NCBI GenBank assembly: GCA_038318895.1 | Contig: JBBQCS010000001.1 | Span: forward strand, 9,495-73,494 | DNA: 64,000 nucleotides | From: Alphaproteobacteria bacterium | Lineage (GTDB): Bacteria; Pseudomonadota; Alphaproteobacteria; UBA11222 | Reading direction: 5' to 3' | Shown here: piece by piece, positions 1 to 64,000 of the stretch | Layout: the number at the start of each line of letters is the position of its first letter | Numbering within the stretch: the stretch's first letter is position 1 | Program-made: the position numbers and the translations under genes | The notes under the pieces: model-generated | Databases searched by the model: none | Told to the model about the DNA's origin: nothing | The model's input: only the letters and a program-made list of their open reading frames with translations

Positions 1-1
1 C

Positions 2-514
2 AACGCCTTTGGGCATATACTGGAACTGGCCCCGCCGGTTGTGCGAGGACAGACATCGGACCATGCGGCCGATGAATTTCGCTGGGATATTTTTCTGCTG
101 GCGGGGGATCCGTCCGATGTGAATGCTGGCGCGCGCTATCATCCGCAAACCAGCAAGGATGGCTGGCTGACCACGCCTGACAATATCGCCTTTGACAGCC
201 GTGGGCGCATGTGGATCGCCACCGATGGCGCCAACGACAACGGGTTTGCAGATGGAATCTGGGCCACCGACGTGGAAGGGCCAGGCAGGGCGCTGACCCG
301 GCATTTTCTGGATGTGCCGCGTGGGGCGGAAATGTGCGGTCCGTGCTTTACCCCCGACGATGCGACACTGTTTGTCGCCGTGCAGCACCCGGGACAGGAA
401 GCGGGTTCGACATTCGATGCGCCCTCAACCCGCTGGCCGGATTTTGATGACACCATGCCGCCGCGCCCGGCAGTTGTCGCTATCACCGCCAAAGGCAAAA
501 CCATCGTCGGATAA
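2..514 (+). CDS. PhoX/DUF839-like phosphatase, C-terminal fragment (5' end outside window)
   Basis: Frame 2 is open from base 2 to the stop at 512-514. The translation (NAFGHILEL..WDIFLLAGDP..GRMWIATDG..LFVAVQHPG) resembles the C-terminal region of secreted PhoX-type phosphatases. Recognition is from memory only. Confidence 0.5.
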   Translation, partial: NAFGHILELAPPVVRGQTSDHAADEFRWDIFLLAGDPSDVNAGARYHPQTSKDGWLTTPDNIAFDSRGRMWIATDGANDNGFADGIWATDVEGPGRALTRHFLDVPRGAEMCGPCFTPDDATLFVAVQHPGQEAGSTFDAPSTRWPDFDDTMPPRPAVVAITAKGKTIVG

Positions 515-591
515 TCCAGGCATCCATAGCGCCGGTCATTGACCCGCCCCTTTAGTGGCTGTAAGCAACGCAGCAACAAGGACCGGACAAA

Positions 592-1500
592 ATGAACAGG
601 CCGCCGCCGCACGATCACGCGCACCCGGACCCCGCATCCTCAAAAGACAGCGGTAATGAGCGGCGTGTCCTGCAGGCATTGCTGCTAACCGCAGGATTTA
701 TGGTAGTCGAGGCGGCGGGCGGCCTGTGGTCCGGCTCTCTGGCGTTGCTGGCGGATGCGGCGCATATGCTGACAGATGCAGCGGCGCTGGCGTTGGCGTG
801 GCTGGCGTTCCGCGTGGCCAGACGTCCTGCCGATGCGCGCCGCTCCTATGGGTATCACCGGTTTCAGGTGCTGGCGGCTTTCATCAACAGCTTTGCGATG
901 ATTGCACTTGCGGGATGGATTGCGGTCGAGGCGGTTCTGCGCCTTGCGGACCCGGTACAGGTGCTGGCTGGGCCTATGATGATTATTGCGGTTGTTGGCC
1001 TTGCGGTTAACCTGGGCAGCTTTGCGCTGCTGCATTCGGGAGACCGGGAAAATTTGAATATGCGCGGCGCGGCGTTGCATGTAATGGGGGATATTCTGGG
1101 GTCGCTCGCCGCCATCATCGCGGCGGTCATTATCATATATACGGGATGGATGCCGGCGGATCCCATCCTGTCATTGCTTAGCGCGGGAATGATTCTGCGC
1201 GGCGCGGTGATCCTTGTGGGCCGTTCCGCGCACATTTTACTGGAAGGGACGCCCGAGGACTTTGACGGCGCTGCGTTGCGCCGCGGGTTGATGGATGCGC
1301 TGCCTGCGCTTGAAGATGTGCACCATATCCATGCCTGGTCCCTGGGGGACGGCAACACCCTTTTGACCCTGCACGCCACGACAAAACCTGAATCGGACCC
1401 GGAACTGCTGCTTGGGCGGATCAAGGCGGTGCTGTTGCAGCGCTTTGGCATTCGTCACGCCACCGTGCAGATCGAGACCCGCGCCTGCCCGGACCGCTAA
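592..1500 (+). CDS. Cation diffusion facilitator (CDF) family metal efflux transporter
   Basis: 302 aa with six predicted TM segments. It has the HMLTDAAALALAWLA and HxxxD motifs typical of CzcD/ZitB-like CDF proteins, and a His-rich N-terminus (PHDHAHPD). Confidence 0.85.
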   Translation: MNRPPPHDHAHPDPASSKDSGNERRVLQALLLTAGFMVVEAAGGLWSGSLALLADAAHMLTDAAALALAWLAFRVARRPADARRSYGYHRFQVLAAFINSFAMIALAGWIAVEAVLRLADPVQVLAGPMMIIAVVGLAVNLGSFALLHSGDRENLNMRGAALHVMGDILGSLAAIIAAVIIIYTGWMPADPILSLLSAGMILRGAVILVGRSAHILLEGTPEDFDGAALRRGLMDALPALEDVHHIHAWSLGDGNTLLTLHATTKPESDPELLLGRIKAVLLQRFGIRHATVQIETRACPDR

Positions 1501-1586
1501 CGCGGCCCCGGCAAACTTCGCGGATGCGCTGCGTGCGCTTATACGCTAGATTTTGTTCCAGATAACAACAATCCGAGGCGGGAAGC

Positions 1587-1994
1587 ATGTCCAAACAGCC
1601 CAAATTCTCACCGGCTCCAACGCCGGAAACCCAGCATTACTGGGATGGAACCAAGCGCGGCGAATTGCTGATCCAGCAATGCGATGCCTGCGCCAGCTAT
1701 TATTTTCCGCCCCGCCCGTTCTGCCCCAAATGCGCATCACGCAAAGTCAGCGTGAAAAAGTCCAGCGGCAAGGCCTTCCTGTATAGCTATGTCATCAGCC
1801 ATCAGTTGCGCGCCGGTCAGGAGCCGTTCGCCATCGCGGTCGTCGAGTTGGAAGAAGGCCCGCGTATGATGACCAATATCATCGGCTGTCCCCAGACGCC
1901 TGAGGCGCTGCAGCTGGATATGGCCCTCGAAGTAACATTCGAAGAATGGGACGAGAACATCACGCTCCCCAAATTCAAACCTGCCAAATCATAA
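1587..1994 (+). CDS. Zn-ribbon/OB-fold protein (DUF35), partner of an SCP2-type thiolase
   Basis: 135 aa with CxxC..CxxC (CDACASYYFPPRPFCPKC) followed by an OB-fold region. It lies 15 nt upstream of the thiolase-like gene, which is the usual arrangement for DUF35 proteins. Confidence 0.7.
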   Translation: MSKQPKFSPAPTPETQHYWDGTKRGELLIQQCDACASYYFPPRPFCPKCASRKVSVKKSSGKAFLYSYVISHQLRAGQEPFAIAVVELEEGPRMMTNIIGCPQTPEALQLDMALEVTFEEWDENITLPKFKPAKS

Positions 1995-2009
1995 GAGGGA
2001 GCAAATAAT

Positions 2010-3155
2010 ATGAAAAGCAAATCAATCGCCATTGTCGGCGCGGCGGAAACCACCAAGCTGGGTGTTATTCCGGATATGTCGGAAATCATGCTGCATGCGG
2101 ATGCAGCCCTGAACGCCCTGGCGGATGCCGGGCTGAAACCATCGGACATTGATGGGGTCGCAACGGCGGGCCTGTGGCCGACCGATCTTGCGTATTATCT
2201 GGGCATTACACCCACCTGGGCCGATGGCACTTTGGTGGGGGGGTGTTCGTTCATGCTGCATGTGCGCCATGCGGCGGCGGCCATCAATGAAGGGCTGTGC
2301 AATACAGTGCTGATCACCCATGGCGAAAGCGGCCGTTCGCGTATAGGCGCTGCGGGTTTTCCCGGTGGCGGGCGTCAATCCTTGCTGGCGCAGTTTGAGC
2401 AACCCTATGGAATCATGGGGCCGACCACGATGTTCACCATTCCCGCATTGCGGTATCTGAAAAAATACAATGTGCATCTGGACAAGCTGGCCAATGTCGC
2501 CGTGGTTCAACGCGAATGGGCGGCGAAAAATCCGCGTGCGACCAATCGCGAACTGATCACGCTGAAAGATGTGTATGAGTCGCGGATGATCGCCTGGCCG
2601 TTCACCAAGCTGATGTGCTGTCTGGTGACCGACGGCGGCGGGGCGTTGATCCTGACCACGGCGGAGCGCGCCAAAGATATGCCGCAAAAGCCGGTTTATA
2701 TTGTGGGAACCGGCGAAAGCGTCGAAACTCCGCTGGTCAGTCAGATGGAAGATTTCACCACCTCGAAAGCCTTCCGTGTTTCGGGCAAAAAAGCGTTTGA
2801 AGAGGCCGGCATCACCCATGCGGATGTGGATCATCTGATGATCTATGATGCGTTTGCGCATCTGCCGATTTATGGGCTCGAAGATCTGGGCTTTTGCCAA
2901 CGTGGCGAGGGCGGTGATTTTATCTGGGAACGCAATACCGCGCCGGGTGGTAAGCTGCCGGTCAACACCAATGGCGGCGGCCTCAGCTATATGCATTCGG
3001 GCATGTACGGCATGTACGCGTTGCAGGAAAGTGTGCGCCAGGTGCGCGGCACGGCGGCGGCGCAGGTGCCGAATGTCAAACTTTCCATAGCACACGGGGT
3101 TGGCGGCATGTTCGCCGCCAGTGGCACCATCATCATGAGTAATGAGGCTCCGTGA
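2010..3155 (+). CDS. Thiolase-like protein (SCP2/nsLTP-type acetyl-CoA acetyltransferase family)
   Basis: 381 aa with a good RBS (GAGGGAG). The N-terminus is thiolase-like (KSIAIVGAAETTKLG) and the C-terminus is Gly-rich (NTNGGGLS..HGVGG). It is paired with the DUF35 gene. Confidence 0.75.
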   Translation: MKSKSIAIVGAAETTKLGVIPDMSEIMLHADAALNALADAGLKPSDIDGVATAGLWPTDLAYYLGITPTWADGTLVGGCSFMLHVRHAAAAINEGLCNTVLITHGESGRSRIGAAGFPGGGRQSLLAQFEQPYGIMGPTTMFTIPALRYLKKYNVHLDKLANVAVVQREWAAKNPRATNRELITLKDVYESRMIAWPFTKLMCCLVTDGGGALILTTAERAKDMPQKPVYIVGTGESVETPLVSQMEDFTTSKAFRVSGKKAFEEAGITHADVDHLMIYDAFAHLPIYGLEDLGFCQRGEGGDFIWERNTAPGGKLPVNTNGGGLSYMHSGMYGMYALQESVRQVRGTAAAQVPNVKLSIAHGVGGMFAASGTIIMSNEAP

Positions 3156-4075
3156 CAGAAGAACAGCCGCCGCCGCAGGAAATAAGTTTCACAAGCGGCG
3201 GCGAGGTTTGCCGCGGCTGGCATTTCCTGCCGCAGAGCGACGCCATGACGAAATATAAGCGCGCTCCGTGCGTTGTCCTGGGGCATGGCTTTGGCGGCAC
3301 CCGCGATGCGGGCCTGGTTCCCTATGCGCGGCGCTTCGCGGCGGAAGGGTTTCATGTCGTAATCTTCGACTACCGGCACTTCGGGGTCAGCGATGGCGAG
3401 CCGCGGCAATTGATTTCGATAGAAAAACAGTTGCAGGACTGGGCGGCTGCAGCGGCGTTTGCCCGCGATATGCAAGGCGTAGACCCTTCGCGCGTGGCGA
3501 TATGGGGATCGTCATTTTCTGGCGGTCATGTTATCGAGACCGCCTTTTTGGATCGCCGGGTGGCGGCGGTGATTGCGCAATGTCCGGCCCTGGACGGGGT
3601 TTCACTCCTTAAAGCCTATTTGCGGTATGCCGGTATTATCTCGGGAATCAGACTTCTGTGCGCCGGCATTCGCGACAGAGTCCGGGGGCTACTAAGGTGG
3701 AAGCCAATAACGCTCCCGGTCATTGGGCAGCCGGGAAGTTTGGCTTTTCTTTCAAGTCCGGATTCTGAACCAGGATACTGGGCTATTGCGCCCGCCGGTT
3801 GGCGTAATGAGATACTGGCGCGTATTGCGCTGGAATTTCCATTCTACCGGCCGATCCGGCATATATACGAGCTCACCTGTCCTCAGTTGCAACAGCATTG
3901 CCTGCGCGATGTTATTGCCCCGCCGCCGCGCCTTGATCTAAGCAGGCAGCCGCGCGGACGCAAAACTATTGTCGTTAAAACCTATGATTGCGGACATTTC
4001 GATCTGTATCAGGGCGAATGGTTCGAAAAATCCCTGGCCGACCAGATCGCGTTTCTGAAAACCGTATTCTCCTGA
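3152..4075 (+). CDS. Alpha/beta hydrolase
   Basis: The GTG start overlaps the thiolase stop by 4 nt. It has the nucleophile elbow GSSFSGGH and an HGFGG oxyanion region. Confidence 0.65.
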   Translation: MTEEQPPPQEISFTSGGEVCRGWHFLPQSDAMTKYKRAPCVVLGHGFGGTRDAGLVPYARRFAAEGFHVVIFDYRHFGVSDGEPRQLISIEKQLQDWAAAAAFARDMQGVDPSRVAIWGSSFSGGHVIETAFLDRRVAAVIAQCPALDGVSLLKAYLRYAGIISGIRLLCAGIRDRVRGLLRWKPITLPVIGQPGSLAFLSSPDSEPGYWAIAPAGWRNEILARIALEFPFYRPIRHIYELTCPQLQQHCLRDVIAPPPRLDLSRQPRGRKTIVVKTYDCGHFDLYQGEWFEKSLADQIAFLKTVFS

Positions 4076-4325
4076 AATTATAGTTCCCGAAATATCTGGT
4101 TTTTGATCTGGATCAAATATTGCCGCCGCCAGCCGCGCTACCGTCCGGTCTCGAATTTGGCAGACGAAGGACGGGTGATATGATCAGTGGTGAGTTGTTG
4201 TTTTCAATATTGGCGATCGCAGGGGTTTCAATATACTGCGCAGTCATGCTGTGGCTGACATTTACATATCATGACAAGCAAAAATTACTGCCGCATGATT
4301 GAAGAAGTGCGGGCTGTTCGCGCGG

Positions 4326-4721
4326 CTATTTCTTTTCGACGGTTTCAACCGGGTAGCCCGCAGTTTTCCATTCACCAAAACCGCCGCGCATATGCGCTAC
4401 GGGGCGAAGCCCCATGTCGTGCGCCGCGCGTCCGGCCAGCGCCGACCGTAAACCCCCAGCGCAGAAGATGATGAATTTCTTGCCCGACTGAAACCGTTCC
4501 TTGGCGTAGGGGCTGTCGGGGTCTATCCAGAATTCCAGCATGCCGCGTGGCACATGCCAGGCGCCCGGGATTGCGCCGTCACGCCACAATTCGCGTACGT
4601 CGCGAATGTCGACCAGTTCTACATTCGGATCGTCCTTGGCTTTCATCACTTCGGCCACGGTCATTGTTTCGATGACCTCTTCGGCTTCTGCGCAGAGCTG
4701 TTTGACACCTTTTGTGACCAT
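4326..4721 (-). CDS. Rhodanese-domain sulfurtransferase
   Basis: The C-terminal half has the rhodanese active-site loop (IIFCAGGLRSALAG). The start is uncertain: the ORF extends to 4769, and internal ATGs at 4721 and 4664 are both plausible. Confidence 0.55.
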   Translation of the reverse strand: MVTKGVKQLCAEAEEVIETMTVAEVMKAKDDPNVELVDIRDVRELWRDGAIPGAWHVPRGMLEFWIDPDSPYAKERFQSGKKFIIFCAGGLRSALAGRAAHDMGLRPVAHMRGGFGEWKTAGYPVETVEKK

Positions 4722-4848
4722 GACTGTTAACCCCAGATGACTGAGTGGTAGGTGGGCCATTTTACACATTACGCGGTAGAAATCTATTATTTACGGGATC
4801 TGGATTGATGCATAGGGTGCTGGCGCGGGATCGCACTGGAGAAGTCGA

Positions 4849-5901
4849 ATGAGACAAGTTGCAAAAATTGCCGGGATTAACCTGTTGGTCATAGTAATAA
4901 TATTGCTTATGGGTGAAGGGATCGCGCGCTATTCGGTTCGCTACAATCCATCTTATTATACCAGCGTCAACGCTACCGATGCGGTAATTGAGTATCCCTA
5001 TGGGATTATCAAGCGCAATTCGCAGGGGCACCCCGACGACGAGTTCGATCTAGCTGATCCGCGGCCGCGTATCGCCTATGTTGGCGATTCGGTCACCATG
5101 GGTGTCGGCGCCGGGCACGGCTATCGATTTTCCGACATTCTGGAACAACGTTTTCCACAATATCAGCACATGACGCTGGCAAGCATCGGAGACAGTTTCG
5201 ACAGTAAGAAATATATGGACGGGCGTGTGGCCGTCGCGAAAGAGCTGGGTACGTCCCAATTTATTTATTTTTATAATTTGAACGACACCTTGCCAACAGT
5301 TACCGCAGGCGCTGGCGACCCGGCAATGGTGCGAGGGTCACCATTGGCGCGGACCATCAATTTTGTAAAAATGCGGACCGAGTTTCTCCGTAACAAAAGC
5401 TATTTGTTTAATTGGGTGCGGTTCAAGGGGCGTAATGCGCTCGCCCGATTTGGCGTTGGATATCGCGGCGAGCCAAGTTATGAATTATTTCCAGAGCAGA
5501 ACGCCGCTGTGTTGGATGACGTGGCGGAGCGAATAAACTATCTTGCCGCGAAGCTGGAAAAGGAAGGTATCGCCTTTACACTGGTGCTGTTGCCCTACGA
5601 GATGCAAATTTCAAAGGACGCGGCGGATACATACTCCAGGCTTGGCATAAAATGGGACGACGGGTTTATCGCTGGCAACACCCAGGACGAAATCAGGGCG
5701 CGGCTGGATCCGGGTATTATCGTGTTCGATGCGCGCGACGCTTTCGTCCAGGCCCCGCAAGATCGTTTGAATATCAAAACCGGCCAATATTTTGTCTATA
5801 ACAAGGGCGATTCGCTGGATTGGAACCATCCAAACCGGGAAGGACACGCGCTGATCGCCAATTTTCTGCAGCGCGAGGAGCTGTTTCGCCAACTGCAATG
5901 A
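4849..5901 (+). CDS. SGNH/GDSL-type hydrolase with an N-terminal membrane anchor
   Basis: RBS GGAGAAG; TM helix INLLVIVIILLMG; GDSx block YVGDSVTMG; C-terminal catalytic D..H block (DSLDWNHPNREGHALIA). The gene is clearly lower in GC than its neighbours. Confidence 0.6.
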   Translation: MRQVAKIAGINLLVIVIILLMGEGIARYSVRYNPSYYTSVNATDAVIEYPYGIIKRNSQGHPDDEFDLADPRPRIAYVGDSVTMGVGAGHGYRFSDILEQRFPQYQHMTLASIGDSFDSKKYMDGRVAVAKELGTSQFIYFYNLNDTLPTVTAGAGDPAMVRGSPLARTINFVKMRTEFLRNKSYLFNWVRFKGRNALARFGVGYRGEPSYELFPEQNAAVLDDVAERINYLAAKLEKEGIAFTLVLLPYEMQISKDAADTYSRLGIKWDDGFIAGNTQDEIRARLDPGIIVFDARDAFVQAPQDRLNIKTGQYFVYNKGDSLDWNHPNREGHALIANFLQREELFRQLQ

Positions 5902-5952
5902 GAGCGGTTACTGCTTGTTTCAATTAGCCGGATTATGCGTTAAACACCGCGC

Positions 5953-6885
5953 ATGACATCCATATCCAGTGCTGACAGGCCCCCGCCCCAGCCGATTTCC
6001 AGGAATCTTAAAGGCATGTTGCTGATGCTCCTTTCAGGAGTGGCGGTAGCATGTATGTCGGGGGTGATCGTGCATCTGGTCAAGACCCAGCATCCGTTTG
6101 AGGTGGCGTTTTTCCGCAATATATTGGGGTTGATTTTGTTGCTGCCGCTGCTGGCTGGCAAGGGGGGTATGGCGCATTTGCGTACGGGCCGGCTGGGGCC
6201 GCTGGTGTGGCGCGGGATGCTAAGCGCCATTTCCATGATGTGCTATTTTTATGGCGTGGGGCTAATTCCGCTGGCCGAGGTAACCGCGCTGTCGTTTGTG
6301 GGGCCGCTGTTTGCAACGGTTATCGCCGTGCTTGTGCTGGGGGAACGCATTCGCCTGCGGCGCACTGTGGCTCTGGTTGTGGGTTTCTCCGGCGCATTGA
6401 TCATTCTGCGTCCCGGGTTCCATGAGATCGGCCTGGGTACACTGCTGATCTTTGGGTCAGCGGCGTCATGGTCAATCTCAATGATCATCATCAAAGTACT
6501 GACCAAGACAGAATCCGCCTTGACGCAAAGTATTTATACTCTGGTCATGCTGACCCCGATTACCGGCCTTGCGGCCTTGCCGTATTGGCAAACGCCCAAT
6601 CTGGAGGAATTTGGCTGGATGATCGTGATGGCGGCATTGGGAACCGGCGCACAACTGGCTTTTACCGAAGCCTTCAAACTGTCAGATTTGACCGCATTGT
6701 TGCCGCTTGATTTCACCAAGCTGATCTGGGCCGCCATGGTGGGGTATCTGTTTTTCGCCCAGACACCGGACATCTGGGTGTTTATTGGGGGCGCGGTGAT
6801 TTTCGCCTCGACGACCTATATTGCGTTGCGTGAAGCGCAGATTAAAAGAAAAGCTATGGCCGAAGTCCCGGAACTGCCGGTCTAA
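5953..6885 (+). CDS. DMT superfamily (EamA-like) transporter
   Basis: 310 aa with 10 predicted TM helices in two EamA-like repeats. Confidence 0.8.
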   Translation: MTSISSADRPPPQPISRNLKGMLLMLLSGVAVACMSGVIVHLVKTQHPFEVAFFRNILGLILLLPLLAGKGGMAHLRTGRLGPLVWRGMLSAISMMCYFYGVGLIPLAEVTALSFVGPLFATVIAVLVLGERIRLRRTVALVVGFSGALIILRPGFHEIGLGTLLIFGSAASWSISMIIIKVLTKTESALTQSIYTLVMLTPITGLAALPYWQTPNLEEFGWMIVMAALGTGAQLAFTEAFKLSDLTALLPLDFTKLIWAAMVGYLFFAQTPDIWVFIGGAVIFASTTYIALREAQIKRKAMAEVPELPV

Positions 6886-6966
6886 ATCGGGGTTCACTAT
6901 CGCATCATTGTAAGCTTATAAAATACCTGGATAACGCTATATAGCCTTGAGGGGAGCCGATCAGAC

Positions 6967-7689
6967 ATGCGAGATCTATTGGATTTTACCGGCAAGACGG
7001 TTGTAGTTACCGGCGGTTCCACAGGCATCGGCAACGGTATCGCACGCGCGTTTCGTGATCATGGCGCGAAGCTGATTATTACCGCCAGCCGGGAACGCGC
7101 GGCCTACGACACGGATATGGACGGCATGGATTATCATCAGGTCGATATCGCCGATGATGACGCCATGCGCGCCTTTGCCGCCCAGGTGTCCAGCCTGGAT
7201 GTGCTGGTCAACAGCGTGGGTACGGTGGTCTACAAGCGCAAGGAATTTCAGATGCCCACCTTCCGCCATGTGGTGGATGTGAACCTGAACGGGGTGATGC
7301 ATGCCTGCGTGCTGTTTCATGACAAGCTGCTGGCCACGAAGGGCAATATTGTGAATATCGCCTCCGTCGCCAGTTTTCGGCCCACCCGTGGCAATCCGGC
7401 CTATAGCGCCTCCAAGGGGGGGCTGGCCCTGCTGACCAAAAGCCTGGCAGACGCATGGGGGCCGGAAGGCATACGGGTAAATGGCCTGGCGCCGGGTTTT
7501 GTGGCCACCAAAATCACCGCCGTCAGCTATGATAATCCTGAAATCAACGAAGGCATTGTCAACACCACCCCGCTGCGCCGTTGGGGAACGCCAGAGGAAA
7601 TGGGCCAGGTGGCATTGTTTCTGGCCTCCGACATGGCGTCGTTTATGACCGGGCATACAATCCCGGTGGACGGCGGGCAGAGTCTTTAG
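6967..7689 (+). CDS. SDR-family oxidoreductase
   Basis: TGGSTGIGNGIA cofactor-binding motif; catalytic YSASK (YxxxK); RBS GAGGGGAG. Confidence 0.85.
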   Translation: MRDLLDFTGKTVVVTGGSTGIGNGIARAFRDHGAKLIITASRERAAYDTDMDGMDYHQVDIADDDAMRAFAAQVSSLDVLVNSVGTVVYKRKEFQMPTFRHVVDVNLNGVMHACVLFHDKLLATKGNIVNIASVASFRPTRGNPAYSASKGGLALLTKSLADAWGPEGIRVNGLAPGFVATKITAVSYDNPEINEGIVNTTPLRRWGTPEEMGQVALFLASDMASFMTGHTIPVDGGQSL

Positions 7690-7736
7690 CGATATTGCGA
7701 TACAAAAAGAAGCGCCCATAAGGGCGTACATACCCG

Positions 7737-9299
7737 ATGGGAGGAATGGGCGTGCACATTAATATTGGAGGATTGCTTGCAAAGCGGGCGCAGCTTAGCC
7801 CGAAACTGGAAGGGCTGTATGATGTCGCCAATAATCTGCGGCTAAGCTATGCGCAGTTTAATGCGCGGGTAGACCAGGCGGCCAACATGATTTCGGCGCT
7901 TGGGCTTAAAAAGGGAGACCGGGTCGCTCTGCTGCTAATGAACAGCATCGAATTTGTGGAAGGTTTTTTGGCCTGCGCCAAGCTCGGTTTGGTGGTGGTG
8001 CCGCTGAACTGGCGGCTGGTGCCGGATGAACTTGAATTTATCCTCAAGGACAGTGGCAGTACGGTGCTGATATTCGGCGGGGAGTTTACCGCCAATGTCG
8101 ATGAACTGCATGCGCGCGGCGCCAAAACTGATCTCACCCAATGGCTCTATGTCGGGCCGGATACGAATTGCCCGAAATATGCGCGCTCCTATTCTGCACT
8201 AACCAAAGTTGCGGCCGCCACGCCGGTAAACATCACCGCTGGTGAAGACGACATGCTCTATATCATGTATACGTCCGGCACGACGGGTCTGCCCAAGGGC
8301 GTTGTGCATACCCATAATACCAGCTTCTGGGCGATCGCCACGCTTTCCGCCACAGCGGATATGCGGTTATATGACCGCTTTTTGTTGACCCTGCCGATGT
8401 TCCATGTGGGGGCGCTGCTGCCGTTGATGGTCTGCATTTATAATGGTCTGTCTTGTGTGATGCAGCGCGCCTTTGACCCCGCAACCACCTGGAAACTGAT
8501 CGAAGCTGAGAAAATCAATGTGGCGATGCTGGTGCCCGCCATGGTGAATTTCATGTTGCAGGCGCCGGAAATCGAAACCGTCGATGCGGCGTGCCTGCGC
8601 TATTTCTTCTGTGGCGCAGCGCCCGTGCCGGACCATCTGGTTTTATCCTATGACAAGCGCGAAATTCCAGTATTGCAGATTTACGGCCTAACCGAAACCT
8701 GCGGTCCGGTGTGTCTGGTTAGCCTGGATGATTATATGGAGAAGCTAGGTTCGACCGGCAAAGCCTTCATGCACACCGATGTGCGCATTATCGATGCGGA
8801 AACCGGCAAGGATATGCCCGCTAACACACCTGGCGAACTGATCACCCGCTCCAAGCATAATATGATCGAATATTGGAATCGTGAAAAAGCCACCGCTGAA
8901 ACCCTGCGCGATGGCTGGCTTTACACTGGCGATATCGCCCGGATGGACGAGGACGGGTATGTATTTATCGCCGACCGCAGCAAGGACATGATCATTTCAG
9001 GCGGCGAGAACGTGTATCCGGCGGAGATCGAAGGTGTGTTGCTGACCCACCCCAAAATCCGCGAAGTGGCGGTGATCGGGCAGGCTTCGGCAAAATGGGG
9101 CGAATCGCCCCTGGCCGTGGTGGTGAAGGCCGATCCGTCGTTGACCGAGGAAGAGGTTCTGGGCTTCGCGAACGGGAAATTATCGCGCTTCAAACTGCCA
9201 AAGGTTGCCGTATTCATCGATGAGATACCGCGAAATCCGTCCGGCAAGGTGCTGAAACGCGTGCTGCGTGAGCAATTCCCTGATGACGCGCCGGAATAA
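7737..9299 (+). CDS. AMP-dependent acyl-CoA synthetase/ligase (long-chain fatty acid--CoA ligase type)
   Basis: AMP-binding signature YTSGTTGLPKGV, plus the TGD..GY motif and a C-terminal PRNPSGKVLK. The start may instead be the GTG at 7752, which has better SD spacing. Confidence 0.85.
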   Translation: MGGMGVHINIGGLLAKRAQLSPKLEGLYDVANNLRLSYAQFNARVDQAANMISALGLKKGDRVALLLMNSIEFVEGFLACAKLGLVVVPLNWRLVPDELEFILKDSGSTVLIFGGEFTANVDELHARGAKTDLTQWLYVGPDTNCPKYARSYSALTKVAAATPVNITAGEDDMLYIMYTSGTTGLPKGVVHTHNTSFWAIATLSATADMRLYDRFLLTLPMFHVGALLPLMVCIYNGLSCVMQRAFDPATTWKLIEAEKINVAMLVPAMVNFMLQAPEIETVDAACLRYFFCGAAPVPDHLVLSYDKREIPVLQIYGLTETCGPVCLVSLDDYMEKLGSTGKAFMHTDVRIIDAETGKDMPANTPGELITRSKHNMIEYWNREKATAETLRDGWLYTGDIARMDEDGYVFIADRSKDMIISGGENVYPAEIEGVLLTHPKIREVAVIGQASAKWGESPLAVVVKADPSLTEEEVLGFANGKLSRFKLPKVAVFIDEIPRNPSGKVLKRVLREQFPDDAPE

Positions 9300-9347
9300 G
9301 CGGGTTAAACCTATCCAATATCAATATTTTCAAATGGAGTGAAGACG

Positions 9348-9794
9348 ATGGCGACCAATGCCGAAAAAATGCAGGAAAAATTCAACAAGGAAATTGGCGA
9401 CAGCTTTATCGCCAGCAGTGACAAACAGACCGGACTAGGCGAGTATCTTGGCATCAGGCTGGTTTCGTTCAGCCCCGGCAAGCTTGTCGCTGAACTGAAA
9501 GTGAAAGACGACTTGCTGACCCCGTTCGGCAATCTGCATGGCGGCGTGATGTCGGCCTTTACCGATCATGTCCTGGGCTGTGTGTGCTATCCGCATATGA
9601 GCAAGGGCCAATGGGCGGCGACCACCGAGTTCAAGCTCAATCTGCTGGCTCCGGTGAGCAAGGGCACGGTGCGCGCGGTTGCCGAAATCATCAACATGAC
9701 CCGCACCACGGCGGTCGTGCAGATCAGCATGGACAATGATGGGCGTCCCTGTGTCGCGGCGCAAGGCACCGTGCTGATCATGGACCCGCGTTAG
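9348..9794 (+). CDS. PaaI-family hotdog thioesterase
   Basis: About 148 aa; HGG motif (NLHGGVMSAFTDHVLG) typical of PaaI/YbgC-like 4HBT-fold thioesterases. An SD (GGAG) lies 8 nt upstream of the ATG at 9348; the ORF track starts at the GTG at 9339. Confidence 0.75.
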   Translation: MATNAEKMQEKFNKEIGDSFIASSDKQTGLGEYLGIRLVSFSPGKLVAELKVKDDLLTPFGNLHGGVMSAFTDHVLGCVCYPHMSKGQWAATTEFKLNLLAPVSKGTVRAVAEIINMTRTTAVVQISMDNDGRPCVAAQGTVLIMDPR

Positions 9795-9820
9795 GGGACG
9801 TCGGCGGTAACGTAATTTCA

Positions 9821-10729
9821 GTGGACGCGGACGCACGAGACCAAACAGACGCCGCGCTGTCGCGGCATCTGTTTGCACTGCCGGAGGGCGGGCTGTCCTA
9901 TCTGGACTTTGGCGGCCCGGCCAACGCGCGGCGCGTGGTGATGTCCAACGCCAATGGTTTTAACGCCTATACCTATCGGCAGTTGCTGTCGCCGCTGTGT
10001 GATCGTTTGCGCGTTCAGGCCATAGACGCGCGCGGCCACGGCTTCAGCAACGCCGCCGCCGATCCGGAAATGCCACTGTCCTGGAATAATTTCCGCGATG
10101 ATTTGATCCGCTTTCTGGAGGCGTTGGGAGAGCCCGCATTGCTCGTTGGCCATTCACTTGGCGCGACGACGAGCCTTTTGCTGGCGGAGGCGCGCCCGGA
10201 TCTGGTGACCGGCGTTCTGGCGGTGGAACCGGTTATTCAGCCCTATCTGCGGTCCTGGGGGATGCGCGTCAAACGCTGGCTGCATCTGCCGCATCAGGCG
10301 AATGGTCTGGTCGACGGGGCGGCCAAACGGCGGGCCATATTCCCGGACCGTGATGCAGTGTTCGCTTCCTACAAGGGGCGCGGCGCGTTCAGATCGTGGC
10401 CGGAACAGGTGCTGCGCGATTATATCACCGGTGGTACGCGCGACCGCGCGGATGGGCAGATAGAGCTTGCCTGCGCGCCAGCGTGGGAGGCGCATGTGTT
10501 CCGTTCCAGTGGCACCTATATCTGGGACCGGCTGGCGCGGATCAAGCGGCCCATTACCATCATCCATGGCAATGTGTTTTCAACCTGTTCGGCCCCGGTA
10601 ACCCAACGCATGGCGCGATTGCACCCATCGGCGAAGATCACGCTTGTGGATGGCGCCAGTCATTTTCTGCCGATGGAGTTTCCCGATATTGTGCGCGAAA
10701 ATATACTGCGCATGAGCACGCTGGAATAG
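9821..10729 (+). CDS. Alpha/beta hydrolase
   Basis: GHSLGA nucleophile elbow. GTG start; the N-terminal extent is uncertain. Confidence 0.65.
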   Translation: MDADARDQTDAALSRHLFALPEGGLSYLDFGGPANARRVVMSNANGFNAYTYRQLLSPLCDRLRVQAIDARGHGFSNAAADPEMPLSWNNFRDDLIRFLEALGEPALLVGHSLGATTSLLLAEARPDLVTGVLAVEPVIQPYLRSWGMRVKRWLHLPHQANGLVDGAAKRRAIFPDRDAVFASYKGRGAFRSWPEQVLRDYITGGTRDRADGQIELACAPAWEAHVFRSSGTYIWDRLARIKRPITIIHGNVFSTCSAPVTQRMARLHPSAKITLVDGASHFLPMEFPDIVRENILRMSTLE

Positions 10730-10732
10730 CCG

Positions 10733-12094
10733 CTAATAAGCGAACTCCTCGTAAGCGGGAAGCACACTGCCCTTCCACGGGCCGTGATAACGATCCAGCA
10801 TGATCTCCGCCGGGCTGCGGCCTGATGCCGCCGTTTCAAGCAGTACATCAAGAAAATGCTGTTCATCCTGGCCTGAACCCCCGATACGGGCGCGGGCTTT
10901 CAAACCGGCAGAGGCAATTTTCAGTACTTCAAACGCGACATCCTGCAATGCGCCGCCACGAAAAGGTGTGTGCAGCGCCAGTTTCGGCACACCATCGCGC
11001 AATGCCTGACGTTCCTGCGTGGTCCAGTCCTTTACCAGATCCCACGCCGCATCCAGTGCGCCCTGATCGTACAGCAGACCGACCCACAAAGCGGGCAGGG
11101 CGCACAGGGATCGCCACGGGCCGCCATCGGCGCCTCGCATTTCCAGGAATTTTTTCAGCCGTACTTCTGGAAACAGTGTCGTGAGATGATCAGCCCAGTC
11201 GCCCATGGTTGGCTTTTCACCGGGCAGCGCGGGCAAACGTCCGTCCAGAAAATCGCGGAACGATTGACCGGAAGCATCAATATATTTCCCGTCGCGATAG
11301 ACGAAATACATCGGCACATCCAGTGCGTACTGAACATAACGCTCAAACCCGAAACCGCCGTCAAACACAAAGGGGACCATTCCCGAACGATCCGGATCGG
11401 TGTCCGTCCATACATGGCTGCGGAAGCTCAGATGCCCGTTTGGTTTTCCTTCGGTAAACGGCGAATTGGCGAACAGCGCCGTTGCAAGGGGTTGCAGCGC
11501 CAGAGAGACGCGGAATTTACGCACCATGTCGGCTTCGGATGCGTAATCCAGATTAACTTGCACCGTACACGAACGGTACATCATATCAACGCCGTGATCA
11601 CCGCGTTTGGGCATGTAGTTTGTCATAATGCCATAGCGCCCCTTGGGCATTACCGGAATTTCCGCACGAGTCCAGTTCGGCGTAAAGCCCAGGCCCAGAA
11701 AGCCGATGCCAAGTCCGGTCGCCACTTCGCGCACTTGCTTAAGGTGGGTGTTTACCTCGTCACAGGTCTGATGCAGGGTTTCCAGCGGTGCACCGGACAA
11801 TTCAAACTGCCCGCCCGGTTCCAGACTTATGGCGCCGCCATCCAGCGTGAGTGCGATTATATTTCCCTTTTCCATGACCGGCTGCCAGCCAAAACGCTGC
11901 ATGCCTTCCAGAAGCGCGCGCACTCCTGCCGGGCCTTCATATGGCAGGGTGCTGTGGTCAGTCAGCCGGAACCCGAATTTTTCGTGCTCGGTGCCAATGC
12001 GCCACTGATCTTTGGGCTTGTTGCCGGAAGCAAGATAGTCGACAAGATCTGATTGGTGCTCGATCTGGCCGCTCGCTGATTGTGGTCCCGACAT
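10733..12094 (-). CDS. gshA: Glutamate--cysteine ligase (plant/alphaproteobacterial GCS2 type)
   Basis: 454 aa from the ATG at 12094, which has the SD AGGAAAG 7 nt upstream. The N-terminus [42 protein letters not shown] matches GCS2-family ligases. The ORF track extends to 12172, but that start lacks an RBS. Confidence 0.85.
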
Positions 12095-12244
12095 GGTGCG
12101 TCTTTCCTGGATGTGTTGTTGGCGGCACTCTACACTGGCAGAACGGTCAGTGCTACCATACGCATTCCTCATCGTTCCCCCGTGAACACCCTACTGAGAG
12201 GTTGCATCTAGGAACGCTCCGCCCAAATATGATATGGCGTCTTC

Positions 12245-13159
12245 ATGATAGAGTTTACGGGGAAAAAACAGGCAGGCGCAACTCAGGATGCGCCGGGTAA
12301 TTGGGTAGACTGGTATGCTCCTGCCCGTGTACGGCCTTATCTGCGGCTGGCGCGGCTGGACAGGCCTATCGGCACATGGTTGCTGCTATGGCCATGCTTG
12401 TGGTCGATCGCGCTGGCCTCGGGCGGCGTATGGCTGATGATCGTGTTTGCGCTGGGCGCGGTGGTGATGCGCGGTGCTGGCTGCACCTTTAATGACATTG
12501 TTGACCGTGACCTGGATACGAAAGTAACCCGTACCGCGAACCGTCCATTGCCCAGCGCCGCGGTCAGTGTACCGGCCGCATGGATGTTCCTGGCGTTGCA
12601 ATGCAGCGCAGGTTTGCTGATTTTGCTGTCGCTTAATTCCTTCGCCATTGGCGTCGGGGTGGCGTCCCTGCTGCCGGTGGCGATCTATCCGTTCATGAAA
12701 CGGGTCACTTATTGGCCGCAACTGTTTTTAGGTGTGGCGTTCAATTGGGGCGCGCTGCTGGGCTGGGCCGCGGTAACCGGGGGTCTGGCGGCGCCTGCGA
12801 TCTTGCTCTATCTCGGCGGGATATTCTGGACCCTGGGCTATGACACCATCTATGCCCATCAGGACAAGGACGACGATGCCCTGATCGGAGTCAAATCGAC
12901 GGCGCTGAAATTTGGCGCGCGCAGCAAACCCGCCATTGCCGCATTTTATCTGGGTGCCTTAGGCTTGTTCGCATTGGCGGGATGGGCCGCAGCACCGGGG
13001 TGGGGCTTCTGGCCGCTATTGGGGCTGGCGGGGATGCATCTGGCCTGGCAGGTGATTTCCCTGCAAAGTGATAATCCGGACAATTGCTTACGCCTGTTCC
13101 GAGCCAACCGGGATTTCGGCGCGTTGCTGTTTGTGGCGATTCTGGCAGGCGGGATATAG
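12245..13159 (+). CDS. ubiA: 4-hydroxybenzoate polyprenyltransferase
   Basis: UbiA signature GCTFNDIVDRDLDTKVTRTANRPL with a second Asp-rich motif; about 9 TM helices. Confidence 0.85.
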   Translation: MIEFTGKKQAGATQDAPGNWVDWYAPARVRPYLRLARLDRPIGTWLLLWPCLWSIALASGGVWLMIVFALGAVVMRGAGCTFNDIVDRDLDTKVTRTANRPLPSAAVSVPAAWMFLALQCSAGLLILLSLNSFAIGVGVASLLPVAIYPFMKRVTYWPQLFLGVAFNWGALLGWAAVTGGLAAPAILLYLGGIFWTLGYDTIYAHQDKDDDALIGVKSTALKFGARSKPAIAAFYLGALGLFALAGWAAAPGWGFWPLLGLAGMHLAWQVISLQSDNPDNCLRLFRANRDFGALLFVAILAGGI

Positions 13160-13192
13160 GTAAAATAAAGTAATTATGTGCTATAAAGGGCC

Positions 13193-14155
13193 ATGATTAC
13201 GCCATCAGACTATCTCTCTGCGGAAGAAATTTCGCGCCTGCGCGCCAAATCGCAATGGCGCTCCGTATGGATGGTCGCCCACGTCTGGGGGGTGGTGTTT
13301 GGCGCCATGGCGCTGTTCGCTCTCTGGCCCAACCCCCTGACGTTTATTCTGGCGGTCATGCTGATCGGCGCACGCCAGTTGGGCATGGCGATTTTGGTGC
13401 ATGATGCGGCACACGGCGCGCTGTTTCACAACCGCGCGCTCAATGACCGGGTAAGCAACTGGCTGCTGGGCTACCCGGTGCTGACCGAGACCAAAGCCTA
13501 TCGCGTCTATCATCTTGAGCATCACAAATATGTGCAGCAGCCGAATGATCCGGACATTGGCCTGTCGGCGCCATTTCCCATCACTAAATCCAGTTTCCGC
13601 CGCAAGCTGTGGCGTGACATCACCGGGCGTACCGGGTTTAAGCAACGCGGGGCGCAGATCCGGGCGGCCATCGGTGCGCCGGACATGCCGCTGGCTTCGC
13701 GTATTGCACTGTTCCGCCGCAAGATGGGGGGCATGCTGATCACCAATCTGGTCTTGCTGGGTGGGTTGAGCGCGATTGGATACTGGTATCTGTATCCCCT
13801 GCTATGGGTGTTGCCGCTGCTGACCTATTACCAGGTGATCACGCGCGTTCGTAATATCGCTGAACACGCGGTGGTTCCCGATAATGACGATGATTTTCGC
13901 ACCGCGCGCACCACGCGCGCGAACTGGCTGATGCGTGTTTTCCTGGCGCCCTATTTCGTCAATTATCATCTGGAACATCATCTGATGATGTTCGTTCCCT
14001 GTTACCGGTTGCCGCAGGTGCGTGAATTATTTCTGGCCAAGGGGCATGGCGCGCGCATGGAGTATAAGCCGGATTACCGCTCCGTTCTGGCCCTGGCTAT
14101 TTCGAAACCGGAACCGGCGGCCGATGCAAACGCCACGGGCCGGACCGCCGCCTGA
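13193..14155 (+). CDS. Membrane di-iron fatty-acid-desaturase-family oxygenase (CrtW/Des-like)
   Basis: Three His boxes: HDAAHG, HLEHHKY and YHLEHHLMMFVPCYRLP. The last resembles the C-terminal box of CrtW/DEGS-type enzymes. Four TM helices. Confidence 0.65.
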   Translation: MITPSDYLSAEEISRLRAKSQWRSVWMVAHVWGVVFGAMALFALWPNPLTFILAVMLIGARQLGMAILVHDAAHGALFHNRALNDRVSNWLLGYPVLTETKAYRVYHLEHHKYVQQPNDPDIGLSAPFPITKSSFRRKLWRDITGRTGFKQRGAQIRAAIGAPDMPLASRIALFRRKMGGMLITNLVLLGGLSAIGYWYLYPLLWVLPLLTYYQVITRVRNIAEHAVVPDNDDDFRTARTTRANWLMRVFLAPYFVNYHLEHHLMMFVPCYRLPQVRELFLAKGHGARMEYKPDYRSVLALAISKPEPAADANATGRTAA

Positions 14156-14814
14156 TGGAAACTGTGCTAGGCGATCCGGCGCAATTCATCCTGGATCATA
14201 CTGTACTGACCCAAACGCCGCTGGTTCCTGAAATCAGCCTGTATGTGGCCAGTGAAATGCTCCCGATCTGGCAGATGACGGAAGACGAAATGCGCACAGT
14301 TGGCCTGCCGCCGCCGTTCTGGGCTTTTGCCTGGGCGGGCGGTCAGGCGCTGGCGCGATACATTCTGGACAACCCGGAACTGGTCGCGGGCAAACGGGTG
14401 CTGGACTTTGGCGCGGGTTCAGGTCTTGCGGGAATTGCCGCGGCGCTGGCAGGTGCGGCACAGGTGAGCGCGGCGGAAATAGATCCGATCGCAATCATCG
14501 CGATGGATCTGAATGCGCGCGCCAACACTGTGACCCTTATCGCGCTAGAAGGCGATATTGTCGGCGCGGCGGGGGCTGACTGGGATGTGGTGCTGGCCGC
14601 CGATGTTTGTTATGAGGGGCCCGCCTCCAAACGCATTGTCGCGTGGCTGGATGATCTGGCGCGTACAGGTGTGACGGTGTTGATGGGCGATCCGGGGCGC
14701 ACATATTTTCCGAAATCGGGACATGAAAAACTGATCAGCTATGCGGTTAAAACCACGACCGAACTGGAAGACACGGATTTGCGCAATACTAGTGTATGGC
14801 GCGTGACGGGATGA
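14155..14814 (+). CDS. Class I SAM-dependent methyltransferase (PrmA/METTL20-like protein-lysine methyltransferase fold)
   Basis: The ATG overlaps the desaturase TGA by 1 nt (TGATG). Motif I is VLDFGAGSGLAGIAAALAGA and a DIDP motif is present. The upstream PFWAFAWAGGQALARYIL block recalls METTL20/EtfB-lysine methyltransferase homologues. Confidence 0.6.
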   Translation: METVLGDPAQFILDHTVLTQTPLVPEISLYVASEMLPIWQMTEDEMRTVGLPPPFWAFAWAGGQALARYILDNPELVAGKRVLDFGAGSGLAGIAAALAGAAQVSAAEIDPIAIIAMDLNARANTVTLIALEGDIVGAAGADWDVVLAADVCYEGPASKRIVAWLDDLARTGVTVLMGDPGRTYFPKSGHEKLISYAVKTTTELEDTDLRNTSVWRVTG

Positions 14815-14823
14815 GTGCGCGCC

Positions 14824-16350
14824 ATGGCATATAAATCCCTGCGCGACTTTGTGGCCTTGCTGGAGCGCGAGGGAAAACTGCTGCGCGTGAAAGAGCCGGT
14901 TTCCACCGAGCTGGAAATGACGGAAATTCAGACCCGGCTGCTGGCGGAGGGCGGCCCTGCGGTGCTGTTTGAAAAACCGGTCATCGCCGGGGGCGGCATC
15001 AGTCCGATACCGGTGCTGGTGAATTTGTTCGGCACGGTGGAGCGTGTCGCCATGGCGGTGACGATGGGCAACGTTACGCGGCGTACCGGTCTTGATTTGC
15101 GCGAGGTCGGCGAAACATTGGCGTTCCTGCGTCAGCCGCAACCGCCCGATGGCTTGCGCGAGGCGGTGGGCATGGCGCCATTACTGCGTACGGTGATGAA
15201 TATGCGCCCCAAGACTGTGCGTAGCGCGCCGGTGCAGGAAGTGGTCTTGACTGGCGATGAGATTGATCTGGCGCGCCTGCCGATCCAGACCTGCTGGCCA
15301 AATGAACCCGCACCCTTGATCACCTGGCCGCTGGTGGTGACAAAAGGTCCCGGCGAGAGCGCGGAAGACAGTTATAATCTGGGCATTTACCGTATGCAGG
15401 TGCTGGGGCGTAACCGTACGCTGATGCGCTGGCTGCGGCACAGGGGCGGGGCGCAACATCATGCGCGCTGGGGTGCGGCGCGGCCCGAACCGCTTCCCGC
15501 CGCGGTGGTTATCGGGTCCGATCCCGGCACCATACTGGCGGCGGTGACGCCGGTTCCCGACACGCTGAGCGAATATCAGTTCGCCGGGCTGCTGCGCGGC
15601 GAACGGGTGGAACTGGTGGACTGCAAAACCGTGCCGCTCAAGGTTCCCGCGCAGGCGGAGATCGTGCTGGAAGGTCATGTGTCGCTGACCGATTATGGTG
15701 ATGAAGGCCCATATGGCGATCACACCGGCTATTATAATTCGGTCGAGCAATTTCCGGTGTTCACCCTCAGCGCCATCACCATGCGCCGCGATCCGCTATA
15801 TCTCTCCACTTTCACGGGCCGCCCGCCGGATGAACCCAGCGTTCTGGGCGAGGCACTGAACGAAGTGTTTGTGCCCCTGTTGCAGCAGCAATTTCCCGAG
15901 ATCACGGATTTCTGGCTGCCGCCGGAAGGCTGCTCCTATCGCATCGCGGTGGTGTCGATCCGCAAGGCCTATCCAGGCCACGCAAAGCGGGTGATGATGG
16001 GCATCTGGTCTTATCTGCGCCAGTTCATGTATACAAAATGGGTCATTGTCGTGGACGACGATATCAATATTCGGGACTGGAAAGAGGTGATGTGGGCGAT
16101 TTCCACCCGCATGGACCCGGTGCGCGATATCACCCAGATGCAGAATACGCCGATCGATTATCTGGATTTCGCCAGTCCGGAAAGCGGCCTTGGCGGCAAG
16201 ATTGGTCTGGACGCCACCAATAAATGGCCGCCGGAAACCAAACGGGAATGGGGCACGCAAATCCGCATGACCGACGAGGTGATCGAAACCGTCACTCAAA
16301 AATGGTCGCAATTGGGACTGCCGGGGTCCGGCAAACCGATCTGGAAATAG
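14824..16350 (+). CDS. ubiD: UbiD-family decarboxylase (4-hydroxy-3-polyprenylbenzoate decarboxylase)
   Basis: [22 protein letters not shown] aligns with the E. coli UbiD N-terminus; about 509 aa. The stop of the upstream methyltransferase abuts the start (a GTG at 14815 is also possible). Confidence 0.85.
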
Positions 16351-16415
16351 CGGGCGGAACCGGATAGCCTGTAGCGCTAACAATAAAACCAAACGAATCC
16401 CGGGGGATCAAGGAC

Positions 16416-16856
16416 ATGGAAGAAGTTGCAGCGCAAATAACGGAAACGGTGGCGCAGTTGAGTAGCGGCATTATCCCGATATCTACCCTGTATATCGGTC
16501 TCAATGCGCTACTGAATTTAATTCTTGCCATTCTGGTCGTGCGGGTCCGGGTGAAGACGGAAACCCAAATTGGCGATGGCGGCAACGAAGACATGATAAA
16601 GGCGATGCGTGCACACGGTAATAATGTGGAATATGTCCCCATTACCCTGCTGGTGCTGATTGCAGTGGAAATGGCTGCGGCGCCGGTATGGCTGGTACAT
16701 GCGCTTGGCGCCGGGTTGACGGTTGCCCGCGCCGGGCATGCGTTTGGTATTTCAAGCAGTACAGGGCGATCCGTTGGCCGGTTTGCGGGCACCATGCTGG
16801 GCTGGATCGTATTATTGGTGGGCAGCGTTGCCTGCATTTACTACGGGCTTAATTGA
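16416..16856 (+). CDS. MAPEG-family membrane protein (MGST-like glutathione transferase family)
   Basis: 146 aa with 4 TM helices and the MAPEG signature R-A-H-x-N-x-x-E-Y (MRAHGNNVEYVPI). Confidence 0.7.
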   Translation: MEEVAAQITETVAQLSSGIIPISTLYIGLNALLNLILAILVVRVRVKTETQIGDGGNEDMIKAMRAHGNNVEYVPITLLVLIAVEMAAAPVWLVHALGAGLTVARAGHAFGISSSTGRSVGRFAGTMLGWIVLLVGSVACIYYGLN

Positions 16857-16868
16857 CCCCATATATAG

Positions 16869-16900
16869 CCAGACGGACCTTAGGGGCCGTCTGGATTTTT
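16869..16900 (+). terminator. Rho-independent terminator after the MAPEG gene
   Basis: 8-bp stem CCAGACGG / CCGTCTGG around a 10-nt loop, followed by ATTTTT. Confidence 0.55.
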
Positions 16901-16916
16901 GCAGTTAGGAGTACTC

Positions 16917-18287
16917 ATGTCACTGGAAAGCGCCACAGAGCACAAATATGATGAAGCCGCGTTACGCAACCTGGCCGAGGATGTGATCGCACGGGTGCGG
17001 GCGGCCGGGGCGGACGCCGCCGATGTATTGATGGTTGCCGGGGCGTCGCTGTCGGCATCGTGCCGGATGGGAGAGGTTGAAGAGGTTGAGAGGTCCGACG
17101 GCCAGGATTTTGGCCTGCGCGCCTTTGTTGGCAAACGTCAGGCCATTGTGTCTTCCAGCGATTTCAGCAAAACCTCTCTGGATCAGCTGATTACCCGGGT
17201 TGTCGCCATGGCGAGACTTGCTCCCGAAGATGCGTATTGCGGTCTGGCGGAGCGCGATCTGCTGGCCACCACTTTCCCGGATCTGGATATATGTGATCCC
17301 ACCGAGCTGGAAATGCCCGCAATGATTGACGCGGCAAAGCGGGCCGAGAATGCTGCCCGTGGTGTTACCGGTATCACCAATTCCGAAGGTGCGGGAGCCA
17401 GTTGCAGCCACAGCCGCGTGGTGCTGGCCACCAGTGAAGGTTTTTCCGGCAGTTACGCCACGTCGTCCTTTGGCATGTCCTGTTCAGTCCTGGCGGGCGA
17501 GGGCACCGAGATGGAGCGTGACTATGAATATTCGTCCGTGCGCCACTACGAGGATTTGACGGCGCCGGAAGAAATTGGTCTGGTTGCCGCCCAGCGCACC
17601 CTCAGTCGCCTTAATCCGCGTAAAGTGAAAACCCAGCAGGTGCCGGTAATTTATGCGCCGCGCATATCGAACAGTCTTTTGGGGCATTTGGCCGGCTCCA
17701 TATCCGGCGCGGCGGTGGCGCGCGGCACAAGTTTTCTGAAAGACCGGCTGGGAAAGGCGATTTTCGCCAACGGTGTCAGCGTTGTCGATGATCCGCACCG
17801 CCCGCGTGGTTTGCGCTCAAAGCCATTTGATGGTGAAGGCGTGGCGAACGGACGCACCATAGTGATCGAGGACGGGGTTCTGACCGGCTGGCTGCTGGAC
17901 ACTGCGTCGGCCAAACAGTTGGGGTTGCGCAGTAGGGGCCATGCCGCGCGCGGCAGCGGTTCTGCGCCCTCACCCTCCACGACTAATTTTTATATGCAGG
18001 CCGGAAAAACACCGGCGGTTGGTATGATCAGTTCACTGAGTAAAGGTCTGTTCATAACCGAATTGATTGGCATGGGCGTAAACCCGGTGACCGGCGACTA
18101 CAGCCGGGGGGCCACTGGCTTCTGGATTGAAAATGGCCAGTTCACCCACGCTGTCAGCGAGATTACGGTGGCGGGCAATTTGCTGGAAATGTTCATGCAT
18201 CTGACACCGGGGGACGACCTGGAATTCCGGTATGGCATGAATGCGCCCACGATTATGATCGAAGGGATGACGGTCGCAGGTGAGTGA
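16917..18287 (+). CDS. pmbA: TldD/PmbA-family metalloprotease (PmbA/TldE)
   Basis: The ATG at 16917 follows AGGAG with a 6-nt spacer. About 456 aa, with a Gly-rich PmbA C-terminus (GDYSRGATGFWIENG). Confidence 0.8.
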   Translation: MSLESATEHKYDEAALRNLAEDVIARVRAAGADAADVLMVAGASLSASCRMGEVEEVERSDGQDFGLRAFVGKRQAIVSSSDFSKTSLDQLITRVVAMARLAPEDAYCGLAERDLLATTFPDLDICDPTELEMPAMIDAAKRAENAARGVTGITNSEGAGASCSHSRVVLATSEGFSGSYATSSFGMSCSVLAGEGTEMERDYEYSSVRHYEDLTAPEEIGLVAAQRTLSRLNPRKVKTQQVPVIYAPRISNSLLGHLAGSISGAAVARGTSFLKDRLGKAIFANGVSVVDDPHRPRGLRSKPFDGEGVANGRTIVIEDGVLTGWLLDTASAKQLGLRSRGHAARGSGSAPSPSTTNFYMQAGKTPAVGMISSLSKGLFITELIGMGVNPVTGDYSRGATGFWIENGQFTHAVSEITVAGNLLEMFMHLTPGDDLEFRYGMNAPTIMIEGMTVAGE

Positions 18288-19065
18288 CGCGCACGGCGAA
18301 AAACATCACCTTGTTGCGGTACATGCCGCGCGTGAGGCGGGTGCGCTGGCCATGACGTATTTCGGCGCCGATTACGCGAAGTGGGAAAAAAGCAGAGATA
18401 ATCCGGTAACCGAGGCGGACTTTGCGGTTGACCTGCTGTTACGCCAACGTCTGCAGGCCTTCGGCTCCGGCTATGGCTGGCTTTCGGAGGAAAGCGTGGA
18501 CGACAACAGCCGCCGAACCGCGCGCCGGGTCTGGGTTGTTGATCCAATCGACGGCACCCGCGCCTTCATCCGTGGTCAACCGCATTTCGCCGTTTGTATC
18601 GCCTTGTTGGAAGACGGCAGGCCAATTTCCGCCGTGATATTTAATCCGGCGACGGATGAGCTGTTTGAAGCGTCGGAGGGCGGGCCGGCATTGTTGAACG
18701 GTGTGCGAGTTCAGGTAAGCGCGAAAGACAAGCTGCAGGATGCACGCATGCTGGCGTCAAAAGGCGTGTTTCAGCACGAACGCTGGACCAATCCGTGGCC
18801 CGCGATGCATGTGGAATCACGCAATTCCATTGCCTATCAGGTGGCCCTGACGGCGTCGGGACATTTCGACGGCTGTATGAACCTGTGGGGCGCTTATGAT
18901 TGGGATCTGGCGGCTGCGGATTTGATTTTGCGTTCCGCGGGCGGGCATATCACGGACCATACGGGTGCGGCCTTGCGTTTCAATCAGGACACCCTGCGGC
19001 ACCCGAGTATCGTTGCAGCAAACCCGGCGCTGCACGGTTTATTGCTGGAACGGTTGCAAGTATGA
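18280..19065 (+). CDS. Inositol monophosphatase-family phosphatase
   Basis: IMPase motifs WVVDPIDGTRAFIRG and WDLAA; the GTG start overlaps the pmbA end by 8 nt. Confidence 0.8.
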   Translation: MSDAHGEKHHLVAVHAAREAGALAMTYFGADYAKWEKSRDNPVTEADFAVDLLLRQRLQAFGSGYGWLSEESVDDNSRRTARRVWVVDPIDGTRAFIRGQPHFAVCIALLEDGRPISAVIFNPATDELFEASEGGPALLNGVRVQVSAKDKLQDARMLASKGVFQHERWTNPWPAMHVESRNSIAYQVALTASGHFDGCMNLWGAYDWDLAAADLILRSAGGHITDHTGAALRFNQDTLRHPSIVAANPALHGLLLERLQV

Positions 19066-21038
19066 AAATGGACCGGCGCAGATCAGGATCAGGGATGCGT
19101 GTGCCGCTGTTGCTCACGCGGTTTTTTGGGTGGCTGATAGTGTTGCCGCGCGCGGCGAAGCTTGCCATCTCGGTTACTTTTGACGCGGTGCCTGTCCTTG
19201 CCGTCAGTCTCATCGGGTTGGCGGGATATCAGTTGCTGTGTAATTGCACGGTGGACGGCGTGACCCGGCTCGCTATTGGCGTGTTGCTCATTTTAATTTG
19301 CATTGGTGTTTTCGTGTTGACCGGCCTGTACCGGCCCCTGCTGCGCTATCGCGATACGCTGATTATTTTTCCTGTGCTGGGTTCCAGCTCGGCGGCGGCG
19401 GCCGTCATTGCGCTGGGTGCGGCGGCATTTACATCTGCCCCCAACACACTGCCTATGATTGGCATATTGTGGCTGGGGCTGATGGCGCTGATGCTGGCCT
19501 GGCGGCTGATTGGCGGCGCGTTGTTGAACAGCGCCGTTCGTGATACTCAGCCCGATGTAACCCGGGTTGCGATTTATGGCGCGGGGCGGGCAGGCGTCGC
19601 GTTGGCCGAGGCCATGGCAAAAGACGACACACTCAAGCTCATGTGCTTTGTGGACGATGACAGCCAATTACATGGCCGCAGTCTGCATGGGGTGAAAGTG
19701 CGTCATGCCAATACCTTGCATAGTCTTGCAGCGCGCCGGCAGCTTGATCTCGTTGTTTTGGCGATACCGTCTGCCAGCCCCTCGCTGCGCGCCGCGATTA
19801 TCAACCAATTGGCCGAACTGGAGGTTAAGGTTGAGACCGCGCCGACACTGGAAGAAATTATTTCCGGCTGGCGCCGCGTCAGTGATATTCGCGCGGTAAG
19901 TCCCGAGGAACTGCTTTCGCGTGAGCCGGTGGCCCCTGATATGGCGTTGCTGGAGCGCGAACTTCGCGGCAAATCGGTGCTGGTAACTGGCGGCGGCGGA
20001 TCGATTGGATCGGCGCTGTGCCGTGCGGTTCTTGCCCATGCGCCGGCAAAGCTGATCATTTTCGAGATGTCGGAATTTGCGCTGTATAGTGTTGAGCGTG
20101 AACTGCGCGAACAGATCGACGCGCGCGGCGGGCGCACCCAACTGGTCTGTCTGTTGGGGTCTGTCCTGGACAAGGCGGCGATCGGCCGCGTGATCGCGGT
20201 GCACAGTCCGCATATTGTCTACCATGCCGCTGCCTACAAGCATGTGCCGCTGGTGGAGATGAACCCGATTGCAGGTGCGGAGAACAATATTTTTGGCACC
20301 CTGAATGTGGCGCAGGCAGCGCATCAGCATGGCGTAAACAAATTTGTGCTGATCTCCACCGACAAGGCGGTACGGCCCACCAATGTCATGGGGGCGGCCA
20401 AACGTGTGGCGGAAAAGCTGGTGCAGGCGCTTGGCCAGAGCGGCAGCCGCACATCTTACACGCTTGTGCGGTTTGGCAATGTGCTGGACTCCGCAGGTTC
20501 TGTCGTACCTTTGTTTCGCGAACAGATACGCGGCGGGGGTCCGGTGACGGTCACCGACCCCGCCATGGTGCGCTATTTTATGACCATTCCGGAGGCCGCC
20601 GATCTGGTTATTCAGGCGGGCGCAATGGCGAAAGGCGACGGTGATCTGTTCCACCTTGATATGGGGGAGCCGGTTAATGTCGCGGACCTGGCGCGTAAAC
20701 TTATTCATTTGTCAGGCTTTTCGGTGCGTGAGCCGGGGACTGGCGGCGGTGATATTGAAATCCGATTCATTGGGTTGCGGCCGGGAGAAAAGCTTTTTGA
20801 AGAATTGCTGGTGGACGGTACAAGCACACCGACACAACATCCGCGTATCTTTCGCGCCGACGCCGGTGTCATGGAGTGGAATGCATTGGAGCCTTTTGTG
20901 GCGCAGCTAACGCAGATCGTGGCGTCGCAGGATGTTGAAGGTTTGAAGTCAGTTCTGCGTCAACTGGTCGAATCCTATGGTACGGTGCGCGGGCATAATT
21001 CTGATGTCGCCAGCGCCTTGAATGTGATTGGTGAATAA
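19062..21038 (+). CDS. Membrane-bound NDP-sugar 4,6-dehydratase/epimerase (CapD/WbpM/PglF-like polysaccharide biosynthesis protein)
   Basis: The ATG at 19062 overlaps the IMPase TGA (ATGA). Four N-terminal TM helices are followed by a Rossmann motif (VLVTGGGGSIGSAL) and an SDR catalytic YxxxK (YKHVP). About 659 aa. Confidence 0.8.
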   Translation: MKMDRRRSGSGMRVPLLLTRFFGWLIVLPRAAKLAISVTFDAVPVLAVSLIGLAGYQLLCNCTVDGVTRLAIGVLLILICIGVFVLTGLYRPLLRYRDTLIIFPVLGSSSAAAAVIALGAAAFTSAPNTLPMIGILWLGLMALMLAWRLIGGALLNSAVRDTQPDVTRVAIYGAGRAGVALAEAMAKDDTLKLMCFVDDDSQLHGRSLHGVKVRHANTLHSLAARRQLDLVVLAIPSASPSLRAAIINQLAELEVKVETAPTLEEIISGWRRVSDIRAVSPEELLSREPVAPDMALLERELRGKSVLVTGGGGSIGSALCRAVLAHAPAKLIIFEMSEFALYSVERELREQIDARGGRTQLVCLLGSVLDKAAIGRVIAVHSPHIVYHAAAYKHVPLVEMNPIAGAENNIFGTLNVAQAAHQHGVNKFVLISTDKAVRPTNVMGAAKRVAEKLVQALGQSGSRTSYTLVRFGNVLDSAGSVVPLFREQIRGGGPVTVTDPAMVRYFMTIPEAADLVIQAGAMAKGDGDLFHLDMGEPVNVADLARKLIHLSGFSVREPGTGGGDIEIRFIGLRPGEKLFEELLVDGTSTPTQHPRIFRADAGVMEWNALEPFVAQLTQIVASQDVEGLKSVLRQLVESYGTVRGHNSDVASALNVIGE

Positions 21039-21040
21039 GC

Positions 21041-22165
21041 ATGTCTGGCGGTGTATTTCCCGGCGCTGCGATCACGCTTACGGCGGCGCTAAACCACACG
21101 GTTTTTGTGCTTGGAGTTTTTCTTGCTTCGGCGGCAATGACCTGGGGCATGATCCGTTTCAATATTTCCGATGTGCCGAACGAGCGTTCATCGCATCAGC
21201 GTCCGACACCAAAAAGTGGTGGCGTAGCGATAGCGGCGGCTTTTTTTGCAGGCCTAGCGGGACTTTATCTGCTTAGCGACATGGCACGGCTGCCCGCGGG
21301 GCAATTCGCCATGTTTCTTGTCACCGCTGGCGTCATGTTTGCCGCAGCCTTGATTGATGATGTGATCGGACTACGCGCGCTGGTGAAGTTTTCCGTGCAA
21401 TTCTTTAGCGCGTTGCTGTTCAGCCTGTTCGTGGCGCATATTGATACTTTGGCATTTCCCGTGTTTGGCGACGTTGCGTTTGGCGCCCTTGGTCATGGGA
21501 TCACCGTGCTGTGGATCATATTTTTCATGAACGCCTTTAATTTCATGGATGGCATTAACGGCCTTGCGGGCGGTGGCGCGCTGATAGCCTCGGTCTTCCT
21601 GGCAGGCATCGCGTTTTTTTCCGGGGCGCATTTTGTGTATCTCAGTGCGCTGTGCCTATTCGGCGCTGTGCTTGGGTTTTTTGTATTCAATTTCCCCCAT
21701 GGCCGCATCTTCATGGGGGATACGGGCAGCCAGATCATTGGTTTCGTTCTGGCGGGGCTGGCGGTGATTGGCGCGCGCGCGGACATTGGCCAGGTATCGA
21801 TCATGGTGGTGCCGGTGTTATTTGCATGTTTCCAGTTCGATGTGCTGGCGACACTGTGTTACCGCTTTGCGCGGGGCAAGCAGCTTGGCCAGGCGCATCG
21901 CGAGCATCTGTATCAGATCAGCAACCGTCTTGGGTTTTCACATCAGCGGGTCAGCGCAATCTATTTCGGGCTGTTTGTGATGAACGGGGTATTTGGAGTT
22001 CTGATCCAGGCCGCCGAACCTGCGGCACGGTTACCGTTACTGCTGGGCTGTGTGCTGCTGCATGCGCCGCTGGCGATAATGGTATATGGCGCGGGCCTGC
22101 GTCAGGGGATTGCCGATTTATCCGGCCCAGTCAAAATCCAGCCCCAGGTCCAGACACGCGCTTGA
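21041..22165 (+). CDS. Polyprenyl-phosphate N-acetylhexosamine-1-phosphate transferase (WecA/WbpL/MraY family, GT4)
   Basis: Multi-TM protein with DDVIGL, NAFNFMDGINGLAGG and MGDTGSQ motifs. It starts 2 nt after the upstream stop. Confidence 0.75.
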   Translation: MSGGVFPGAAITLTAALNHTVFVLGVFLASAAMTWGMIRFNISDVPNERSSHQRPTPKSGGVAIAAAFFAGLAGLYLLSDMARLPAGQFAMFLVTAGVMFAAALIDDVIGLRALVKFSVQFFSALLFSLFVAHIDTLAFPVFGDVAFGALGHGITVLWIIFFMNAFNFMDGINGLAGGGALIASVFLAGIAFFSGAHFVYLSALCLFGAVLGFFVFNFPHGRIFMGDTGSQIIGFVLAGLAVIGARADIGQVSIMVVPVLFACFQFDVLATLCYRFARGKQLGQAHREHLYQISNRLGFSHQRVSAIYFGLFVMNGVFGVLIQAAEPAARLPLLLGCVLLHAPLAIMVYGAGLRQGIADLSGPVKIQPQVQTRA

Positions 22166-22984
22166 ATGGGTCAACGCGCCAACGGAAATCAAGTCCACGC
22201 CCGTGGCCGCAATGCCCGCCACCGTGTCCAGATTAACGTTACCGGATGCTTCCAATATTGCGCGTCCATTATTAATACGCACTGCATCGCGCAGCATGTC
22301 GTTGGACATATTATCCAGCAGGATAATATCGGGTTTTTCCAGCAGCGCTTCTTCAAGCTGCGCCAGGGTATCCACCTCGACCTCAATCTTCACCATATGC
22401 CCCGCATGCGCGCGCGCGCGGGCAATGGCAGTGCGCACACCACCGGCAACACCGATGTGATTGTCCTTGATCAGCACGGCGTCATCCAGCCCGAAACGGT
22501 GATTGGCGCCGCCGCCCGCGCGCACCGCATATTTTTGTAACGCACGCATGCCCGGAATGGTTTTACGGGTGCAGCAAATGCGCGCCTTGTGGCCTCCAGT
22601 TGCCGCCACCATGCGGGCCGTGGCGGATGCTATCCCGGAAAGATGGCCCAGAAAATTGAGCGCCGTGCGTTCCGCGGTCAGCGCCGCACGCGCGGGACCG
22701 GAAATAATTGCAATCGTGTCCCCGGGGCAAAGCGCAGCGCCATCCTTGCAGAATTTTTCCACCTGCAAACGCGCGTCCACCTGTTTGAAAACCGCTTCGG
22801 CAATGTCGATCCCGGCCAGACACCCGGCCTGACGGCTAGCCAGTGTGACGCGCACCATAGTCGTATCCGGGATGATGCTGTCCGACGTAATGTCGCCGGC
22901 AGCTCCCAGATCCTCGGCCAGCGCAGTATGCACCAGTGGCAGGTAAAGCAGGGGGGAAAGGGGGATCAGATCATGTGCGCTCAT
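22118..22984 (-). CDS. nadC: Nicotinate-nucleotide pyrophosphorylase (quinolinate phosphoribosyltransferase)
   Basis: 288 aa of typical NadC/ModD-fold sequence; it is the last gene of the nadABC operon. Confidence 0.9.
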   Translation of the reverse strand: MSAHDLIPLSPLLYLPLVHTALAEDLGAAGDITSDSIIPDTTMVRVTLASRQAGCLAGIDIAEAVFKQVDARLQVEKFCKDGAALCPGDTIAIISGPARAALTAERTALNFLGHLSGIASATARMVAATGGHKARICCTRKTIPGMRALQKYAVRAGGGANHRFGLDDAVLIKDNHIGVAGGVRTAIARARAHAGHMVKIEVEVDTLAQLEEALLEKPDIILLDNMSNDMLRDAVRINNGRAILEASGNVNLDTVAGIAATGVDLISVGALTHSSACLDLGLDFDWAG

Positions 22985-24570
22985 GCGTATGCATAGGTTT
23001 TTTGTTTATCTGCGACGGCATCGGCTGAATATGAGAACGAACGGTGTTGCTGATCCGGGTCGGTAGCAGGATAATCTTCCCGGTAATGACCACCACGGCT
23101 TTCACGCCGCTGCAATGCAGCCTCGCAAATCAACCGCGCCGCGGCCAGCATATTACTGATGCGCGCGGAACGGTTTCCAACCATCGCCATCAGCTCATTC
23201 AATTCCGTTAATGCAGTGCGTAACCCGGTCTCGCAGCGCATAACCCCGGCATGCACAGACATGATTTCACGCAAGCGTTGTACAGCTGGGGCCAATTCAG
23301 GCGCGTCATAAGACTGAAATTGCGAATGCGCTGCCCGAGCGGCGTGTTGTCCACCGGCCGTGTTGCATTGTGCAGAAATATCAAGGGCGGCGCGTGCGCC
23401 GAATACAAGACCTTCCAGCAGAGAATTGCTGGCCAGCCGGTTGGCGCCATGCAACCCGGTCGCCGCCACTTCGCCGCAGGCCCACAGGCCGGGCAGGTTG
23501 GTGCGGCCGTTACAGTCGGTTGCTATTCCGCCCATATGATAGTGCGCCGCCGGGGCAACCGGAATCAAATCCGTCGACGGATTAATTCCGGCGGCATTCG
23601 CCAGCGCAAATACGGTGGGAAACCGTTCAGGAAACTTTTCGCCAATCGCCGTACGGCAATCAAGATAGGGTTTGTGGCCGTCACGCACTTGCCGCCAGAT
23701 GGTCCGCGCGACAATATCACGTGGCGCAAGCTCTGCTTCGGGATGGGCGTCGAGCATGAAACGCTCGCCCAGTTCATTCACCAGAACCGCGCCTTCGCCA
23801 CGTAACGCTTCGGTCGCAAGTGGCGCGGGTGAGCGGCCAACATCCATCGCGGTCGGATGGAACTGTACAAACTCCAGGTCCGACAGTTTGGCGCCTGCGT
23901 TCGCCGCCATCGCCAATCCCGCGCCGCTGCATCCCGGTGGATTGGTCGTTACCGTGTACAATCCGCCAATGCCGCCGGTCGCCAGCACCACCGCGGCCGC
24001 CTGCAGGCTAACAGCGTTTGCATCAGTTTGATCTGTCGCGCGGGCAATTACGCCGTATACGCGCCCCTGATCTTGCAGTAATTCCTCGGCGGCAAAATTC
24101 TCGGCAACCGTAATACTGGGACAATCGCGCACGGCGGTAATCAGCGCATGCATCAGCCCGGCGCCGGTTCCGTCACCTCCGATATGCAGAATGCGATTAA
24201 CCGAATGGGCGGCCTCGCGGCCCAGCGCGATATCGCCGCCCGGTGTCCGGTCAAATCGTGCGCCCAGGGCGATCAGTTCTTCAATGCATCGGGGCGCTTC
24301 GCGGGTGGCCAGGGCGACAATGGCGGCGTCGGCAATACCTGCGGCAGCGGTGAGTGTGTCGGACGCGTGTTGCCGTGGGCTATCATCCGGTGCGATGGCG
24401 GCGGAAATTCCGCCTTGCGCCCAATTGGTGGCGGCGCCCGCACCCAACGGCGCATTCAGCAGCAAAATCACCCGATGCGGCGCAAGTTTCAGCGCAGCAG
24501 TTAAACCTGCCACGCCGCCGCCTACAACAATGGCGTCGGCTTGGATCGCGGCTAACTCATTGGGCTGCAT
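22981..24570 (-). CDS. nadB: L-aspartate oxidase
   Basis: N-terminal FAD motif DAIVVGGGVAGLTAALKLA; 529 aa. Its stop overlaps nadC by ATGA. Confidence 0.9.
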   Translation of the reverse strand: MQPNELAAIQADAIVVGGGVAGLTAALKLAPHRVILLLNAPLGAGAATNWAQGGISAAIAPDDSPRQHASDTLTAAAGIADAAIVALATREAPRCIEELIALGARFDRTPGGDIALGREAAHSVNRILHIGGDGTGAGLMHALITAVRDCPSITVAENFAAEELLQDQGRVYGVIARATDQTDANAVSLQAAAVVLATGGIGGLYTVTTNPPGCSGAGLAMAANAGAKLSDLEFVQFHPTAMDVGRSPAPLATEALRGEGAVLVNELGERFMLDAHPEAELAPRDIVARTIWRQVRDGHKPYLDCRTAIGEKFPERFPTVFALANAAGINPSTDLIPVAPAAHYHMGGIATDCNGRTNLPGLWACGEVAATGLHGANRLASNSLLEGLVFGARAALDISAQCNTAGGQHAARAAHSQFQSYDAPELAPAVQRLREIMSVHAGVMRCETGLRTALTELNELMAMVGNRSARISNMLAAARLICEAALQRRESRGGHYREDYPATDPDQQHRSFSYSADAVADKQKTYAYA

Positions 24571-24581
24571 CGTTGTACCTG

Positions 24582-25694
24582 TTATGCTGATACCAGTTCG
24601 CGCGGCCCGCCGACGATTTCCGCCCTACGCAGATTTCCGGGGCCACCCTGCCATTGTGCGGATCCGGCCGCAGGCTGGCCAAGCGCCAGCATGCGTTCTA
24701 CTGCAAGGCGCGCGCGCGGCGCGATCTGCGGGTCAATCTCCACCACATGCTGCATCTCGCGCAGGCTGTGCAAAATATTCTGTAACGAGATTTTCTTCAT
24801 ATAGGGGCACAGATTGCAGGGCCGGATGAACTCCACATTGGGCAGCTCGGCGGCGACATTATCGCTCATCGAACATTCGGTGATCATCACTACCTTGGGC
24901 GGCTGTTTGCTACGCACATAGCCGATCATCCCCGCGGTGGACCCGGCATAATCCGCTTCGTCCAGCACATCGGGGGGGCATTCGGGATGCGCCAGCACGA
25001 TGATGCCGGGATTGGCTTCGCGATATTCGCGAATTTCCTTGGCGGTAAAACGTTCATGCACGATGCAGCGGCCATTCCAGGTAAGGATTTTTACATTGGT
25101 CTGGCGGGCCACATTTTGCGCCAGATATTGATCGGGTAAAAACAGGACGCTGTCCGTTCCAAGTGATTCAACTACCTGCAACGCATTGGACGATGTGCAG
25201 CAAATATCGGTTTCGGCTTTCACGTCGGCACTGGTGTTGACATACGTCACCACGGGCACACCGGGAAACGCCTGTTTCAGCAACCGCACATCCGCGCCGG
25301 TAATCGATTCCGAAAGCGAACAGCCGGCCGACATATCGGGGATCAGAACTGTCTTGCCGGGGTTGAGCAGTTTTGCCGTCTCGGCCATGAAATGCACGCC
25401 ACACTGCACGATAATGTCCGCATCGGCCTTTGCCGCTTCGCGCGCCAGCGCCAGACTGTCCCCGGCAATATCGGCAACCCCGTGATAGATTTCCGGGGTC
25501 ATGTAATTATGCGCCAGAACGATGGCGTTCTTTTGCACCTTCAGTTCATTGATGGCGTGAATGTACGGAGCAAAGAACGGCCATTCTATTTCCGGGATGA
25601 CATTACGCACCCGGTCATAAATCGCAGCCGTGGCGCGGGCCACAGCCGGCGTATATTCGAGCCCGTCACGGGCGAGTTCCGTTGCGCTGTTCAT
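24582..25694 (-). CDS. nadA: Quinolinate synthase
   Basis: 370 aa of NadA-family sequence with the Cys ligands (PCNLCPYM). RBS GGAGAA. Confidence 0.9.
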
Positions 25695-25742
25695 GGCTTT
25701 CTCCTGCGCTTTCCCTGTTTCCGGGCGCCCTTCTTATTTATA

Positions 25743-25763
25743 CTCATTTAGAGCATAAATGAG
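25743..25763. promoter_or_regulatory. Perfect 21-bp palindrome in the nadA promoter (candidate NrtR operator)
   Basis: CTCATTTA-GAGCA-TAAATGAG lies about 30-50 bp upstream of the nadA start and downstream of nrtR. A second, weaker inverted repeat ATGCT-N7-AGCAT is at 25801-25817, and the core CATTTAG occurs in both. Confidence 0.4.
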
Positions 25764-25851
25764 GCTTAAAAAAACACCGGCTCTTCTTCCGGTCTTCAAT
25801 ATGCTATATGTGAGCATTTAGGCGAGTCAACAACATTATTTCAAAAATATT

Positions 25852-26856
25852 TCAGCGCGGAGACGAAATGCGCACCCCCGCCGCCAGCCGTTCTCGCAGC
25901 ACTTCACGGCGAAAGCGGAACAAAGCGGCGGGACGGCCCCGTTGTTGCGGCTGAATTTCACCGGTGTTTTCGACGATACGGCTGTTCTCGACCAACCGGC
26001 GGAAATTCTGTTTATGCAGCGGCGTACCCAGAATCGCTTCCACCGTGCGCTGTAATTGGAACAGGCTGAATGTTTCCGGCATCAGGTCAAACACCACCGG
26101 CCGGTATTTCAGTTTCGCGCGCAATCGCCCCATGGCGGTCGCCAGTATGCGGCGGTGGTCCGACATCATCGGATTTCCCAGTGGCGGAGGGGGCTGTAAT
26201 CGTTGCACGCCTTCACCTTCGCGCCGCGCCTCGGCGACGAGCCCGGCGCCGTAGAGCAGCTGGTAGCGCTCCAGCACGATCTCCTCGTCCCAGCTTGCGC
26301 CGTCCAGCGCAAAGCAGATATTCGCGCGGTCCTGGCGCACGCGTTGTTCGGATTTCGCCGGCCCGGCCTGTATCCAGGCATGCAGCAGCGGCGCGATCAC
26401 TTTGTCGATAAAGACCGGGCGCCCGTTGCGCCAGTCTTCCCAGGGAAAATAGTCGTACCAGGAACGCCAGGCCGCATTCTCCGGGGGCGTCATATCCGCC
26501 TCATGGGTTAACGCCAGATAACCAACGGAAATCACTCTTGGGCCACCTTCGCGTTCACGCGGGTGGCGTCCGCTGTCGCCAAAAGTATACAGCTGTTCAA
26601 CATAGCCCAGGGTGACACCGATGCGCCCGGTAACGGTTTCGCGCAGTCCAATATCCAGTGTGCGATGGCGGGCGGCGTCAAATGGCCCCGACGGCAACGC
26701 GTCGCCCGCCACATCAAAGCCGCGCGCAATGCTGCGCGCCTCCGCCTCGTCAAGGGCTGGACCATGGCGCACCAGCACGAGCGGCCTGCCATCGGTAACC
26801 GCGACGATTACCGCTCCCAGATCGATGATCATGTCGGTATGTTTGGGAGCCTCCAT
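25852..26856 (-). CDS. nrtR: Nudix-related transcriptional regulator of NAD metabolism (NrtR: Nudix domain + C-terminal winged helix)
   Basis: 334 aa with a Nudix-like N-terminal half and a C-terminal wHTH region (FSLFQLQRTVEAILGTPLHKQNFRRLVE). It sits immediately upstream of nadABC, the classic NrtR context. Confidence 0.6.
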   Translation of the reverse strand: MEAPKHTDMIIDLGAVIVAVTDGRPLVLVRHGPALDEAEARSIARGFDVAGDALPSGPFDAARHRTLDIGLRETVTGRIGVTLGYVEQLYTFGDSGRHPREREGGPRVISVGYLALTHEADMTPPENAAWRSWYDYFPWEDWRNGRPVFIDKVIAPLLHAWIQAGPAKSEQRVRQDRANICFALDGASWDEEIVLERYQLLYGAGLVAEARREGEGVQRLQPPPPLGNPMMSDHRRILATAMGRLRAKLKYRPVVFDLMPETFSLFQLQRTVEAILGTPLHKQNFRRLVENSRIVENTGEIQPQQRGRPAALFRFRREVLRERLAAGVRISSPR

Positions 26857-26870
26857 GCCTGGACTTTGAT

Positions 26871-27377
26871 TTACAGCTTTGCGGGCATGGAAAACAATGT
26901 GCCTTCCATGTCGAACTCGCCAGGCCCCATTTCGTTGACCGCTTCGATCATCCGGCCCTTGCGTCCCATCAGTTTGTCTGCAACGGCCACCAGGCGGCGA
27001 TTGGGCTGGGCGTGGCGCGCGGCGGTGCGCATTATCTGTGCGGCGCTACGTTCGTGGCCTTCGTTCAGATGGCACAGGGCGATATAGGCGGTGGCGGTCG
27101 AACGGCTGATCCCTGCCCAGCAGTGGATCAGCATCGGCGCGCTTTGATCCCAGCTGTCGATGAAACCGAGGATATCCCTGATGTGCTCGTCACCGGGTAT
27201 GACCAGTCCTTCGCGTGGCTCAGCGATGTCGTTCACCGATAGCCGCAAATGCCGCTCACGGTGCACTAAAGGCGGCGTGTCTATCATTGATGCAGGGTCG
27301 AGCAAGGATACAAGATGTGACGGCGCCAACCGTTCAATCGAAGCATGCACCTGGCTAAGCGGACAAACATATATCAT
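26871..27377 (-). CDS. Dual-specificity protein phosphatase (tyrosine phosphatase family)
   Basis: CX5R P-loop HCWAGISRST. The ATG at 27377 has the SD GAGGAA 7 nt upstream; the ORF track extends to 27443. Confidence 0.6.
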   Translation of the reverse strand: MIYVCPLSQVHASIERLAPSHLVSLLDPASMIDTPPLVHRERHLRLSVNDIAEPREGLVIPGDEHIRDILGFIDSWDQSAPMLIHCWAGISRSTATAYIALCHLNEGHERSAAQIMRTAARHAQPNRRLVAVADKLMGRKGRMIEAVNEMGPGEFDMEGTLFSMPAKL

Positions 27378-27448
27378 TGTGAATTCCTCAATTTGACCGG
27401 CCAACACTTGCCTATAGATAAATCTGCCATAGTGCCAGCACACATACC

Positions 27449-28060
27449 TTATTTTGGAGCCAATATGCGAAAGCGTTCCAGAAAGGCGCGCTTGGCCCGG
27501 CTAGGGGAAAGCTGATGAATTTCGGGACAGACAAGATTGCGCGGCCGGTCAAAAATCCGTCCGGCTTCGGCGACGTCAAACCCGGCTACCGAGATAGCCT
27601 CGAAATAGGCGCTGGCGCGGTCGGCGCGCTTGATCGTTCGCGCAATTTCATCGGGCAGCAGCGCAGGCAATCCAAATCGCAGCCGTATAGCGCTGTCCAG
27701 CCGCTGTTCCAGCGCCTTATAATTGGTCCCGACCGCCGCCTTGAAGGGGCTGATCAAATCTCCCACCACATATTCCGCCGCATCATGAAGTAACGCCGCC
27801 AGCCGCCAGCGTTGTTCGGCGCGCGGTTGTATACAGTCATATAAAGCCAGAACCAAAAGCGAATGTTGCGCGACGCTGAACGGCCACGGGCCATTTGTCT
27901 GACCGTTCCAGCGCGCAACACGCGACAGGCCGTGGGCGATATCTTCTATTTCAATATCCAGAGGAGAGGGATCCAGCAGATCCAGCCGCCGCCCGCTCAG
28001 CATTCGTTGCCAGGCCCGTCCCTGCTTATCTTTATCCTGTTTTTGTGTTTTCACGTACAT
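27449..28060 (-). CDS. HD-domain phosphohydrolase (YfbR-like)
   Basis: H..HD..D metal motif (HSLLVLAL..LLHDAAEYVVGD). The true start may be the ATG at 28003 (MLSGRRLDLLDP..). Confidence 0.55.
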   Translation of the reverse strand: MYVKTQKQDKDKQGRAWQRMLSGRRLDLLDPSPLDIEIEDIAHGLSRVARWNGQTNGPWPFSVAQHSLLVLALYDCIQPRAEQRWRLAALLHDAAEYVVGDLISPFKAAVGTNYKALEQRLDSAIRLRFGLPALLPDEIARTIKRADRASAYFEAISVAGFDVAEAGRIFDRPRNLVCPEIHQLSPSRAKRAFLERFRILAPK

Positions 28061-28231
28061 ATCACCAGTATTACTTAGAGTTGTATAGATTATATACTTA
28101 AATAGAAAAATTATACCACACGTTTAACAAATGTGGCGAAATTAAGTCAAAAAAATTCCTGTATTCGCGTAAATATGAACATTGAATTCTGAAAGGTCGT
28201 CCATATTTATTGTGTAGCAGAGGACGAGACC
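28061..28231. promoter_or_regulatory. AT-rich intergenic/promoter region upstream of the PAS-like gene
   Basis: About 170 bp at roughly 30% GC inside a roughly 60% GC genome. There is no coding potential; TATA-like runs are present. Confidence 0.3.
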
Positions 28232-28834
28232 ATGGATAGAAACAATATCATACTAACAATCTTCGAATATTGGCGATCCAAGCTCAAGGGCCGCCGACTA
28301 CCCTCCCGGTCGGATATTGTGCCGGGCGAGTTACGCGAGTTGTTGCCCTTCTTGTTTATTGCGAAGGTGAATACGATAACCCCTGCAGGGCGTGAGATCA
28401 ATTTACGGCTTGTCGGGACCCATATCGAGCGAGCCCTGGGGTTCGATCTTACAGGCTTTCCTGTTGGCGGCGTGGCTAGACACTGGCAGGATTTTACTGT
28501 TGGGCGCGATTTTTTCGATGCAGCAAGCCAGCGCAGCGCGATTATTGCCACGCATGAGTTGCGGGGCACTATAACCCCTGAAAAATTTCTGCCCCAGCAA
28601 ACCGGCGCCGCCTTTTTGCGCTACCATAGGGTGGTGCTGCCTTTGTCGTGCGATGGGTTTCGCGTGGACCGCCTTTTAGGCGCATTGGTTGCGGAGGTGC
28701 GCGAGAATGTCTGGGCAATGTGGCAGGCGCCCTTTGCATTTGAAGTAAAGGCCAAAAAGCTGCTGACATCCCCTTTCACCTGGCCGGCAAATGCGAAATC
28801 TATTGCGTTACCGGCACGCCGGGTTCTTGTTTAG
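28232..28834 (+). CDS. PAS-domain-like protein (small alphaproteobacterial PAS family), function unknown
   Basis: 200 aa, good SD (GAGGA). Lower GC than neighbours; the PAS assignment is tentative. Confidence 0.4.
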   Translation: MDRNNIILTIFEYWRSKLKGRRLPSRSDIVPGELRELLPFLFIAKVNTITPAGREINLRLVGTHIERALGFDLTGFPVGGVARHWQDFTVGRDFFDAASQRSAIIATHELRGTITPEKFLPQQTGAAFLRYHRVVLPLSCDGFRVDRLLGALVAEVRENVWAMWQAPFAFEVKAKKLLTSPFTWPANAKSIALPARRVLV

Positions 28835-29273
28835 CGGTACGTATCGTGAGAGAGGTTTTCACGCTGGCCACATTTGGCGCAGACGTCAGATTTGCGGTTA
28901 AAAAGCGCTGAAATTCTGAAAGGTCATGCGCGACACATTTCAGTATGAAATCGATTTCACCGTTCAGCATGTGACATTCGCGCACAATTGGCCAGGCGGC
29001 CACCATTTGCTCGAATGTTACGAGATCGGCCTCCGCCTGACTGCGCAATGACACCATGGCGAATACCGTGACTTCATATCCCAACGCCCTGGCGTCCAAA
29101 TCCGCATGATAGCCCCGAATGAACCCTGCTTCTTCCAGTGCACGCACCCGGCGCAGGCAGGGCGGCGCGGAAATGCCCACCCGGTGTGCAAGCTCGACAT
29201 TGGTAATGCGGCCATCCGCCTGCATCTCCCGAAGGATCATGCGATCAATTTCGTCCAATTTAACCCGTTGCAT
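28800..29273 (-). CDS. Lrp/AsnC-family transcriptional regulator
   Basis: N-terminal HTH (LDEIDRMILREMQADGRITNVELAHRVGISAPPCLRRVRALEEAGFI) followed by a RAM domain. Confidence 0.85.
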   Translation of the reverse strand: MQRVKLDEIDRMILREMQADGRITNVELAHRVGISAPPCLRRVRALEEAGFIRGYHADLDARALGYEVTVFAMVSLRSQAEADLVTFEQMVAAWPIVRECHMLNGEIDFILKCVAHDLSEFQRFLTANLTSAPNVASVKTSLTIRTAKQEPGVPVTQ

Positions 29274-29353
29274 GGTGATCGAATTCCGAGACTTATGATG
29301 TAAATGATAATATTATTACAAGCGTGAGTAATTATATAACCCAATTAGGGCCA

Positions 29354-30358
29354 ATGAGTAACAATCATAAGCCTTTACGACCGCCCGAGCCTACCTGCTG
29401 GGTTGTTACCGATGGCAATGCGGGGATGGAAAATCAGTGCCTGGGTCTGGCTGAAGCGCTGGGGGTCATCGCACAGGTCAAACGCCTTAGACTGCGTGCC
29501 CCGTGGGAGTGGCTGCCACCGCGGCTGGGCAGGCTGGCAAACCCGCTCGCGGGGCTGGATGCGCGCGGCGATATGCTTAATCCTCCCTGGCCGGATTTAT
29601 TGATCGCCACTGGGCGGCGAACTGTTGCCGTCAGCGCGATGATCAAGCGGCTGAACAGCAGGACCGTGACCGTGCAAATCCAGAACCCGCATTTTCCAGT
29701 GTCAGCCTTTGATCTGGTGGTGACGCCCGCGCATGACCGCCTGAGCGGCGCGAACGTGATCACGACGGCGGGTGCGCTGCACCGGGTTACGCGGGTGCGC
29801 CTGGATATGGCGGCGCAGGAATTTCGCAGCGCTCTGGCGCATCTGCCGCGGCCGTTGATTGCCGTGCTGATTGGCGGCGCCAACAAGGCGTACCGGATGA
29901 ATCCGCAAATCATTGCAAGATTTGCCGATAGCCTGCGTGATCTGGCAGCGGAAACCGGGTGCAGTTTTGCCGTCACGCCGTCACGCCGCACAGGAGATGA
30001 CAATATAGCCGCGTTGCGCAAGGGGCTGGCCGGGACGCCGCATACGCTTTGGGAGGGGGAGGGCGCCAATCCCTATTTCGGCTATCTGGGGTTGGCCGAC
30101 GCGGTGATTGTCACGTCGGACTCGGTCAATATGGTGAGCGAGGCTTGCGCATCCCAAAAACCGGTTTATGTATACAATCTTCCGGGCGGGTCGGCTAAAT
30201 TTAACGCCTTTCATACGGCAATGCGTGAAAGCGGCGCCGTGCGGCCCTTCATTCCGGGGCAGACAACGCGGCTTGAATCATGGACGCCGCCTGCGATTGA
30301 TGATACGGCCACGGTGGCCAGGGCGGTCAAACGCCTGCTTATTATTCGAAACAACTGA
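29354..30358 (+). CDS. ELM1/GtrOC1-family (DUF1022, mitochondrial-fission-ELM1-like) putative GT-B glycosyltransferase
   Basis: CWVVTDGNAGMENQCLGLAEALG is the characteristic N-terminal block of this family as I recall it; about 334 aa. The start is uncertain (GTG at 29324 or ATG at 29354). Confidence 0.55.
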   Translation: MSNNHKPLRPPEPTCWVVTDGNAGMENQCLGLAEALGVIAQVKRLRLRAPWEWLPPRLGRLANPLAGLDARGDMLNPPWPDLLIATGRRTVAVSAMIKRLNSRTVTVQIQNPHFPVSAFDLVVTPAHDRLSGANVITTAGALHRVTRVRLDMAAQEFRSALAHLPRPLIAVLIGGANKAYRMNPQIIARFADSLRDLAAETGCSFAVTPSRRTGDDNIAALRKGLAGTPHTLWEGEGANPYFGYLGLADAVIVTSDSVNMVSEACASQKPVYVYNLPGGSAKFNAFHTAMRESGAVRPFIPGQTTRLESWTPPAIDDTATVARAVKRLLIIRNN

Positions 30359-30368
30359 CGGATACGGC

Positions 30369-30992
30369 ATGCCGGTGCTTGATATAGCGGCTCTGCAGAT
30401 AGCCCCTTTGCAACATGATCCGTTTGATTATGTGCTGGTGCCCGGTTTTGTGAACGCGGCGGCGCTGGCGGATATCAACAGGGATTTTCCGGCGGTTCCC
30501 GGACCCGGCTCGTACCCCCCGGCGCGTCTGGATATTCGCGGGCGGTTTGGCACGTTGCTGGACGAACTGGATGGTGTGGAATTTCAGACGGCCATCGCGG
30601 AGAAATTTGGCGTCGATCTTTCCGGCTATCCCACCATGTTTACCGTGCGCGGGTTTTGCCGCTTGTCCGATGGCAAAATACACAATGACAGCGAAACCAA
30701 AATTATTACCGTACTGCTCTATCTGAACCCGCCATGGGAAGCCGGGGCGGGCCGTCTGCGATTATTGCGCGGCCCGGATGATCTGAACGATATGGCAGCG
30801 GAAGTGCCGCCCGATGGCGGCAGTCTGCTGGTGTTCCGCCGCGCTGCAAATAGCTGGCACGGGCATGAACCCTATGAAGGGCAGCGCCGCGCCATCCAGA
30901 TGAACTGGGTGCGTGATGCGGGTGTTGTTCGGCGCGAACAGTTGCGGCACCGTATATCGGCGGCGGCCAAACGCCTCGTTCCATTTGTGTGA
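30369..30992 (+). CDS. 2OG-Fe(II) oxygenase (prolyl-4-hydroxylase-like)
   Basis: HxD..H facial triad in the P4Hc-like arrangement (HNDSETKIITVLLYLNPPWEAGAGRLRLL ... SWHGH). The ATG at 30369 lies 10 nt after the upstream stop. Confidence 0.65.
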   Translation: MPVLDIAALQIAPLQHDPFDYVLVPGFVNAAALADINRDFPAVPGPGSYPPARLDIRGRFGTLLDELDGVEFQTAIAEKFGVDLSGYPTMFTVRGFCRLSDGKIHNDSETKIITVLLYLNPPWEAGAGRLRLLRGPDDLNDMAAEVPPDGGSLLVFRRAANSWHGHEPYEGQRRAIQMNWVRDAGVVRREQLRHRISAAAKRLVPFV

Positions 30993-30998
30993 GTGCAG

Positions 30999-32972
30999 AT
31001 GGCGCTGAACCTTGAAACTTTCTCTAACGCCGATATGAAAAGCGGCTGGCGGCCTGGCAATAATGCGGGCGGCCACTCGCTGTTCAAGGCGCTGGGTCAT
31101 CCGATGGCGGCGCGCCGCGGGCGGGCATTGTTTGACGCATGCCTGCAAAATGGCCCTATCGCGATTTACGATCCGCGCGGGGTCGCGGCGGCGTTCGATG
31201 CGCTGTTCGGAATTTCGCGTTGTGAGATTGAAAATATTTATGTGCAGCGTGTAGAAGATCAGGATACGGATATTTTAGGGAAATCCGCCAGATTGCTGAC
31301 GGAATTGCCGCAATCGAAGGCCAGGACACTGCTGGTCCTGTCGTTTGATGCGGCGCGCCTCACGGGACACTTGCAACCGTTGCTGCCGGCCGGCATGACT
31401 GTACGTTCACTGGACGAGATGCGCATTGACGCAGAGATGTTGACCAACACCGGCAATTATACTGACCCGCTGAATTTCGCGACGAATTTTGCGTTGTTCC
31501 GGGATGTGGCGGGCAGGGATGCACAGGGCGGGCTGCACACCACCATTACGACCGCAAATTACTGGGGCATGCAGGGGGCGGAAAACCCCGGACTGTGGCT
31601 ATGCCTGTTCGATGCGAATGGAAATGTGCTGGCGGAGTGGCATGAGCCGTTGCCGCAGGCAGGCGCGTTGATCCGAATTGACAGCCGTGAGGTGCGCGCG
31701 CGTTTTGGCCTAGGGGATTTTTGCGGATCGTTGTTCATGCATGCGCTGCGCGTGGTGAAACATGACATCGTCAAATATGCGCTGGATATTCATGGGGAAG
31801 ACGGGGCCGCGCTTTCGTGCAGTCATGACGCCAATGCGTGGCCAGCAGATTTTTATGCGGGGATGCCTGCGGCACAGTCCGATGAGCGCGTGATCCTGCA
31901 TATTCAGAACAGTCACCCGACACCTATCCCTGCAGGCATTATCGGGCTTGGCATTATGGGCGGGCGATCGGTCAACAGACTGGAGATCGAAATCGCGCCG
32001 TTCGCCACTTACGCACTGGACGTGGCGCAGCTATTGCCGCAGGCGCGTTGGCCCGATCAGGTCGAAATTCATGCCGGACGCTATTTCGTCCGTCCACGCT
32101 ATGAAACCGTGCGGGGCGACGGACGCAGGCGGATTGCCCACGCCAACGTCGAACGCACCGATTTGCAGTCTGATCCGCGTATTCCACAGCTGTCCAAAAG
32201 CATGGGCAAGGCCTATCTTATGCCGCTGCCGGTGCCGCCATTGAAAGAGTTTTCCTCGTTGATGCTGCCAACGCCCATGGCGGCCGGTCAGCGGGAATTG
32301 CCCGTGCGGGCGGAACTTTATGATGCGAACGGTGACAAGGTTGCAGAACATTTCATGGGGCGTCTGCAGCGGCGCGACAGTGTTCCACTGAGCATTGACA
32401 GCTGGTTGAGACAATCGGGTGCGACGCTTGCATCCGGGTCCGGGCATATCGAGTTTCTGTATGATTTTCGCGATGGCGGCGAGGCGGATGGCTGGCTGCA
32501 TGCGCTGGGGAAATATACGCTGCGTTCGAGCGGCCATCAGGCGGAAACAATTTTCGGCGCACATATTTATAACGTGCCAGTGATATATAAGGACGAGCCG
32601 CAATCCTACACTGATACCCCGCCGGGGTTGTCGACCCGGCTGTTTCTGCGGCTGGGGCAAAATCTTGGAATAAAAATGGATGCGCTGTGCCATCTGATTT
32701 ATCCGGCGTCACTTCCCTGGCATAAAAAATCCAGTACACAGATCATTCTGCATGATGGCGATGGTCAGGTCGTGGCGCAAAAACAGGTTGCCATTAAGTG
32801 CAGTGGCAGCCTGTTCTGGCGCTATTCGGAAATGTTTGACGCAGGAGATCGCAAGGCGGCGGGTCCAGGCGCCTATGTCATCGTGCGCGACGCCACCTGC
32901 CGTCTGTTTGGCTTTCACGGGCTTATGCATGGAACCACCAGTTTCAGCCTGGATCACATGTTCGGATTTTAG
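30999..32972 (+). CDS. Hypothetical 657-aa cytoplasmic protein with an internal tandem repeat, family unknown
   Basis: The ATG is 6 nt after the oxygenase stop, so translationally coupled. There are no TM helices or signal peptide and no motif I recognise. The repeat blocks LFDANGNVLAEW..IRIDS and LYDANGDKVAEH..LSIDS indicate a roughly 230-aa duplication. Confidence 0.5.
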   Translation: MALNLETFSNADMKSGWRPGNNAGGHSLFKALGHPMAARRGRALFDACLQNGPIAIYDPRGVAAAFDALFGISRCEIENIYVQRVEDQDTDILGKSARLLTELPQSKARTLLVLSFDAARLTGHLQPLLPAGMTVRSLDEMRIDAEMLTNTGNYTDPLNFATNFALFRDVAGRDAQGGLHTTITTANYWGMQGAENPGLWLCLFDANGNVLAEWHEPLPQAGALIRIDSREVRARFGLGDFCGSLFMHALRVVKHDIVKYALDIHGEDGAALSCSHDANAWPADFYAGMPAAQSDERVILHIQNSHPTPIPAGIIGLGIMGGRSVNRLEIEIAPFATYALDVAQLLPQARWPDQVEIHAGRYFVRPRYETVRGDGRRRIAHANVERTDLQSDPRIPQLSKSMGKAYLMPLPVPPLKEFSSLMLPTPMAAGQRELPVRAELYDANGDKVAEHFMGRLQRRDSVPLSIDSWLRQSGATLASGSGHIEFLYDFRDGGEADGWLHALGKYTLRSSGHQAETIFGAHIYNVPVIYKDEPQSYTDTPPGLSTRLFLRLGQNLGIKMDALCHLIYPASLPWHKKSSTQIILHDGDGQVVAQKQVAIKCSGSLFWRYSEMFDAGDRKAAGPGAYVIVRDATCRLFGFHGLMHGTTSFSLDHMFGF

Positions 32973-33131
32973 CTCACGCCGGTTACGCTACTTTGCGCCG
33001 ATATTGCGCCTGTTGATTTTCCGATAGCCTGGTCTTAAGTCCGCCTTTTGCGCCCTGCCCGTGACGGTGAATCCCGATACTCAACAAACCCCGGAACGAG
33101 ATAGGTATGGCATACTAAAATACTCCTGCCG

Positions 33132-33986
33132 TCATTCCTTCTTGCCTGTTTCGCGGTAATCGCCGAAGTCCGCGTCGCGGTTGCTGAGGGCGGTGGTGAG
33201 GCCCTGCTCGCCGATGGATTTGATCCAGGTTTGTGAGGTTTCGGTAAAACTGGCCAGGCCCTGAATTTCGGTGGTGGCGCGAAGCGCGGCGCGAATGCCC
33301 ATAATGTCCATCTGGCGGTGCACGCTGCGCTTGTTGAACTGTTGCAGATCTGGCGGCACCTTGGCTACGCGGGCCGCCATTTCCAGCACCTTGGCCTCCA
33401 GCTGATCCGCAGGGACCGAGGCGTTGGCGAAACCGCATTCGGCGGCCTCGATCCCGGTCATGCTGTCGCCGGTCAGCATCATTTCCATGCCCTTGCGCAT
33501 GCCCATCACCCAGGGGAAGAACTGATTGTCCGGCGGGCTGATGGAACGCACCGGCGGATAGCCGATCTTGGCGTCATCGGCCACATAGATCAGATCGCAG
33601 GACTGCGCCAGTTCCATGCCGCCCGCCAGGCAATAGCCGGTAACCTGGGCGATGACCGGTTTCGCCAGATCCCAGATGTAAAAACAGCCCTCAAGCACGT
33701 GACGCGGCCAGTTGGCGAGGCCGCCTGCGGTGTAATAGGGCTGGCCCTTGGTCACATTGGTTTTCAGGTCATACCCGGCGCTGAACGCTTTTTCATTGCC
33801 GCGAATGATCATCACGCGCACGGAACGGTCCTGATCGGCGCGCGTGAGTGCGTCGAACAGCTCGCCGCGCAGGGCGTTGCTGAGTGCATTGCGCGCCTCG
33901 GGCCGGTTCAGGGTGATGCGGCGGATATGTTCGGTTCCCGGCGGGGTGTCGACGATTACATATTTATAGTCGGGGGTATCGCTCAT
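33132..33986 (-). CDS. Enoyl-CoA hydratase/isomerase (crotonase) family protein
   Basis: Crotonase fold motifs (AFSAGYDL, oxyanion-hole region). SD GGAGG 7 nt upstream of the ATG at 33986. Confidence 0.8.
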   Translation of the reverse strand: MSDTPDYKYVIVDTPPGTEHIRRITLNRPEARNALSNALRGELFDALTRADQDRSVRVMIIRGNEKAFSAGYDLKTNVTKGQPYYTAGGLANWPRHVLEGCFYIWDLAKPVIAQVTGYCLAGGMELAQSCDLIYVADDAKIGYPPVRSISPPDNQFFPWVMGMRKGMEMMLTGDSMTGIEAAECGFANASVPADQLEAKVLEMAARVAKVPPDLQQFNKRSVHRQMDIMGIRAALRATTEIQGLASFTETSQTWIKSIGEQGLTTALSNRDADFGDYRETGKKE

Positions 33987-34051
33987 CTGGTTTCCTCCCA
34001 CGTTTATTTCAGGTTACAATAGAAGCTATTGGCATATTAGAGGAAGCTGAC

Positions 34052-34963
34052 ATGCAAAGCGAAGTGAAACAGGTGCAACTGGTCGAGGTTGGTCCGCGCG
34101 ACGGTCTGCAAAATGACCCTACTTTGCTGGATGTGGACACCCGGATCGAGTTCATCACCCGGCTGGTGGATACAGGGGTGAAACGCATCGAGGCGGTCAG
34201 TTTCGTCAATGACAAACGGGTTCCTGCCATGGCCGGGGCGGAGGCGGTAATGGCGGGCGTGCCGCGCGGGCGCGGCGTCAGCTATATCGGGCTGGCGCTG
34301 AACACGCGCGGGTTTGACCGTGCGGTGCTGGCTGGTGTGGACGAGGTGAACTATGTCGTCTGCGCGTCCGACACCTTCAACCAGCGCAATCAGGGTGCCC
34401 CGCGCGCCGCCACCCTTGCCGCCATGCACGATATTGCCAGCAAAGCCAGGGACGCCGGGCTGCCATGCAGCCTGACGGTCGCCACCGCGTTCGGCTGCCC
34501 GTTCGAAGGCGAAGTGGATGTAGCCGTTGTATCCGAAATCGCGCGCCAGGCGGCGGATGCAGGCATTACCGAACTGGGCCTTGCAGATACTATCGGGGTT
34601 GCAACGCCGTTAAACGTCAAGACTTTGGTGGCCGCCGCCCGCGCCGCCGCGCCGGGCATGGCGTTACGCTGTCATTTTCACAATACCCGTAATACCGGCA
34701 TCGTGAACGCCTATGCGGCGGTGGAGGCAGGGATAAGCGTGCTTGACGCGAGTACCGCCGGCATCGGCGGGTGTCCGTTCGCACCCAAGGCGACCGGCAA
34801 TATCGGCAGCGAAGATCTGCTGTATATGCTGCATCGCATGGGGATTGAAACCGGCATTGATCTGCCCAAACTGATCGAGGTGGCGAAATGGCTGGAAGGG
34901 GCGCTGGGCCACGCAACATTCGCGCAGGTCAGCCGGGCCGGCCTGTTCCCGGCTGCGGCCTAG
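34052..34963 (+). CDS. Hydroxymethylglutaryl-CoA lyase
   Basis: HMGL-like TIM-barrel protein (VEVGPRDGLQN, E..CxxAxGG, HFHNTRNTG). Confidence 0.85.
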   Translation: MQSEVKQVQLVEVGPRDGLQNDPTLLDVDTRIEFITRLVDTGVKRIEAVSFVNDKRVPAMAGAEAVMAGVPRGRGVSYIGLALNTRGFDRAVLAGVDEVNYVVCASDTFNQRNQGAPRAATLAAMHDIASKARDAGLPCSLTVATAFGCPFEGEVDVAVVSEIARQAADAGITELGLADTIGVATPLNVKTLVAAARAAAPGMALRCHFHNTRNTGIVNAYAAVEAGISVLDASTAGIGGCPFAPKATGNIGSEDLLYMLHRMGIETGIDLPKLIEVAKWLEGALGHATFAQVSRAGLFPAAA

Positions 34964-34966
34964 GGC

Positions 34967-35767
34967 ATGACCACACTCACGATTGCCAGCTGGAACATCA
35001 ACTCTGTCCGGCTACGGATTGATACAGTAGCGCGGTTTTTGCAGGAATATCAGCCTGACGTGCTATGCCTGCAGGAGACCAAAGTGGTCAATGATCAGTT
35101 CCCGGATAAGATGTTCCGAAAACTGGGCTATGACTCCATCGCGCTGAACGGGCAAAAAGCGTATCACGGTGTAGCCATTCTATCGCGGGTTCCATTTGAG
35201 GCGATGGATCTACGGGAATTTTGCGATAAGGGCGACGCGCGGCATGTGGCGGTGACGCTGCCGGGAGATATAGAATTACATAATTTCTATGTGCCTGCGG
35301 GCGGCGACGAACCGGACCCGGCGTTAAACGTCAAGTTCGCCCACAAGCTAGCGTTCCTCAGCGAAATGGCGGACTGGTTTGAAGCCTGGCCGCGGCAAAG
35401 TAAGCATCGCATTCTTGTGGGCGATCTGAATGTCGCGCCGCTGGAGCATGACGTTTGGTCGCACAAACAGATGCTGAAAGTGGTCAGCCATACCCCTATT
35501 GAGGTGGACCATCTCGCCCGAGTTCAAGACGCGCATGGCTGGATCGATGTGGCGCGGCAATTTATCCCGCCCGAGGAGAAGCACTACACCTGGTGGAGCT
35601 ATCGCGCCGCCGACTGGCTGGCCAGCAATCGCGGGCGCAGGCTGGATCATATTTGGGTGTCGCCCGGGCTGGCGGATACGCCCAGGGCGTTTACTGTGGC
35701 CCAGGCGGTGCGCGGCTGGCCAAAACCCTCCGACCACGCGCCTATCCTGGCGAGCCTTGAAGTGTAG
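34967..35767 (+). CDS. xthA: Exodeoxyribonuclease III
   Basis: IASWNINSVR..LCLQETK AP-endonuclease N-terminus; C-terminal SDHAP. Confidence 0.9.
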   Translation: MTTLTIASWNINSVRLRIDTVARFLQEYQPDVLCLQETKVVNDQFPDKMFRKLGYDSIALNGQKAYHGVAILSRVPFEAMDLREFCDKGDARHVAVTLPGDIELHNFYVPAGGDEPDPALNVKFAHKLAFLSEMADWFEAWPRQSKHRILVGDLNVAPLEHDVWSHKQMLKVVSHTPIEVDHLARVQDAHGWIDVARQFIPPEEKHYTWWSYRAADWLASNRGRRLDHIWVSPGLADTPRAFTVAQAVRGWPKPSDHAPILASLEV

Positions 35768-35814
35768 CTGGGGCTTTTGGGCCAATTGAGAATAAGCCTT
35801 TTCGGCGAAGCAAA

Positions 35815-36672
35815 TCAGCCCACTGCAATATTATCCAGCAGCCGGGTTTTACCAATACGCGCAGCCACGATCAGGCGGGCCGGGCGGGCGCCGACGTGGG
35901 TGAGCGGCGTCAGATCCTCAGCATCGCACAGTTCCAGATAATCGACGCTGTCAAATCCGCCGCGCAATAATTCGTCGCGGCCCCATGCAAGATGTGCGTC
36001 CGCGTCCGATCCATCGCAAAGCCGCTTCGCCACCGCTTGCAAAGTGCGCGGCAGCGCCAGCGCCTGACTGCGCTGCGCCGGGCTGAGGTAAGCATTACGC
36101 GAAGATAGCGCCAAACTGTCCGCCTCGCGCACCGTGGGCACGCCCACAATGTCAGTTGGAATATCCAGATCGCGCGCCATGCGCGTGATGGTTTTTAGTT
36201 GCTGATAATCTTTCTCGCCGAAAAACGCGGCGTCCGGCAGCACCTGCAACAGAAGTTTGGTGACAACTGTGGTCACGCCCTGAAAGTGTCCGGGCCGGGC
36301 GGCGCCGCACAGGCTCTCGGTCAGGCCCGTAACATTGACAGTCGTCGCGGTTCCAGGCGGATACATGATATCGACGGTGGGCAGATACACCAGATCAGCC
36401 TGCGCCGTTTCAAGTTTTGCGATATCGGCGTTCTCGTCGCGCGGATAGGCGTCAAAGTCTTCATTGGGGCCGAACTGCGTTGGATTGACGAAAATCGAAA
36501 CCACGACTTTGTCGCAACGCTGTTTTGCAGTCCGGACCAGGGTGATATGGCCGTCATGCAGCGCGCCCATGGTCGGCACGAAGCCGATGCGCAACCCCTG
36601 CGAACGCCACGCTCGCACCTGGGCGCGCAGATCAGGTATGGTGCGGACGGCCGCAATAGTCGAAATACCCAT
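35815..36672 (-). CDS. panC: Pantoate--beta-alanine ligase
   Basis: VPTMGALHDGH HIGH-type motif; 285 aa. Confidence 0.9.
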   Translation of the reverse strand: MGISTIAAVRTIPDLRAQVRAWRSQGLRIGFVPTMGALHDGHITLVRTAKQRCDKVVVSIFVNPTQFGPNEDFDAYPRDENADIAKLETAQADLVYLPTVDIMYPPGTATTVNVTGLTESLCGAARPGHFQGVTTVVTKLLLQVLPDAAFFGEKDYQQLKTITRMARDLDIPTDIVGVPTVREADSLALSSRNAYLSPAQRSQALALPRTLQAVAKRLCDGSDADAHLAWGRDELLRGGFDSVDYLELCDAEDLTPLTHVGARPARLIVAARIGKTRLLDNIAVG

Positions 36673-36702
36673 CCGTTACACCAGATTTAATCCGTGAGCT
36701 AA

Positions 36703-37560
36703 TTAACCGGCAATTTGGGTGATGCGGGTTTTGGGCGTCTGCTGTTTCTGCTTGTAGACATTTTTTTGGGCCGGAAACTCACGCGTGCGCACCGCGCTCG
36801 CATACGCGTCAATGGCGCGCTGGGTTTCGCCGGCGACATCTCCGAACACCTGAACGAATTTGGGGACATCCGTGCCGAAAACGCCCGTCATGTCCTCGCT
36901 GACCAGTATCTGGCCGTCGCAGGCCGATGACGCGCCAATGCCGATGGTCGGTATGTCCACGCGCGCCGTAATATTTTTCGCCAGATCTTCAACCATGCCT
37001 TCCAGAACAATGCAGAACGCACCGGCCTCGGCAATGGCGACGCTGTCGTCGAGAATGGCTTGCGCTTCGCGTTCGCCGTGGCCGCGGGAGCGGTAACCGC
37101 CCAGCGTGTTGACCATTTGCGGCCGCAGGCCCGTATGCCCCATCACCGGAATGCCGCGTTGGGTCAGGAAATGCACCGTCTCGGCCATTTCGCGTCCGCC
37201 TTCCAGCTTGATTCCCGCGCATCCGGTTTCCTGCATCACGCGCGCGCAGTTGCGAAAGGCAGTCTCGGGGGATTCCTGTGTAGTGCCAAAGGGCATATCC
37301 ACGATGACGCAGGCGCGTTTTGAGCCGCGCATGACCGCCTGGCCGTGGGCGATCATCATATCGAGCGTAACCCCCAATGTGCTTTCCATACCGTACAGCA
37401 CCATGCCGAGTGAATCGCCGACCAACATCAGATCAACCACTTCATCCATCATTCGCGCCATGGGCGTGGTGTAAGCGGTTAAACAAACAAGCGGCGTGCC
37501 GCCTTTCCGTGAACGGATCGCCGGCGCCGTGATGCGGCAAACGGTATTGGTTTTGCTCAT
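36703..37560 (-). CDS. panB: 3-methyl-2-oxobutanoate hydroxymethyltransferase
   Basis: PanB signature ([20 protein letters not shown]). Confidence 0.9.
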
Positions 37561-37680
37561 CGTGATGTCTCCCTGGAACCCACCAGTCTACGCCAGTTTC
37601 CGGTCTAGTTGGGTTGGGACTATAGTCATTATTTTGTCATAAAGCGATTCATATGTTCGGTAGAAAACAGAATTTTCGCG

Positions 37681-38577
37681 TCAGCGAATGGCCCCCTGAC
37701 GATACAGGCGATATAATAGCTGGGGTGCGGCCAATATGGGGTGGCGGCGCTGCCAGGGGCGTAAGGCCAGGGCGTAACCTGAATGCCGCTCCACCTTCCA
37801 CAGCAGGTATTCCACACCACCTTCAAAGGTGAACGCCCCTTTGCAGAGGCGCTGGACGGACAGAATTTTACCGGCATAGCGCCTCAGCGCCCAAATGCCG
37901 CGTACCTGGTCTGACAGGCGCGGGAATTCTAATTCAAGCGCATTAAAAATGCTGTCATAATAGACAGGATCATTGTCATAAATAAGGTGCGGCCGGTTGC
38001 CGCGTTCCACCCGCAATTCTGCACCATAGGTGAGGGCGAAAAGCTGCGTCCAGAATACCGATGATGTGGTGGTCACAGGGTTACATTTAATCGCCCAACC
38101 GCATGCGGTGCGTGCAGCCTGGATCAACGCCGCAATCAGCCGTTTTTTTGCCGTATCGTCGGCGGCGTATAATAAGGATGAAGGCTGCGTGAAACGCGCC
38201 CACATGGTGGTGTCCAGTGCGTCCTGACGCACCCGCCGGGTGAACTGGTCCAGCGAAATTACAGTCACTTTCGCGGCTACCGCTTCGGCCGCGTCGCCCA
38301 GACGCATAAATGACACATCGGGTGGCAGCAGCCGGTTCATCAGGGAGCGGAATATTGATCCATGATAGTCGCGATACCGGTCCACCAATACATAAAAATC
38401 CAGGATGCCTCCGGGTTGATCACTGCGGCGGCAGGAGCCATAGAACAGGATGGCCTGTACGCTATTCCCATGGGCGGCCAGGATGGCGTCCGCTACTGTT
38501 TGGGCGGCGATACTGGGGGGCTGCGCCAGGGTGGATTCGATCAGCATTTTCAGGGCGTGGTCCGCGGCGCCGTTCAT
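37681..38577 (-). CDS. Nucleotidyltransferase-fold protein resembling Tam41/Mmp37 (mitochondrial-type CDP-diacylglycerol synthase family)
   Basis: NTase-like hG[GS]..Dh.h pattern (ILFYGSCRRSDQPGGILDFYVLVD). Downstream blocks (DYHGSIFRSLMNRL; KVTVISLDQF..TMWARFTQPSSLLY) resemble Tam41 as I recall it. The ATG overlaps the upstream kinase stop (ATGA). The family assignment is unverified. Confidence 0.4.
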   Translation of the reverse strand: MNGAADHALKMLIESTLAQPPSIAAQTVADAILAAHGNSVQAILFYGSCRRSDQPGGILDFYVLVDRYRDYHGSIFRSLMNRLLPPDVSFMRLGDAAEAVAAKVTVISLDQFTRRVRQDALDTTMWARFTQPSSLLYAADDTAKKRLIAALIQAARTACGWAIKCNPVTTTSSVFWTQLFALTYGAELRVERGNRPHLIYDNDPVYYDSIFNALELEFPRLSDQVRGIWALRRYAGKILSVQRLCKGAFTFEGGVEYLLWKVERHSGYALALRPWQRRHPILAAPQLLYRLYRQGAIR

Positions 38578-39521
38578 GGATGCACGAAATCCACTGTGCG
38601 GCGCGCGGAAAGCTCGATCAATCCGGAAGGTCCGGGATCAAACAACTCACCATCAACAGTAAAACGTGATGTCAGGCGCAGCGTCAGACGATCAGCGCTG
38701 CCACTACGGTATCCGGCGGCTTCCATCCATGGCCGGGGGCGTCCGCGCAGCACGGGCAACAGGGCCGCGGCCAGGCTTTTGGGCGGACCATTAATAGCCG
38801 TATAGCGGACGGCGCCGCCTTGTGGTCCCCAGAACGGGTTAAGCCCCAGGATGATCCGCTGCAAACTTGTCGCCAGCATAATAAACTGTTCACCTTCACA
38901 TATCTTGCCGCCATCGGCGGTCAGGACCATCGGCGTGCTGTCCCCCGCAGGGCCGCGTATGTTGCGCACAAGCATGGAAGCAATCGTCCATGCGACCGCC
39001 AGTCCGTGATACAGACCCAGCGCATTGGCTTCAGTTTGCGCCAGTTCGGTACCCGCCGAAAAGGCCCCTGCGCCAAAAAACAATCCGCAGATGGGCGCTC
39101 CGGGGCAATCCTTGCGGCTAATTTCCAATATGGGGCGGTGGACCCTCTTGCGGTCCAGCTCACCTTTCCGGGCGGCGTCCAGCACCTGCTGCAGCCCTGC
39201 GGGCCCGTGGCGCGCCGAGCCGACATCATAGGCGGCAAGATTGGTTTTGCCGCCTGGAATGATCGTCAGGGCCGGCCGCCATTCCGGATCAACCCGCCAC
39301 AACCCCGTAAGCACGTCGCGCACCGTGCCGTCACCGCCATTGATGGCGATGACATTCACGTCCTGCTGTTTGAAGCGGGTCAGGACGGTTAACAAATCGG
39401 TCTGTGTTTCGGGTTCGGCAAAGCCGGCCAGATGTGCGCACGCCGCGACATCGCGCAGCGTTGCGGGGCCGTGCAGGTTACGGTGGCTTTTCGGGTTGCT
39501 GATGATGGCCAGCCGGTTCAA
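38574..39521 (-). CDS. DAGK-catalytic-domain lipid kinase (YegS / sphingosine-ceramide-diacylglycerol kinase family)
   Basis: NGGDGTV motif. The likely TTG start at 39521 overlaps the TGA of the upstream gene (TTGA). The ORF track extends to 39617 but would then overlap the upstream CDS by 100 nt. Confidence 0.6.
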   Translation of the reverse strand: MNRLAIISNPKSHRNLHGPATLRDVAACAHLAGFAEPETQTDLLTVLTRFKQQDVNVIAINGGDGTVRDVLTGLWRVDPEWRPALTIIPGGKTNLAAYDVGSARHGPAGLQQVLDAARKGELDRKRVHRPILEISRKDCPGAPICGLFFGAGAFSAGTELAQTEANALGLYHGLAVAWTIASMLVRNIRGPAGDSTPMVLTADGGKICEGEQFIMLATSLQRIILGLNPFWGPQGGAVRYTAINGPPKSLAAALLPVLRGRPRPWMEAAGYRSGSADRLTLRLTSRFTVDGELFDPGPSGLIELSARRTVDFVHP

Positions 39522-40678
39522 GTCGCCAGCCAGGAGCGAATGGGTGCGCGGCGCAGTTTGCAGGCGACCGCCTGGGCAATCTGCACGAAATGGACGCCAA
39601 TACAGGCCAGCGTCCATACCGCGACAATAATCATGCCGATGTCCGGCCGGCCCAGCGTTGCGCCCGCCATGAGGATAACAAGATTGGGGTTGCGCCGCGC
39701 GTTTATTAGGCGAAAGCGGCTGTCAAAGGGCCGCCAGACATGCAGGGTGACGCCGAAAAACAGCTTGAAGGCGCCCTCTTGCAGGCGCTGAAATACATAG
39801 CCGCCGATCACGATGGCGGCAATGATTTCGCCCTGCCACAGGCTGCCCCCTGCACTGCTGATGCCAACAATCCACGCCCAATACCAGAATGGAGGATGAA
39901 CCAGATCAATGCCATGATCGAATATGTTGCCGAAGGCGCTGGAATTGACCGTCACCCGCGCCAGTTTGCCGTCCACCGTATCCAGAAATGTCATGCCCCA
40001 GGCCGCCACCAGGCCCCACCCGAACAGGCCGCCAGCGAACAGGAAATACGCCATTACCGTCAGAACGGCGCTGGCGGATGTTACCATATTGGGCGTAATG
40101 CCGGTTGCGGCGCAGGCGCGTGTGACATGATAGGCGGGCCACGGCCAGACATATTTTGTCACGATATCGGTAACGCCTTTATAGACGGCCCCAAAAAGAT
40201 GGCGTTCTATCTGGCCCTTTGTCGCAGCGGTTATGGGCATGACAAAGGCGGAAATGCGCTTTTTCACCTCATGGCTATAGTCCTCGGCCTCCGCCAGGGA
40301 CAGCGGCGTTGCGATGACGCCTTCGGGCAGGCCAGATGGAGCAAGCGGTAGATTTTGCTGTATCAGTTCAGCTATTGTCGGCGCGCTGTCGGCGGTGACA
40401 TGTGCCGCCACCACCTGACCAGAGGCGGGATCAAGCAGGTATTTCCCCGGGCTTGCAATGAGTTTGCGCAACAAATTCTCTTCGATGAGAAAACCTGCAT
40501 GGATCAGAACAACGAATGGCGCCCGTGCGGCCGAATCGGGCCAGGGGGCAATATCGGCTATGCCAAAGCTGTGCAGCGTCCGGGCAAGGCGGGTCGCCCC
40601 GTCCAGCCCCCAGACAGGTACGGGAGAATTGCCGATCAAACGGATCGCAGGATTTTGCACAGGGTCCGGGGCACGCAT
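39518..40678 (-). CDS. CDP-alcohol phosphatidyltransferase-family enzyme with a roughly 160-aa N-terminal soluble domain
   Basis: Complete CAP motif D-x2-D-G-x2-A-R-x8-G-x3-D-x3-D (LDTVDGKLARVTVNSSAFGNIFDHGID); about 6 TM helices in the C-terminal part. The N-domain has a weak NTP-transferase-like G-rich start (GNSPVPVWGLDGATRL). Confidence 0.75.
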   Translation of the reverse strand: MRAPDPVQNPAIRLIGNSPVPVWGLDGATRLARTLHSFGIADIAPWPDSAARAPFVVLIHAGFLIEENLLRKLIASPGKYLLDPASGQVVAAHVTADSAPTIAELIQQNLPLAPSGLPEGVIATPLSLAEAEDYSHEVKKRISAFVMPITAATKGQIERHLFGAVYKGVTDIVTKYVWPWPAYHVTRACAATGITPNMVTSASAVLTVMAYFLFAGGLFGWGLVAAWGMTFLDTVDGKLARVTVNSSAFGNIFDHGIDLVHPPFWYWAWIVGISSAGGSLWQGEIIAAIVIGGYVFQRLQEGAFKLFFGVTLHVWRPFDSRFRLINARRNPNLVILMAGATLGRPDIGMIIVAVWTLACIGVHFVQIAQAVACKLRRAPIRSWLAT

Positions 40679-40791
40679 CAGGCTGACGGCTTTCTACCAT
40701 TGGGGTGAAACCCCACTTATACTAATGGTGTGGAAAGAAAGCCAGTTGAAGCCGTATGATAGGCCGCTAATGCGATGCGTTTAGGAATTGT

Positions 40792-41601
40792 TTGACTATG
40801 GATATGAACTCTGACGAGAGGGTGGTTGCGTCTGACGCATCGTTGATTCGAAGCCCAACCTGTCCGGCCTGCGATGCGGCGGAGCGCAGACCGTATTACC
40901 GGCATGAGACGTGGGAGCTTTTTTCCTGCGAAGTGTGCCGGTTGATTTATCTTGATCCGATGCCGGGGCCAGCCACGCTGGCGACGATCTATCATGATGC
41001 GTATAACGGCGCGCAAACCGGCTACTTCACCAAAACCAGCTCGAAACTGCGCCGCAGTTCGAAGCGGCTGCGAATTATCCGGCGTTTTTCAAAAACCAGC
41101 GGCGGCAATTTTCTGGATGTCGGCTGTAATGGCGGGTTTATGGTAGAGGCCGCGCGCCGCGTCGGCTATACGGCCTGGGGAATCGATCCGGATCTTGTGT
41201 CACTGGAGTACGCGCGCGCACATTTTCCAGACAGTCGCTACTTCCACGGGGTGATTGACGAATTTGATCCCAGGGATAGCGTTGGCGCGGCTGTGCGGTT
41301 TGATATGGCCTATTGCTCCGAGGTGATTGAGCATGTGCCGCAGCCACAGGCTTTTCTGCGTGATATAAATCGGCTGCTGAAGCCAGGCGGCGTACTGTAC
41401 CTGACGACGCCGGATATTTCCCATTGGCGGCGGCCGCGCCGGCTGGAGAACTGGGATGGGTTCTGCCCGCCATCCCACTTGTTGTATTTTAGTCCGGAAA
41501 ATCTGATTGCTCTTGCGCGGCGCAGTGGCTTTGAACTGCTAAGCCGCCGTCCCGCATGGAAGCCGGGTGTTAAACTGGTGTTGCAACGGCCTCAACGCTA
41601 A
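40792..41601 (+). CDS. Class I SAM-dependent methyltransferase with an N-terminal CxxC..CxxC zinc ribbon
   Basis: CPACDAAERR..CEVCRL is followed by motif I (FLDVGCNGG) and motif post-I (AWGIDPD). Confidence 0.7.
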   Translation: MTMDMNSDERVVASDASLIRSPTCPACDAAERRPYYRHETWELFSCEVCRLIYLDPMPGPATLATIYHDAYNGAQTGYFTKTSSKLRRSSKRLRIIRRFSKTSGGNFLDVGCNGGFMVEAARRVGYTAWGIDPDLVSLEYARAHFPDSRYFHGVIDEFDPRDSVGAAVRFDMAYCSEVIEHVPQPQAFLRDINRLLKPGGVLYLTTPDISHWRRPRRLENWDGFCPPSHLLYFSPENLIALARRSGFELLSRRPAWKPGVKLVLQRPQR

Positions 41602-42424
41602 ACGCTTCTGCACATGTAAGCCAGCATGCCCCGCCGCCCGGCCGGCAATGCGGCGCTATGGCGCGCAATAGTTGAGACAAAAACTCCCACCCGTCTGCGT
41701 CCTGAACGAGATGATGGGTCAATAGACCGGTTGGCTCTTGCGGATCAAAGCCCCGCGGCAGAGGTTTCCCCAATACGAGTGTTCCTTTTGGTATTTGCGG
41801 GTGCAGGCGGCGTATGCGCAGCAGCGTGGTCAATTCCTCCAGCACTGTGTCGGCAGGGCGCAGGCACCGCCCGGTATGCCAGTCAATTGCGTCTATGTGG
41901 CTGTTGGTTTGTACCAGGCCAGGGACTGGCGTCCGATTTGGCGCCGGACGAAACGCCGACACACCATGATAGCCGATCCGCGGCAAATGAACGGCAAGAT
42001 CTTCATCCAGCCGATTCCATGGTGGCACAAATACGGGAAACAGCTTGCTGCCAAACATGTCCCGCAATAGCGACAGTCCCTCAGTGACTTCCGCGCGCAT
42101 TACCGCATTGTCCCGATGCGCGCCAAACTCAGCCCGCTTCCCGGTCCGCGGAGCATGGTTGATATGGGCATACCCATGCACAATAGGGGTGATGTTGTGG
42201 GCCTGTCCTATCATCTCCGGCAACGATGCCTCGGCCCGGCGCGGGACGACGGCCAGCGCCAGCGGCGCGGCAAACTTTTCGGTCAGTTCCAGCAATTGCG
42301 TCAGCGCTGCACTTCCGGTGGCCGCATCATCATCGCGCCACCACAGGCTGGCCGTGCGCCCCGCCTGCGCCCATGCACATAATTCCGCATCCAGTGCCTT
42401 CCAGGCATTTGCACTCTCAGGCAT
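41570..42424 (-). CDS. Polysaccharide deacetylase (CE4)-like protein, divergent
   Basis: WWRDDDA (TFDDG-like), HGYAH (HxxxH) and FVPPWNRL (RxPxG-like) blocks. The start overlaps the upstream GT stop by 8 nt. Confidence 0.45.
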   Translation of the reverse strand: MPESANAWKALDAELCAWAQAGRTASLWWRDDDAATGSAALTQLLELTEKFAAPLALAVVPRRAEASLPEMIGQAHNITPIVHGYAHINHAPRTGKRAEFGAHRDNAVMRAEVTEGLSLLRDMFGSKLFPVFVPPWNRLDEDLAVHLPRIGYHGVSAFRPAPNRTPVPGLVQTNSHIDAIDWHTGRCLRPADTVLEELTTLLRIRRLHPQIPKGTLVLGKPLPRGFDPQEPTGLLTHHLVQDADGWEFLSQLLRAIAPHCRPGGGACWLTCAEAFSVEAVATPV

Positions 42425-43613
42425 TCAGTTTCTCCTGAATGAAACGGGCCGTTACTGCCCCGCCATTCATGTCCGGCAGATACCGGGCGGTATTGTTTTG
42501 CAACATCGCCTGATCAATTGCAGCGGCCAGCGAGGCCGGACCTAAATCCGATTCCGGCACCACCACGGCAAGGCCTGCGCGCGTCAGAGCCTGCGCCCGC
42601 AATGTCTGCTCCCGCTCCCGCGCGGCGCCAAATGGGACAATCACTGCGGGCGTTTCAGAAATAGTCCTAGCCTGCAAAATATCCATTACTGTATTATAGC
42701 CCCCCTGGCTAACCGAACAGGCGCAGTTGAATAGCATTTGCGGAAAATCCGGCCGCGCTGTTTCAACCACTAGGCCTTCCGGCGCTTTGTCCTGCAGCGC
42801 CTGCCGTTGACCATCCGGTGCATTGCGACCGATTAATAACCGCCATAATTTTCCCCTCGCTTGTGTTGAAAGCGCGCGCGCCTGCAGGGCTGCTGTCATT
42901 AATGCTTCACCCACCGCGCCCCCTCCGGCAGATATAATAACTTCATCTTTACCAACAATGCCTGTAGGCGGGTGTTGTGCGTAAGGCGTGTCCGCCGTCA
43001 CATAGCCTGTATAGACTATTTTGCCGTTCAGTTCGGCTGCCGCCGGATAGCTTTCTTCCAGGCGAATGAAATTCGCGTCCCCGTGCACCAGTATATGATC
43101 AAAATAATTCCGTGCGTGGGTGATGGCTTCGTCTGTCCGCCCGGGCTTGTCAGAAGGAACCAGAATGTCACGCACAGAGCACGCGACGAGCGGCGCGGGT
43201 CTGCGCTTGCGGGCTGCTTCCAGCAACGGCAGTAATTCGAAACGGAACTGTCGCCGCCCGAATGGAAACATTTCGATCAGCAGCATATCGGGCGCCAGAT
43301 TGGCAAATGCCTGTAGCAACACAGTTTGGCGGTGGTGGCGCCAGGCGTCGTCGATGGGTTTGCCTTCCTGATTCAGCAATTTCGAAAACTCGGCGTCGGC
43401 GGTGCGAACCGGGGCAAGCTGGATTATATTCGCGCCATGCGCGTCACTATGGGGATATGGCATACCACCGCTGACAATGGTTACCGCCATCCCCGCATCC
43501 TGCAGGCGCCGGGTCAATCGCAGGGCGCGCTCCAGATGACCAATGCCGAGCAGATGCTGCACATAAAACATAATCTGTTTAGGGACGAATATATCATCCA
43601 TGTTTGCTCTCAA
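42417..43613 (-). CDS. GT-B glycosyltransferase (GT1/GT28-like, COG4671 type)
   Basis: The N-terminal FYVQHLLGIGHLERALRLTRRL matches the GT28/GT1 N-domain G-loop + His pattern. It is a paralogue of the 46604..47863 gene. The start may be at 43601. Confidence 0.55.
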   Translation of the reverse strand: MRANMDDIFVPKQIMFYVQHLLGIGHLERALRLTRRLQDAGMAVTIVSGGMPYPHSDAHGANIIQLAPVRTADAEFSKLLNQEGKPIDDAWRHHRQTVLLQAFANLAPDMLLIEMFPFGRRQFRFELLPLLEAARKRRPAPLVACSVRDILVPSDKPGRTDEAITHARNYFDHILVHGDANFIRLEESYPAAAELNGKIVYTGYVTADTPYAQHPPTGIVGKDEVIISAGGGAVGEALMTAALQARALSTQARGKLWRLLIGRNAPDGQRQALQDKAPEGLVVETARPDFPQMLFNCACSVSQGGYNTVMDILQARTISETPAVIVPFGAAREREQTLRAQALTRAGLAVVVPESDLGPASLAAAIDQAMLQNNTARYLPDMNGGAVTARFIQEKLNA

Positions 43614-44190
43614 ACGCCATATTCAGTGCAACCGGAACAACAGTCCCCCCCGCACTTGCATCGAACAGATGGACGGCGTTCCAGGCCAGTTCAACTGGCG
43701 GATTTCCCAGCATATCCCAGTCATAGGCCAATGCGAGCGCCGCGCGGATGACGCCCTTATGGGTCATCGCCGTAACCGGCCGGCCGGGATTGGCGATGTC
43801 TTTGAACCAGGACTTTAGCCGCGCCCGTACATCGGCGGGGGATTCGCCGCCGGGAGGGCGAAAATGCAAGCCGCGGTCTTCGTTTTCCTGCATTGCGCCT
43901 CCGTAACGCGCGCGCAGATCACTCAGGGTTTCACCTTCCCATTCCCCCCAATGCATTTCTATAAGCCTCGGCTCTATCGCGAACGCACCGGGGCCTAGAA
44001 TACGCGCCGATTCAACCGCGCGGCGAAGCGGACTGACATGCCAATGGCTGTTGCGCAAGGCCGCGGGAACCCCAAGCCCCTGTAGTTCGCGGCGGCCCTC
44101 CTGGCTAAGCGATATATCAGCGTGTCCCTGCATACGGCCATCCCTATTCCATTGGGTCGGGCCATGACGGATGAAAGCGACAAAGGTCAT
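43594..44190 (-). CDS. Histidine phosphatase (phosphoglycerate-mutase family)
   Basis: RHG motif FIRHGPTQWN plus downstream His. The ATG at 44190 is 7 nt after the upstream GT4 stop. Confidence 0.7.
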   Translation of the reverse strand: MTFVAFIRHGPTQWNRDGRMQGHADISLSQEGRRELQGLGVPAALRNSHWHVSPLRRAVESARILGPGAFAIEPRLIEMHWGEWEGETLSDLRARYGGAMQENEDRGLHFRPPGGESPADVRARLKSWFKDIANPGRPVTAMTHKGVIRAALALAYDWDMLGNPPVELAWNAVHLFDASAGGTVVPVALNMAFESKHG

Positions 44191-44197
44191 GGAAAAA

Positions 44198-45358
44198 TCA
44201 CGACCGGCGCCACAGCCGCGCCCAACGGCTGCGCGGGCGGGCCTGTTGGCGAAGTCTGACGGCAACCAGTCCTGCGTTCAAAATAATTGCAGCCTTTTCC
44301 ATGCTGCGCATACTGTGGACAAACCGTTTTCCGGTTTCGCCCATGGTGTGACGGACCCCGGCGTCGGAGATCAGAAAGTCGATAACCCCCGCAAAGGCCT
44401 CCGCATCACCCTCCGGGGTAAGAAAGCCGGTTTGTCCATCCAGCATTACATCCGGAACGCCGCGCACCCTGCCAGCGACAACCGGCAGGCCGGACGCCTG
44501 CGCTTCCAGCAGCGCCATGCCATAGGCTTCGCCCGCAGCCGGCCATACATATATGTCGGCAGCCGCATATATGCCGGGCATCTCAATCTTCTGGCGCGCG
44601 CCCCTGAACTGAAGCCGATCCTGTCCGAGCGGGGCAAGCGCGGCCTCTACTTCCGCGCGCGCGGGACCATCCCCCACAATGGTCAGGCGCCAATCCTGGT
44701 GTTTCAGGAGTGCCAGACAATCCGCCAGCCTGCGGTAACTTTCCGCTTTATCCCCTGGCCGCATCATACCTACTGCCAGCAACCGGAGCGGCTCTTCGGG
44801 AAGCGGATCATTGCGCGGCTCCGCGGCATAAGGTCTGGGGTCGAGAAAGGGCGGCAGGTCACGATGAATTTGCACCGGATCAAGAACTGCTTCCAGACCC
44901 TCCGCATCAATGCTGGTCATGGAAAAAATCAGATCAGCAGTTTTGATCGCCAGTTCGGAGCCCCTGTGTCCTATGGCCCATGGGCCTTCTGCCCGGCTTG
45001 CGGCATAAGAGGCTTCCGCCACCACATAGGGAATGCCCAGCGCCCTGGCCACAGCGGGCCCGATCCAGTCGGGCGACTTGTAATAGACGTGATAGCTGAA
45101 CCATAATTCCGGCTGCTGATCTTTCGCGCGCGCGCGATAGCGTTCAATAAGCCGCGCGGCCTCGCGTTCCGCGCCTTTTAAGAGAGTTTCCTGCTGCGCA
45201 GGGTCACCTATGCCATCATAGGCCCGGAACGACGAAGCGACTTCCACTTCATGGCCACCCATGCCCAGCGCGGTGATGAGCAGCCCCGCCATTTCCCTGT
45301 CGCCCGAAGGGGTCAGATCGTCGGGCGCTTTCATCGGTGCATAAAATGCTATGCGCAT
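44198..45358 (-). CDS. Glycosyltransferase family 4 (GT-B, retaining)
   Basis: E-x7-E motif (EAYGMALLEAQASGLPVV) and Glycos_transf_1 C-domain. Confidence 0.8.
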   Translation of the reverse strand: MRIAFYAPMKAPDDLTPSGDREMAGLLITALGMGGHEVEVASSFRAYDGIGDPAQQETLLKGAEREAARLIERYRARAKDQQPELWFSYHVYYKSPDWIGPAVARALGIPYVVAEASYAASRAEGPWAIGHRGSELAIKTADLIFSMTSIDAEGLEAVLDPVQIHRDLPPFLDPRPYAAEPRNDPLPEEPLRLLAVGMMRPGDKAESYRRLADCLALLKHQDWRLTIVGDGPARAEVEAALAPLGQDRLQFRGARQKIEMPGIYAAADIYVWPAAGEAYGMALLEAQASGLPVVAGRVRGVPDVMLDGQTGFLTPEGDAEAFAGVIDFLISDAGVRHTMGETGKRFVHSMRSMEKAAIILNAGLVAVRLRQQARPRSRWARLWRRS

Positions 45359-46611
45359 ACGGGCTCACCATTGCTGGCGGTAAAACGCCTTACTAACTCA
45401 TCAATTGTATGTTGCATCTGAAAGCGGGTTTCCAGCCGTATCCGGCCCTGTCTGCCCATTTGCGCGCGGCGTTCCGGATCCCGGATCAGTTGTTCCAGCG
45501 CAATGGCCAACGCCTGCGCGTCATCTGGCGGACATAACAGTCCCGTCTCGCCGTCGATGATAAATTCAGGAATAGCCGACAGGTTACTGCTGACACAGGC
45601 CAGGCCCTGACTTTGCGCCTCCAGCAGGACGTTAGGGATGCCGTCGCGATCGCCGTCCGGACCGACCCGGCAGGCAAGCGCGAACAGATCGCTCTCGCGC
45701 AGGGCGCTGATGACCGCATCCTGATCAACGGGGCCACCCCAGATGATGGACGCGCCAAGCCCAAGATTTTGCGCCTGCTGTTTCAGTGCCGTCAGCTCCG
45801 GCCCGCCGCCAAGATGCTGAAACCGCCAATGCAGTTCTCGGGGCAACAGCGCCAGGGCCTGCAATAAAGTGTCGAAGCCTTTTTTCACGACCGCCCGCCC
45901 GACACTGATCAGTCGTACTGCAGATTCCGGTGTACTGCCGTCGCGGCTGAAATGCGCAGCAGGTGGGGGGGGAAAGCGCGCGAGGTCAAGCCCGTGGTAT
46001 ACCAGTTCGACGTTAGCTGTTCGTTGCGGTGTGCGCAGTTCATTGAGATAGCCGGTCCCTGCGGCTGTACAACTGACGCCCCAGGCGCAACTGCCAAGTT
46101 TTTCACGCAATTCCCAGGCCGGCGTCGTCCAGATATCCTTTGCATGGGCTGAAAAGCTCCAGGGAAGTCCGCGCATTATCGCCGCGTAGCGGGTGACCGA
46201 TCCCGGTGTATGCAGAAAATGCGCATGCAGATGGCGGACTTTCCCGTCCAGTTCACTGGCCAGCACCAGCGCCTGGGCAAAACGGCGGCCGCGATTGGGT
46301 GTCAGATCGCGGCGCAGATCGCGCAGCCAGATCCGCAGCGCCCGGGAATAGCCCGGCAGCCGCCGCGCCGCAAACCAGCCGCGCAGCACCCGCAACGGAT
46401 CATCGCGCAGATATTCCGGCAGGTAATTTACCGGTGCGGTAATATCCCCGTGCATGGAATGGGACCTGGTGTCGGTTGGGTGGCGTAACGAAAAAATCAC
46501 AATTGGCACGCCACGTTGTTCGAGCGCCAGAATTTCCTGGGCAATAAAGGTTTCTGAAAGTCTGGGATACCCCTTCAGCACAAATGCAATCGTGGGGCCG
46601 GCGCTAGGCAT
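45349..46611 (-). CDS. Glycosyltransferase family 4 (WcaL-like)
   Basis: GT4 C-domain (GIPNVLLEAQSQGLACVSS, EFIIDGETGLL); overlaps both neighbours by 8-10 nt. Confidence 0.8.
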   Translation of the reverse strand: MPSAGPTIAFVLKGYPRLSETFIAQEILALEQRGVPIVIFSLRHPTDTRSHSMHGDITAPVNYLPEYLRDDPLRVLRGWFAARRLPGYSRALRIWLRDLRRDLTPNRGRRFAQALVLASELDGKVRHLHAHFLHTPGSVTRYAAIMRGLPWSFSAHAKDIWTTPAWELREKLGSCAWGVSCTAAGTGYLNELRTPQRTANVELVYHGLDLARFPPPPAAHFSRDGSTPESAVRLISVGRAVVKKGFDTLLQALALLPRELHWRFQHLGGGPELTALKQQAQNLGLGASIIWGGPVDQDAVISALRESDLFALACRVGPDGDRDGIPNVLLEAQSQGLACVSSNLSAIPEFIIDGETGLLCPPDDAQALAIALEQLIRDPERRAQMGRQGRIRLETRFQMQHTIDELVRRFTASNGEPVCA

Positions 46612-47863
46612 GGCGGCGTTTATCCGTTGAATGACGCCGAGTGCGTCTGGTTTCCGGTTTAAGCGAAGACGCCGCGATATCCGCCATCCTTGAGAGACCG
46701 TCGTTGATCCCTGTAATGGCGGTCCGAGAGGGTGGCGCCTGATTGGGCAAGGCCAGAAGCGCCGTCAGCATCACCTCGGGGTCTCGCACGCCGGTGCCGT
46801 TATGCGAAGGATCTGCCAGCATGGCAACCAAACCGCGATCGCTTGCGCGCCGGGCGCGGATGGTTTGTTCCAGACGTGGCGCCGAACGCGGCACAATCAG
46901 CGCTGGCTTGTCACGCGCCAAAATCTCGCAAAAAGTATTGTAGCCCCCCATCGCCACAATGGCTGTCGCGCCGGCCTCAAACTGTTCAATATGGCTATCG
47001 AATGTGAGTATTGTGATTGCCGGTAAAAGCACCGCGCGCGCGGTGAAGGCGGCCTGCGCATCCGGGTTCATAAATGGTCCAAGCACGATCAGCGCAGGCA
47101 GGGGCGCGGGGCCCGCGCGCAATGCGCTAAGCTCATACGCCGATAGCACCCAGTCTATCAGTTCTTCGCCATCACCGCCGCCGCCGGTTGTCACTAATAG
47201 ATAAGGGTTTCTGGTGACCTCCGGCCATACCATGGCGGCAGGCGCGGACGGTAGGGGTGTGCACAGGTACCCGGTATAGGTAATCTTGTCGGCCACCATA
47301 GCTGGAATGGAAACGCCGTCCAGGGGGGCATAGATATCCTGCATACCGTATACCCAAATCTCGTCATAAAGATCTCGCAGGGCGGGGAAGGCTTTTTTGC
47401 GTTGCCATTCCGCCGACAGCCTTGCTGGTTCATCCAGAATATCGCGCAGACCAAGCACCAGCTTTGTGCCGCGCGCCTTGAGCATTTCCAGGGTGGACGC
47501 CACCTCTCCGCGTAATCCCAGCGGTTCTTTGTCGACAATAAATAAATCCGGCGCGAAAATATCTGCTGTGTGCTGGATGATCGACTGGCGAAGCGCCAGT
47601 GTTTCAGAAATATCAAGGTGCAGGTTAAGTGACGTATATTCGCCATTGCGCAATTTGATCACACCGGGCACCCGGATAAAATCCACCCTGGCCCGGAAAT
47701 CGAAACTGCCGATAATCGGCGAGCCGGAAAGGATTAACACCGAAAGTTTGGAGTAGTTCTCAACCAGCGCATGGGCAATAGCCCTGCAACGGCGCAAATG
47801 CCCGAGGCCAAATGTGTCGTGACTGTAGATTAAAACCCGTGATCCGGATTTTCGTGCCGGCAT
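46604..47863 (-). CDS. GT-B glycosyltransferase (GT1/GT28-like, COG4671 type), first gene of the operon
   Basis: N-terminal RVLIYSHDTFGLGHLRRCRAIAHAL and C-terminal GGYNT block; paralogous to 42417..43613. Confidence 0.55.
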   Translation of the reverse strand: MPARKSGSRVLIYSHDTFGLGHLRRCRAIAHALVENYSKLSVLILSGSPIIGSFDFRARVDFIRVPGVIKLRNGEYTSLNLHLDISETLALRQSIIQHTADIFAPDLFIVDKEPLGLRGEVASTLEMLKARGTKLVLGLRDILDEPARLSAEWQRKKAFPALRDLYDEIWVYGMQDIYAPLDGVSIPAMVADKITYTGYLCTPLPSAPAAMVWPEVTRNPYLLVTTGGGGDGEELIDWVLSAYELSALRAGPAPLPALIVLGPFMNPDAQAAFTARAVLLPAITILTFDSHIEQFEAGATAIVAMGGYNTFCEILARDKPALIVPRSAPRLEQTIRARRASDRGLVAMLADPSHNGTGVRDPEVMLTALLALPNQAPPSRTAITGINDGLSRMADIAASSLKPETRRTRRHSTDKRRHA

Positions 47864-47988
47864 CGTATTTAATGTTTCCTTGAGCGTTTTTAACTTAAAC
47901 CGGGCCGTGCCGCCCTTATGGCGCGAGTAGATTAAAACAACCTATGCTAAACAAATAGTAACGGGCGAATCAGCCGGTTGCGCCGCAC

Positions 47989-50793
47989 ATGAATGTGACA
48001 GAGCAGCTTAAATCATTCTACTATGATAAAATTATCCTTTTGCTAAAGAGTTCCCATCACGCAATGGATCCCAGTATTTTCAAATATATCTGGCGCTATA
48101 GTCGGCAAAGCCAGCTAGTTGTTCTGGCGTTGGTGTTGGGATCATTGCCATTTTATTTCCTGATGCTTGATCTGCCGCGCGCCATTGTCAACGGCCCGAT
48201 CCAGGGCAAGGGCTTCGAAACCTCTGATGCGACTGCGACTTTCCTGAGCTTTTCATTTGCTATGCCCGGTTTCCTGCAATCGCTTTTCGGAACAGCAAAA
48301 TCGACCATTTTTGAGGGGTTTGAACTTGCTCGCGAGCCTTATCTTCTGGCGCTGAGCTGTTCTTTGTTGCTGCTGGTCGCTGTCAACGGGATATTCAAAC
48401 TTCAGATCAATACCCTGAAGGGGCGTATGGGCGAACGCGTGCTGCGGCGTTTGCGCTATCAATTGTTTGACCGGATATTACGGTTCCCGACTGCCCATGT
48501 GCGCAAGGTACGCCAGGCCGAAGTGGCGTCGATGATCAAGGACGAGGTCGAACCGCTGGGTGGATTTATCGGTGATGCGTTTGTGCAACCGGCATTTCTG
48601 GGTGGCCAGGCGATCACGGCCCTGCTGTTCATCATGATCCAGAGTTTCTGGTTGGGGCTTGTGGCGGGTGCTGTCGTCCTGGCGCAGGCCTTTATCATTC
48701 CCAAGCTGCGCCGCCGTATTCTGGAGCTTGGCCGTCAGCGGCAACTGGTGGCGCGCCATCTTGCCGGGCGTGTTGGCGAGGTCGTCGAGGGGGCGCTGGA
48801 AATTCATGCGCACGACACCTCGCATTATGAACGGGCCGAAATCACCGGCCGTCTGGGACAGATTTTCCGGCTGCGCTTTGAAATTTACCGCCGCAAGTTT
48901 CAGGTCAAGTTTCTCAATAATACGCTGGCCCAGGTTACGCCATTCATCTTTTATTCTGTGGGCGGATATTTTGCGATCCGGGGCAGAATGGATATCGGCC
49001 AGCTTGTTGCGGCGCTGGTTGCCTACAAGGAGCTTCCAAGTCCGGTCAAGGAGCTTATCGACTGGGATCAGCAGCGTCTTGATGTGCAGATCAAATATGA
49101 AAGTATTATCACTCAATTCAACCCTGACGGCATGATCGCGCCGGAACTACAGGACCCGGACGCCGATGACGATGCGCCGCTAACGGGAATGTTGAACGCT
49201 TCACGCATCACGCTTGAAGATGACGCCGGGGTAAAATTGCTGGATGGCGTGTCATTTACATTTGACGTCCGGTCCCATGTGGCGATTACAGGGCCGGTAG
49301 GCGGCGGACAGGATTATCTGGGGCTTGTTCTGGCGCGGCTGATATTCCCCAATAGCGGAAAACTAAGCATTGGCGGGCGTGACACGGCGTTATTGCCAGA
49401 GGCGGTAACAGGACGGCGTATTTCCTATGCGGGCAGTGATTCAATCCTGTTCCCACGTAGCGTACGCGAAAACATGTTGTACGGGCTAATGCATCGCCCG
49501 CTGACGCCGCCGGTAATTATTGAGGAGGATCCACGCCAAGAGGCCATGGAACGTAGTGAAATCCGGCGTTCGGGAAACTCCCGGTTTGATCTGCGCGCCG
49601 ACTGGATTGATTATGCCGCCGCCGGAGCGCAAGGCCCCTATGATATCGATAACCAGATTGCGGCTGCGCTGGATGCTGTCATGATGGAAGAGGATGTCTA
49701 TCAACTTGGTTTGCGCGGCTGCATCAATCCGGAAGATCACCCGTCACTGGCCGAGAACATATTGCAGGCGCGGAAAGCGCTGCTCGAAATGCTCCGGGAT
49801 CCAGAATATGCGGCGCTGGTGGCGCCATTCGATCCCGAACGCTATAACCATAACGCGACATTAAGTGAAAACCTGCTGTTTGGAACTGCTGTTGGCACGG
49901 CCTTTTCTACGGTCAACCTGATTGGAAATACCTATTTTCAGTGGGTGCTGGAGGAATCTGGCCTCACACCTGAATTGCTTCGAATGGGTTTCGCCATTGC
50001 TGAAACCATGGTCGAGCTTTTTGCGGACATTGCGCCGGGGCATCCGTTTTTCGATCAGTTCAGCTTTATCGCTTCCGACGATTTGCCGGACTATCAGGAG
50101 ATCGTGCATCGCGCGGGAAGGATTGCGCTCGAGCAACTTCCAGAGTCAGATCAGCGGCGTCTGGCCGCCCTGACGCTGGATTATGTCGAGGCCCGTCACC
50201 GTCTTGGGCTGATTGACGCCGCTCTGGAGCAGAGGGTGCTGACAGCGCGCCGTCTTTTTGCATCGCGCCTGCCGGCCACCTATCGCGGGGCGATAGAAGT
50301 TTATGACCCTGAAAAATACAATTCAGCCGCGACCCTGCTCGATAATATTCTGTTTGGGCGTGTGGTCTATGGACTGGCGGAAGCGCAATCGCGTATCGGA
50401 GTGTTGATCGGCGAAGTGGTGGGGCAGTTAAATCTGCGCTGGGAAATATTCAAAATAGGCTTGAACTTTAACGTGGGAGGACGCGGACGGTTCCTGAGCA
50501 CCATCCAACGCCAGAAACTCGCGCTCGCCAAGGCAATCCTGAAGCGTCCCGATCTGCTTGTGGTGAATGACGCAATTTCGCTGCTGGACGTGCGAAGTCA
50601 GCAGCAGATCCTGCACAACATCAAAACTTATTGCGATGGGCGGGGAGTTATCTGGATCGGTGGACAACCGAACCTGGGCCGGAATTTTGACCAGGTTTTG
50701 GTGATCGAGGACGGAAAAATTGCCGAGCAGGGCGAATTCGAGCAACTGTCACTGAATGGCAAGTATCTGCCGCAACTGCTCGCCGTTGGGTAA
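47989..50793 (+). CDS. ABC-exporter-like protein: type I TMD fused to a degenerate, insertion-containing nucleotide-binding domain
   Basis: Six N-terminal TM helices with an ABC-exporter-like layout. The NBD motifs are all present but altered: Walker A GPVGGGQDYL (no Lys/Ser), signature LSTIQRQK (for LSGGQ), Walker B LLVVNDA (for hhhhDE), H-loop IGGQP. About 330 aa are inserted between the Q-loop region and the signature. An alternative start is at 48064. Confidence 0.6.
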   Translation: MNVTEQLKSFYYDKIILLLKSSHHAMDPSIFKYIWRYSRQSQLVVLALVLGSLPFYFLMLDLPRAIVNGPIQGKGFETSDATATFLSFSFAMPGFLQSLFGTAKSTIFEGFELAREPYLLALSCSLLLLVAVNGIFKLQINTLKGRMGERVLRRLRYQLFDRILRFPTAHVRKVRQAEVASMIKDEVEPLGGFIGDAFVQPAFLGGQAITALLFIMIQSFWLGLVAGAVVLAQAFIIPKLRRRILELGRQRQLVARHLAGRVGEVVEGALEIHAHDTSHYERAEITGRLGQIFRLRFEIYRRKFQVKFLNNTLAQVTPFIFYSVGGYFAIRGRMDIGQLVAALVAYKELPSPVKELIDWDQQRLDVQIKYESIITQFNPDGMIAPELQDPDADDDAPLTGMLNASRITLEDDAGVKLLDGVSFTFDVRSHVAITGPVGGGQDYLGLVLARLIFPNSGKLSIGGRDTALLPEAVTGRRISYAGSDSILFPRSVRENMLYGLMHRPLTPPVIIEEDPRQEAMERSEIRRSGNSRFDLRADWIDYAAAGAQGPYDIDNQIAAALDAVMMEEDVYQLGLRGCINPEDHPSLAENILQARKALLEMLRDPEYAALVAPFDPERYNHNATLSENLLFGTAVGTAFSTVNLIGNTYFQWVLEESGLTPELLRMGFAIAETMVELFADIAPGHPFFDQFSFIASDDLPDYQEIVHRAGRIALEQLPESDQRRLAALTLDYVEARHRLGLIDAALEQRVLTARRLFASRLPATYRGAIEVYDPEKYNSAATLLDNILFGRVVYGLAEAQSRIGVLIGEVVGQLNLRWEIFKIGLNFNVGGRGRFLSTIQRQKLALAKAILKRPDLLVVNDAISLLDVRSQQQILHNIKTYCDGRGVIWIGGQPNLGRNFDQVLVIEDGKIAEQGEFEQLSLNGKYLPQLLAVG

Positions 50794-50826
50794 GGCCACG
50801 GTGAATACAAAATATGAGACATATGA

Positions 50827-51294
50827 ATGCCGCTAAATGACGAAGTGGAACTGTTGCGGAAAGTGTTGCTGTTTTCCGGTATCGAACCCGCAAAGCTGAA
50901 ACTGCTTGCCTTTACCAGCGAGCGCGTGAATTTCGCCAAAGGCCAAAACCTGATGCGGCAGGGAGAGATGGGTAATGCGGCCTATTTGATATTGAGCGGC
51001 GAGGCGGATGTTCTGGCCGATGCAGGTGGCGGCCCGGTTAAGGTGGCAAGCGTGGGCCGAAACGACTTTGTTGGTGAGATGGCTATCTTGCGCGATCAGC
51101 CGCGCACCGCTACTGTCGTCGCCGCGACAGAAGTCTCTACCCTGAAGATCACGAAAGAAAGCTTCTTGCAGCTTATCCAGGATAGTCCGAAAATCGCTAT
51201 AGAACTGACGCGGATTCTCGCACAGCGGCTTGAAACGACAACAATCGATCTGACCAGCGCCAGGGAAAAACTGCGCGCTGCCGGAATCGAATGA
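50827..51294 (+). CDS. Stand-alone cyclic-nucleotide-binding (CAP-effector) domain protein
   Basis: 155 aa with the cNMP-binding beta-roll (GEMGNAAYLILSGEADV ... GEMAIL..RTATV) and no DNA-binding HTH. Confidence 0.75.
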   Translation: MPLNDEVELLRKVLLFSGIEPAKLKLLAFTSERVNFAKGQNLMRQGEMGNAAYLILSGEADVLADAGGGPVKVASVGRNDFVGEMAILRDQPRTATVVAATEVSTLKITKESFLQLIQDSPKIAIELTRILAQRLETTTIDLTSAREKLRAAGIE

Positions 51295-51782
51295 AATTAA
51301 TGCAGGGGAAAACCAACGTGACAAATATGATCGATCCGGCGACATTGCCGCCCAATATTCAGGCGATTTTGCGCAAGCCTTCCCCCGCCAGCCAGTATCT
51401 TGGCCTGGAGTTTCTGGAATGCGATCCGCAAAAAGGCCATGTCAAAGTGGCGTATCAGGCCAGCGATCAATTGTGCAATTTATGGGGTGGTATTCATGGC
51501 GGCATGGTTGCCGCAATCATGGATGATGTGCTTGCTCTGACCTTCGGCCTGACCATTGCCTGGGGACAGATCACCCCGACACTGGAATTGAAAACCACCT
51601 TTCTGCAGGCGGCCCGTCCCGGGCGGCTGCTGGCCGAGGGGGTTATACTGCGCCGCGGCAAGTCAATCAGTTTCGCCGAAGCGGAACTGCGCTCGGCAGA
51701 CGGAGAACTGCTTGCCAAGGCAAGCGCGACCGCAAGTATTGTTACTTTGAAGCCCAAAGACGGTTCAAAGGCCAAGGATTAA
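51291..51782 (+). CDS. PaaI-family hotdog thioesterase
   Basis: HGG motif (GGIHGGMVAAIMDDVLA); the ATG overlaps the upstream TGA (ATGA). Confidence 0.75.
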   Translation: MKLMQGKTNVTNMIDPATLPPNIQAILRKPSPASQYLGLEFLECDPQKGHVKVAYQASDQLCNLWGGIHGGMVAAIMDDVLALTFGLTIAWGQITPTLELKTTFLQAARPGRLLAEGVILRRGKSISFAEAELRSADGELLAKASATASIVTLKPKDGSKAKD

Positions 51783-51838
51783 GGCGGCTCACATTTTTCT
51801 GGTTCTAGAGTTTCCCTATAAAACAGCCTATTGAGACG

Positions 51839-52708
51839 TTATCCCTGGCTGGAAAGCCAGTCGCGCAGGATTTCGTTGACCCTTTCCGGCGCTTCCTGCT
51901 GCACCCAGTGGGAAACCCCCGGCAAATAGTGGATGGTGAAATCTTCGACCAGTTCTTCCGTACCGAAAGTCAACTCCTTGCCCAGCGCGGTGTCTTCGTC
52001 GCCCCAGATCATCAGGGTCGGGGTGGATAGCTTACCCGGCACCCGCGCCTCCTTTGGTTTCGCGCCGCGCAAAGCGGCTCGGTAATAATTGATCATCGCA
52101 GTCAGCGCGCCGGGTTGTGACGCGTTGCGCTGAAACACCTCCAGCACCTCGGGGGGAAAGCGCGATTTGTCCACCGCCATAGTGCTGAATGCCTCCCCAA
52201 CACCGCGTGCGCCATTGCGCCCCAGGCCCCATTCGGGCAACCAGGGAATCTGAAAGAAAAACACGTACCAGGAGCGTTTCAGTTGCGCCCAGTGCCGCAC
52301 CCCCTGGGCGAACAATTTGGGATGGGGAATATTCATCACCACCAGCTTCTTCAGTGGCCGGATGTTACGCAGCGCAAACTCCCAGGCGATCACGCCGCCC
52401 CAATCATGCGCGATCAGCACAACCTCTTCCGCCCCGGAAGCGTCGATCAGTCCGGCGACATCGGCCAGCAGATGCGGCATGGCGTAATTCGCGACCCCGG
52501 CTGGCCGGGAGGTATTGCCGTAACCGCGCATATTTGGCGCCCAGACCAGATAGCCCATCTCCGCCAGCATCCGCAATTGATGCCGCCAGGAATAGGAATG
52601 CTCGGGAAATCCGTGCAGACACAGCGCCAGCTTCTTTCCGCTGCCGCACATATCCACTTCAAAGTGCAGGCCGTTGGCCTCGACAATTTCAGTCCTTGGA
52701 GCTTCCAT
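51839..52708 (-). CDS. Alpha/beta hydrolase (epoxide hydrolase / haloalkane dehalogenase-like)
   Basis: LHGFPE (HGxP) oxyanion motif and IAHDWGG nucleophile elbow. Confidence 0.8.
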   Translation of the reverse strand: MEAPRTEIVEANGLHFEVDMCGSGKKLALCLHGFPEHSYSWRHQLRMLAEMGYLVWAPNMRGYGNTSRPAGVANYAMPHLLADVAGLIDASGAEEVVLIAHDWGGVIAWEFALRNIRPLKKLVVMNIPHPKLFAQGVRHWAQLKRSWYVFFFQIPWLPEWGLGRNGARGVGEAFSTMAVDKSRFPPEVLEVFQRNASQPGALTAMINYYRAALRGAKPKEARVPGKLSTPTLMIWGDEDTALGKELTFGTEELVEDFTIHYLPGVSHWVQQEAPERVNEILRDWLSSQG

Positions 52709-52792
52709 GCTATCGATCCGCCGCCTATATGCAAGGGGTTGAGTTTGATCCGGATCATATCCTAATCTAAAAAGAACAAGGACAATAATCAG

Positions 52793-55267
52793 ATGAACCA
52801 GGAAAATGGAAAGTCCGAAAAACGGGTGGGGATGTTACGCGCGCCCGAATTGCGGCGTGCATGTGAAAGTGGTTGCCTTGGCTTCGTCAGCACGGACGAA
52901 CTATCCGATCCCGCCCATGTATTCGGGCAGGACCGCGCGATCAACGCCATAGAGTTTGGCGCCGATATTGCGCGCGAGGGCTATAATCTGTTCGTGTTAG
53001 GCGAACCGGGCAGTGGCAAACGCAGCCTGGTGCGCCAGTTACTGGAACAGCGCGCAGCGGCCGAGCCGCCCCCCAGTGACTGGGTCTATGTATATAATTT
53101 TGCGAAACCCCATCAGCCAAACGCCATTGAACTGCCAACGGGTCAGGGGGTGCGCTTTCGCGATGCGCTGGCGCATATGGTTGAGGAACTGCGCACCGCA
53201 ATCCCGGCAATTTTCGACAGCGAGGAATACCGTGTTCGCCGCCATGCGATTGATGAAAAAATTCAGGAGCGTCAGCAGGCAGCCTTTGAGGTTCTGGAAA
53301 AGCGCGCCAGCGAGAAATCCATTCGCGCGGTCCGCACCCCTGCCGGGATTACCCTGGTGCCGCTGCGCGACGGCGAGCTGATAAAGCCGGAAGCCTTCGA
53401 GGCATTGCCGGAAGCCGAGCGCAAACAGATCGAAGCAGACATTCAGGAACTGCAACGCCAGATGCTGCAGACCTTTGAACAGATGCCGCGTCTTGAAAAG
53501 GAGCGGCGCAAAAGCTTGCGCGAACTCAACCACGAATTCGCCAATTACGCCGTGCGGGAAATCATCGACGAAGAACGCGCCGCTTTTTCCGAAATCGCCG
53601 AAGTGCGGGATTATCTTGATCTGGTGCAGGCGGATATCATCAACAATATACAGATGTTCACGCAATCGCAGGAAATGCAGGAAGCCTCGGAACTGCCGGG
53701 CGGCGGTCAGCAAGAGGGTGGCGACGGCATGGCGCAGGCCCTGCTGGGCAATCCGTTTCACCGCTACGAGGCGAACCTTATCGTCGATAATTCCAGAACC
53801 AGAGGCGCCCCGGTGGTGGAGGAAGGCAAACCCACGGTGCAGCAACTGGTGGGGCGCGTGGAACATATCGCGCAGATGGGCGCCCTTGTTACCAATTTCA
53901 TGCTGATCAAACCGGGCGCGCTGCACCGGGCCAACGGGGGATATCTGCTGATCGACTCGCGCGCCTTGCTGATGCAGCCGTTCGCGTGGGAAACGCTGAA
54001 GCGCGCATTATGGAACCGTGAGACGCGCATTGAATCCCCCGCCGACATGCTTTCCATGGTCAGCACGATCTCGCTGGAACCTGAACCCATTCCGTTGCGC
54101 ACCAAAGTGGTGCTGTTCGGCGAAGCGATGACTTATTACCTGCTGTCTGCGCATGACCCGGAATTCCAGGGCCTGTTCAAGACCGTTGCGGAAATGGAAA
54201 CCACCGTTGACTGGACGCCGGAATCCGAGCAGGCGTTTGCCTGTCAACTGGCGGCCATTTGCCGCGCGGGTTCTGTCCGCCATCTGGATCCGTCGGGGGT
54301 TGGGCGGATGGTCGAACAGGCGGCGCGTCACGCGTCGGATGCGGAAAAGCTTTCCATTCATATCGGTCATGTCGCCGATCTGCTGCGCGAGGCCGATTAT
54401 TGGGCGAACAAGGCGGGCGCCGAATTGATTTCCGCCGCGCATGTGCAAAAAGCGGTGGATATGCGTGAAGAGCGGATCGGACGCATTCGTGAGAAAAGCC
54501 AGGAATCCATTACCCGCGATATTGTGCTGATAGATACCGATGGCGCGCGTATCGGTCAGATCAATGGCCTTAGCGTGTTGTCCATAGGCGATTTGAGTTT
54601 CGGCCGGCCCACACGCATTTCAGCACGCATCGGCATTGGCGCCGGTCGGGTGCTGGACATCGAACGCGAAGTGGAACTGGGTGGGCCCCTGCATTCAAAA
54701 GGCGTGTTGATCCTGTCCGGCTTTCTGCGTGAACGCTTTGGCGTGGCCAGCCCGCTGGCGCTTACCGCAAGTCTGGTGTTCGAGCAATCCTATGGCGGCG
54801 TGGATGGCGACAGCGCCTCGTCGGCCGAGCTGTACTGCCTGCTGTCCGCTATTGCCGAGGTTCCCATTCAGCAAAGTTTTGCCGTTACCGGTTCAGTCAA
54901 TCAGCATGGCGAGGTGCAGGCGATCGGTGGTGTGAATGAAAAAATCGAAGGCTTTTTCGATATTTGCGTGGCGCGCGGCCTGACCGGCCGTCAGGGGGTT
55001 CTGATACCCAGCGCCAATGTCAAACATCTGATGTTGCGCCAGGATGTGGTGGATGCGGTCGGCGGCGGGCGTTTTCATATCCATGCAATCGATACAATCG
55101 ATCACGGCATTGAAGTCCTGACCGGCGTCACGGCTGGCGAACGCCAGAGCGATGGAGGCTATCCCGAAGGCTCCATCAACGCCCGCGTGGCGGCGCGTCT
55201 GGCTAACTTTTCCAGGGCACGCAAATCGGCGGACGGCCGCGCTTCTGACACCGGGGAACGTATATGA
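52793..55267 (+). CDS. Lon-like ATP-dependent protease (LonB/COG1067 type: AAA+ domain plus S16 peptidase domain)
   Basis: Walker A GEPGSGKRSL; C-terminal Lon proteolytic domain with the Ser (DGDSASSAE) and Lys (NEKIEG) dyad. 824 aa. Confidence 0.8.
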   Translation: MNQENGKSEKRVGMLRAPELRRACESGCLGFVSTDELSDPAHVFGQDRAINAIEFGADIAREGYNLFVLGEPGSGKRSLVRQLLEQRAAAEPPPSDWVYVYNFAKPHQPNAIELPTGQGVRFRDALAHMVEELRTAIPAIFDSEEYRVRRHAIDEKIQERQQAAFEVLEKRASEKSIRAVRTPAGITLVPLRDGELIKPEAFEALPEAERKQIEADIQELQRQMLQTFEQMPRLEKERRKSLRELNHEFANYAVREIIDEERAAFSEIAEVRDYLDLVQADIINNIQMFTQSQEMQEASELPGGGQQEGGDGMAQALLGNPFHRYEANLIVDNSRTRGAPVVEEGKPTVQQLVGRVEHIAQMGALVTNFMLIKPGALHRANGGYLLIDSRALLMQPFAWETLKRALWNRETRIESPADMLSMVSTISLEPEPIPLRTKVVLFGEAMTYYLLSAHDPEFQGLFKTVAEMETTVDWTPESEQAFACQLAAICRAGSVRHLDPSGVGRMVEQAARHASDAEKLSIHIGHVADLLREADYWANKAGAELISAAHVQKAVDMREERIGRIREKSQESITRDIVLIDTDGARIGQINGLSVLSIGDLSFGRPTRISARIGIGAGRVLDIEREVELGGPLHSKGVLILSGFLRERFGVASPLALTASLVFEQSYGGVDGDSASSAELYCLLSAIAEVPIQQSFAVTGSVNQHGEVQAIGGVNEKIEGFFDICVARGLTGRQGVLIPSANVKHLMLRQDVVDAVGGGRFHIHAIDTIDHGIEVLTGVTAGERQSDGGYPEGSINARVAARLANFSRARKSADGRASDTGERI

Positions 55268-55980
55268 GCCAGCAAGCAGAGCCGGGGCCTAAGCCGCGCT
55301 ACCACCGCCTGCTCATCGGCTTTAATCATCACACGGAATGCCGCAGCGTGCTCGGTTTCGCTGCTCAGGTCTCCCAGGCCGCCGGGGTGGAGCTGGCCGG
55401 TGTGTTTGTTGAGGATCAGGATTTGCTGGACCTGGCCCGGCTGCCTTTTTCCGCAGAAATTCTCTCATCCAGCCGCCAGACCCGTAATCTGGATTTCAAT
55501 AGTATCGAGGGCGAGTTGCGCGCCATCGCCTGGCAGATGCAGCGCTCGTTGCGCATACTCGCGGAACGCACCAAAAGACAGTACAGCTTCCGCACGGTGC
55601 GCGGGCATCTGTTGCGCGCACTGATTGCGCAAGTCGAAGCGGGAGATTTGGTCCTGTTGCGCACGGCTTGTGTTCCGTGGCCCAGCACAAAACCCGCAAT
55701 GTCCATAATTGGTGATATTAGGGGGCCCGTCGTGCTGCTGGAGCCTCCCGGCAGCGGGAACGGAAATCTTGTTGCTCTGGCACAGGAAATAGCGCGCATA
55801 ATGAAACAGGAACTTGTTGTGCTGCGCGAATATAGCGGCCCGCAAACATTGCGGAGTCTGAATGCCGGATTGATTATTGCGCCGGCCGCGCTACTTAGCG
55901 CGGATGCAGCAGGAAACGGCGTCGAGCATTTCGTTGATGCGGCGCCATGTCCGGTGTTGCTTGTCCCCGAAACCGGATAA
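55264..55980 (+). CDS. Universal-stress-protein-like protein, translationally coupled to the Lon-like gene
   Basis: The ATG overlaps the upstream TGA (ATGA). The N-terminus is USP-like (RLLIGFNHHTECRSVLGFAAQVSQAAGVELAGVFV) and the C-terminus is CPVLLVP. The assignment is tentative. Confidence 0.4.
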   Translation: MSQQAEPGPKPRYHRLLIGFNHHTECRSVLGFAAQVSQAAGVELAGVFVEDQDLLDLARLPFSAEILSSSRQTRNLDFNSIEGELRAIAWQMQRSLRILAERTKRQYSFRTVRGHLLRALIAQVEAGDLVLLRTACVPWPSTKPAMSIIGDIRGPVVLLEPPGSGNGNLVALAQEIARIMKQELVVLREYSGPQTLRSLNAGLIIAPAALLSADAAGNGVEHFVDAAPCPVLLVPETG

Positions 55981-55984
55981 CTTC

Positions 55985-57010
55985 CTATTGCCGGTTTTTC
56001 CAGACATGCAAACAGTGGGACAGACGTTTTTCCGCTGTGCCGTCCGCCAGTGCGCCAATGCGCAACCAGTATGGCTGGGTGTCAAACAGCCGGGCATAGA
56101 TTCCGCTTTGCGCCAGATGCACAAATAATTGATCTGCATACGGCGTATAAACAAGACTGAACAGCGGGTGCGAACCGGCAATGCGCATACCATGTTGCAC
56201 TAATATTGCATCGCGTCGTTGCCCATCGGCATGTAGCCGTGCCCGCGTCTGTACGATCCAGGCCTGATCCTGGAGTGCGCGCGCACCCACGGCGCAGGCC
56301 ATGCCGCTCACCGCCCAGGGTCCGATCAGCGCTGCAATTTCCATAACCAGTTCCGGAGCGCCGATCGCGAAACCAAGCCGTAGTCCCGCCAGGCCAAAAA
56401 ACTTCCCGAAAGACCGCAGAATAATTACATTGGCCCGCCCGGACAACAGCGCACAGAAGCTGTTTTCCGAATTGCAGTCCATGAACGCTTCGTCCAGCAC
56501 CAGCCAGCCGCCACGCGCCGCCAGCCGCTCCGCAACTGGTATCAGGTCCGCGCCTGGGCACAACCGCCCGTCGGGATTATTGGGATTGACCAGCACCACG
56601 ACATCACATTCCGTGTCGGCCGTATCTTCTAATGCGATCTGCCGTACCTGATGCCCGGCGCGCTGCCAGCATAGCGCATGTTCGGCATAGGTCGGCCCCA
56701 CGACGCCAATCCGTCCCACGCCACTTATTTGCGCCCGCAGGAACGGCAGCCACTGGATCAGTGCCTGGGTGCCCGGCGCGGCAGTCAATTGTCGGACGCC
56801 TACCCCGTAATAACCCGCCGCCGCCCGATAGAGGCCGTCAAGCAGCGCCACGTCCGGCAAATTCTGCCAGATATCCAGGCTGATCTCCGGCACAGGGTAG
56901 GCTTGCGGATTAATACCGGTACTAAGATCAATCCATGGCCTTTGCGCATGCGGATAGGCGCGGCGAATAGCGCTAAGATCACCGCCATGCAGGGTTGGGC
57001 CGGCTCGCAT
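55985..57010 (-). CDS. cobD: L-threonine-O-3-phosphate decarboxylase (class I/II aminotransferase fold; cobalamin biosynthesis)
   Basis: N-terminal HGGDL motif and PLP-lysine region (LRSFGKFFGLAGLRLGF). Divergent to cbiB. A GTG start at 57091 is also possible. Confidence 0.65.
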   Translation of the reverse strand: MRAGPTLHGGDLSAIRRAYPHAQRPWIDLSTGINPQAYPVPEISLDIWQNLPDVALLDGLYRAAAGYYGVGVRQLTAAPGTQALIQWLPFLRAQISGVGRIGVVGPTYAEHALCWQRAGHQVRQIALEDTADTECDVVVLVNPNNPDGRLCPGADLIPVAERLAARGGWLVLDEAFMDCNSENSFCALLSGRANVIILRSFGKFFGLAGLRLGFAIGAPELVMEIAALIGPWAVSGMACAVGARALQDQAWIVQTRARLHADGQRRDAILVQHGMRIAGSHPLFSLVYTPYADQLFVHLAQSGIYARLFDTQPYWLRIGALADGTAEKRLSHCLHVWKNRQ

Positions 57011-57030
57011 AAATGGCGTCACTATGGTAG

Positions 57031-57981
57031 ATGCAAAGCAATATGTTAGCAGCTTTCGCCCTGATTCTTGAATATGTGTTTGGCTATCCACGGTGGCTGT
57101 ACCAGCGTATTGGACACCCGGTGACGTGGTTGGGCGCGCTTATCAGTTTTGCGGACCGCCGCTATAACCGTGAAGGCGACACGGATAAACAGCGCAAAAT
57201 CCTTGGTGTGGCGCTGTTGCTTGGTATTGTAACCTTGGCTGCGGTCTGGGGTTGGGCCTGCCAACGGCTGATCCGAGCGCTCCCTGTGAGCTGGTTGTGG
57301 GAGGCGATGCTGGTGGCAAGTTTGCTGGCGGGGCGCAGCCTGTACGACCATGTGGCGGCGGTGCGGAACGTACTGCGCGATGATGGCATAGACGCGGCGC
57401 GGCGCGAGCTATCCAAGATTGTCGGGCGCAATACCAGCCAGCTGGATGAAAAAGACGTCTGCCGCGCAGCGATTGAATCCTTAAGCGAGAATACGTCGGA
57501 TGGTCTTGTCGCCCCGCTGTTCTGGTATCTGCTGGCGGGTCTGCCCGGCATTGCTATCTATAAGGCGGTTAACACAGCCGACAGCATGGTAGGATACAAA
57601 ACGGCGCGGTATATGCAATTTGGCTGGGCATCGGCGCGTATGGATGATGTGTTGAACTTTATTCCCGCGCGCTTGACGGTGCTGTTGTATGCGTTGGCTG
57701 CAGTATTTTACGCGCCTGCCAGCCCGTTGGACACCCTGAAGGTGGCCTGGTTTGACGCGCAAAAGCATGCCTCTCCCAATGCCGGCTGGCCGGAAGCGGC
57801 GATGGCGGGCGCGCTGGGGTTGCGGCTGGGCGGACCCGGCATGCGCGGCGGCGAACCCCATCCCGATCCCTATTTTGGCAAGGGGCGGGTGGAATTACGC
57901 GCCGCCGATATCACCACTGCGCTGGCGCTATACCGCCGATTATGCACTGTCGTGCTGATTTTAACGCTGGTAATCGCGTAG
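57031..57981 (+). CDS. cbiB: Adenosylcobinamide-phosphate synthase
   Basis: CbiB/CobD-family membrane protein (LILEYVFGYPRWLYQRIGHPVTWLG ... motifs). Confidence 0.8.
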   Translation: MQSNMLAAFALILEYVFGYPRWLYQRIGHPVTWLGALISFADRRYNREGDTDKQRKILGVALLLGIVTLAAVWGWACQRLIRALPVSWLWEAMLVASLLAGRSLYDHVAAVRNVLRDDGIDAARRELSKIVGRNTSQLDEKDVCRAAIESLSENTSDGLVAPLFWYLLAGLPGIAIYKAVNTADSMVGYKTARYMQFGWASARMDDVLNFIPARLTVLLYALAAVFYAPASPLDTLKVAWFDAQKHASPNAGWPEAAMAGALGLRLGGPGMRGGEPHPDPYFGKGRVELRAADITTALALYRRLCTVVLILTLVIA

Positions 57982-58079
57982 CAAATAAACCGCTGGACGC
58001 AGTGGCCCGCCGGGGTGCTAGACTATGCGCGTTAGTTGCGCATGCGTATCCGGCCGGTCAGGCCTGAACCATAATAATA

Positions 58080-59291
58080 ATGGAGACGCCCATGCCCGCG
58101 TTAGAATCCATGCGTGTACTCGATTTCACCCAGTGGGAGGCCGGGCCAAGCTGTTCCATGCTGCTCGCCTGGCTGGGTGCCGATGTGGTGAAGCTCGAAC
58201 CTCCTGGTGGTGAAATCGCCCGCAAGGTGCTTGGCGTCGGGCCTGGGGACAGCCAGTATTTTCTCAATTACAACGCCAACAAGCGCGGCATTGCGATCAA
58301 TCTTAAAACGAAAAAAGGCCGCCAGCTGCTTCTGGATATGATCCCGCAGTTTGATGTGTTTGTAGAAAATCAGGGACCAGGGGTGGTCGAGAATCTCAAG
58401 CTGGAACCGGAAGTCCTGCAGGCGCTTAACCCAAAGCTGATTTACGCCCGCATCAAGGGGTATGGCCTGAGCGGTCCCTATAGCGAATATAAAAGCTTTG
58501 ACCCCCTGGCCCAGGCCGCAAGCGGCGTGTTTTCCATGACCGGGGCTGCGGACGGACCGCCCATGCCGCCCGGCGCGTCATTCGCCGATACCGGCACTGG
58601 GATAACCGCGGCGCTGGGCATTGTCGCCGCCTATGTGCAGCAGCAGCGCACGGGCAAGGGCCAGGTGATCGAGTTGTCCATGCATGAAGTGATGACCATG
58701 TTCATCCGCACCATGACGGCAACGCATTGGGGTCCCGAAAGCGCGCCCGCGCCGCGGCGGAACCATGATGGCTTTCCGCCCTCTGGCATATACCGCTGCA
58801 AGGGGGGCGGGCCGAACGACTATGCGGTGATACTCATCGTGCTGCCCCGCATGTGGCATGCGCTGTGTGATGCGATTGGCCACCCGGAACTGAAGGACGA
58901 TCCGCGTTACGCCAATCCGGCGGAGCGCTTCAAAAACGAAGTGGAGCTGAAAGCAATTATTGGCGCGTGGATGGCGGAGCGCGACAATCGTGAGGTCATG
59001 CGGATTCTGGGCGAGGCCGGCGTTCCGGTAAGCGCGACATTTGACACCCAGCAAATGTTCAACGATCCGCACCTTATCGCGCGCGACTTTTTCAAAAAAG
59101 TGCCGCATCCTGAAAAAGGTGAGATCATGATGATGCGCTCACCCATCCGGCTTTCGGATTCCGACGTGCCGATAATCGCTGCTCCGCTTGCCGGACAACA
59201 TACGGCGCAGGTGCTGCAGAAGGAACTGGGGCTAAAAGACGATGAAATCGCCGCACTGATGAATGACGGCGTCATAGCAGGAGGAAATTGA
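58080..59291 (+). CDS. CaiB/BaiF family III CoA-transferase (formyl-CoA transferase-like)
   Basis: MRVLDFTQWEAGPSC..LGADVVKLEPPGG N-terminus typical of family III CoA transferases; 403 aa. Confidence 0.8.
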   Translation: METPMPALESMRVLDFTQWEAGPSCSMLLAWLGADVVKLEPPGGEIARKVLGVGPGDSQYFLNYNANKRGIAINLKTKKGRQLLLDMIPQFDVFVENQGPGVVENLKLEPEVLQALNPKLIYARIKGYGLSGPYSEYKSFDPLAQAASGVFSMTGAADGPPMPPGASFADTGTGITAALGIVAAYVQQQRTGKGQVIELSMHEVMTMFIRTMTATHWGPESAPAPRRNHDGFPPSGIYRCKGGGPNDYAVILIVLPRMWHALCDAIGHPELKDDPRYANPAERFKNEVELKAIIGAWMAERDNREVMRILGEAGVPVSATFDTQQMFNDPHLIARDFFKKVPHPEKGEIMMMRSPIRLSDSDVPIIAAPLAGQHTAQVLQKELGLKDDEIAALMNDGVIAGGN

Positions 59292-59292
59292 G

Positions 59293-60945
59293 ATGGCGAA
59301 GATTAGCGGATCGACACTGATGGCCCGTGCGCTGAAGCAGCAGGGCGTACAATATATGTTTGGCATTGTCGGGTTTCCGGTGATCCCGATCGCCATGGCC
59401 GCGCAGCGTGAAGGCATAACCTATATTGGTATGCGCAACGAACAATCCGCCAGCTATGCGGCGCAGGCGGCAGGCTATATGACCGGGCGGCCACAGGCCT
59501 GTCTGGTGGTGTCGGGTCCCGGTGTGGTGCACGGGCTGGCGGGGCTGGCCAATGCGCAATCCAACTGCTGGCCGATGATATTGATCGGCGGCGCTTCGTC
59601 GGTGGAACAAAATGGCATGGGAGCCTTCCAGGAAGAACGCCAGGTCATGCTGGCGTCCCCGTTGTGCAAGTATGCGCATGCGGTGGAAAAGGTTGAGCGC
59701 ATCCCGTTTTATGTCGAGCAGGCGGTGCGCGCGTCGCTGTTTGGCCGGCCGGGTGCGGCCTATCTGGATATGCCGGATGACGTGATTACAGGGGAAGTGG
59801 AAGAGGACAACGTCCACATCGCCGCAACCGTCGGAGAGCCGCCGCGCAGCCTGGCCCCGCAAGAAAGCATAGACGCTGCGCTGGACGCATTGCAAAGCGC
59901 CAAGCGGCCGCTGATTATTGTCGGCAAGGGCATGGCCTGGTCGCGCGCCGAAGACGAAGTGCGGCAATTGATCGAACGCACCCAGGTGCCGTTTCTGGCA
60001 ACTCCCATGGGCAAGGGCGTCGTGCCGGACGATCATCCGCTATCTGTTGGCGGCGCGCGTTCGCATGCCCTGCAGGAAGCCGATCTGATTTTCCTGCTTG
60101 GTGCACGGTTGAACTGGATTTTGCATTTTGGTCTGCCGCCGCGTTACGCCAAGGATGTGCGGGTCGTGCAACTGGATATTAGTCCCGAGGAAATCGGCAA
60201 CAACAAGGCGGCGGAAATAGCCCTTGTTGGGGATGGCAAATCAATCGTCGGGCAACTGAACCAGGGTCTTACGGCGCGGCAATGGTTCTACCCCGCGGAA
60301 ACATCCTGGCGTCAGGCGATCGCCGCAAAAATCAAGGGCAATCAGGAAACGGTCGCGCCGATGATCGCCGACAACACTTCGCCGGTGAATTATTACCGCG
60401 CGTTCCGGGACATTACGGCGCGTATTCCGCGCAACGCCATCATTGTCGGCGAGGGCGCCAACACGATGGATATTGGCCGTACCCAGATGCCTAATTTCGA
60501 GCCACGGTCCCGCCTCGATGCGGGCAGCTATGGCACCATGGGCATCGGGCTTGGTTTTGCCATCGCCGCCGCCGCCGTACATCCCGACCGTCCGATTGTC
60601 GTCGTGCAGGGTGACAGCGCGTTTGGGTTTTCCGGGATGGAGTTTGAGACCGCCGCGCGCTATGGCATGCCGATCAAGGTCATTATTCTCAATAATGGCG
60701 GCATTGGCGGCGGCGTTCCCGATCAAAAGCCGGGAAGGCCGTTACCCCCGCACGGGCTTTCCTATGACGCGCGGTATGAACGCATCGCGGAGGCCTTTGG
60801 GGGCGCGGGTTATTATGTAACCGACGAAGCGGAACTTGGCCCTGCTCTGGATGCGGCCATGGCGTTCAAAGGCCCGGCGATCGTGAACGTAAAAATCGCC
60901 GCGATGGCAAACCGCAAGCCGCAACAGTTCAATTGGCATGGCTGA
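59293..60945 (+). CDS. Thiamine-diphosphate enzyme of the oxalyl-CoA decarboxylase / 2-hydroxyacyl-CoA lyase family
   Basis: ThDP motif GDSAFGFSGMEFETAARYGMPIKVIILNNGG; 550 aa. It starts 2 nt after the CoA-transferase stop. Confidence 0.75.
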   Translation: MAKISGSTLMARALKQQGVQYMFGIVGFPVIPIAMAAQREGITYIGMRNEQSASYAAQAAGYMTGRPQACLVVSGPGVVHGLAGLANAQSNCWPMILIGGASSVEQNGMGAFQEERQVMLASPLCKYAHAVEKVERIPFYVEQAVRASLFGRPGAAYLDMPDDVITGEVEEDNVHIAATVGEPPRSLAPQESIDAALDALQSAKRPLIIVGKGMAWSRAEDEVRQLIERTQVPFLATPMGKGVVPDDHPLSVGGARSHALQEADLIFLLGARLNWILHFGLPPRYAKDVRVVQLDISPEEIGNNKAAEIALVGDGKSIVGQLNQGLTARQWFYPAETSWRQAIAAKIKGNQETVAPMIADNTSPVNYYRAFRDITARIPRNAIIVGEGANTMDIGRTQMPNFEPRSRLDAGSYGTMGIGLGFAIAAAAVHPDRPIVVVQGDSAFGFSGMEFETAARYGMPIKVIILNNGGIGGGVPDQKPGRPLPPHGLSYDARYERIAEAFGGAGYYVTDEAELGPALDAAMAFKGPAIVNVKIAAMANRKPQQFNWHG

Positions 60946-62254
60946 GTCGGTCGAGCAGCTTTCCGTAAAGGATCGTCTGTTCGCGCAATGGCGCCGTCCG
61001 GATCGAGCGCACACGTTTAGCGGTTGGAAAATAACCGGGGCGTTGTGCGCCATCTATTTTCTTTCTATAGGCGTAACTTATTACGGGTACGCGGCAATTC
61101 TCCCATCCATGATTCTCGATCTTGGCTGGACAAGGGGCGACGCGAGCCTCGGCTTCGCCTTGCTAAGCATTGTGATCGGGATCGCTGGCCCGTTGGCGGC
61201 GTATTCTATCCGGCGGATCGGCGCGCGTAATACCATCATTGCAGGTGGCGCCGTCAATGCCCTGGGCGCGCTGATCACCTATTTCACGGATTCATTGCTG
61301 CAATATTATGTGGGGGTTGGCGTTGTTATGGCGGTGGGTATAACATTTCAGACCCTTGTCCCCGCCGGGCAGGTGCTGGCCAACTGGTTTATGCAGCGCC
61401 GCGCCCTGACCATGGGGATGTTTCTCTCGATGGGCGGATTTGGCGCGTTTATTTCCACGCCAGCCTTTGCGTACCTCGCCACGGCGACGGGCGATTGGCG
61501 CGGCGCATGGCTGGTCATGGCTTGTTCGGCGCTTCTGGCCTCGCTGATCGCCTATCTATTTGTGCATAATCATCCAGACGATCTGGGACAGCATCAGGAC
61601 GGCGTGGACCCTTCTTTGCCTCCCGCGCCGGCGGGCAAGACTCGAAGAATGCCCGCTGTCTATCAGACTGCGTATCAATGGACGATGCGAGAGGCGGTTC
61701 GCACACGGGCATTCTGGACAATTATCACCGCGGCGAGCATCGCGACGATGGGGTTGTCCCTTAGCACCAGTCAGGCGCTGATTTATTTACATCAAGACCG
61801 TGGGATTGATGCGGTGCTTGCGGCGTCGGCGCTGGGAACCGTTGGTCTGATGGGGGCTGTTGGACGATTGTCTGGCGGGGTGCTCGGCGATCATTTTGAA
61901 CCGCGCTATATCATGGCGGCAGGATTGACGCTCTTGCTGGTTGGCATGGTGTTGCTGAATTATACGGACAGTGTCGTACTGGTCTATGCTTACGCGATTT
62001 CTCTTGGTTTCGGATACGGCCTGTCATACGTATCCCTGCCGACCCTTGTCGCCAATTATTTCAGCGCGCATGATTACGCGAGACTCATCGCGACCAGTTA
62101 TTTCGTGGTTGTACCGATTAGCGCGATAGCACCGATCGCCGCCGGTTATACCTATGATCAAGTGCATAGTTATACCATCATATTCCTGGGGTTCTCAGTG
62201 CTTACAGTCGTGCCCATTGTGATGATGATGATGCTTCGGCCACCCGTCCGCTAG
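60938..62254 (+). CDS. MFS transporter (OxlT-like oxalate/formate antiporter family candidate)
   Basis: 12-TM MFS topology; overlaps the ThDP-enzyme stop by 8 nt. Confidence 0.7.
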   Translation: MAESVEQLSVKDRLFAQWRRPDRAHTFSGWKITGALCAIYFLSIGVTYYGYAAILPSMILDLGWTRGDASLGFALLSIVIGIAGPLAAYSIRRIGARNTIIAGGAVNALGALITYFTDSLLQYYVGVGVVMAVGITFQTLVPAGQVLANWFMQRRALTMGMFLSMGGFGAFISTPAFAYLATATGDWRGAWLVMACSALLASLIAYLFVHNHPDDLGQHQDGVDPSLPPAPAGKTRRMPAVYQTAYQWTMREAVRTRAFWTIITAASIATMGLSLSTSQALIYLHQDRGIDAVLAASALGTVGLMGAVGRLSGGVLGDHFEPRYIMAAGLTLLLVGMVLLNYTDSVVLVYAYAISLGFGYGLSYVSLPTLVANYFSAHDYARLIATSYFVVVPISAIAPIAAGYTYDQVHSYTIIFLGFSVLTVVPIVMMMMLRPPVR

Positions 62255-62291
62255 CCGGTGGCCTTCAGTTGTTTTATGCGTCAACGCATGA

Positions 62292-63182
62292 TCAGACCGC
62301 TCTAGCCGCCTTTAAGGTCGCGCGCACTTCGGTGGGGGTGGCAAGCGTGCCGCCAGCAGTAGTGATGGCTTTTACGGCGGCCTCGGCGATCTGGACATTG
62401 GTCTGGGTGCTGCCATGACGGCCATCCTCCAGGCCCACGCGCACATGCCCGCCCAACTGAACCGCCTGCGCCAGGATTGGCGACAAATCGACATCCAGCC
62501 CGGCGATCATCCACGGCGCATTGGGCGCTTCTTCTTTCAGCAGTTCGTGGAATGCGGTCAGCGCGTAATCGCGCGGCGGATAGCTGAAGGTGAAATGATC
62601 GCTGAACATCAGCCGGTAGATGGGCTGCCCCGCCCTGGGCTGTTCGGCGGCCAGCCGGGCGCCCATGCGGATAAAGCCCGGTTCATAACAGGCATAGGCC
62701 ATCGGTACGCCGTGTTCGGCGGAAATGCGCAACCCGGCGCGCACATGGGCGGCGGTGTTGGCGTATAGAAATCCGTCACGGCCCGCCTTCAAATCCCGTT
62801 CATGGGCAAAATTCATGGAGCCGGGATCCAGTGCGCCCCATTCACACAGCCCCCGGTCCGCCAGCCCCTTCAGCGCCGCAAACCGGTCCGCTGCGCCCTT
62901 GGTGCCGGCGATATCCGAATTATCATCGGCGGGCAGGGTGGGATAGACAATGGCGTCGCTATGTTCGCGGACCCCCGCGACGATAGCCGCGTATAATTCC
63001 GGGTCATCCTTCTGCCTGCCTGTGGCTTCGTCATAGGAATGAAAATGAATGATCGCGGCGCCCGCCTTGATGCAGGCCAGCGCGTCACTGACGATTTCCT
63101 TGACGGTTATTGGCAGATGGGGTTGCACTCTCCGCCCCCAGGGGCCGTTGACCGCAACTTCCAGCCAGGTCTTGTGCGTCAT
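62292..63182 (-). CDS. 3-keto-5-aminohexanoate cleavage enzyme family (BKACE/DUF849) protein
   Basis: The N-terminal LEVAVNG and IIHFHSYD blocks are typical of DUF849 TIM-barrel beta-keto-acid cleavage enzymes. Start at the ATG at 63182 (MTHKTW..). Confidence 0.7.
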   Translation of the reverse strand: MTHKTWLEVAVNGPWGRRVQPHLPITVKEIVSDALACIKAGAAIIHFHSYDEATGRQKDDPELYAAIVAGVREHSDAIVYPTLPADDNSDIAGTKGAADRFAALKGLADRGLCEWGALDPGSMNFAHERDLKAGRDGFLYANTAAHVRAGLRISAEHGVPMAYACYEPGFIRMGARLAAEQPRAGQPIYRLMFSDHFTFSYPPRDYALTAFHELLKEEAPNAPWMIAGLDVDLSPILAQAVQLGGHVRVGLEDGRHGSTQTNVQIAEAAVKAITTAGGTLATPTEVRATLKAARAV

Positions 63183-63320
63183 GGTTTTCCTCACATCGCA
63201 TTTTTTCGCAGCTTGAACCGTTTTCAGATGTAATTCAACCAACTCTATCATCCTTGACAGGACGCCTCTGCACCTATGAAATGAGCCTTAACAAGAAATC
63301 TTTTCGGGAGAGGAATGCGC

Positions 63321-64000
63321 CATGCGTGACGGATACAAGATCGTTGATACCGATTGCCACCAGATGGAAAATCAATCCGTATGGTCGGATTATATCGATG
63401 CGCCTTTCAAGGGACGCGAACCAAAGCCCGCCGAATATAAAGGCAAAAAATATTTCTGCGTCGAGGGGGAGCCAGTACAGCCGCCCGAGGAAGAAGGCCA
63501 TTATCCAATGCACGCCCCGGAATTCCTGGACGCGGTGAACAAGGCGATGCAACGTTTCAAGCGCGCCCGCGACACACGTTTCAGCCCGGAAAGCCGTCTG
63601 ATGGACATGGACGAAGAAGGCGTTGATATCCAGATCATGTACCCGACCATTGGCGGACAAATTCTGGGACGCGAATTCAAGGACCCGGAGCTGCTGGCCG
63701 CCATCTGCCGCGCCTATAATGACTGGAGCCGGGAATATTGTTCAAAAGATCCCAAACGCCTGCGCTGGGCGGCGATGCTGCCACTGCAGGCGACCGGCCT
63801 GGCGATCGAAGAGGCAAAACGCGCGGCAAGCAACGGCGCTGTGTCATTCTATGTACGGCCCAATCCAATCTGTGGCCGGGGCCTGCATCATCCCGAAAAT
63901 TGGCCGCTCTGGGATGTCGTGGAAAAACTGAACATTCCGCTTAGCCTGCATGATAGCGGGTCACCACGCATCCCCTCATTTGGCGATCGCATGGAATCTC
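63321..64000 (+). CDS. Amidohydrolase-2 family metal-dependent hydrolase, N-terminal fragment (3' end outside window)
   Basis: Not in the ORF track because there is no in-window stop. The ATG at 63321 follows GGAGAGGAA. The translation MRDGYKIVDTDCHQME.. has the N-terminal metal-binding D-x-H of PF04909-type amidohydrolases. Confidence 0.6.

Follow-up and report, generated by a model that had tools for sequence, protein, structure and literature searches.

A GntB-like membrane di-iron oxygenase encoded between ubiA and ubiD in an alphaproteobacterium is probably not a new enzyme of ubiquinone biosynthesis

The window (the whole stretch of 64 kb that was analyzed) contains a compact row of four genes on the plus strand, and the four open reading frames, their common orientation and their coordinates were confirmed as given in the preliminary description. 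The row starts with ubiA (12245..13159, 304 amino acids), coding for a 4-hydroxybenzoate polyprenyltransferase that reached 365 bits in the NCBIfam profile search with TIGR01474, above the curated cut-off of 275.45 (PF01040, 203 bits). Next come a GntB-like membrane di-iron oxygenase from the FA_desaturase superfamily (13193..14155, 320 amino acids; PF00487, 132 bits), a homologue of METTL20, the ETFβ-lysine methyltransferase (14155..14814, 219 amino acids), and ubiD (14815..16350, 511 amino acids from a GTG start), of the 4-hydroxy-3-polyprenylbenzoate decarboxylase family. The UbiD protein matched the subfamily model TIGR00148 (512 bits, cut-off 245) and all three UbiD Pfam domains (UbiD_N, UbiD and UbiD_C), and its score against the equivalog NF008175 was 717 bits, slightly under the cut-off of 788. 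Both ubiA and ubiD would keep their ordinary roles. The row is part of a larger conserved block, the left end of which is the divergent gshA (10733..12172, minus strand), coding for a plant-type glutamate-cysteine ligase (TIGR01436, 720 bits). At the right end, all on the plus strand, are a MAPEG-family gene (16416-16856) and pmbA (16899-18287), both recognized with Pfam, and an inositol-monophosphatase-family gene (18280-19065), which matches a PF00459 (Inositol_P) gene that occupies this place in relatives.

All four genes had been described as coupled, which needs qualifying at the first junction. The oxygenase stop and the methyltransferase start overlap in a TGATG at 14153-14157, and the methyltransferase stop (TGA, 14812-14814) lies directly next to the GTG of ubiD at 14815 (there is an alternative ATG at 14824). 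Since the three genes from the oxygenase to ubiD directly follow one another in the clade of the window and are coupled in translation, co-expression of the oxygenase with ubiD is likely there, a point that counts against regarding the oxygenase as an autonomous unit. The junction of ubiA and the oxygenase is the weakest link of the row, because the two genes are separated by an AT-rich spacer of 33 nt (13160..13192) with an extended -10-like element, TGcTATAAA (13179-13187), whose end is 5 nt from the ATG of the oxygenase. The spacer shows no Shine-Dalgarno sequence, and its pattern is that of a putative leaderless promoter.

The only Pfam match of the oxygenase was PF00487 (131.9 bits against a gathering threshold of 29.7; residues 48-282). 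Three His boxes, HDAAH (70-74), HLEHH (107-111) and HLEHH (259-263), and a further His at 225 were found, so that its first description as a three-His-box membrane di-iron oxygenase, unlike any known class of ubiquinone hydroxylase, was borne out. The metal-ligand candidates (H70/H74, H107/H110/H111, H259/H262/H263 and H225) are invariant in an alignment of 30 sequences reaching down to 36% identity, and a second set, of 26 sequences that are more distant, keeps them all. In the 30-sequence alignment, the surroundings of the His boxes are rich in conserved Arg, Asp and Gln residues, and within the helix that precedes box 1, Arg61 is invariant and Gln62 nearly so. The structure model gave a membrane fold with two helical hairpins that matches FADS and AlkB structures, pointing to a di-iron enzyme of the FADS/AlkB type that has four membrane helices and depends on O2. 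However, the identity to the solved enzymes of this type (the FADS-domain protein 8xks_K, FtAlkB 8sbb and SCD1 4ymk) is only 14 to 17%, and the oxygenase lacks a fused or adjacent electron-transfer partner (rubredoxin, cytochrome b5 or a reductase gene). Desaturation and hydroxylation cannot be told apart from the sequence of the oxygenase.

Among curated families, the best match was GntB (NF041365), the L-arginine γ-hydroxylase of guanitoxin biosynthesis, with 116.9 bits over the full length, less than one third of the cut-off of 380. The same profile was found in every oxygenase clade tested, orthologues scoring 111 to 129 bits with it and at most 34 bits with the CrtW, CrtR and DesB models. 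The assignment to a "CrtW/desaturase" family is thus right at the level of the superfamily but too specific as to CrtW, GntB being nearer (117 bits, versus 27 bits against a CrtW cut-off of 350). In detail, we rejected a CrtW β-carotene ketolase (26.8 bits) and a CrtR β-carotene hydroxylase (27.9 bits, cut-off 475), both with partial alignments, as well as a DesB-type acyl-CoA desaturase (NF052549; 19.8 bits against 500, orthologues up to 33.7). GntB is a transmembrane L-arginine hydroxylase (PMC10367076) of the same superfamily and of similar length (about 310 amino acids); the oxygenase differs from it in having no gnt-type neighborhood and in being a conserved chromosomal gene of alphaproteobacteria rather than part of a toxin cluster.

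The methyltransferase was 37% identical to human ETFBKMT over 217 residues (BLASTP, 126 bits, E 2e-40; the human query sequence was confirmed by exact look-up), in agreement with the earlier view of a METTL20-like protein of the protein-lysine methyltransferase type. The solved structures METTL21B (33 bits) and PrmA (26 bits) came well below. Pfam matches were PF10294 (Methyltransf_16; 36.8 bits, cut-off 21) and PF06325 (PrmA; 40.7 bits). The AdoMet-binding GxGxG motif (VLDFGAGSG) and the DxxY motif (D150-V-C-Y153) align with those of the human enzyme, with which WAxxWxGGQALxRYxLDNP and GDPGR are shared as well, and nearly the whole bacterial protein is covered. For the METTL20 homologues of A. 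tumefaciens and R. etli, methylation of the ETFβ residues that the human protein also modifies has been reported (PMC9006661). Judging from its sequence, the gene in the window is probably a bacterial METTL20 orthologue, most likely methylating lysines of ETFβ, possibly of L7/L12, and not a quinone ring. It differs from the human protein in lacking a mitochondrial presequence, and its translational coupling to the oxygenase and ubiD is a layout absent from the review cited above (PMC9006661).

An orthologue of the oxygenase (50 to 89% identity) is located downstream of ubiA, within 4 kb, in 32 of 80 species-level genomes, and there are 35 loci longer than 9 kb with no ubiA within up to 10 kb of flank. 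The ubiA-linked copies sit in a block of unrelated housekeeping genes, gshA-rsmE-ubiA...pmbA-suhB, and the order of gshA and rsmE (pointing left) and ubiA and the oxygenase (pointing right) is kept in three orders. Related loci also share gshA at the left end and the succession MAPEG, pmbA and Inositol_P at the right end. UbiA identity across the at least three orders with this synteny is only 51 to 64%, which again counts against an autonomous oxygenase. The linked loci are often interrupted after ubiA, by MAPEG, SnoaL, toxin-antitoxin or TetR genes, and some have amino-acid permease genes farther downstream, ahead of ubiD. On a contig with the methyltransferase of Parvibaculum lavamentivorans DS-1, the methyltransferase is nine unrelated genes away from the oxygenase, and ubiD follows after another two. 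In Bradyrhizobium and relatives, the oxygenase shares 4 nt with a TetR gene, and the two stand at the head of fabD, fabG, acpP and fabF; in Rhodobacterales the locus reads oxygenase, Rce1-like, accD, folC, and elsewhere the oxygenase accompanies a PaaX-like regulator with CoA-transferases or has unrelated neighbors. A close relative (L008), with an oxygenase 82% identical, has an epimerase gene upstream and no ubiA, while retaining the row of oxygenase, methyltransferase and ubiD. The ubiA-linked and fab-linked oxygenases fall in a single radiation in a quick neighbor-joining distance tree without support values.

The commonest neighbor of the oxygenase is a dedicated repressor. About 55 of 92 loci have a regulator directly upstream, which belongs to the TetR_C_12 or TetR_C_24 subfamilies, two types unrelated to each other outside the HTH region, or is PaaX-like. 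These regulator-coupled genes carry a Shine-Dalgarno sequence instead of a -10 hexamer near the ATG. Among the 36 homologous loci devoid of a regulator, 17 have a TAnnnT hexamer that ends 5 to 7 nt before the ATG, the distance being exactly 6 nt in 12, compared with an average of 0.3 at any other offset. This position of the -10 box suggests a leaderless promoter of their own for the regulator-less genes, putative as it is based on the hexamer pattern. The hexamer of the window (TATAAA) ends in A and therefore falls outside the TAnnnT pattern, being weaker than in relatives, and in L008 a TGcTATAAT lies 30 nt before the ATG. Different lineages have independently provided the oxygenase with a dedicated repressor or with a private, putatively leaderless promoter, as read from these sequences, and this points to a function that is called on only under certain conditions.

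The explanation that we favor, with only slightly better than even confidence, is that of an autonomous, conditionally expressed oxygenase within an old syntenic block, and not a ubiquinone operon that has gained two new pathway genes. The compact row of the window would be a lineage-specific tightening of an ancient alphaproteobacterial block (gshA, rsmE, ubiA, the oxygenase, the methyltransferase, ubiD, MAPEG, pmbA and a suhB-like gene, with other genes in between in places), the members of which are functionally unrelated. In most genomes a ligand-type repressor, either PaaX-like or of one of the two TetR types, directly precedes the oxygenase as its own regulator, and in those with none, the -10 box right at the start codon may act as its own leaderless promoter; when away from ubiA, the gene appears to take its regulator along and no ubi gene. 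It should be noted that, as the conserved gene order around ubiA takes in unrelated housekeeping genes in alphaproteobacteria, order in this region is no evidence of an operon unless genomes in which it is broken are checked.

The oxygenase probably acts on a lipid, to judge by context (fab and acc genes, membrane location) and not by homology, given that free L-arginine is the substrate of GntB, its closest relative among the curated families. Most likely, it would desaturate or hydroxylate an acyl or lipid substrate embedded in the membrane, with electrons presumably supplied by a general cellular donor. The preliminary description had named a complete canonical set of ubiquinone hydroxylases, variable neighbors and firm clustering with acyl-lipid desaturases as observations that would speak against a ubiquinone role: a full hydroxylase set was found in relatives, and the neighbors do vary in other genomes, but the oxygenase clusters with no characterized acyl-lipid desaturase (DesB, 20 to 34 bits), which also counts against a lipid substrate. 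DesT-DesCB of Pseudomonas is a repressor-controlled aerobic desaturase system, and the Bradyrhizobium locus resembles it in the direct coupling of a TetR repressor gene to a desaturase-family oxygenase beside genes of fatty-acid synthesis. However, besides the low DesB scores, there is no DesC-like oxidoreductase and the regulators are of other TetR subfamilies or PaaX-like. The conditional use of this family makes it a good target for lipidomics.

A substrate of a different kind is conceivable but rather unlikely: instead of an acyl chain, a polar molecule of the amino-acid type, as with GntB or RtxC, which could occur free or form the head group of an aminolipid (e.g., ornithine lipid). The adjacent repressor would then sense this molecule. 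No other curated model comes close to GntB in any clade tested, with alignment at full length, and GntB itself is a transmembrane protein producing γ-hydroxy-L-arginine (PMC10367076); the many conserved Arg, Asp and Gln residues around the His boxes would suit such a substrate, and the block of Rhizomicrobium-type loci includes two amino-acid permease genes. Yet 117 bits is so far under the GntB cut-off that the oxygenase must be a distant relative and no equivalent; the permeases are missing from most loci, no amino-acid-pathway partner (PLP enzyme or NRPS) recurs beside it, and the metabolic neighbors that do recur are those of fatty-acid synthesis.

Very improbable, in our judgment, is the role originally proposed, i.e., a new ubiquinone-pathway enzyme whose gene lies between those of the prenyltransferase and the decarboxylase because its reaction falls between theirs. 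It would hydroxylate 3-polyprenyl-4-hydroxybenzoate, or an intermediate formed later, on the ring, or would alter the tail, the methyltransferase perhaps methylating the new hydroxyl. The order of the four genes is kept across several orders, the last three are tightly coupled in the clade of the window, and the row mirrors the eukaryotic succession of steps, which in yeast is prenylation, C5-hydroxylation, O-methylation and decarboxylation. Besides, Arg61 and Gln62 could bind a carboxylate. However, the linkage to ubiA is limited to one block that is often interrupted, and the presence of gshA, rsmE, pmbA and suhB in it means that synteny with ubiA implies no shared function. About half of the genomes keep the oxygenase away from any ubi gene, with its own TetR- or PaaX-type regulator and beside fab, acc or variable genes, and the relative with 82% identity lacks the upstream ubiA. 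Repressor control and a private (putative) promoter would be odd for a constitutive cofactor pathway, and the methyltransferase resembles a protein-lysine enzyme whose bacterial homologues methylate ETFβ. Known ubiquinone hydroxylases are flavin monooxygenases (UbiH/I/F/L/M), the soluble di-iron four-helix bundle Coq7, or members of the U32 family (UbiU/V). The oxygenase, predicted to be di-iron and O2-dependent like Coq7 and adjoining ubiA and ubiD, is of unrelated fold and family: the Pfam and NCBIfam searches gave no ubi or coq model and no flavin-monooxygenase, Coq7 or peptidase-U32 membership. Neither is a pathway gap evident. Parvibaculum lavamentivorans DS-1 and Parvularcula bermudensis, from lineages that carry the ubiA-linked oxygenase, already have UbiL and Coq7, which in R. 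rubrum cover all three hydroxylations, at C-1, C-5 and C-6 (PMC5069965). Within the window and the 4.9 kb beyond its left end, no ubiquinone hydroxylase gene was found. A new class of such enzymes in the lineage ancestral to mitochondria would follow if the proposal were true, but the evidence points away from it, and the oxygenase is unlikely to be a new enzyme of this pathway.

About as improbable is a functional pair of oxygenase and methyltransferase, for instance through an ETF-dependent enzyme or control by the methylation state of ETFβ. Such a pair would explain why these genes are frequently coupled in translation (the methyltransferase, a METTL20 homologue, starts -11 to +141 nt from the oxygenase stop in 21 loci, including TetR-headed units such as L092, with an 11-nt overlap), but the pairing is found only within the ubiA block, and in all loci outside it no methyltransferase adjoins the oxygenase. 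The Parvibaculum methyltransferase is 9.6 kb off and coupled to ribF, and in Rhizomicrobium an opposite-strand gene comes between the two. No more probable is the view that the row is what remains of a ubiquinone module of ancestral alphaproteobacteria with the mitochondrial order of steps, in which a fourth, new structural class of ring hydroxylase would act on 3-polyprenyl-4-hydroxybenzoate before decarboxylation, with Arg61 and Gln62 holding the carboxylate and the fab- or repressor-linked copies being later re-uses.

As a whole, the family is widespread and consists of mostly alphaproteobacterial, GntB-like membrane di-iron oxygenases, with about 333 representative clusters (50% identity) matching the oxygenase at E < 1e-30. 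Databases label these relatives simply "fatty acid desaturase," and those of the methyltransferase are named "predicted nicotinamide N-methylase" by JGI.

The four genes form a compact row on the + strand, made up of ubiA (12245-13159; TIGR01474, 365 bits against a cut-off of 275), a 320-aa membrane oxygenase (13193-14155) with PF00487 (FA_desaturase, 132 bits) as its sole Pfam match, a 219-aa methyltransferase (14155-14814; PrmA, Methyltransf_16 and MTS matches) and ubiD (14815-16350), which has all three UbiD domains and passes TIGR00148, the UbiD equivalog scoring 717 bits against a cut-off of 788. Both this layout and the tight junctions reported in the preliminary description were borne out. 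The oxygenase and the methyltransferase overlap at TGATG (14153-14157), and the methyltransferase TGA (14812-14814) directly abuts the GTG of ubiD at 14815. An AT-rich spacer of 33 bases separates ubiA from the oxygenase. The row is flanked on the left by a divergent gshA and on the right by a MAPEG gene, pmbA and an inositol-monophosphatase-family gene. Rfam and tRNA scans were empty. In the window, 72 nt (12173-12244) separate the divergent gshA and ubiA, without the rsmE gene that lies between them in every relative examined (the homologous loci L001, L003, L005 and L092). The MAPEG gene is found 3' of ubiD here and, in Rhizomicrobium-type loci, in the gap from ubiA to the oxygenase.

The oxygenase had rightly been called a three-His-box membrane protein different from any Ubi hydroxylase. 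Nine His residues are invariant in a 30-sequence alignment reaching down to 36% identity, located in HDAAH (70-74), HLEHH (107-111), the RNIAEH motif (H225) and HLEHH (259-263); Arg61 does not vary either, and Gln62, Asp119-Pro-Asp121 and several arginines vary little or not at all. A sequence search against solved structures gave no match. Structure comparison gave the FADS-domain protein 8xks_K (21.7), FtAlkB (8sbb, 13.0) and SCD1 (4ymk, 7.8), and Foldseek agreed on the first two. The only substantial curated-family match was GntB, the transmembrane L-arginine γ-hydroxylase of guanitoxin biosynthesis, with a full-length likeness at 117 bits but far under the GntB cut-off of 380. The CrtW, CrtR and DesB models did not exceed 28 bits, so the CrtW-family label first applied is too specific. 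The same curated-family profile came out for the orthologues of Bradyrhizobium, of Rhodobacterales and of a Parvibaculaceae-type contig. Comparison with a presumed human DEGS1 sequence reached 33.5 bits, in the region of His boxes 1 and 2, a value that carries no weight. The family amounts to 333 representative clusters (50% identity) at E < 1e-30, and the matches rise to 2455 such clusters at E < 1e-10. By sequence, the protein belongs to an uncharacterised GntB-related subfamily, labelled “fatty acid desaturase family protein” in the databases; its sequence is compatible with either desaturation or hydroxylation.

The methyltransferase belongs to a characterised family, and its designation as METTL20-like was confirmed. 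It shares 37% identity over 217 residues with human ETFBKMT (METTL20; BLASTP, E 2e-40), including the WAxxWxGGQALxRYxLDNP, GxGxG, DxxY and GDPGR blocks; an exact look-up confirmed the human query as Homo sapiens ETF subunit beta lysine methyltransferase. The best solved relatives score much lower (METTL21B, 33 bits; PrmA, 26 bits). According to a review (PMC9006661), the A. tumefaciens and R. etli homologues act on those ETFβ residues that the human enzyme methylates. This likeness argues against a quinone O- or C-methyltransferase. Both genes inserted between ubiA and ubiD fall in known superfamilies.

A scan of one genome per species provided 80 loci with an oxygenase 50 to 89% identical, onto which the window proteins were mapped by tblastn. 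Synteny with ubiA held in part. The gene lies upstream, on the same strand and at most 4 kb away, in 32 of the 80 loci, from lineages that include Parvibaculaceae, Rhizomicrobium, Tepidicaulis, Rhodobiaceae and further MAGs, and a Parvularculales MAG fetched apart from the 80 is likewise linked; on the other side, in 35 loci longer than 9 kb ubiA does not occur in the flanks covered, which extend to at most 10 kb. Where the linkage exists, it is always within a longer array of functionally unrelated members, with gshA and rsmE on one strand and, on the other, ubiA, oxygenase, methyltransferase, (ubiD), MAPEG, pmbA and the inositol-monophosphatase gene, with other genes interspersed. The gap between ubiA and the oxygenase goes from 33 nt to ca. 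2.7 kb and contains MAPEG, SnoaL, toxin-antitoxin or TetR genes. On the contig with the Parvibaculum lavamentivorans DS-1 methyltransferase, nine unrelated genes lie between oxygenase and methyltransferase, and two more between the latter and ubiD. The linkage is breakable even inside the clade of the window, as in locus L008 (oxygenase 82% identical), which keeps the oxygenase-methyltransferase-ubiD row and has an NAD-dependent epimerase gene upstream in place of ubiA (L008 1-2404). The compact row of the window appears to derive from an inherited array of unrelated genes that has become tighter, with rsmE, the TetR gene and MAPEG missing or moved in this lineage.

Away from ubiA, the contexts are diverse. 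In Bradyrhizobium and other Xanthobacteraceae/Beijerinckiaceae, a TetR gene extends 4 nt into the start of the oxygenase and the pair is followed by fabD, fabG, acpP and fabF, one Rhodobacterales genome has the order oxygenase, Rce1-like, accD, folC, and a MAG clade labelled delta proteobacterium/Binataceae/Acidiferrales has a divergent PaaX-like regulator and two family-III CoA-transferases downstream. The latter clade comprises loci L012, L014, L019, L023, L035, L036 and L073 (oxygenase 53 to 57% identical). The remaining loci without ubiA have unrelated neighbours. In a quick NJ tree, ubiA-linked, fab-linked and other sequences fall in one radiation, with the Rhizobiales clade nested beside the ubiA-linked Rhizomicrobium group; since, in addition, each Bradyrhizobium genome is present once at most among the 80 loci kept, we treated the oxygenases as orthologues.

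Directly ahead of the oxygenase, and as a rule on its strand, lies its most recurrent neighbour, a regulator. It is of the TetR_C_24 type in ca. 20 Parvibaculaceae-type loci, within the ubiA block (in one of the homologous loci, L092, the TetR, oxygenase and methyltransferase genes overlap each other), of the TetR_C_12 type in 24 Rhizobiales loci and PaaX-like in 10, on the opposite strand in the MAG clade. A common ancestor of the two TetR types was rejected, as their similarity is confined to the HTH region (E 0.09); unrelated outside it, they indicate that regulators were recruited more than once. Regulator-coupled loci have a Shine-Dalgarno sequence ahead of the oxygenase ATG. None was found in the 45 nt upstream of the start in the 36 regulator-less loci, where a TAnnnT hexamer ends 5 to 7 nt before the ATG in 17 loci, 12 of them with the end at exactly 6 nt, against a mean count of 0.3 at other offsets (binomial P ~1e-16, the loci being not fully independent). 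Such a placement suggests the signature of a leaderless mRNA. In the window, TGcTATAAA ends 5 nt before the ATG at 13193, the sister locus L006 has TATACT at 6 nt, and L008 has a perfect extended -10 (TGcTATAAT) 30 nt before the ATG. Reyranella loci show TTGACA-N17-CAGCCT-N6-ATG. A scan of 12000-17000 for consensus promoters and terminators gave no more matches than shuffled sequence. As a pattern, the promoter arrangements look consistent across lineages, and would imply that the oxygenase does not have to share a transcript with ubiA; in the window, it probably shares one with the methyltransferase and ubiD. We infer that this membrane enzyme is autonomous, is expressed conditionally and has a transcription unit of its own. 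The interest of the row would lie in this abundant alphaproteobacterial membrane oxygenase with unusual expression signals, and not in ubiquinone biosynthesis.

Less firmly, the membrane fold, the fab/acc neighbours in two independent lineages and the TetR/PaaX-type regulators, which are often acyl-CoA-sensing, point to a membrane lipid or an acyl chain as the substrate. The relationship to GntB suggests the main competing candidate, either a polar molecule resembling an amino acid or the head group of an aminolipid. Paulucci et al., as cited in PMC8718912, reported a Δ9 desaturase in Bradyrhizobium TAL1000 and in Ensifer meliloti, which is a lead only, as the gene may be this one or another. 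A dedicated ubiquinone role, the oxygenase acting on a polyprenyl-benzoate or quinone intermediate as its place between ubiA and ubiD had suggested, seems very improbable, given the unrelated genes of the array, the many loci without ubiA and the hydroxylases of the linked lineages. P. lavamentivorans DS-1 and Parvularcula bermudensis have UbiL and Coq7 (Pelosi et al., PMC5069965, Table S1), a set for which these authors showed, in R. rubrum, that UbiL accounts for C-1 and C-5 and Coq7 for C-6 (PMC5069965). Genomes of the Parvibaculum and Parvularcula lineages bear the ubiA-linked oxygenase, so that a missing step in need of a new enzyme is unlikely there. Coq7- or UbiH/L/M-like genes were found neither in ca. 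55 ORFs (most long ORFs of the window, by Pfam and NCBIfam scans) nor in the 4.9 kb past its left end, results of little weight either way, and a literature search found no link between the oxygenase family and ubiquinone. If the delta proteobacterium/Binataceae/Acidiferrales MAGs lack ubiquinone, this alone would exclude a ubiquinone-specific role. The strongest version of such a role, in which the oxygenase would hydroxylate prenyl-hydroxybenzoate ahead of UbiD, following the order of steps in mitochondria, is more doubtful still.

Directly upstream of gshA and ubiA (2010-10729), there is a run of acyl-CoA or lipid-type genes: thiolase-like, α/β hydrolase, GDSL-like lipase, EamA transporter, SDR, a long-chain acyl-CoA ligase that passes NF004837 (517 bits; cut-off 476), hotdog thioesterase and another α/β hydrolase. 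On a matching contig, the gene called immediately ahead of the thiolase-like one is zf-ChsH2. Conservation of the run does not extend to related loci. The acyl-CoA ligase/4HBT thioesterase cluster was considered as a 4-hydroxybenzoate supply and dropped, because the best matches are a generic long-chain acyl-CoA ligase and a hotdog thioesterase and the cluster is not in related loci. On the - strand, nadC, nadB and nadA followed by an NrtR-type regulator with a winged-helix domain (22118-26856) look like a self-contained unit for NAD de novo synthesis. At 29324-32972, an ORF of the ELM1 (mitochondrial-fission) family (357 bits) shares 190 nt with a 2OG-Fe(II) oxygenase ORF taken at its longest reading, and the 659-aa ORF after this pair had no Pfam match. 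The ORF at 40792-41601, which resembles UbiG only weakly (59 bits; cut-off 103), was rejected as UbiG; it is a class I methyltransferase beside CDP-alcohol phosphatidyltransferase and DAG-kinase-like genes. The stretch 42417-55267 has four clustered glycosyltransferase genes along with one for a histidine phosphatase; after them come an ABC-type protein of 934 aa and a LonC-like protease of 824 aa. Finally, a tightly packed oxalate-type module (58080-62254) contains a formyl-CoA-transferase-like gene, an oxalyl-CoA decarboxylase that passes NF006721 (564 bits; cut-off 557) and an MFS transporter.

Follow-up and report, generated by a model that had tools for sequence, protein, structure and literature searches.

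Organization of the locus

The window, a stretch of 64,000 nucleotides from an alphaproteobacterial contig, carries three plus-strand genes, here called A (29354..30358, 334 aa), B (30369..30992, 207 aa) and C (30999..32972, 657 aa), which diverge from a gene for an Lrp/AsnC-family transcriptional regulator of 157 aa (28800..29273, minus strand) across an AT-rich control region of 80 bp (29274..29353). The gaps are 10 nt between A and B and 6 nt between B and C, so that the closely spaced, Lrp-divergent arrangement described in an earlier note on this DNA is confirmed. Genes A and C are assigned ATG starts at 29354 and 30999, respectively. An alternative GTG start at 30993 would give C the 659 aa first ascribed to it, but the homologues start at the ATG and its length is therefore taken as 657 aa. 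None of the three products has a TM segment, and that of A is basic overall. The GC content of the operon (58.4%) is close to that of the window (57.9%), which rules out a recent horizontal island. An Rfam scan of 27500-34200 returned no RNA element, promoter and terminator scans yielded no convincing candidate either between the divergent genes or downstream of C, and PADLOC identified no defence system, its sole match being a generic 2OG model on B.

The regulator has the Lrp/AsnC architecture of an N-terminal AsnC-type wHTH and a C-terminal AsnC_trans_reg (RAM) domain, with Pfam matches to HTH_24 (PF13412, 1.2e-20), AsnC_trans_reg (PF01037, 6.1e-19) and HTH_AsnC-type (PF13404, 2.4e-17). It scores 121.7 bits against the NCBIfam model of the E. 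coli Lrp equivalog (NF008370), under the cutoff of 233, and is most aptly called Lrp-like and alphaproteobacterial, with identities of 59-95% across related alphaproteobacterial loci. By direct count the shared intergenic region is 33.75% GC, rather than the approximately 28% previously estimated, and about 22% in its central 50 nt; a simple scan called no sigma-70-like promoter in the 80 bp. An AT-rich palindromic box, TAATAtTATTA (29308..29318), is a candidate lrp promoter/operator that forms a conserved block in an alignment of five divergent intergenic regions. With at most two mismatches, the box is present in 50 of 58 lrp-adjacent intergenic regions, compared with 1.9% of 200-bp background windows.

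Family and fold of the gene products

Gene A encodes a putative glycosyltransferase with a lipid-linked acceptor. It matches PF06258 (Mito_fiss_Elm1) over profile positions 1-303 of 304 with 357.2 bits (cutoff 27; E 8.6e-107), and the structural model shows the two-Rossmann-domain GT-B fold of Pfam clan CL0113, which together bear out its assignment as ELM1/GtrOC1-like. Its close homologues are named "mitochondrial fission ELM1 family protein", and plasmid-borne paralogues carry the PGAP name "ELM1/GtrOC1 family putative glycosyltransferase". The closest structural neighbours of the model are the lipid-acceptor GT28 enzymes MurG and plant MGD1, yet sequence identity to these is 13-14% and Pfam gives no GT28 match (Glyco_transf_28 or Glyco_tran_28_C) at E up to 0.01, so A is considered a family separate from GT28. 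The possibility that A is a known LPS-core heptosyltransferase of the GT9 type (WaaC/WaaF), raised as an objection in the earlier note, is ruled out by the lack of a Pfam match to PF01075 (Glyco_transf_9) at E up to 0.01 and by nearest structures that are not heptosyltransferases; genuine GT9 genes are separate open reading frames in three of the loci compared below (L035, L060 and L069).

The product of gene B is a P4H/PHD-like 2OG-Fe(II) oxygenase, as had been proposed, on the basis of a match to PF13640 (2OG-FeII_Oxy_3; E 2.9e-9, 38.2 bits, cutoff 27) and an intact HxD...H iron triad. Its Pfam matches at E up to 0.01 are PF13640 and PF13661 only. Across 27 sequences H105, H164 and R173 are invariant and D107 nearly so; H105, D107 and H164 align with the HxD motif and distal histidine of PDB entries 9blq (3.5e-13) and 9ei6 (9.3e-8), and R173 is the basic residue for the 2OG C5 carboxylate. 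A literature search on DUF1022 and on PDB 9BLQ, 9EI6 and 9EI7 found nothing useful, and the two best structural relatives are thus regarded as still unnamed hydroxylases. After these, the nearest named PDB relatives are EGLN1/PHD2 (about 5e-4 with the family profile), Pseudomonas PPHD (4iw3) and OGFOD1. Homology of B to the Kdo hydroxylase KdoO is ruled out by the lack of sequence similarity, as B has no Pfam Kdo_hydroxy match at E up to 0.01 and its family profile retrieves from the PDB, at E up to 10, no chain named KdoO or Kdo hydroxylase.

The product of gene C is soluble and belongs to an undescribed family that numbers over 3000 sequences, and its original description as uncharacterised stands: neither the single sequence nor a 30-sequence profile matches Pfam, NCBIfam or PDB sequences, and tblastn against plasmids gave no match. 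The structural model predicts a small Rossmann-like alpha/beta domain at the N-terminus followed by beta-sandwich domains; hhalign comparisons among the three beta regions gave probabilities below 10% throughout and no internal repeat. Foldseek against the PDB returned only beta-sandwich matches (macroglobulins and GH2 accessory domains) with TM-scores of at most 0.11, which are taken here as meaningless with respect to function. The domains of C resemble those of nucleotide-sugar enzymes, in the case of the N-terminal domain, and predicted sugar-binding domains (PMC2739507), and one or more of the beta-sandwiches appear to resemble the predicted sugar-binding TM1070/ASRT fold, with no sequence-level match to it, the Pfam ASRT family included. 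In contrast to the single-domain TM1070/ASRT proteins of about 110 residues (De Souza, Iyer & Aravind 2009, PMC2739507), C is a multidomain protein of 657 aa with many conserved histidines and aspartates. Its conserved surface is rich in His and Asp, which suggests a metal-dependent catalytic or substrate-presenting role. The loop E533-P-Q-S-Y537...P542-G-L is invariant and modelled with low confidence (pLDDT below 50 at 535-539).

Conservation of the gene neighbourhood

The comparison of gene neighbourhoods called for in the earlier note, covering 74 species-level loci, shows that the genes are indeed syntenic in relatives. In 62 of the 74, A and C share a strand and under 1 kb separates the end of A from the downstream C, in support of a coupled unit; B is present in 42 of the 74, being missing from about 40%. 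Each of the three genes has thousands of homologues and their order is conserved across classes, so the A-(B)-C arrangement lies far beyond chance; the order is A-B-C in Alphaproteobacteria and B-A-C in Methylophilaceae and Sulfuriferula, with the linkage kept. In Alphaproteobacteria the genes occupy a chromosomal slot of the form greA-lrp-[A/B/C]-trxB, which may hold A alone, A-B, A-C, A-B-C or C alone. The occurrence of all these combinations implies that the three genes are not strictly interdependent, at least as neighbours. Carriers include Parvibaculum lavamentivorans and P. indicum for A-B-C and Rhodobium orientis for A-B. Ferrovibrio, F. xuzhouensis included, and Azospirillum have C without a nearby A; Pfam gave no informative result for the genes that precede C in Azospirillum and in a Rhodospirillaceae isolate.

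The lrp gene is adjacent in 49 of the 74 loci, apparently in Alphaproteobacteria only, and is absent from all beta- and gammaproteobacterial module loci examined. The clade of the window has lost the adjacency to greA and trxB but keeps the divergence from lrp. The adjacency reflects the conserved alphaproteobacterial slot, and with lrp absent from the module elsewhere, control of A-B-C by Lrp is hypothetical and unproven.

Outside the Alphaproteobacteria, the beta- and gammaproteobacterial copies sit in LPS core and lipid A loci with waaA, GT4, GT9, waaL and lpxL genes. The arrangements include waaA-A-C (L046), waaA-C (L045), ilvE-A-C-GT4-GT9-waaL (L035), B-A-C-GT4-GT9-methyltransferase-Glyco_trans_1_2 (L060) and GT9-B-A divergent from C with waaA at 5 kb (L069). 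A GT4 gene directly follows C in six of these loci (L035, L044, L049, L052, L060 and L062). In L093, lpxL-GT2-waaL...GT4 is divergent from A-C, with a C that is just 39% identical, and in L097 a WecA-like gene is followed by A and C. One glycosyltransferase gene separates the ELM1 paralogue on S. meliloti pSymB from kdsB.

Proposed function

The LPS and lipid A loci outside the Alphaproteobacteria, together with the Kdo2-lipid A result from Acinetobacter, indicate that the likely substrate is a lipid-linked envelope glycan. On balance, we judge it probable, by a modest measure, that A-(B)-C is a cytoplasmic module for assembly of the LPS inner core. Its site of action would be the inner face of the inner membrane, right after the Kdo transferase WaaA, and we infer that the acceptor is lipid-linked and most likely Kdo2-lipid A. 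Gene A would supply a peripheral, basic GT-B glycosyltransferase that transfers a sugar to this acceptor from a presumed nucleotide-activated donor. The soluble, conserved partner C may perform a second transfer or modification or be required for the activity of A, much as the Acinetobacter protein 2903 needs LpsB, and B could be an Fe(II)/2OG hydroxylase, not always present, that modifies the product as a P4H-type functional analogue of KdoO or LpxO. The suggestion in the earlier note of a small-molecule or protein hydroxylation-glycosylation module with no described function is not borne out in that form, given the beta- and gammaproteobacterial LPS loci and the genetics and reconstitution on Kdo2-lipid A in Acinetobacter, and its view of the bacterial ELM1 members as uncharacterised has been overtaken by work on an ELM1-like protein of Acinetobacter (PMC10936431).

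Several observations count against an LPS role. The neighbours in the window and in every alphaproteobacterial locus examined are lrp, greA and trxB, with no LPS gene adjoining the cluster, and A, B and C are not strictly interdependent as neighbours in the alphaproteobacterial slot. The alphaproteobacterial and the beta- or gammaproteobacterial copies of C share 51-55% identity, an unusually high degree of conservation for an enzyme of the LPS core. The sequence of B is like those of protein prolyl hydroxylases and unlike KdoO, and three non-alphaproteobacterial contexts (L084, L098 and L073) are unrelated to LPS.

The prolyl hydroxylases among the named relatives of B (EGLN1/PHD2, PPHD and OGFOD1) raise the alternative of Skp1-like protein hydroxylation-glycosylation, in which B would hydroxylate a proline of a cytoplasmic protein, possibly C itself with its invariant low-confidence loop as the modification site, and A would glycosylate that protein; the solubility of all three products is in keeping with this. 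The loop is, however, just as invariant in genomes without B (P0060 in alignment A1), Ferrovibrio and Azospirillum have C but no A close to it, PF13640 enzymes have many non-protein substrates, and the LPS-locus context and Acinetobacter data point to a glycolipid acceptor, which makes such a pathway quite improbable. A slightly better but still poor chance is given to a membrane glycolipid synthase or other lipid-linked glycan pathway, in which the acceptor glycosylated by A would be not Kdo2-lipid A but diacylglycerol or an undecaprenyl-PP-sugar, with the head group modified by C and B; the recurrent neighbours are waaA, GT9 and waaL genes, and the sole tested family member works on Kdo2-lipid A.

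The divergence from lrp, which persists in the clade of the window without adjacent greA and trxB, and the conserved AT-rich box would also fit a metabolic operon, with Lrp as its dedicated regulator, whose products make or modify a small molecule of the cytoplasm (an amino-acid-derived or compatible-solute glycoside, for example). The box nevertheless tracks lrp, usually lying 27-65 bp from its start and occurring also where C rather than A is the divergent gene, as expected of lrp's own promoter/operator. Identity to Parvibaculales is 73-79% for Lrp versus 40-48% for A, a difference consistent with Lrp being a global regulator whose slot is conserved. With lrp missing from the beta- and gammaproteobacterial loci and no metabolic enzymes co-occurring with the module, there is little likelihood that the operon is of this kind.

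A bolder inner-core reading, possible though we lean against it, has C as the founder of a novel family of enzymes. C would be a metal-dependent transferase or sugar modifier of neither GT-A nor GT-B type, obligately paired with ELM1-type glycosyltransferases for a non-canonical Kdo-proximal inner core, and B a P4H-type hydroxylase of sugars whose evolution was independent of that of KdoO. The tandem transfer by two proteins in Acinetobacter would then exemplify a general mechanism, ELM1 plus partner, found across Proteobacteria.

In the usual teaching, LPS inner-core assembly proceeds from WaaA to GT9 and GT4 enzymes; the ELM1/GtrOC1 family was added to this scheme as recently as 2024. Across hundreds of species of alpha-, beta- and gammaproteobacteria, an ELM1 gene is tied to the large conserved C, for which there is neither a Pfam model nor a solved relative, often together with the P4H-type oxygenase. 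Knowing what C does could bring to light a step or class of enzyme that is new to outer-membrane biogenesis, allow a family of more than 3000 sequences to be named, explain the need of ELM1 proteins for a partner, and give biochemical work on the mitochondrial ELM1 family of plants a place to start.

Comparison with known systems

Plant ELM1, which gave its name to PF06258, the family matched by A along its entire length, is a mitochondrial fission factor that recruits a dynamin-related protein, and we know of no enzymatic role for it; the context of the bacterial members is envelope glycan synthesis. Like B, KdoO and LpxO are Fe(II)/2OG hydroxylases encoded with inner-core genes, whereas B belongs to the P4H/PHD-like PF13640 and has no sequence similarity to KdoO, the 2OG-dependent Kdo 3-hydroxylase that acts after WaaA and before WaaC (PMC8533242).

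The closest functional precedent is the ELM1-like protein 2903 (A1S_2903/GtrOC1) of A. baumannii, loss of which leaves a Kdo2-only core (PMC10936431). The protein and the GT4 enzyme LpsB are mutually dependent and add KdoIII and GlcNAcA to Kdo2-lipid A (PMC10936431), a transfer that has been reconstituted in E. coli WBB06 (VanOtterloo et al., mBio 2024, PMC10936431). Within the ELM1/GtrOC1 family, such joint, partner-dependent extension of Kdo2-lipid A has been shown only for 2903 with LpsB (PMC10936431). The likeness to A is one of family and fold, both having PF06258 and a predicted GT-B-like fold, and extends to location, as 2903 and beta- and gammaproteobacterial copies of the module lie in LPS/LOS core loci beside ilvE or waaA-type genes (ilvE-A-C-GT4 in L035). 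The loci differ in that C, an invariant neighbour of A here, is not in the paper's listing of the Acinetobacter locus (PMC10936431), a P4H-type oxygenase is often inserted here, and the alphaproteobacterial loci have no GT4 gene nearby. A partner protein is common to both systems, as 2903 depends on LpsB and A is tightly linked to C, with a GT4 gene next in six beta- and gammaproteobacterial loci.

Organization of the operon

The ORF list and the reading of the junctions place the Lrp/AsnC regulator gene, lrp, at 28800-29273 on the minus strand, divergent from three plus-strand genes designated A (29354-30358; ATG start, 334 aa), B (30369-30992; 207 aa) and C (30999-32972; 657 aa), with gaps of 10 nt between A and B and 6 nt between B and C. 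ORFs, junctions and Pfam searches confirm the regulator and three-gene operon described in an earlier note on this DNA, and its family assignments hold as well. Protein A belongs to the ELM1 family (PF06258 Mito_fiss_Elm1, E 8.6e-107, 303 of 304 profile positions), B is a 2OG-Fe(II) oxygenase (PF13640 2OG-FeII_Oxy_3, E 2.9e-9), the regulator carries HTH_AsnC and AsnC_trans_reg domains, and C is uncharacterized: searches of Pfam, NCBIfam and PDB sequences gave no match, also when its family profile was the query. The length of 659 aa previously given for C would need a GTG start at 30993; the N-terminal consensus of its homologues, MxLxIxTFxN, lies at the ATG, giving 657 aa. The intergenic region between lrp and A is 80 bp long, as claimed, and its GC content is 33.75% (27/80) rather than about 28%, falling to about 22% in the central 50 nt. 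No hydrophobic segment was found in A, B or C, and A has a net basic charge. At 58.4%, the operon matches the window (57.9%) in GC content, and a recent island origin is therefore ruled out.

Beyond lrp, three minus-strand genes (25852-28060) are separated by gaps of 5 and 14 nt. By Pfam, 27449-28060 encodes an HD-domain/YfbR-like phosphohydrolase, the product of 26871-27443 weakly resembles dual-specificity phosphatases, and that of 25852-26856, 334 aa long, carries an NrtR-type winged helix at its C terminus; the three may form a nucleotide- or ADP-ribose-responsive operon. A PAS_5/MopJ-like gene (28232-28834, plus strand), preceded by a region of 34-37% GC at about 28000-28300, converges on lrp with a 35-bp overlap of the 3′ ends. 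Downstream of C, positions 33132-37560 hold a crotonase-family enoyl-CoA hydratase gene (minus) and an HMG-CoA lyase gene (plus), both covered by the family scan, together with an exonuclease-III-like ORF of 266 aa (plus) and panC-like and panB-like ORFs (minus) recognized by eye; none of these neighbours seems related to the module.

Conserved features of the three proteins

In the PDB, the A model comes structurally closest to MGD1, a galactolipid synthase of plant chloroplasts, a likeness which hints that plant mitochondrial ELM1 may have descended from a lipid glycosyltransferase. In the family alignment of B, H105, H164 and R173 are invariant and D107 nearly so, and in alignments with its PDB relatives these residues fall on the iron triad; the family profile retrieves from the PDB two unnamed hydroxylases (9blq, 9ei6), followed by PHD2/EGLN1, PPHD and OGFOD1, and no chain named KdoO.

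More than 3318 homologues of C occur in a 90%-clustered database, every one hypothetical by name, and the copies in Parvibaculum and Rhodobiaceae are about 60% identical to C. Among 1.84 billion cluster representatives, scanned exhaustively with HMMER, only 586 clusters belong to the family; its full-length members reach identities as low as about 33%, which makes it a compact and self-contained family. With one genome per GTDB species, at least 594 relatives are confirmed; among the matches listed are Parvibaculales, Rhodospirillales (Azospirillum, Ferrovibrio), Kiloniellales and Pelagibius in the Alphaproteobacteria, and Methylophilaceae, Sulfuriferula, Thiobacillus, Competibacteraceae and other gammaproteobacterial MAGs elsewhere. 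Foldseek gave no whole-chain fold match (TM-score at most 0.11). The 22 invariant residues, with nine conserved histidines and several Asp and Glu, are more suggestive of an enzyme, which might be metal-dependent, than of a passive scaffold. Residues 533-544, forming the loop E533-P-Q-S-Y537...P542-G-L encoded at about 32595-32630, are invariant across 30 sequences of 33-86% identity and are the sole internal segment with pLDDT below 50 in the predicted model; this loop might serve as a mobile lid in catalysis or be itself modified.

The lrp slot and its intergenic region

The alphaproteobacterial module has a single chromosomal position, where carAB-greA-lrp is divergent from [module]-trxB-lysR, and its content varies among A-B-C (as in Parvibaculum), A-C (locus L004), A-B (Rhodobium, L087), A alone (Sneathiella, L088) and C alone (Azospirillum; Ferrovibrio, where C is divergent from lrp). 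In the clade of the window, lrp and A-B-C are still together and greA and trxB are no longer adjacent. Lrp is much better conserved than A (identity to Parvibaculales 73-79% and 40-48%, respectively), as expected if it regulates generally. An AT-rich palindrome, TAATAtTATTA, is common to the intergenic regions and lies at 29308-29318 in the window; boxes with at most two mismatches are found in 50 of 58 lrp-adjacent intergenic regions and in 1.9% of background 200-bp windows. As the distance between the box and the start codon of lrp is usually 27-65 bp, and the box is kept even where C rather than A is divergent from lrp, it is most simply a candidate promoter or operator of lrp itself; shared control of lrp and A-B-C is a plausible hypothesis. 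A direct repeat, ATTTAACCC / ATATAACCC, has copies 76 bp apart, one within the start region of the lrp coding sequence (29258-29266) and the other just upstream of A (29334-29342), and 'ATATAACC' is also conserved in a five-genome intergenic alignment. The repeat may provide a further half-site for regulation or the -10 element of A.

Synteny and genomic context

When the four window proteins were used as tblastn queries against the loci of the C relatives found with one genome per GTDB species, 74 loci had enough upstream DNA to be counted. A lies within 6 kb of C in 65 of these and, in 62, ends less than 1 kb upstream on the same strand; B is found in 42 and Lrp in 49. The order is A-B-C in alphaproteobacteria and B-A-C in Methylophilaceae and Sulfuriferula, and the linkage, which persists despite this change, points to a functional module. 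The lack of synteny in related genomes that would have refuted the earlier proposal was not seen.

In Beta- and Gammaproteobacteria the module genes are found within LPS loci, and Lrp is absent from every such locus examined. Arrangements include waaA-A-C (L046), waaA-C (L045), GT9-B-A divergent from C with waaA at 5 kb (L069), rpiR-ilvE-A-C-GT4-GT9-waaL in Competibacteraceae (L035) and grpE divergent from B-A-C-GT4-GT9-methyltransferase-Glyco_trans_1_2 in Methylophilaceae (L060), a conserved GT4 gene directly following C in L035, L044, L049, L052, L060 and L062. In L093 and L096, where the identity of C is only 39-40%, genes for an lpxL-type acyltransferase, GT2, waaL, GDSL lipase and GT4 are divergent from A-C; in L097 a WecA/MraY-type phosphotransferase gene precedes A and C, near genes for an epimerase, a GT4 and an AsnB-like protein. 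A distant ELM1 paralogue on Sinorhizobium meliloti pSymB is one glycosyltransferase gene away from CMP-Kdo synthetase, amid other glycosyltransferases. The neighbourhoods of L084, L098 and L073 are uninformative on function, and no LPS neighbours were found in any alphaproteobacterial neighbourhood examined.

Other genes were noted around the module. A small zf-CHCC gene (PF10276) lies between GT4 and the divergent ELM1-C pair in L093 (6626-6835) and L096 (2381-2593), and an MnmC-like gene (Methyltransf_30 + DAO) follows C in both of these distant loci. A class I SAM methyltransferase gene (Methyltransf_11/23) is present downstream of C in the unrelated loci L094 (9987-10736, directly after C) and L060 (10245-10997, after GT4-GT9). 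In L084 (1934-5002), B-A-C is preceded on the same strand by a tandem pair of GalT/HIT-type genes (galactose-1-phosphate uridylyltransferase-like) and by a FeoA-domain gene; these may supply nucleotide sugars and link the 2OG oxygenase to iron.

Function of the module

Taken together, A-(B)-C is probably a cytoplasmic LPS inner-core module. In this scheme A would be a glycosyltransferase of the ELM1/GtrOC1 type whose lipid-linked acceptor is probably Kdo2-lipid A; C would be its conserved undescribed partner, catalysing a second step or being needed for A to act; and B would be an optional hydroxylase. Counting against the LPS-core reading are the occurrence of module genes apart from one another, the conservation of C, unusually high for a core enzyme, and the lack of LPS neighbours at alphaproteobacterial loci. 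The similarity of A to MGD1 and MurG and the WecA-linked locus would fit another lipid-linked glycan, or a glycolipid, as the product, which is improbable overall. Less probable still is a Skp1-like protein hydroxylation-glycosylation system, to which the PHD-like sequence of B and the invariant Pro-rich loop of C would point, as that loop is equally invariant where B is lacking. Just as doubtful is a small-molecule pathway under Lrp control, suggested by the position next to lrp, given the absence of Lrp from the loci examined outside the alphaproteobacteria. That C founds a new enzyme class, working in obligate pairs with ELM1 proteins, is a tentative proposal. No report of the constant pairing of ELM1 with a Pfam-less 650-aa family and a P4H-type oxygenase was found in the literature.

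Two surveys of Acinetobacter OC loci describe GtrOC1 and four relatives as Mito_fiss_Elm1 proteins and predicted glycosyltransferases, with "no known function in bacteria" (PMC4172580, PMC10327509). In A. baumannii, deletion of the gene for the ELM1-like protein 2903 leaves a Kdo2-only core, deletion of lpsB (GT4) gives the same chemotype, and neither 2903 nor LpsB alone extends Kdo2-lipid A; when both are present, KdoIII and GlcNAcA are added, an outcome seen in Acinetobacter itself and also in E. coli WBB06 supplied with Gna (VanOtterloo et al., mBio 2024, PMC10936431). These data give experimental support for a place of the ELM1 family directly after WaaA and set a precedent for partner dependence, both of which match the beta- and gammaproteobacterial contexts of A-C. 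KdoO, a 2OG dioxygenase whose step falls between those of WaaA and WaaC (PMC8533242), is a precedent; the role proposed for B is analogous, the two not being homologous by sequence. The ELM1 part of the module is a new member of a kind known since 2024.

Follow-up and report, generated by a model that had tools for sequence, protein, structure and literature searches.

A unit of three overlapping minus-strand genes in the window (the whole 64-kb stretch of DNA that was analysed) belongs, judging from sequence comparison, to the cpgABC operon family already described in Caulobacter (CC_1159-1161 = CCNA_01217-01219; PMC9393093, PMC11324152). The Caulobacter operon serves the synthesis of ceramide phosphoglycerate and ceramide diphosphoglycerate. 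As orthologues of its genes, the trio probably acts at the cytoplasmic face of the inner membrane, where it would give ceramide an anionic phospho-head group. The three protein families, their order and their compact spacing are the same as in Caulobacter crescentus. The genomic setting is different, as the Caulobacter operon lies beside spt, acp, cerR and aasR, whereas the operon of the window lies beside a glycosyltransferase cluster and panBC (Table 1).

Table 1. Features of the operon and of its surroundings, in window positions
Feature	Position	Strand	Description
cpgA-like gene (gene 1)	39518..40678	-	AF2299-type CDP-alcohol phosphotransferase (predicted), 386 aa
cpgB-like gene (gene 2)	38574..39521	-	soluble DAGK-superfamily lipid kinase, bacterial ceramide-kinase clade (predicted), 315 aa from TTG
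cpgC-like gene (gene 3)	37681..38577	-	Tam41-fold nucleotidyltransferase, 298 aa
Divergent intergenic region	40679..40791	.	113 bp between cpgA-like start and methyltransferase gene; presumed promoter region
Gap	37561..37680	-	120 bp from cpgC-like stop to panB; probable 3' end of the unit
panB-panC	3' of cpgC-like gene, beyond the 120-bp gap	-	same orientation as the trio
Methyltransferase gene	40792-41601	+	opposite orientation to cpgA-like gene
Glycosyltransferase cluster	41570-47863	-	genes overlap one another
ABC transporter	47989-50793		beyond the glycosyltransferase cluster
PhoX fragment	1-514		3' fragment only, ~37 kb from the operon

Operon structure and genomic context

The compact cpgA-cpgB-cpgC order is present as a single, translationally coupled unit. 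As the initial annotation reported, and as the minus-strand sequence bears out, both junctions are overlaps of 4 bases: at TTGA (39521..39518) the TTG start of gene 2 overlaps the TGA stop of gene 1, and at ATGA (38577..38574) the ATG start of gene 3 overlaps the TGA stop of gene 2. The longest open reading frame for gene 2 (38574-39617, minus strand) would begin at an ATG at 39617 and encode 347 aa. This longer form was rejected, since gene calling on four independent contigs places the start at the TTG (315 aa) and the homologues begin at the equivalent residue, so that the start originally given at 39521 is the right one. The promoter of the unit is presumed, from the gene arrangement, to lie in the divergent intergenic region, where the sole sigma-70-like match (40731-40760) is on the plus strand and does not exceed chance expectation. 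A terminator-like hairpin at 37688..37675, near the cpgC-like stop, is weak evidence of a terminator because the number of such sites is close to that in shuffled sequences (6 observed, 3.6 +/- 2.0 expected). Neither the promoter scan nor the terminator scan gave anything beyond chance level.

No spt, acp, cerR, acyl-ACP synthetase, Metallophos or CpgD-like NTP_transferase gene was found, even by tblastn at E 1e-2, in the window and ~18 kb of extensions off both its ends (L087/L088/L089), ~82 kb in total; bcerS was sought through Pfam domain lists only. A cpgD gene may lie elsewhere in the genome. A Spt query from the nearest spt-linked relative gave a plateau of 73-77% matches, and the contigs of two entries of this search, P0251 and P0257, belong to other samples. 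We assume that in this lineage the operon is separated from the ceramide-synthesis genes, which would lie elsewhere in the genome. The window departs from the usual pattern, as do its two closest relatives: a glycosyltransferase cluster adjoins the operon and no spt, cpgD or Metallophos gene is linked to it.

Homologous loci

A Caulobacteraceae sphingolipid cluster (L001) harbors a trio 49, 40 and 40% identical to the window proteins over their full length, together with spt, acp, cerR, an acyl-ACP synthetase, a flippase, LptF/G, Metallophos and NTP_transferase genes, and its DAGK_cat gene, the counterpart of the cpgB-like gene, adjoins spt. In three Caulobacter genomes the genes in the cpgA, cpgB and cpgC positions encode proteins 47-48, 34-37 and 39-40% identical to those of the window (L053, L063, L071). 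They occur in the order Metallophos, cpgA, cpgB, cpgC, spt, acp, cerR, aasR, flippase, as expected if CC_1158-CC_1166 are consecutive and have the roles assigned to them (PMC11324152); orthology to CC_1159-1161 is drawn through this synteny within the genus, not from the C. crescentus sequences themselves. In the nearest outgroup of the window, a Parvibaculum-like locus (57% identity), spt directly follows cpgC.

Relatives of CpgC are found in at least 565 species, among them members of the Acetobacteraceae, Azospirillaceae, Nevskiaceae, Burkholderiales and Nitrospira. Of 80 loci sampled, 62 have ceramide-synthesis genes no more than 10 kb away (42 of the 51 having full flanks), and the three genes are colinear and compact in 50 of the 52 loci where both cpgA and cpgB are present. 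A cpgB-cpgC pair without cpgA occurs in 21 of the 80 loci. A CpgD-like gene is found only where CpgA is present (38/59 versus 0/21, Fisher p 5.6e-8, for loci that are not phylogenetically independent), and 21 of the 59 CpgA-bearing loci have none within 10 kb. The cpgB-cpgC pair behaves as a core, and cpgA travels with the cpgD-like gene.

The three predicted proteins

The cpgA-like protein matches the Pfam family CDP-OH_P_transf (PF01066; 4.7e-8, 34 bits, cut-off 22). The CDP-alcohol transferase motif recognized initially, D233-x2-D236-G237-x2-A240-R241-x8-G250-x3-D254-x3-D258, is complete, with all eight motif positions invariant in 28 homologues. The transmembrane catalytic domain is preceded by a soluble cytidylyltransferase-like N-domain (~residues 1-165); this ~160-aa domain had been called unusual, and it is real, but it is kept in 120 of the 120 homologues listed and is part of an AF2299-type architecture. 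Foldseek pairs the AF2 model (pLDDT 86) over its full length with AF2299 (4o6n/4o6m; E 3e-11, TM 0.62/0.70, ~385 aligned columns) and with IPCT-DIPPS (4mnd), and the N-terminus has a faint sequence match to the cytoplasmic domain of AF2299. The full-length architecture and fold are common to the cpgA-like protein and these two Archaeoglobus fulgidus proteins, at 16-17% identity. Unlike theirs, its N-domain has no G-x-G-x-R nucleotide-binding loop recognizable on reading the sequence, and for this reason it probably does not itself produce a CDP-alcohol. Sequence and model together predict a CDP-alcohol phosphotransferase of the AF2299/DIPPS type, whose acceptor is presumably a membrane lipid. 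The donor of DIPPS is a soluble CDP-alcohol, and the same donor type is proposed for CpgA.

The lipid-kinase motif noted in gene 2 (NGGDGT) is present as INGGDGT, in a protein matching Pfam DAGK_cat at 6.4e-13. The DAGK_cat domain and GGDGT are common to this protein and the YegS/DgkB/BmrU kinases; however, its identity to the kinases in the CpgB position is far higher (34-41%, full length), and the YegS/DgkB equivalogs give only partial and weak matches (28-34 bits, cut-offs 118-385). In Caulobacter, CpgA was described as PgsA-like and CpgB as a DAGK/LCB5-type ceramide kinase (PMC9393093), an activity confirmed for the purified enzyme (PMC10331486). The gene 2 product is annotated here as a putative lipid kinase of the DAGK superfamily and of the ceramide-kinase kind. 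In vitro, diacylglycerol is about as good a substrate of Caulobacter CpgB as ceramide is (PMC10331486), so the kinase fold leaves the substrate unfixed.

The cpgC-like protein consists of an NTase domain (~residues 1-140), a helical/winged-helix-like domain and basic/aromatic C-terminal helices, and thus has the NTase and winged-helix domains found in the CTP pocket of Tam41/Mmp37. Its motif reads FYGS (GS = 47-48) followed by D60-F-Y. Among 31 homologues G47, D60, Y62, K103 and D122 are invariant and S48 nearly so; the GS and the first Asp of the NTase motif proposed initially are therefore conserved, but its second Asp, D66, is not. The best structural matches of gene 3, by a wide margin, are two CTP:phosphatidate cytidylyltransferases, aligned over both domains (215 residues), and the CpgC family clearly has the Tam41 fold, well separated from other nucleotidyltransferases. 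Identity to Tam41/Mmp37 (PDB 7ecd, 6ig2/6ig4; PF09139) is only 11-14%. Gene 3 has no match in Pfam or NCBIfam, none of the 31 CpgC-family members matches Pfam Mmp37 (PF09139) even at E 10, and the family profile run against PDB sequences at E 10 retrieves no Tam41. The likeness to Tam41 suggested in the initial annotation therefore holds for the fold, and not for a PF09139 sequence match. CecR and kanamycin NTase, with only chance-level matches to the family profile among PDB sequences, were rejected as relatives. Tam41 had been considered a mitochondrial enzyme; it is not exclusively so, as a Firmicutes Tam41 structure exists (7ecd).

No Pfam domain was assigned to Caulobacter CpgC (PMC9393093). 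In 2024 CpgC was proposed to carry an InterPro domain like that of CDP-DAG synthase, and an NDP-ceramide intermediate was put forward for CC_1161 (PMC11324152); the mechanism was still called unidentified in literature up to May 2026 (PMC13228409). Tam41 proper acts on phosphatidate (PMC7018664), whereas the substrate of gene 3 is, as a predicted activity, likely ceramide-1-phosphate, and the CpgC step is likely CDP-ceramide synthesis.

Proposed pathway and alternative readings

Deletion of cpgC in Caulobacter leaves ceramide-1-phosphate and abolishes ceramide phosphoglycerate (CPG), and deletion of cpgA leaves CPG and abolishes only the second phosphoglycerate (CPG2) (PMC9393093). CPG formation needs only CpgB and CpgC, no second transferase having been found (PMC9393093, PMC11324152). 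CpgD is a CTP:phosphoglycerate cytidylyltransferase that makes CDP-glycerate (PMC12275187), the soluble compound that CpgA is thought to use (PMC9393093, PMC12275187), and CPG remains when CDP-glycerate is removed by deletion of cpgD (PMC12275187). The linear pathway from kinase to cytidylyltransferase to CDP-alcohol transferase, as first envisaged for the trio, conflicts with the CPG still made in the cpgA deletion (PMC9393093, PMC12275187).

In the pathway that we propose, the CpgB-like kinase would convert ceramide and ATP to ceramide-1-phosphate, as shown for the Caulobacter orthologue. The CpgC-like enzyme would then convert ceramide-1-phosphate and CTP to CDP-ceramide and pyrophosphate, a step suggested by fold and genetics and modelled on the Tam41 reaction from phosphatidate to CDP-diacylglycerol. 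CDP-ceramide and glycerate or phosphoglycerate would give CPG through a separate putative transferase; we know of no enzyme for this conversion when CpgA is absent. Finally, the CpgA-like transferase would add a further phospho-alcohol to the lipid, in the Caulobacter case phosphoglycerate from CDP-glycerate, as indicated by the genetics in that organism and by an AF2299/DIPPS-type architecture suited to soluble CDP-alcohol donors. The stop/start overlaps would couple translation of all three proteins.

The Tam41-fold protein may instead be a transferase of phospho-alcohols or other groups, using an activated soluble donor to attach glycerate or phosphoglycerate directly to ceramide-1-phosphate, without any CDP-lipid; we consider this unlikely, and the overall role of the operon in forming a ceramide head group would stay the same. 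The NTase-fold proteins LicD and fukutin, which move phospho-alcohols from CDP-alcohols, provide a precedent, and the loci with cpgB-cpgC and no cpgA fit this reading, as does the CPG formed by CpgB and CpgC with no second transferase found (PMC9393093, PMC11324152). However, the structural matches, over 215 aligned residues, are CTP:phosphatidate cytidylyltransferases and not LicD-type proteins, and CDP-glycerate, the activated form of glycerate that is known, is ruled out as the donor because CPG persists in the cpgD deletion that lacks it (PMC12275187). A distinctly unlikely reading uncouples the module from sphingolipids and takes it from diacylglycerol to phosphatidate, to CDP-diacylglycerol made independently of CdsA, and to an unusual anionic glycerophospholipid. 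It draws on the ~82 kb free of ceramide-synthesis, cpgD and Metallophos genes, unlike most loci, on the comparable activity of Caulobacter CpgB on diacylglycerol in vitro (PMC10331486), and on the strong structural match of gene 3 to Tam41, whose own substrate is phosphatidate (PMC7018664). Yet all three proteins fall inside the CpgABC family, sharing 40-49% identity with the members in sphingolipid clusters, and nothing sets them apart as a divergent subfamily; spt is adjacent in the closest outgroup. Moreover, Sphingomonas, Zymomonas and Nitrosomonas are documented cases in which such genes are dispersed among several loci (PMC11324152), almost every genus with cpgB also encodes ceramide synthesis (Spt, bCerS and CerR), and phosphatidate levels in Caulobacter are unchanged by deletion of cpgB (PMC10331486). 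Nothing shows the CdsA bypass for glycerophospholipids suggested in the initial annotation, and the phosphate-starvation link drawn from PhoX is not sustained, as only a truncated piece of that gene is there, ~37 kb from the operon, and the product of the pathway would contain phosphate.

The adjacent glycosyltransferase cluster and ABC transporter might also act with the operon on a lineage-specific lipid-phosphate anchor, a glycosylated phospho-lipid or a polysaccharide, which we regard as very improbable. Both of the closest relatives keep the arrangement GT28-like/GT4/GT4/His_Phos_1/GT28-like/DUF2334-like/methyltransferase/cpgABC, with proteins 65-82% identical, and the cluster genes overlap one another. 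Against this, the methyltransferase gene lies between the two units on the opposite strand, so that they would be transcribed separately, and such neighbours occur in 0 of the other 78 loci, so that the adjacency could be mere shared ancestry of three close relatives. We likewise hold as quite improbable the combined claim that in this uncultured alphaproteobacterial lineage cpgABC has been cut loose from sphingolipids as a CdsA-independent, Tam41-type glycerophospholipid route, its product possibly elaborated by the glycosyltransferase cluster. More broadly, the CpgC family may be a large bacterial, largely alphaproteobacterial Tam41-fold branch making a never-described metabolite, CDP-ceramide.

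Implications

With the trio placed in the Caulobacter cpgABC family and NDP-ceramide proposed in 2024 (PMC9393093, PMC11324152), little room is left for the initial claim to new biochemistry, as the pathway has been described genetically in Caulobacter since 2022. The Tam41 fold of CpgC makes its step directly testable, as the formation of CDP-ceramide from CTP and ceramide-1-phosphate, in a family much wider than first reported. The lineage of the window, in which no ceramide genes are linked to the operon, is well suited to the question of whether the module can serve glycerolipids.

Conservation of a cpgABC-type operon

The initial annotation had described three minus-strand genes joined by stop/start overlaps, and these are present in the ORF map of the window with both junctions confirmed in the sequence. 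At the gene 1/gene 2 junction (minus strand 39529..39515, ...GCG ACT TGA ACC...) the TTG start of gene 2 (39521-39519) overlaps the TGA stop of gene 1 (39520-39518), and at the gene 2/gene 3 junction (minus strand 38582..38571, ...CAT CCA TGA ACG...) the ATG start of gene 3 (38577-38575) overlaps the TGA stop of gene 2 (38576-38574). Gene calls on four independent contigs give a gene 2 of 315 aa from the TTG, and its homologues in Caulobacter and Azospirillum have their first Met at the equivalent residue. A longer gene 2 starting at ATG 39617, present in a mechanical ORF list, was rejected, as gene callers start at the TTG and conservation among homologues does not reach into the additional upstream residues.

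A homologue of gene 1 (49% identity over the full length) lies within a typical bacterial sphingolipid cluster of a Caulobacteraceae MAG (L001), of which it is the CDP-OH transferase; the cluster also codes for NTP_transferase, Metallophos, fatty-acid hydroxylase, flippase, AMP-binding enzyme, epimerase-type reductase, ACP, Spt, a 306-aa protein lacking any Pfam match, DAGK_cat and LptF/G. Gene 3 shares 40% identity with the Pfam-less protein (278 residues, E 2e-56), and gene 2 shares 40% with the kinase (339 residues, E 4e-72). Scanning a single genome from each species identified relatives of gene 3 in at least 565 species, and 80 of these loci were compared using probe proteins. Of the 52 loci having both cpgA and cpgB, 50 show the three genes in the compact, colinear order cpgA-cpgB-cpgC, and ceramide-synthesis genes are nearby in 62 of the 80 (42/51 where full 10-kb flanks are available). 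Three Caulobacter genomes share the order Metallophos, cpgA, cpgB, cpgC, spt, acp, cerR, aasR, flippase, which agrees with CC_1158-CC_1166 if the tags run consecutively (gene roles: PMC11324152). The homology with L001, the gene order across loci and the Caulobacter synteny therefore identify the three genes as members of the cpgA, cpgB and cpgC families. Rather than the CdsA-independent phospholipid route initially proposed, they form a further member of a known pathway, the cpgABC kind of phosphosphingolipid head-group operon.

In Caulobacter, deletion of cpgC leaves ceramide-1-phosphate in place and abolishes ceramide phosphoglycerate (CPG), and deletion of cpgA abolishes the diphosphoglycerate form alone (PMC9393093); CDP-glycerate, the presumed donor of CpgA, is made by CpgD (PMC12275187). 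In agreement with this published division of labour, 21 of the 80 loci harbor cpgC, usually with cpgB, in the absence of cpgA, and 38/59 loci with cpgA have a CpgD-like NTP_transferase no more than 10 kb away, versus 0/21 without cpgA (Fisher p 5.6e-8, to be read as a count and not as a test on independent events, since the loci are related). Among Acetobacteraceae (Acidisoma, Acidocella, Komagataeibacter, Acetobacter, Endobacter), cpgB-cpgC adjoin spt with no cpgA, and these lineages would be predicted to end at the mono-phosphoglycerate lipid.

Other arrangements were also observed. In eight loci of Burkholderiales and some Gammaproteobacteria (L045, L047, L048, L060, L066, L070, L078, L081) cpgA adjoins cpgC without an intervening cpgB, cerR is frequently near and spt is not within 10 kb. 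Nitrospira/Nitrospirales (L051, L058, L062, L067, L069, L072-L074) harbor all of cpgA-cpgB-cpgC (35-42% identity), accompanied by a fatty-acid hydroxylase and a CpgD-like gene, with spt absent from the surrounding 10 kb; the cited literature on these ceramide head-group lipids names no organism of this phylum. Other sphingolipid clusters, recovered with Spt (L086, L091-L094), code for a shorter CDP-OH transferase (298-313 aa) lacking the N-domain, along with glycosyltransferases, a PIG-L-like gene and an NTP_transf_3 gene, and contain neither cpgB nor cpgC, which points to head-group chemistries of another kind on ceramide in bacteria.

Lipid kinase and CDP-alcohol phosphotransferase

The lipid-kinase motif reported for gene 2 is present (GGDGT) and the protein matches Pfam DAGK_cat; purified CpgB is a ceramide kinase (PMC10331486). 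Gene 1 likewise carries the full CDP-alcohol phosphotransferase signature, all eight positions being invariant in 28 homologues, and matches PF01066 above the cut-off. Its N-domain, thought unusual at the outset, is common: length and coverage are the same in all 120 homologues listed. AF2299 (E 3e-11, TM 0.62/0.70) and IPCT-DIPPS both align with the structural model (pLDDT 86) along its entire length, and a faint match to the AF2299 cytoplasmic domain also exists at the sequence level. Gene 1 is therefore an AF2299/DIPPS-type CDP-alcohol phosphotransferase, a class able to use a soluble CDP-alcohol as donor.

A Tam41 fold in gene 3

The NTase-type motif of gene 3 is partly upheld: FYGS...D60 is present and G47, D60, Y62, K103 and D122 are invariant in the family, but the second Asp initially noted (D66) is variable. 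No Pfam or NCBIfam model matches gene 3, Pfam Mmp37 matches none of 31 family members even at E 10, and a profile of the family recovered no Tam41 among PDB sequences. Tam41 is defined by NTase and winged-helix domains that jointly form the CTP pocket (PMC7018664); the yeast enzyme rescues phospholipid synthesis in E. coli depleted of cdsA (PMC7018664, PMC6362211). As the aligned length is long, the predicted structure shows both domains in common with Tam41, and the Tam41-like assignment of the initial annotation was thus right at the fold level. The modelled fold, confirmed as such, escapes sequence models: gene 3 shares it with Tam41 but does not belong to the Pfam sequence family.

Genomic setting

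Coordinates of the operon and other features in the window
Feature	Position	Strand	Remark
Gene 1, cpgA-like	39518-40678	-	386 aa
Gene 2, cpgB-like kinase	38574-39521	-	
Gene 3, cpgC-like	37681-38577	-	298 aa
GT28-like	46604-47863	-	cluster directly upstream of operon
GT4	45349-46611	-	cluster directly upstream of operon
GT4	44198-45358	-	cluster directly upstream of operon
His_Phos_1 / phosphoglycerate-mutase-family phosphatase	43594-44265	-	cluster directly upstream of operon
GT28-like	42417-43613	-	cluster directly upstream of operon
DUF2334-like, weak	41570-42424	-	cluster directly upstream of operon
ABC transporter, divergent	47989-50793	+	934 aa; accompanies glycosyltransferase cluster
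phoX 3' part	1-514	+	window starts inside gene
UbiA prenyltransferase, fatty-acid desaturase-family, PrmA/lysine-methyltransferase-like, UbiD	12245-16350	+	co-directional
Mito_fiss_Elm1, 2OG-Fe(II) oxygenase, 659-aa ORF with no Pfam match	29324-32972	+	PF06258, 9.5e-107 for the first gene
LonC/LonB-like AAA protease (824 aa), 238-aa ORF with no Pfam match	52793-55980	+	protease stop overlaps the ORF

This linked pattern does not hold in the window or in L002 and L003, its two closest relatives (65-77% protein identity). None of spt, acp, cerR, aasR, the CpgD-like gene and Metallophos is present in the 64-kb window and its ~18 kb extensions on related contigs; bcerS was searched for through Pfam domain lists only. 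The operon is flanked by a glycosyltransferase-rich cluster on one side, which forms a transcription unit of its own given that a methyltransferase gene of opposite orientation lies in between, and by panB-panC on the other. In the next relative out, the Parvibaculum-like L004 (57% identity), spt immediately follows cpgC, and the ancestral arrangement was therefore linked. In Sphingomonas, Zymomonas and Nitrosomonas such genes are known to be scattered (PMC11324152), and ceramide synthesis is encoded in almost every genus that has cpgB (PMC10331486), so the ceramide genes would likeliest lie at other sites of the host genome. That the trio acts on a glycerolipid in this lineage is conceivable, given that diacylglycerol too is a substrate of CpgB in vitro (PMC10331486), but we consider it improbable.

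The glycosyltransferase cluster is tightly packed with overlapping genes, and adjoins cpgABC only in L002 and L003 besides the window. The presence in it of a phosphoglycerate-mutase-family gene is intriguing in view of the preference of CpgD for 2-phosphoglycerate (PMC13228409). Elsewhere in the window, the strong Mito_fiss_Elm1 match belongs to another family named for a mitochondrial protein, and the gene mix around UbiA and UbiD is odd for a ubiquinone locus. The suggested link to PhoX is unsupported, the window holding only the C-terminal ~170 codons of phoX; upstream of it, related contigs (L087, L088) carry Rieske, GGDEF, purE/purK, gltX, cysS and leuA.

Proposed pathway

Gene 2 would phosphorylate ceramide with ATP to ceramide-1-phosphate, as shown for CpgB of Caulobacter. 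The fold of gene 3 and the genetics suggest that ceramide-1-phosphate and CTP may then yield CDP-ceramide and PPi, and that a separate, postulated transferase could resolve CDP-ceramide with glycerate or phosphoglycerate. Caulobacter genetics and the AF2299/DIPPS-type architecture point to a gene 1 enzyme that would transfer a phospho-alcohol from a soluble CDP-alcohol to the lipid. The first two steps of the strictly linear three-step scheme initially proposed fit this pathway, but the third does not, since CPG is still produced in Caulobacter without cpgA.

A CDP-DAG-synthase-like InterPro domain had been noted in CC_1161 (CpgC) and an NDP-activated ceramide proposed (PMC11324152), and in May 2026 the mechanism of CpgC was still termed unidentified (PMC13228409). 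Beyond the unusual genomic setting of the operon in this lineage, which is of further interest, the Tam41-fold result yields a precise hypothesis, open to experiment, for the CpgC step that is still unsolved.
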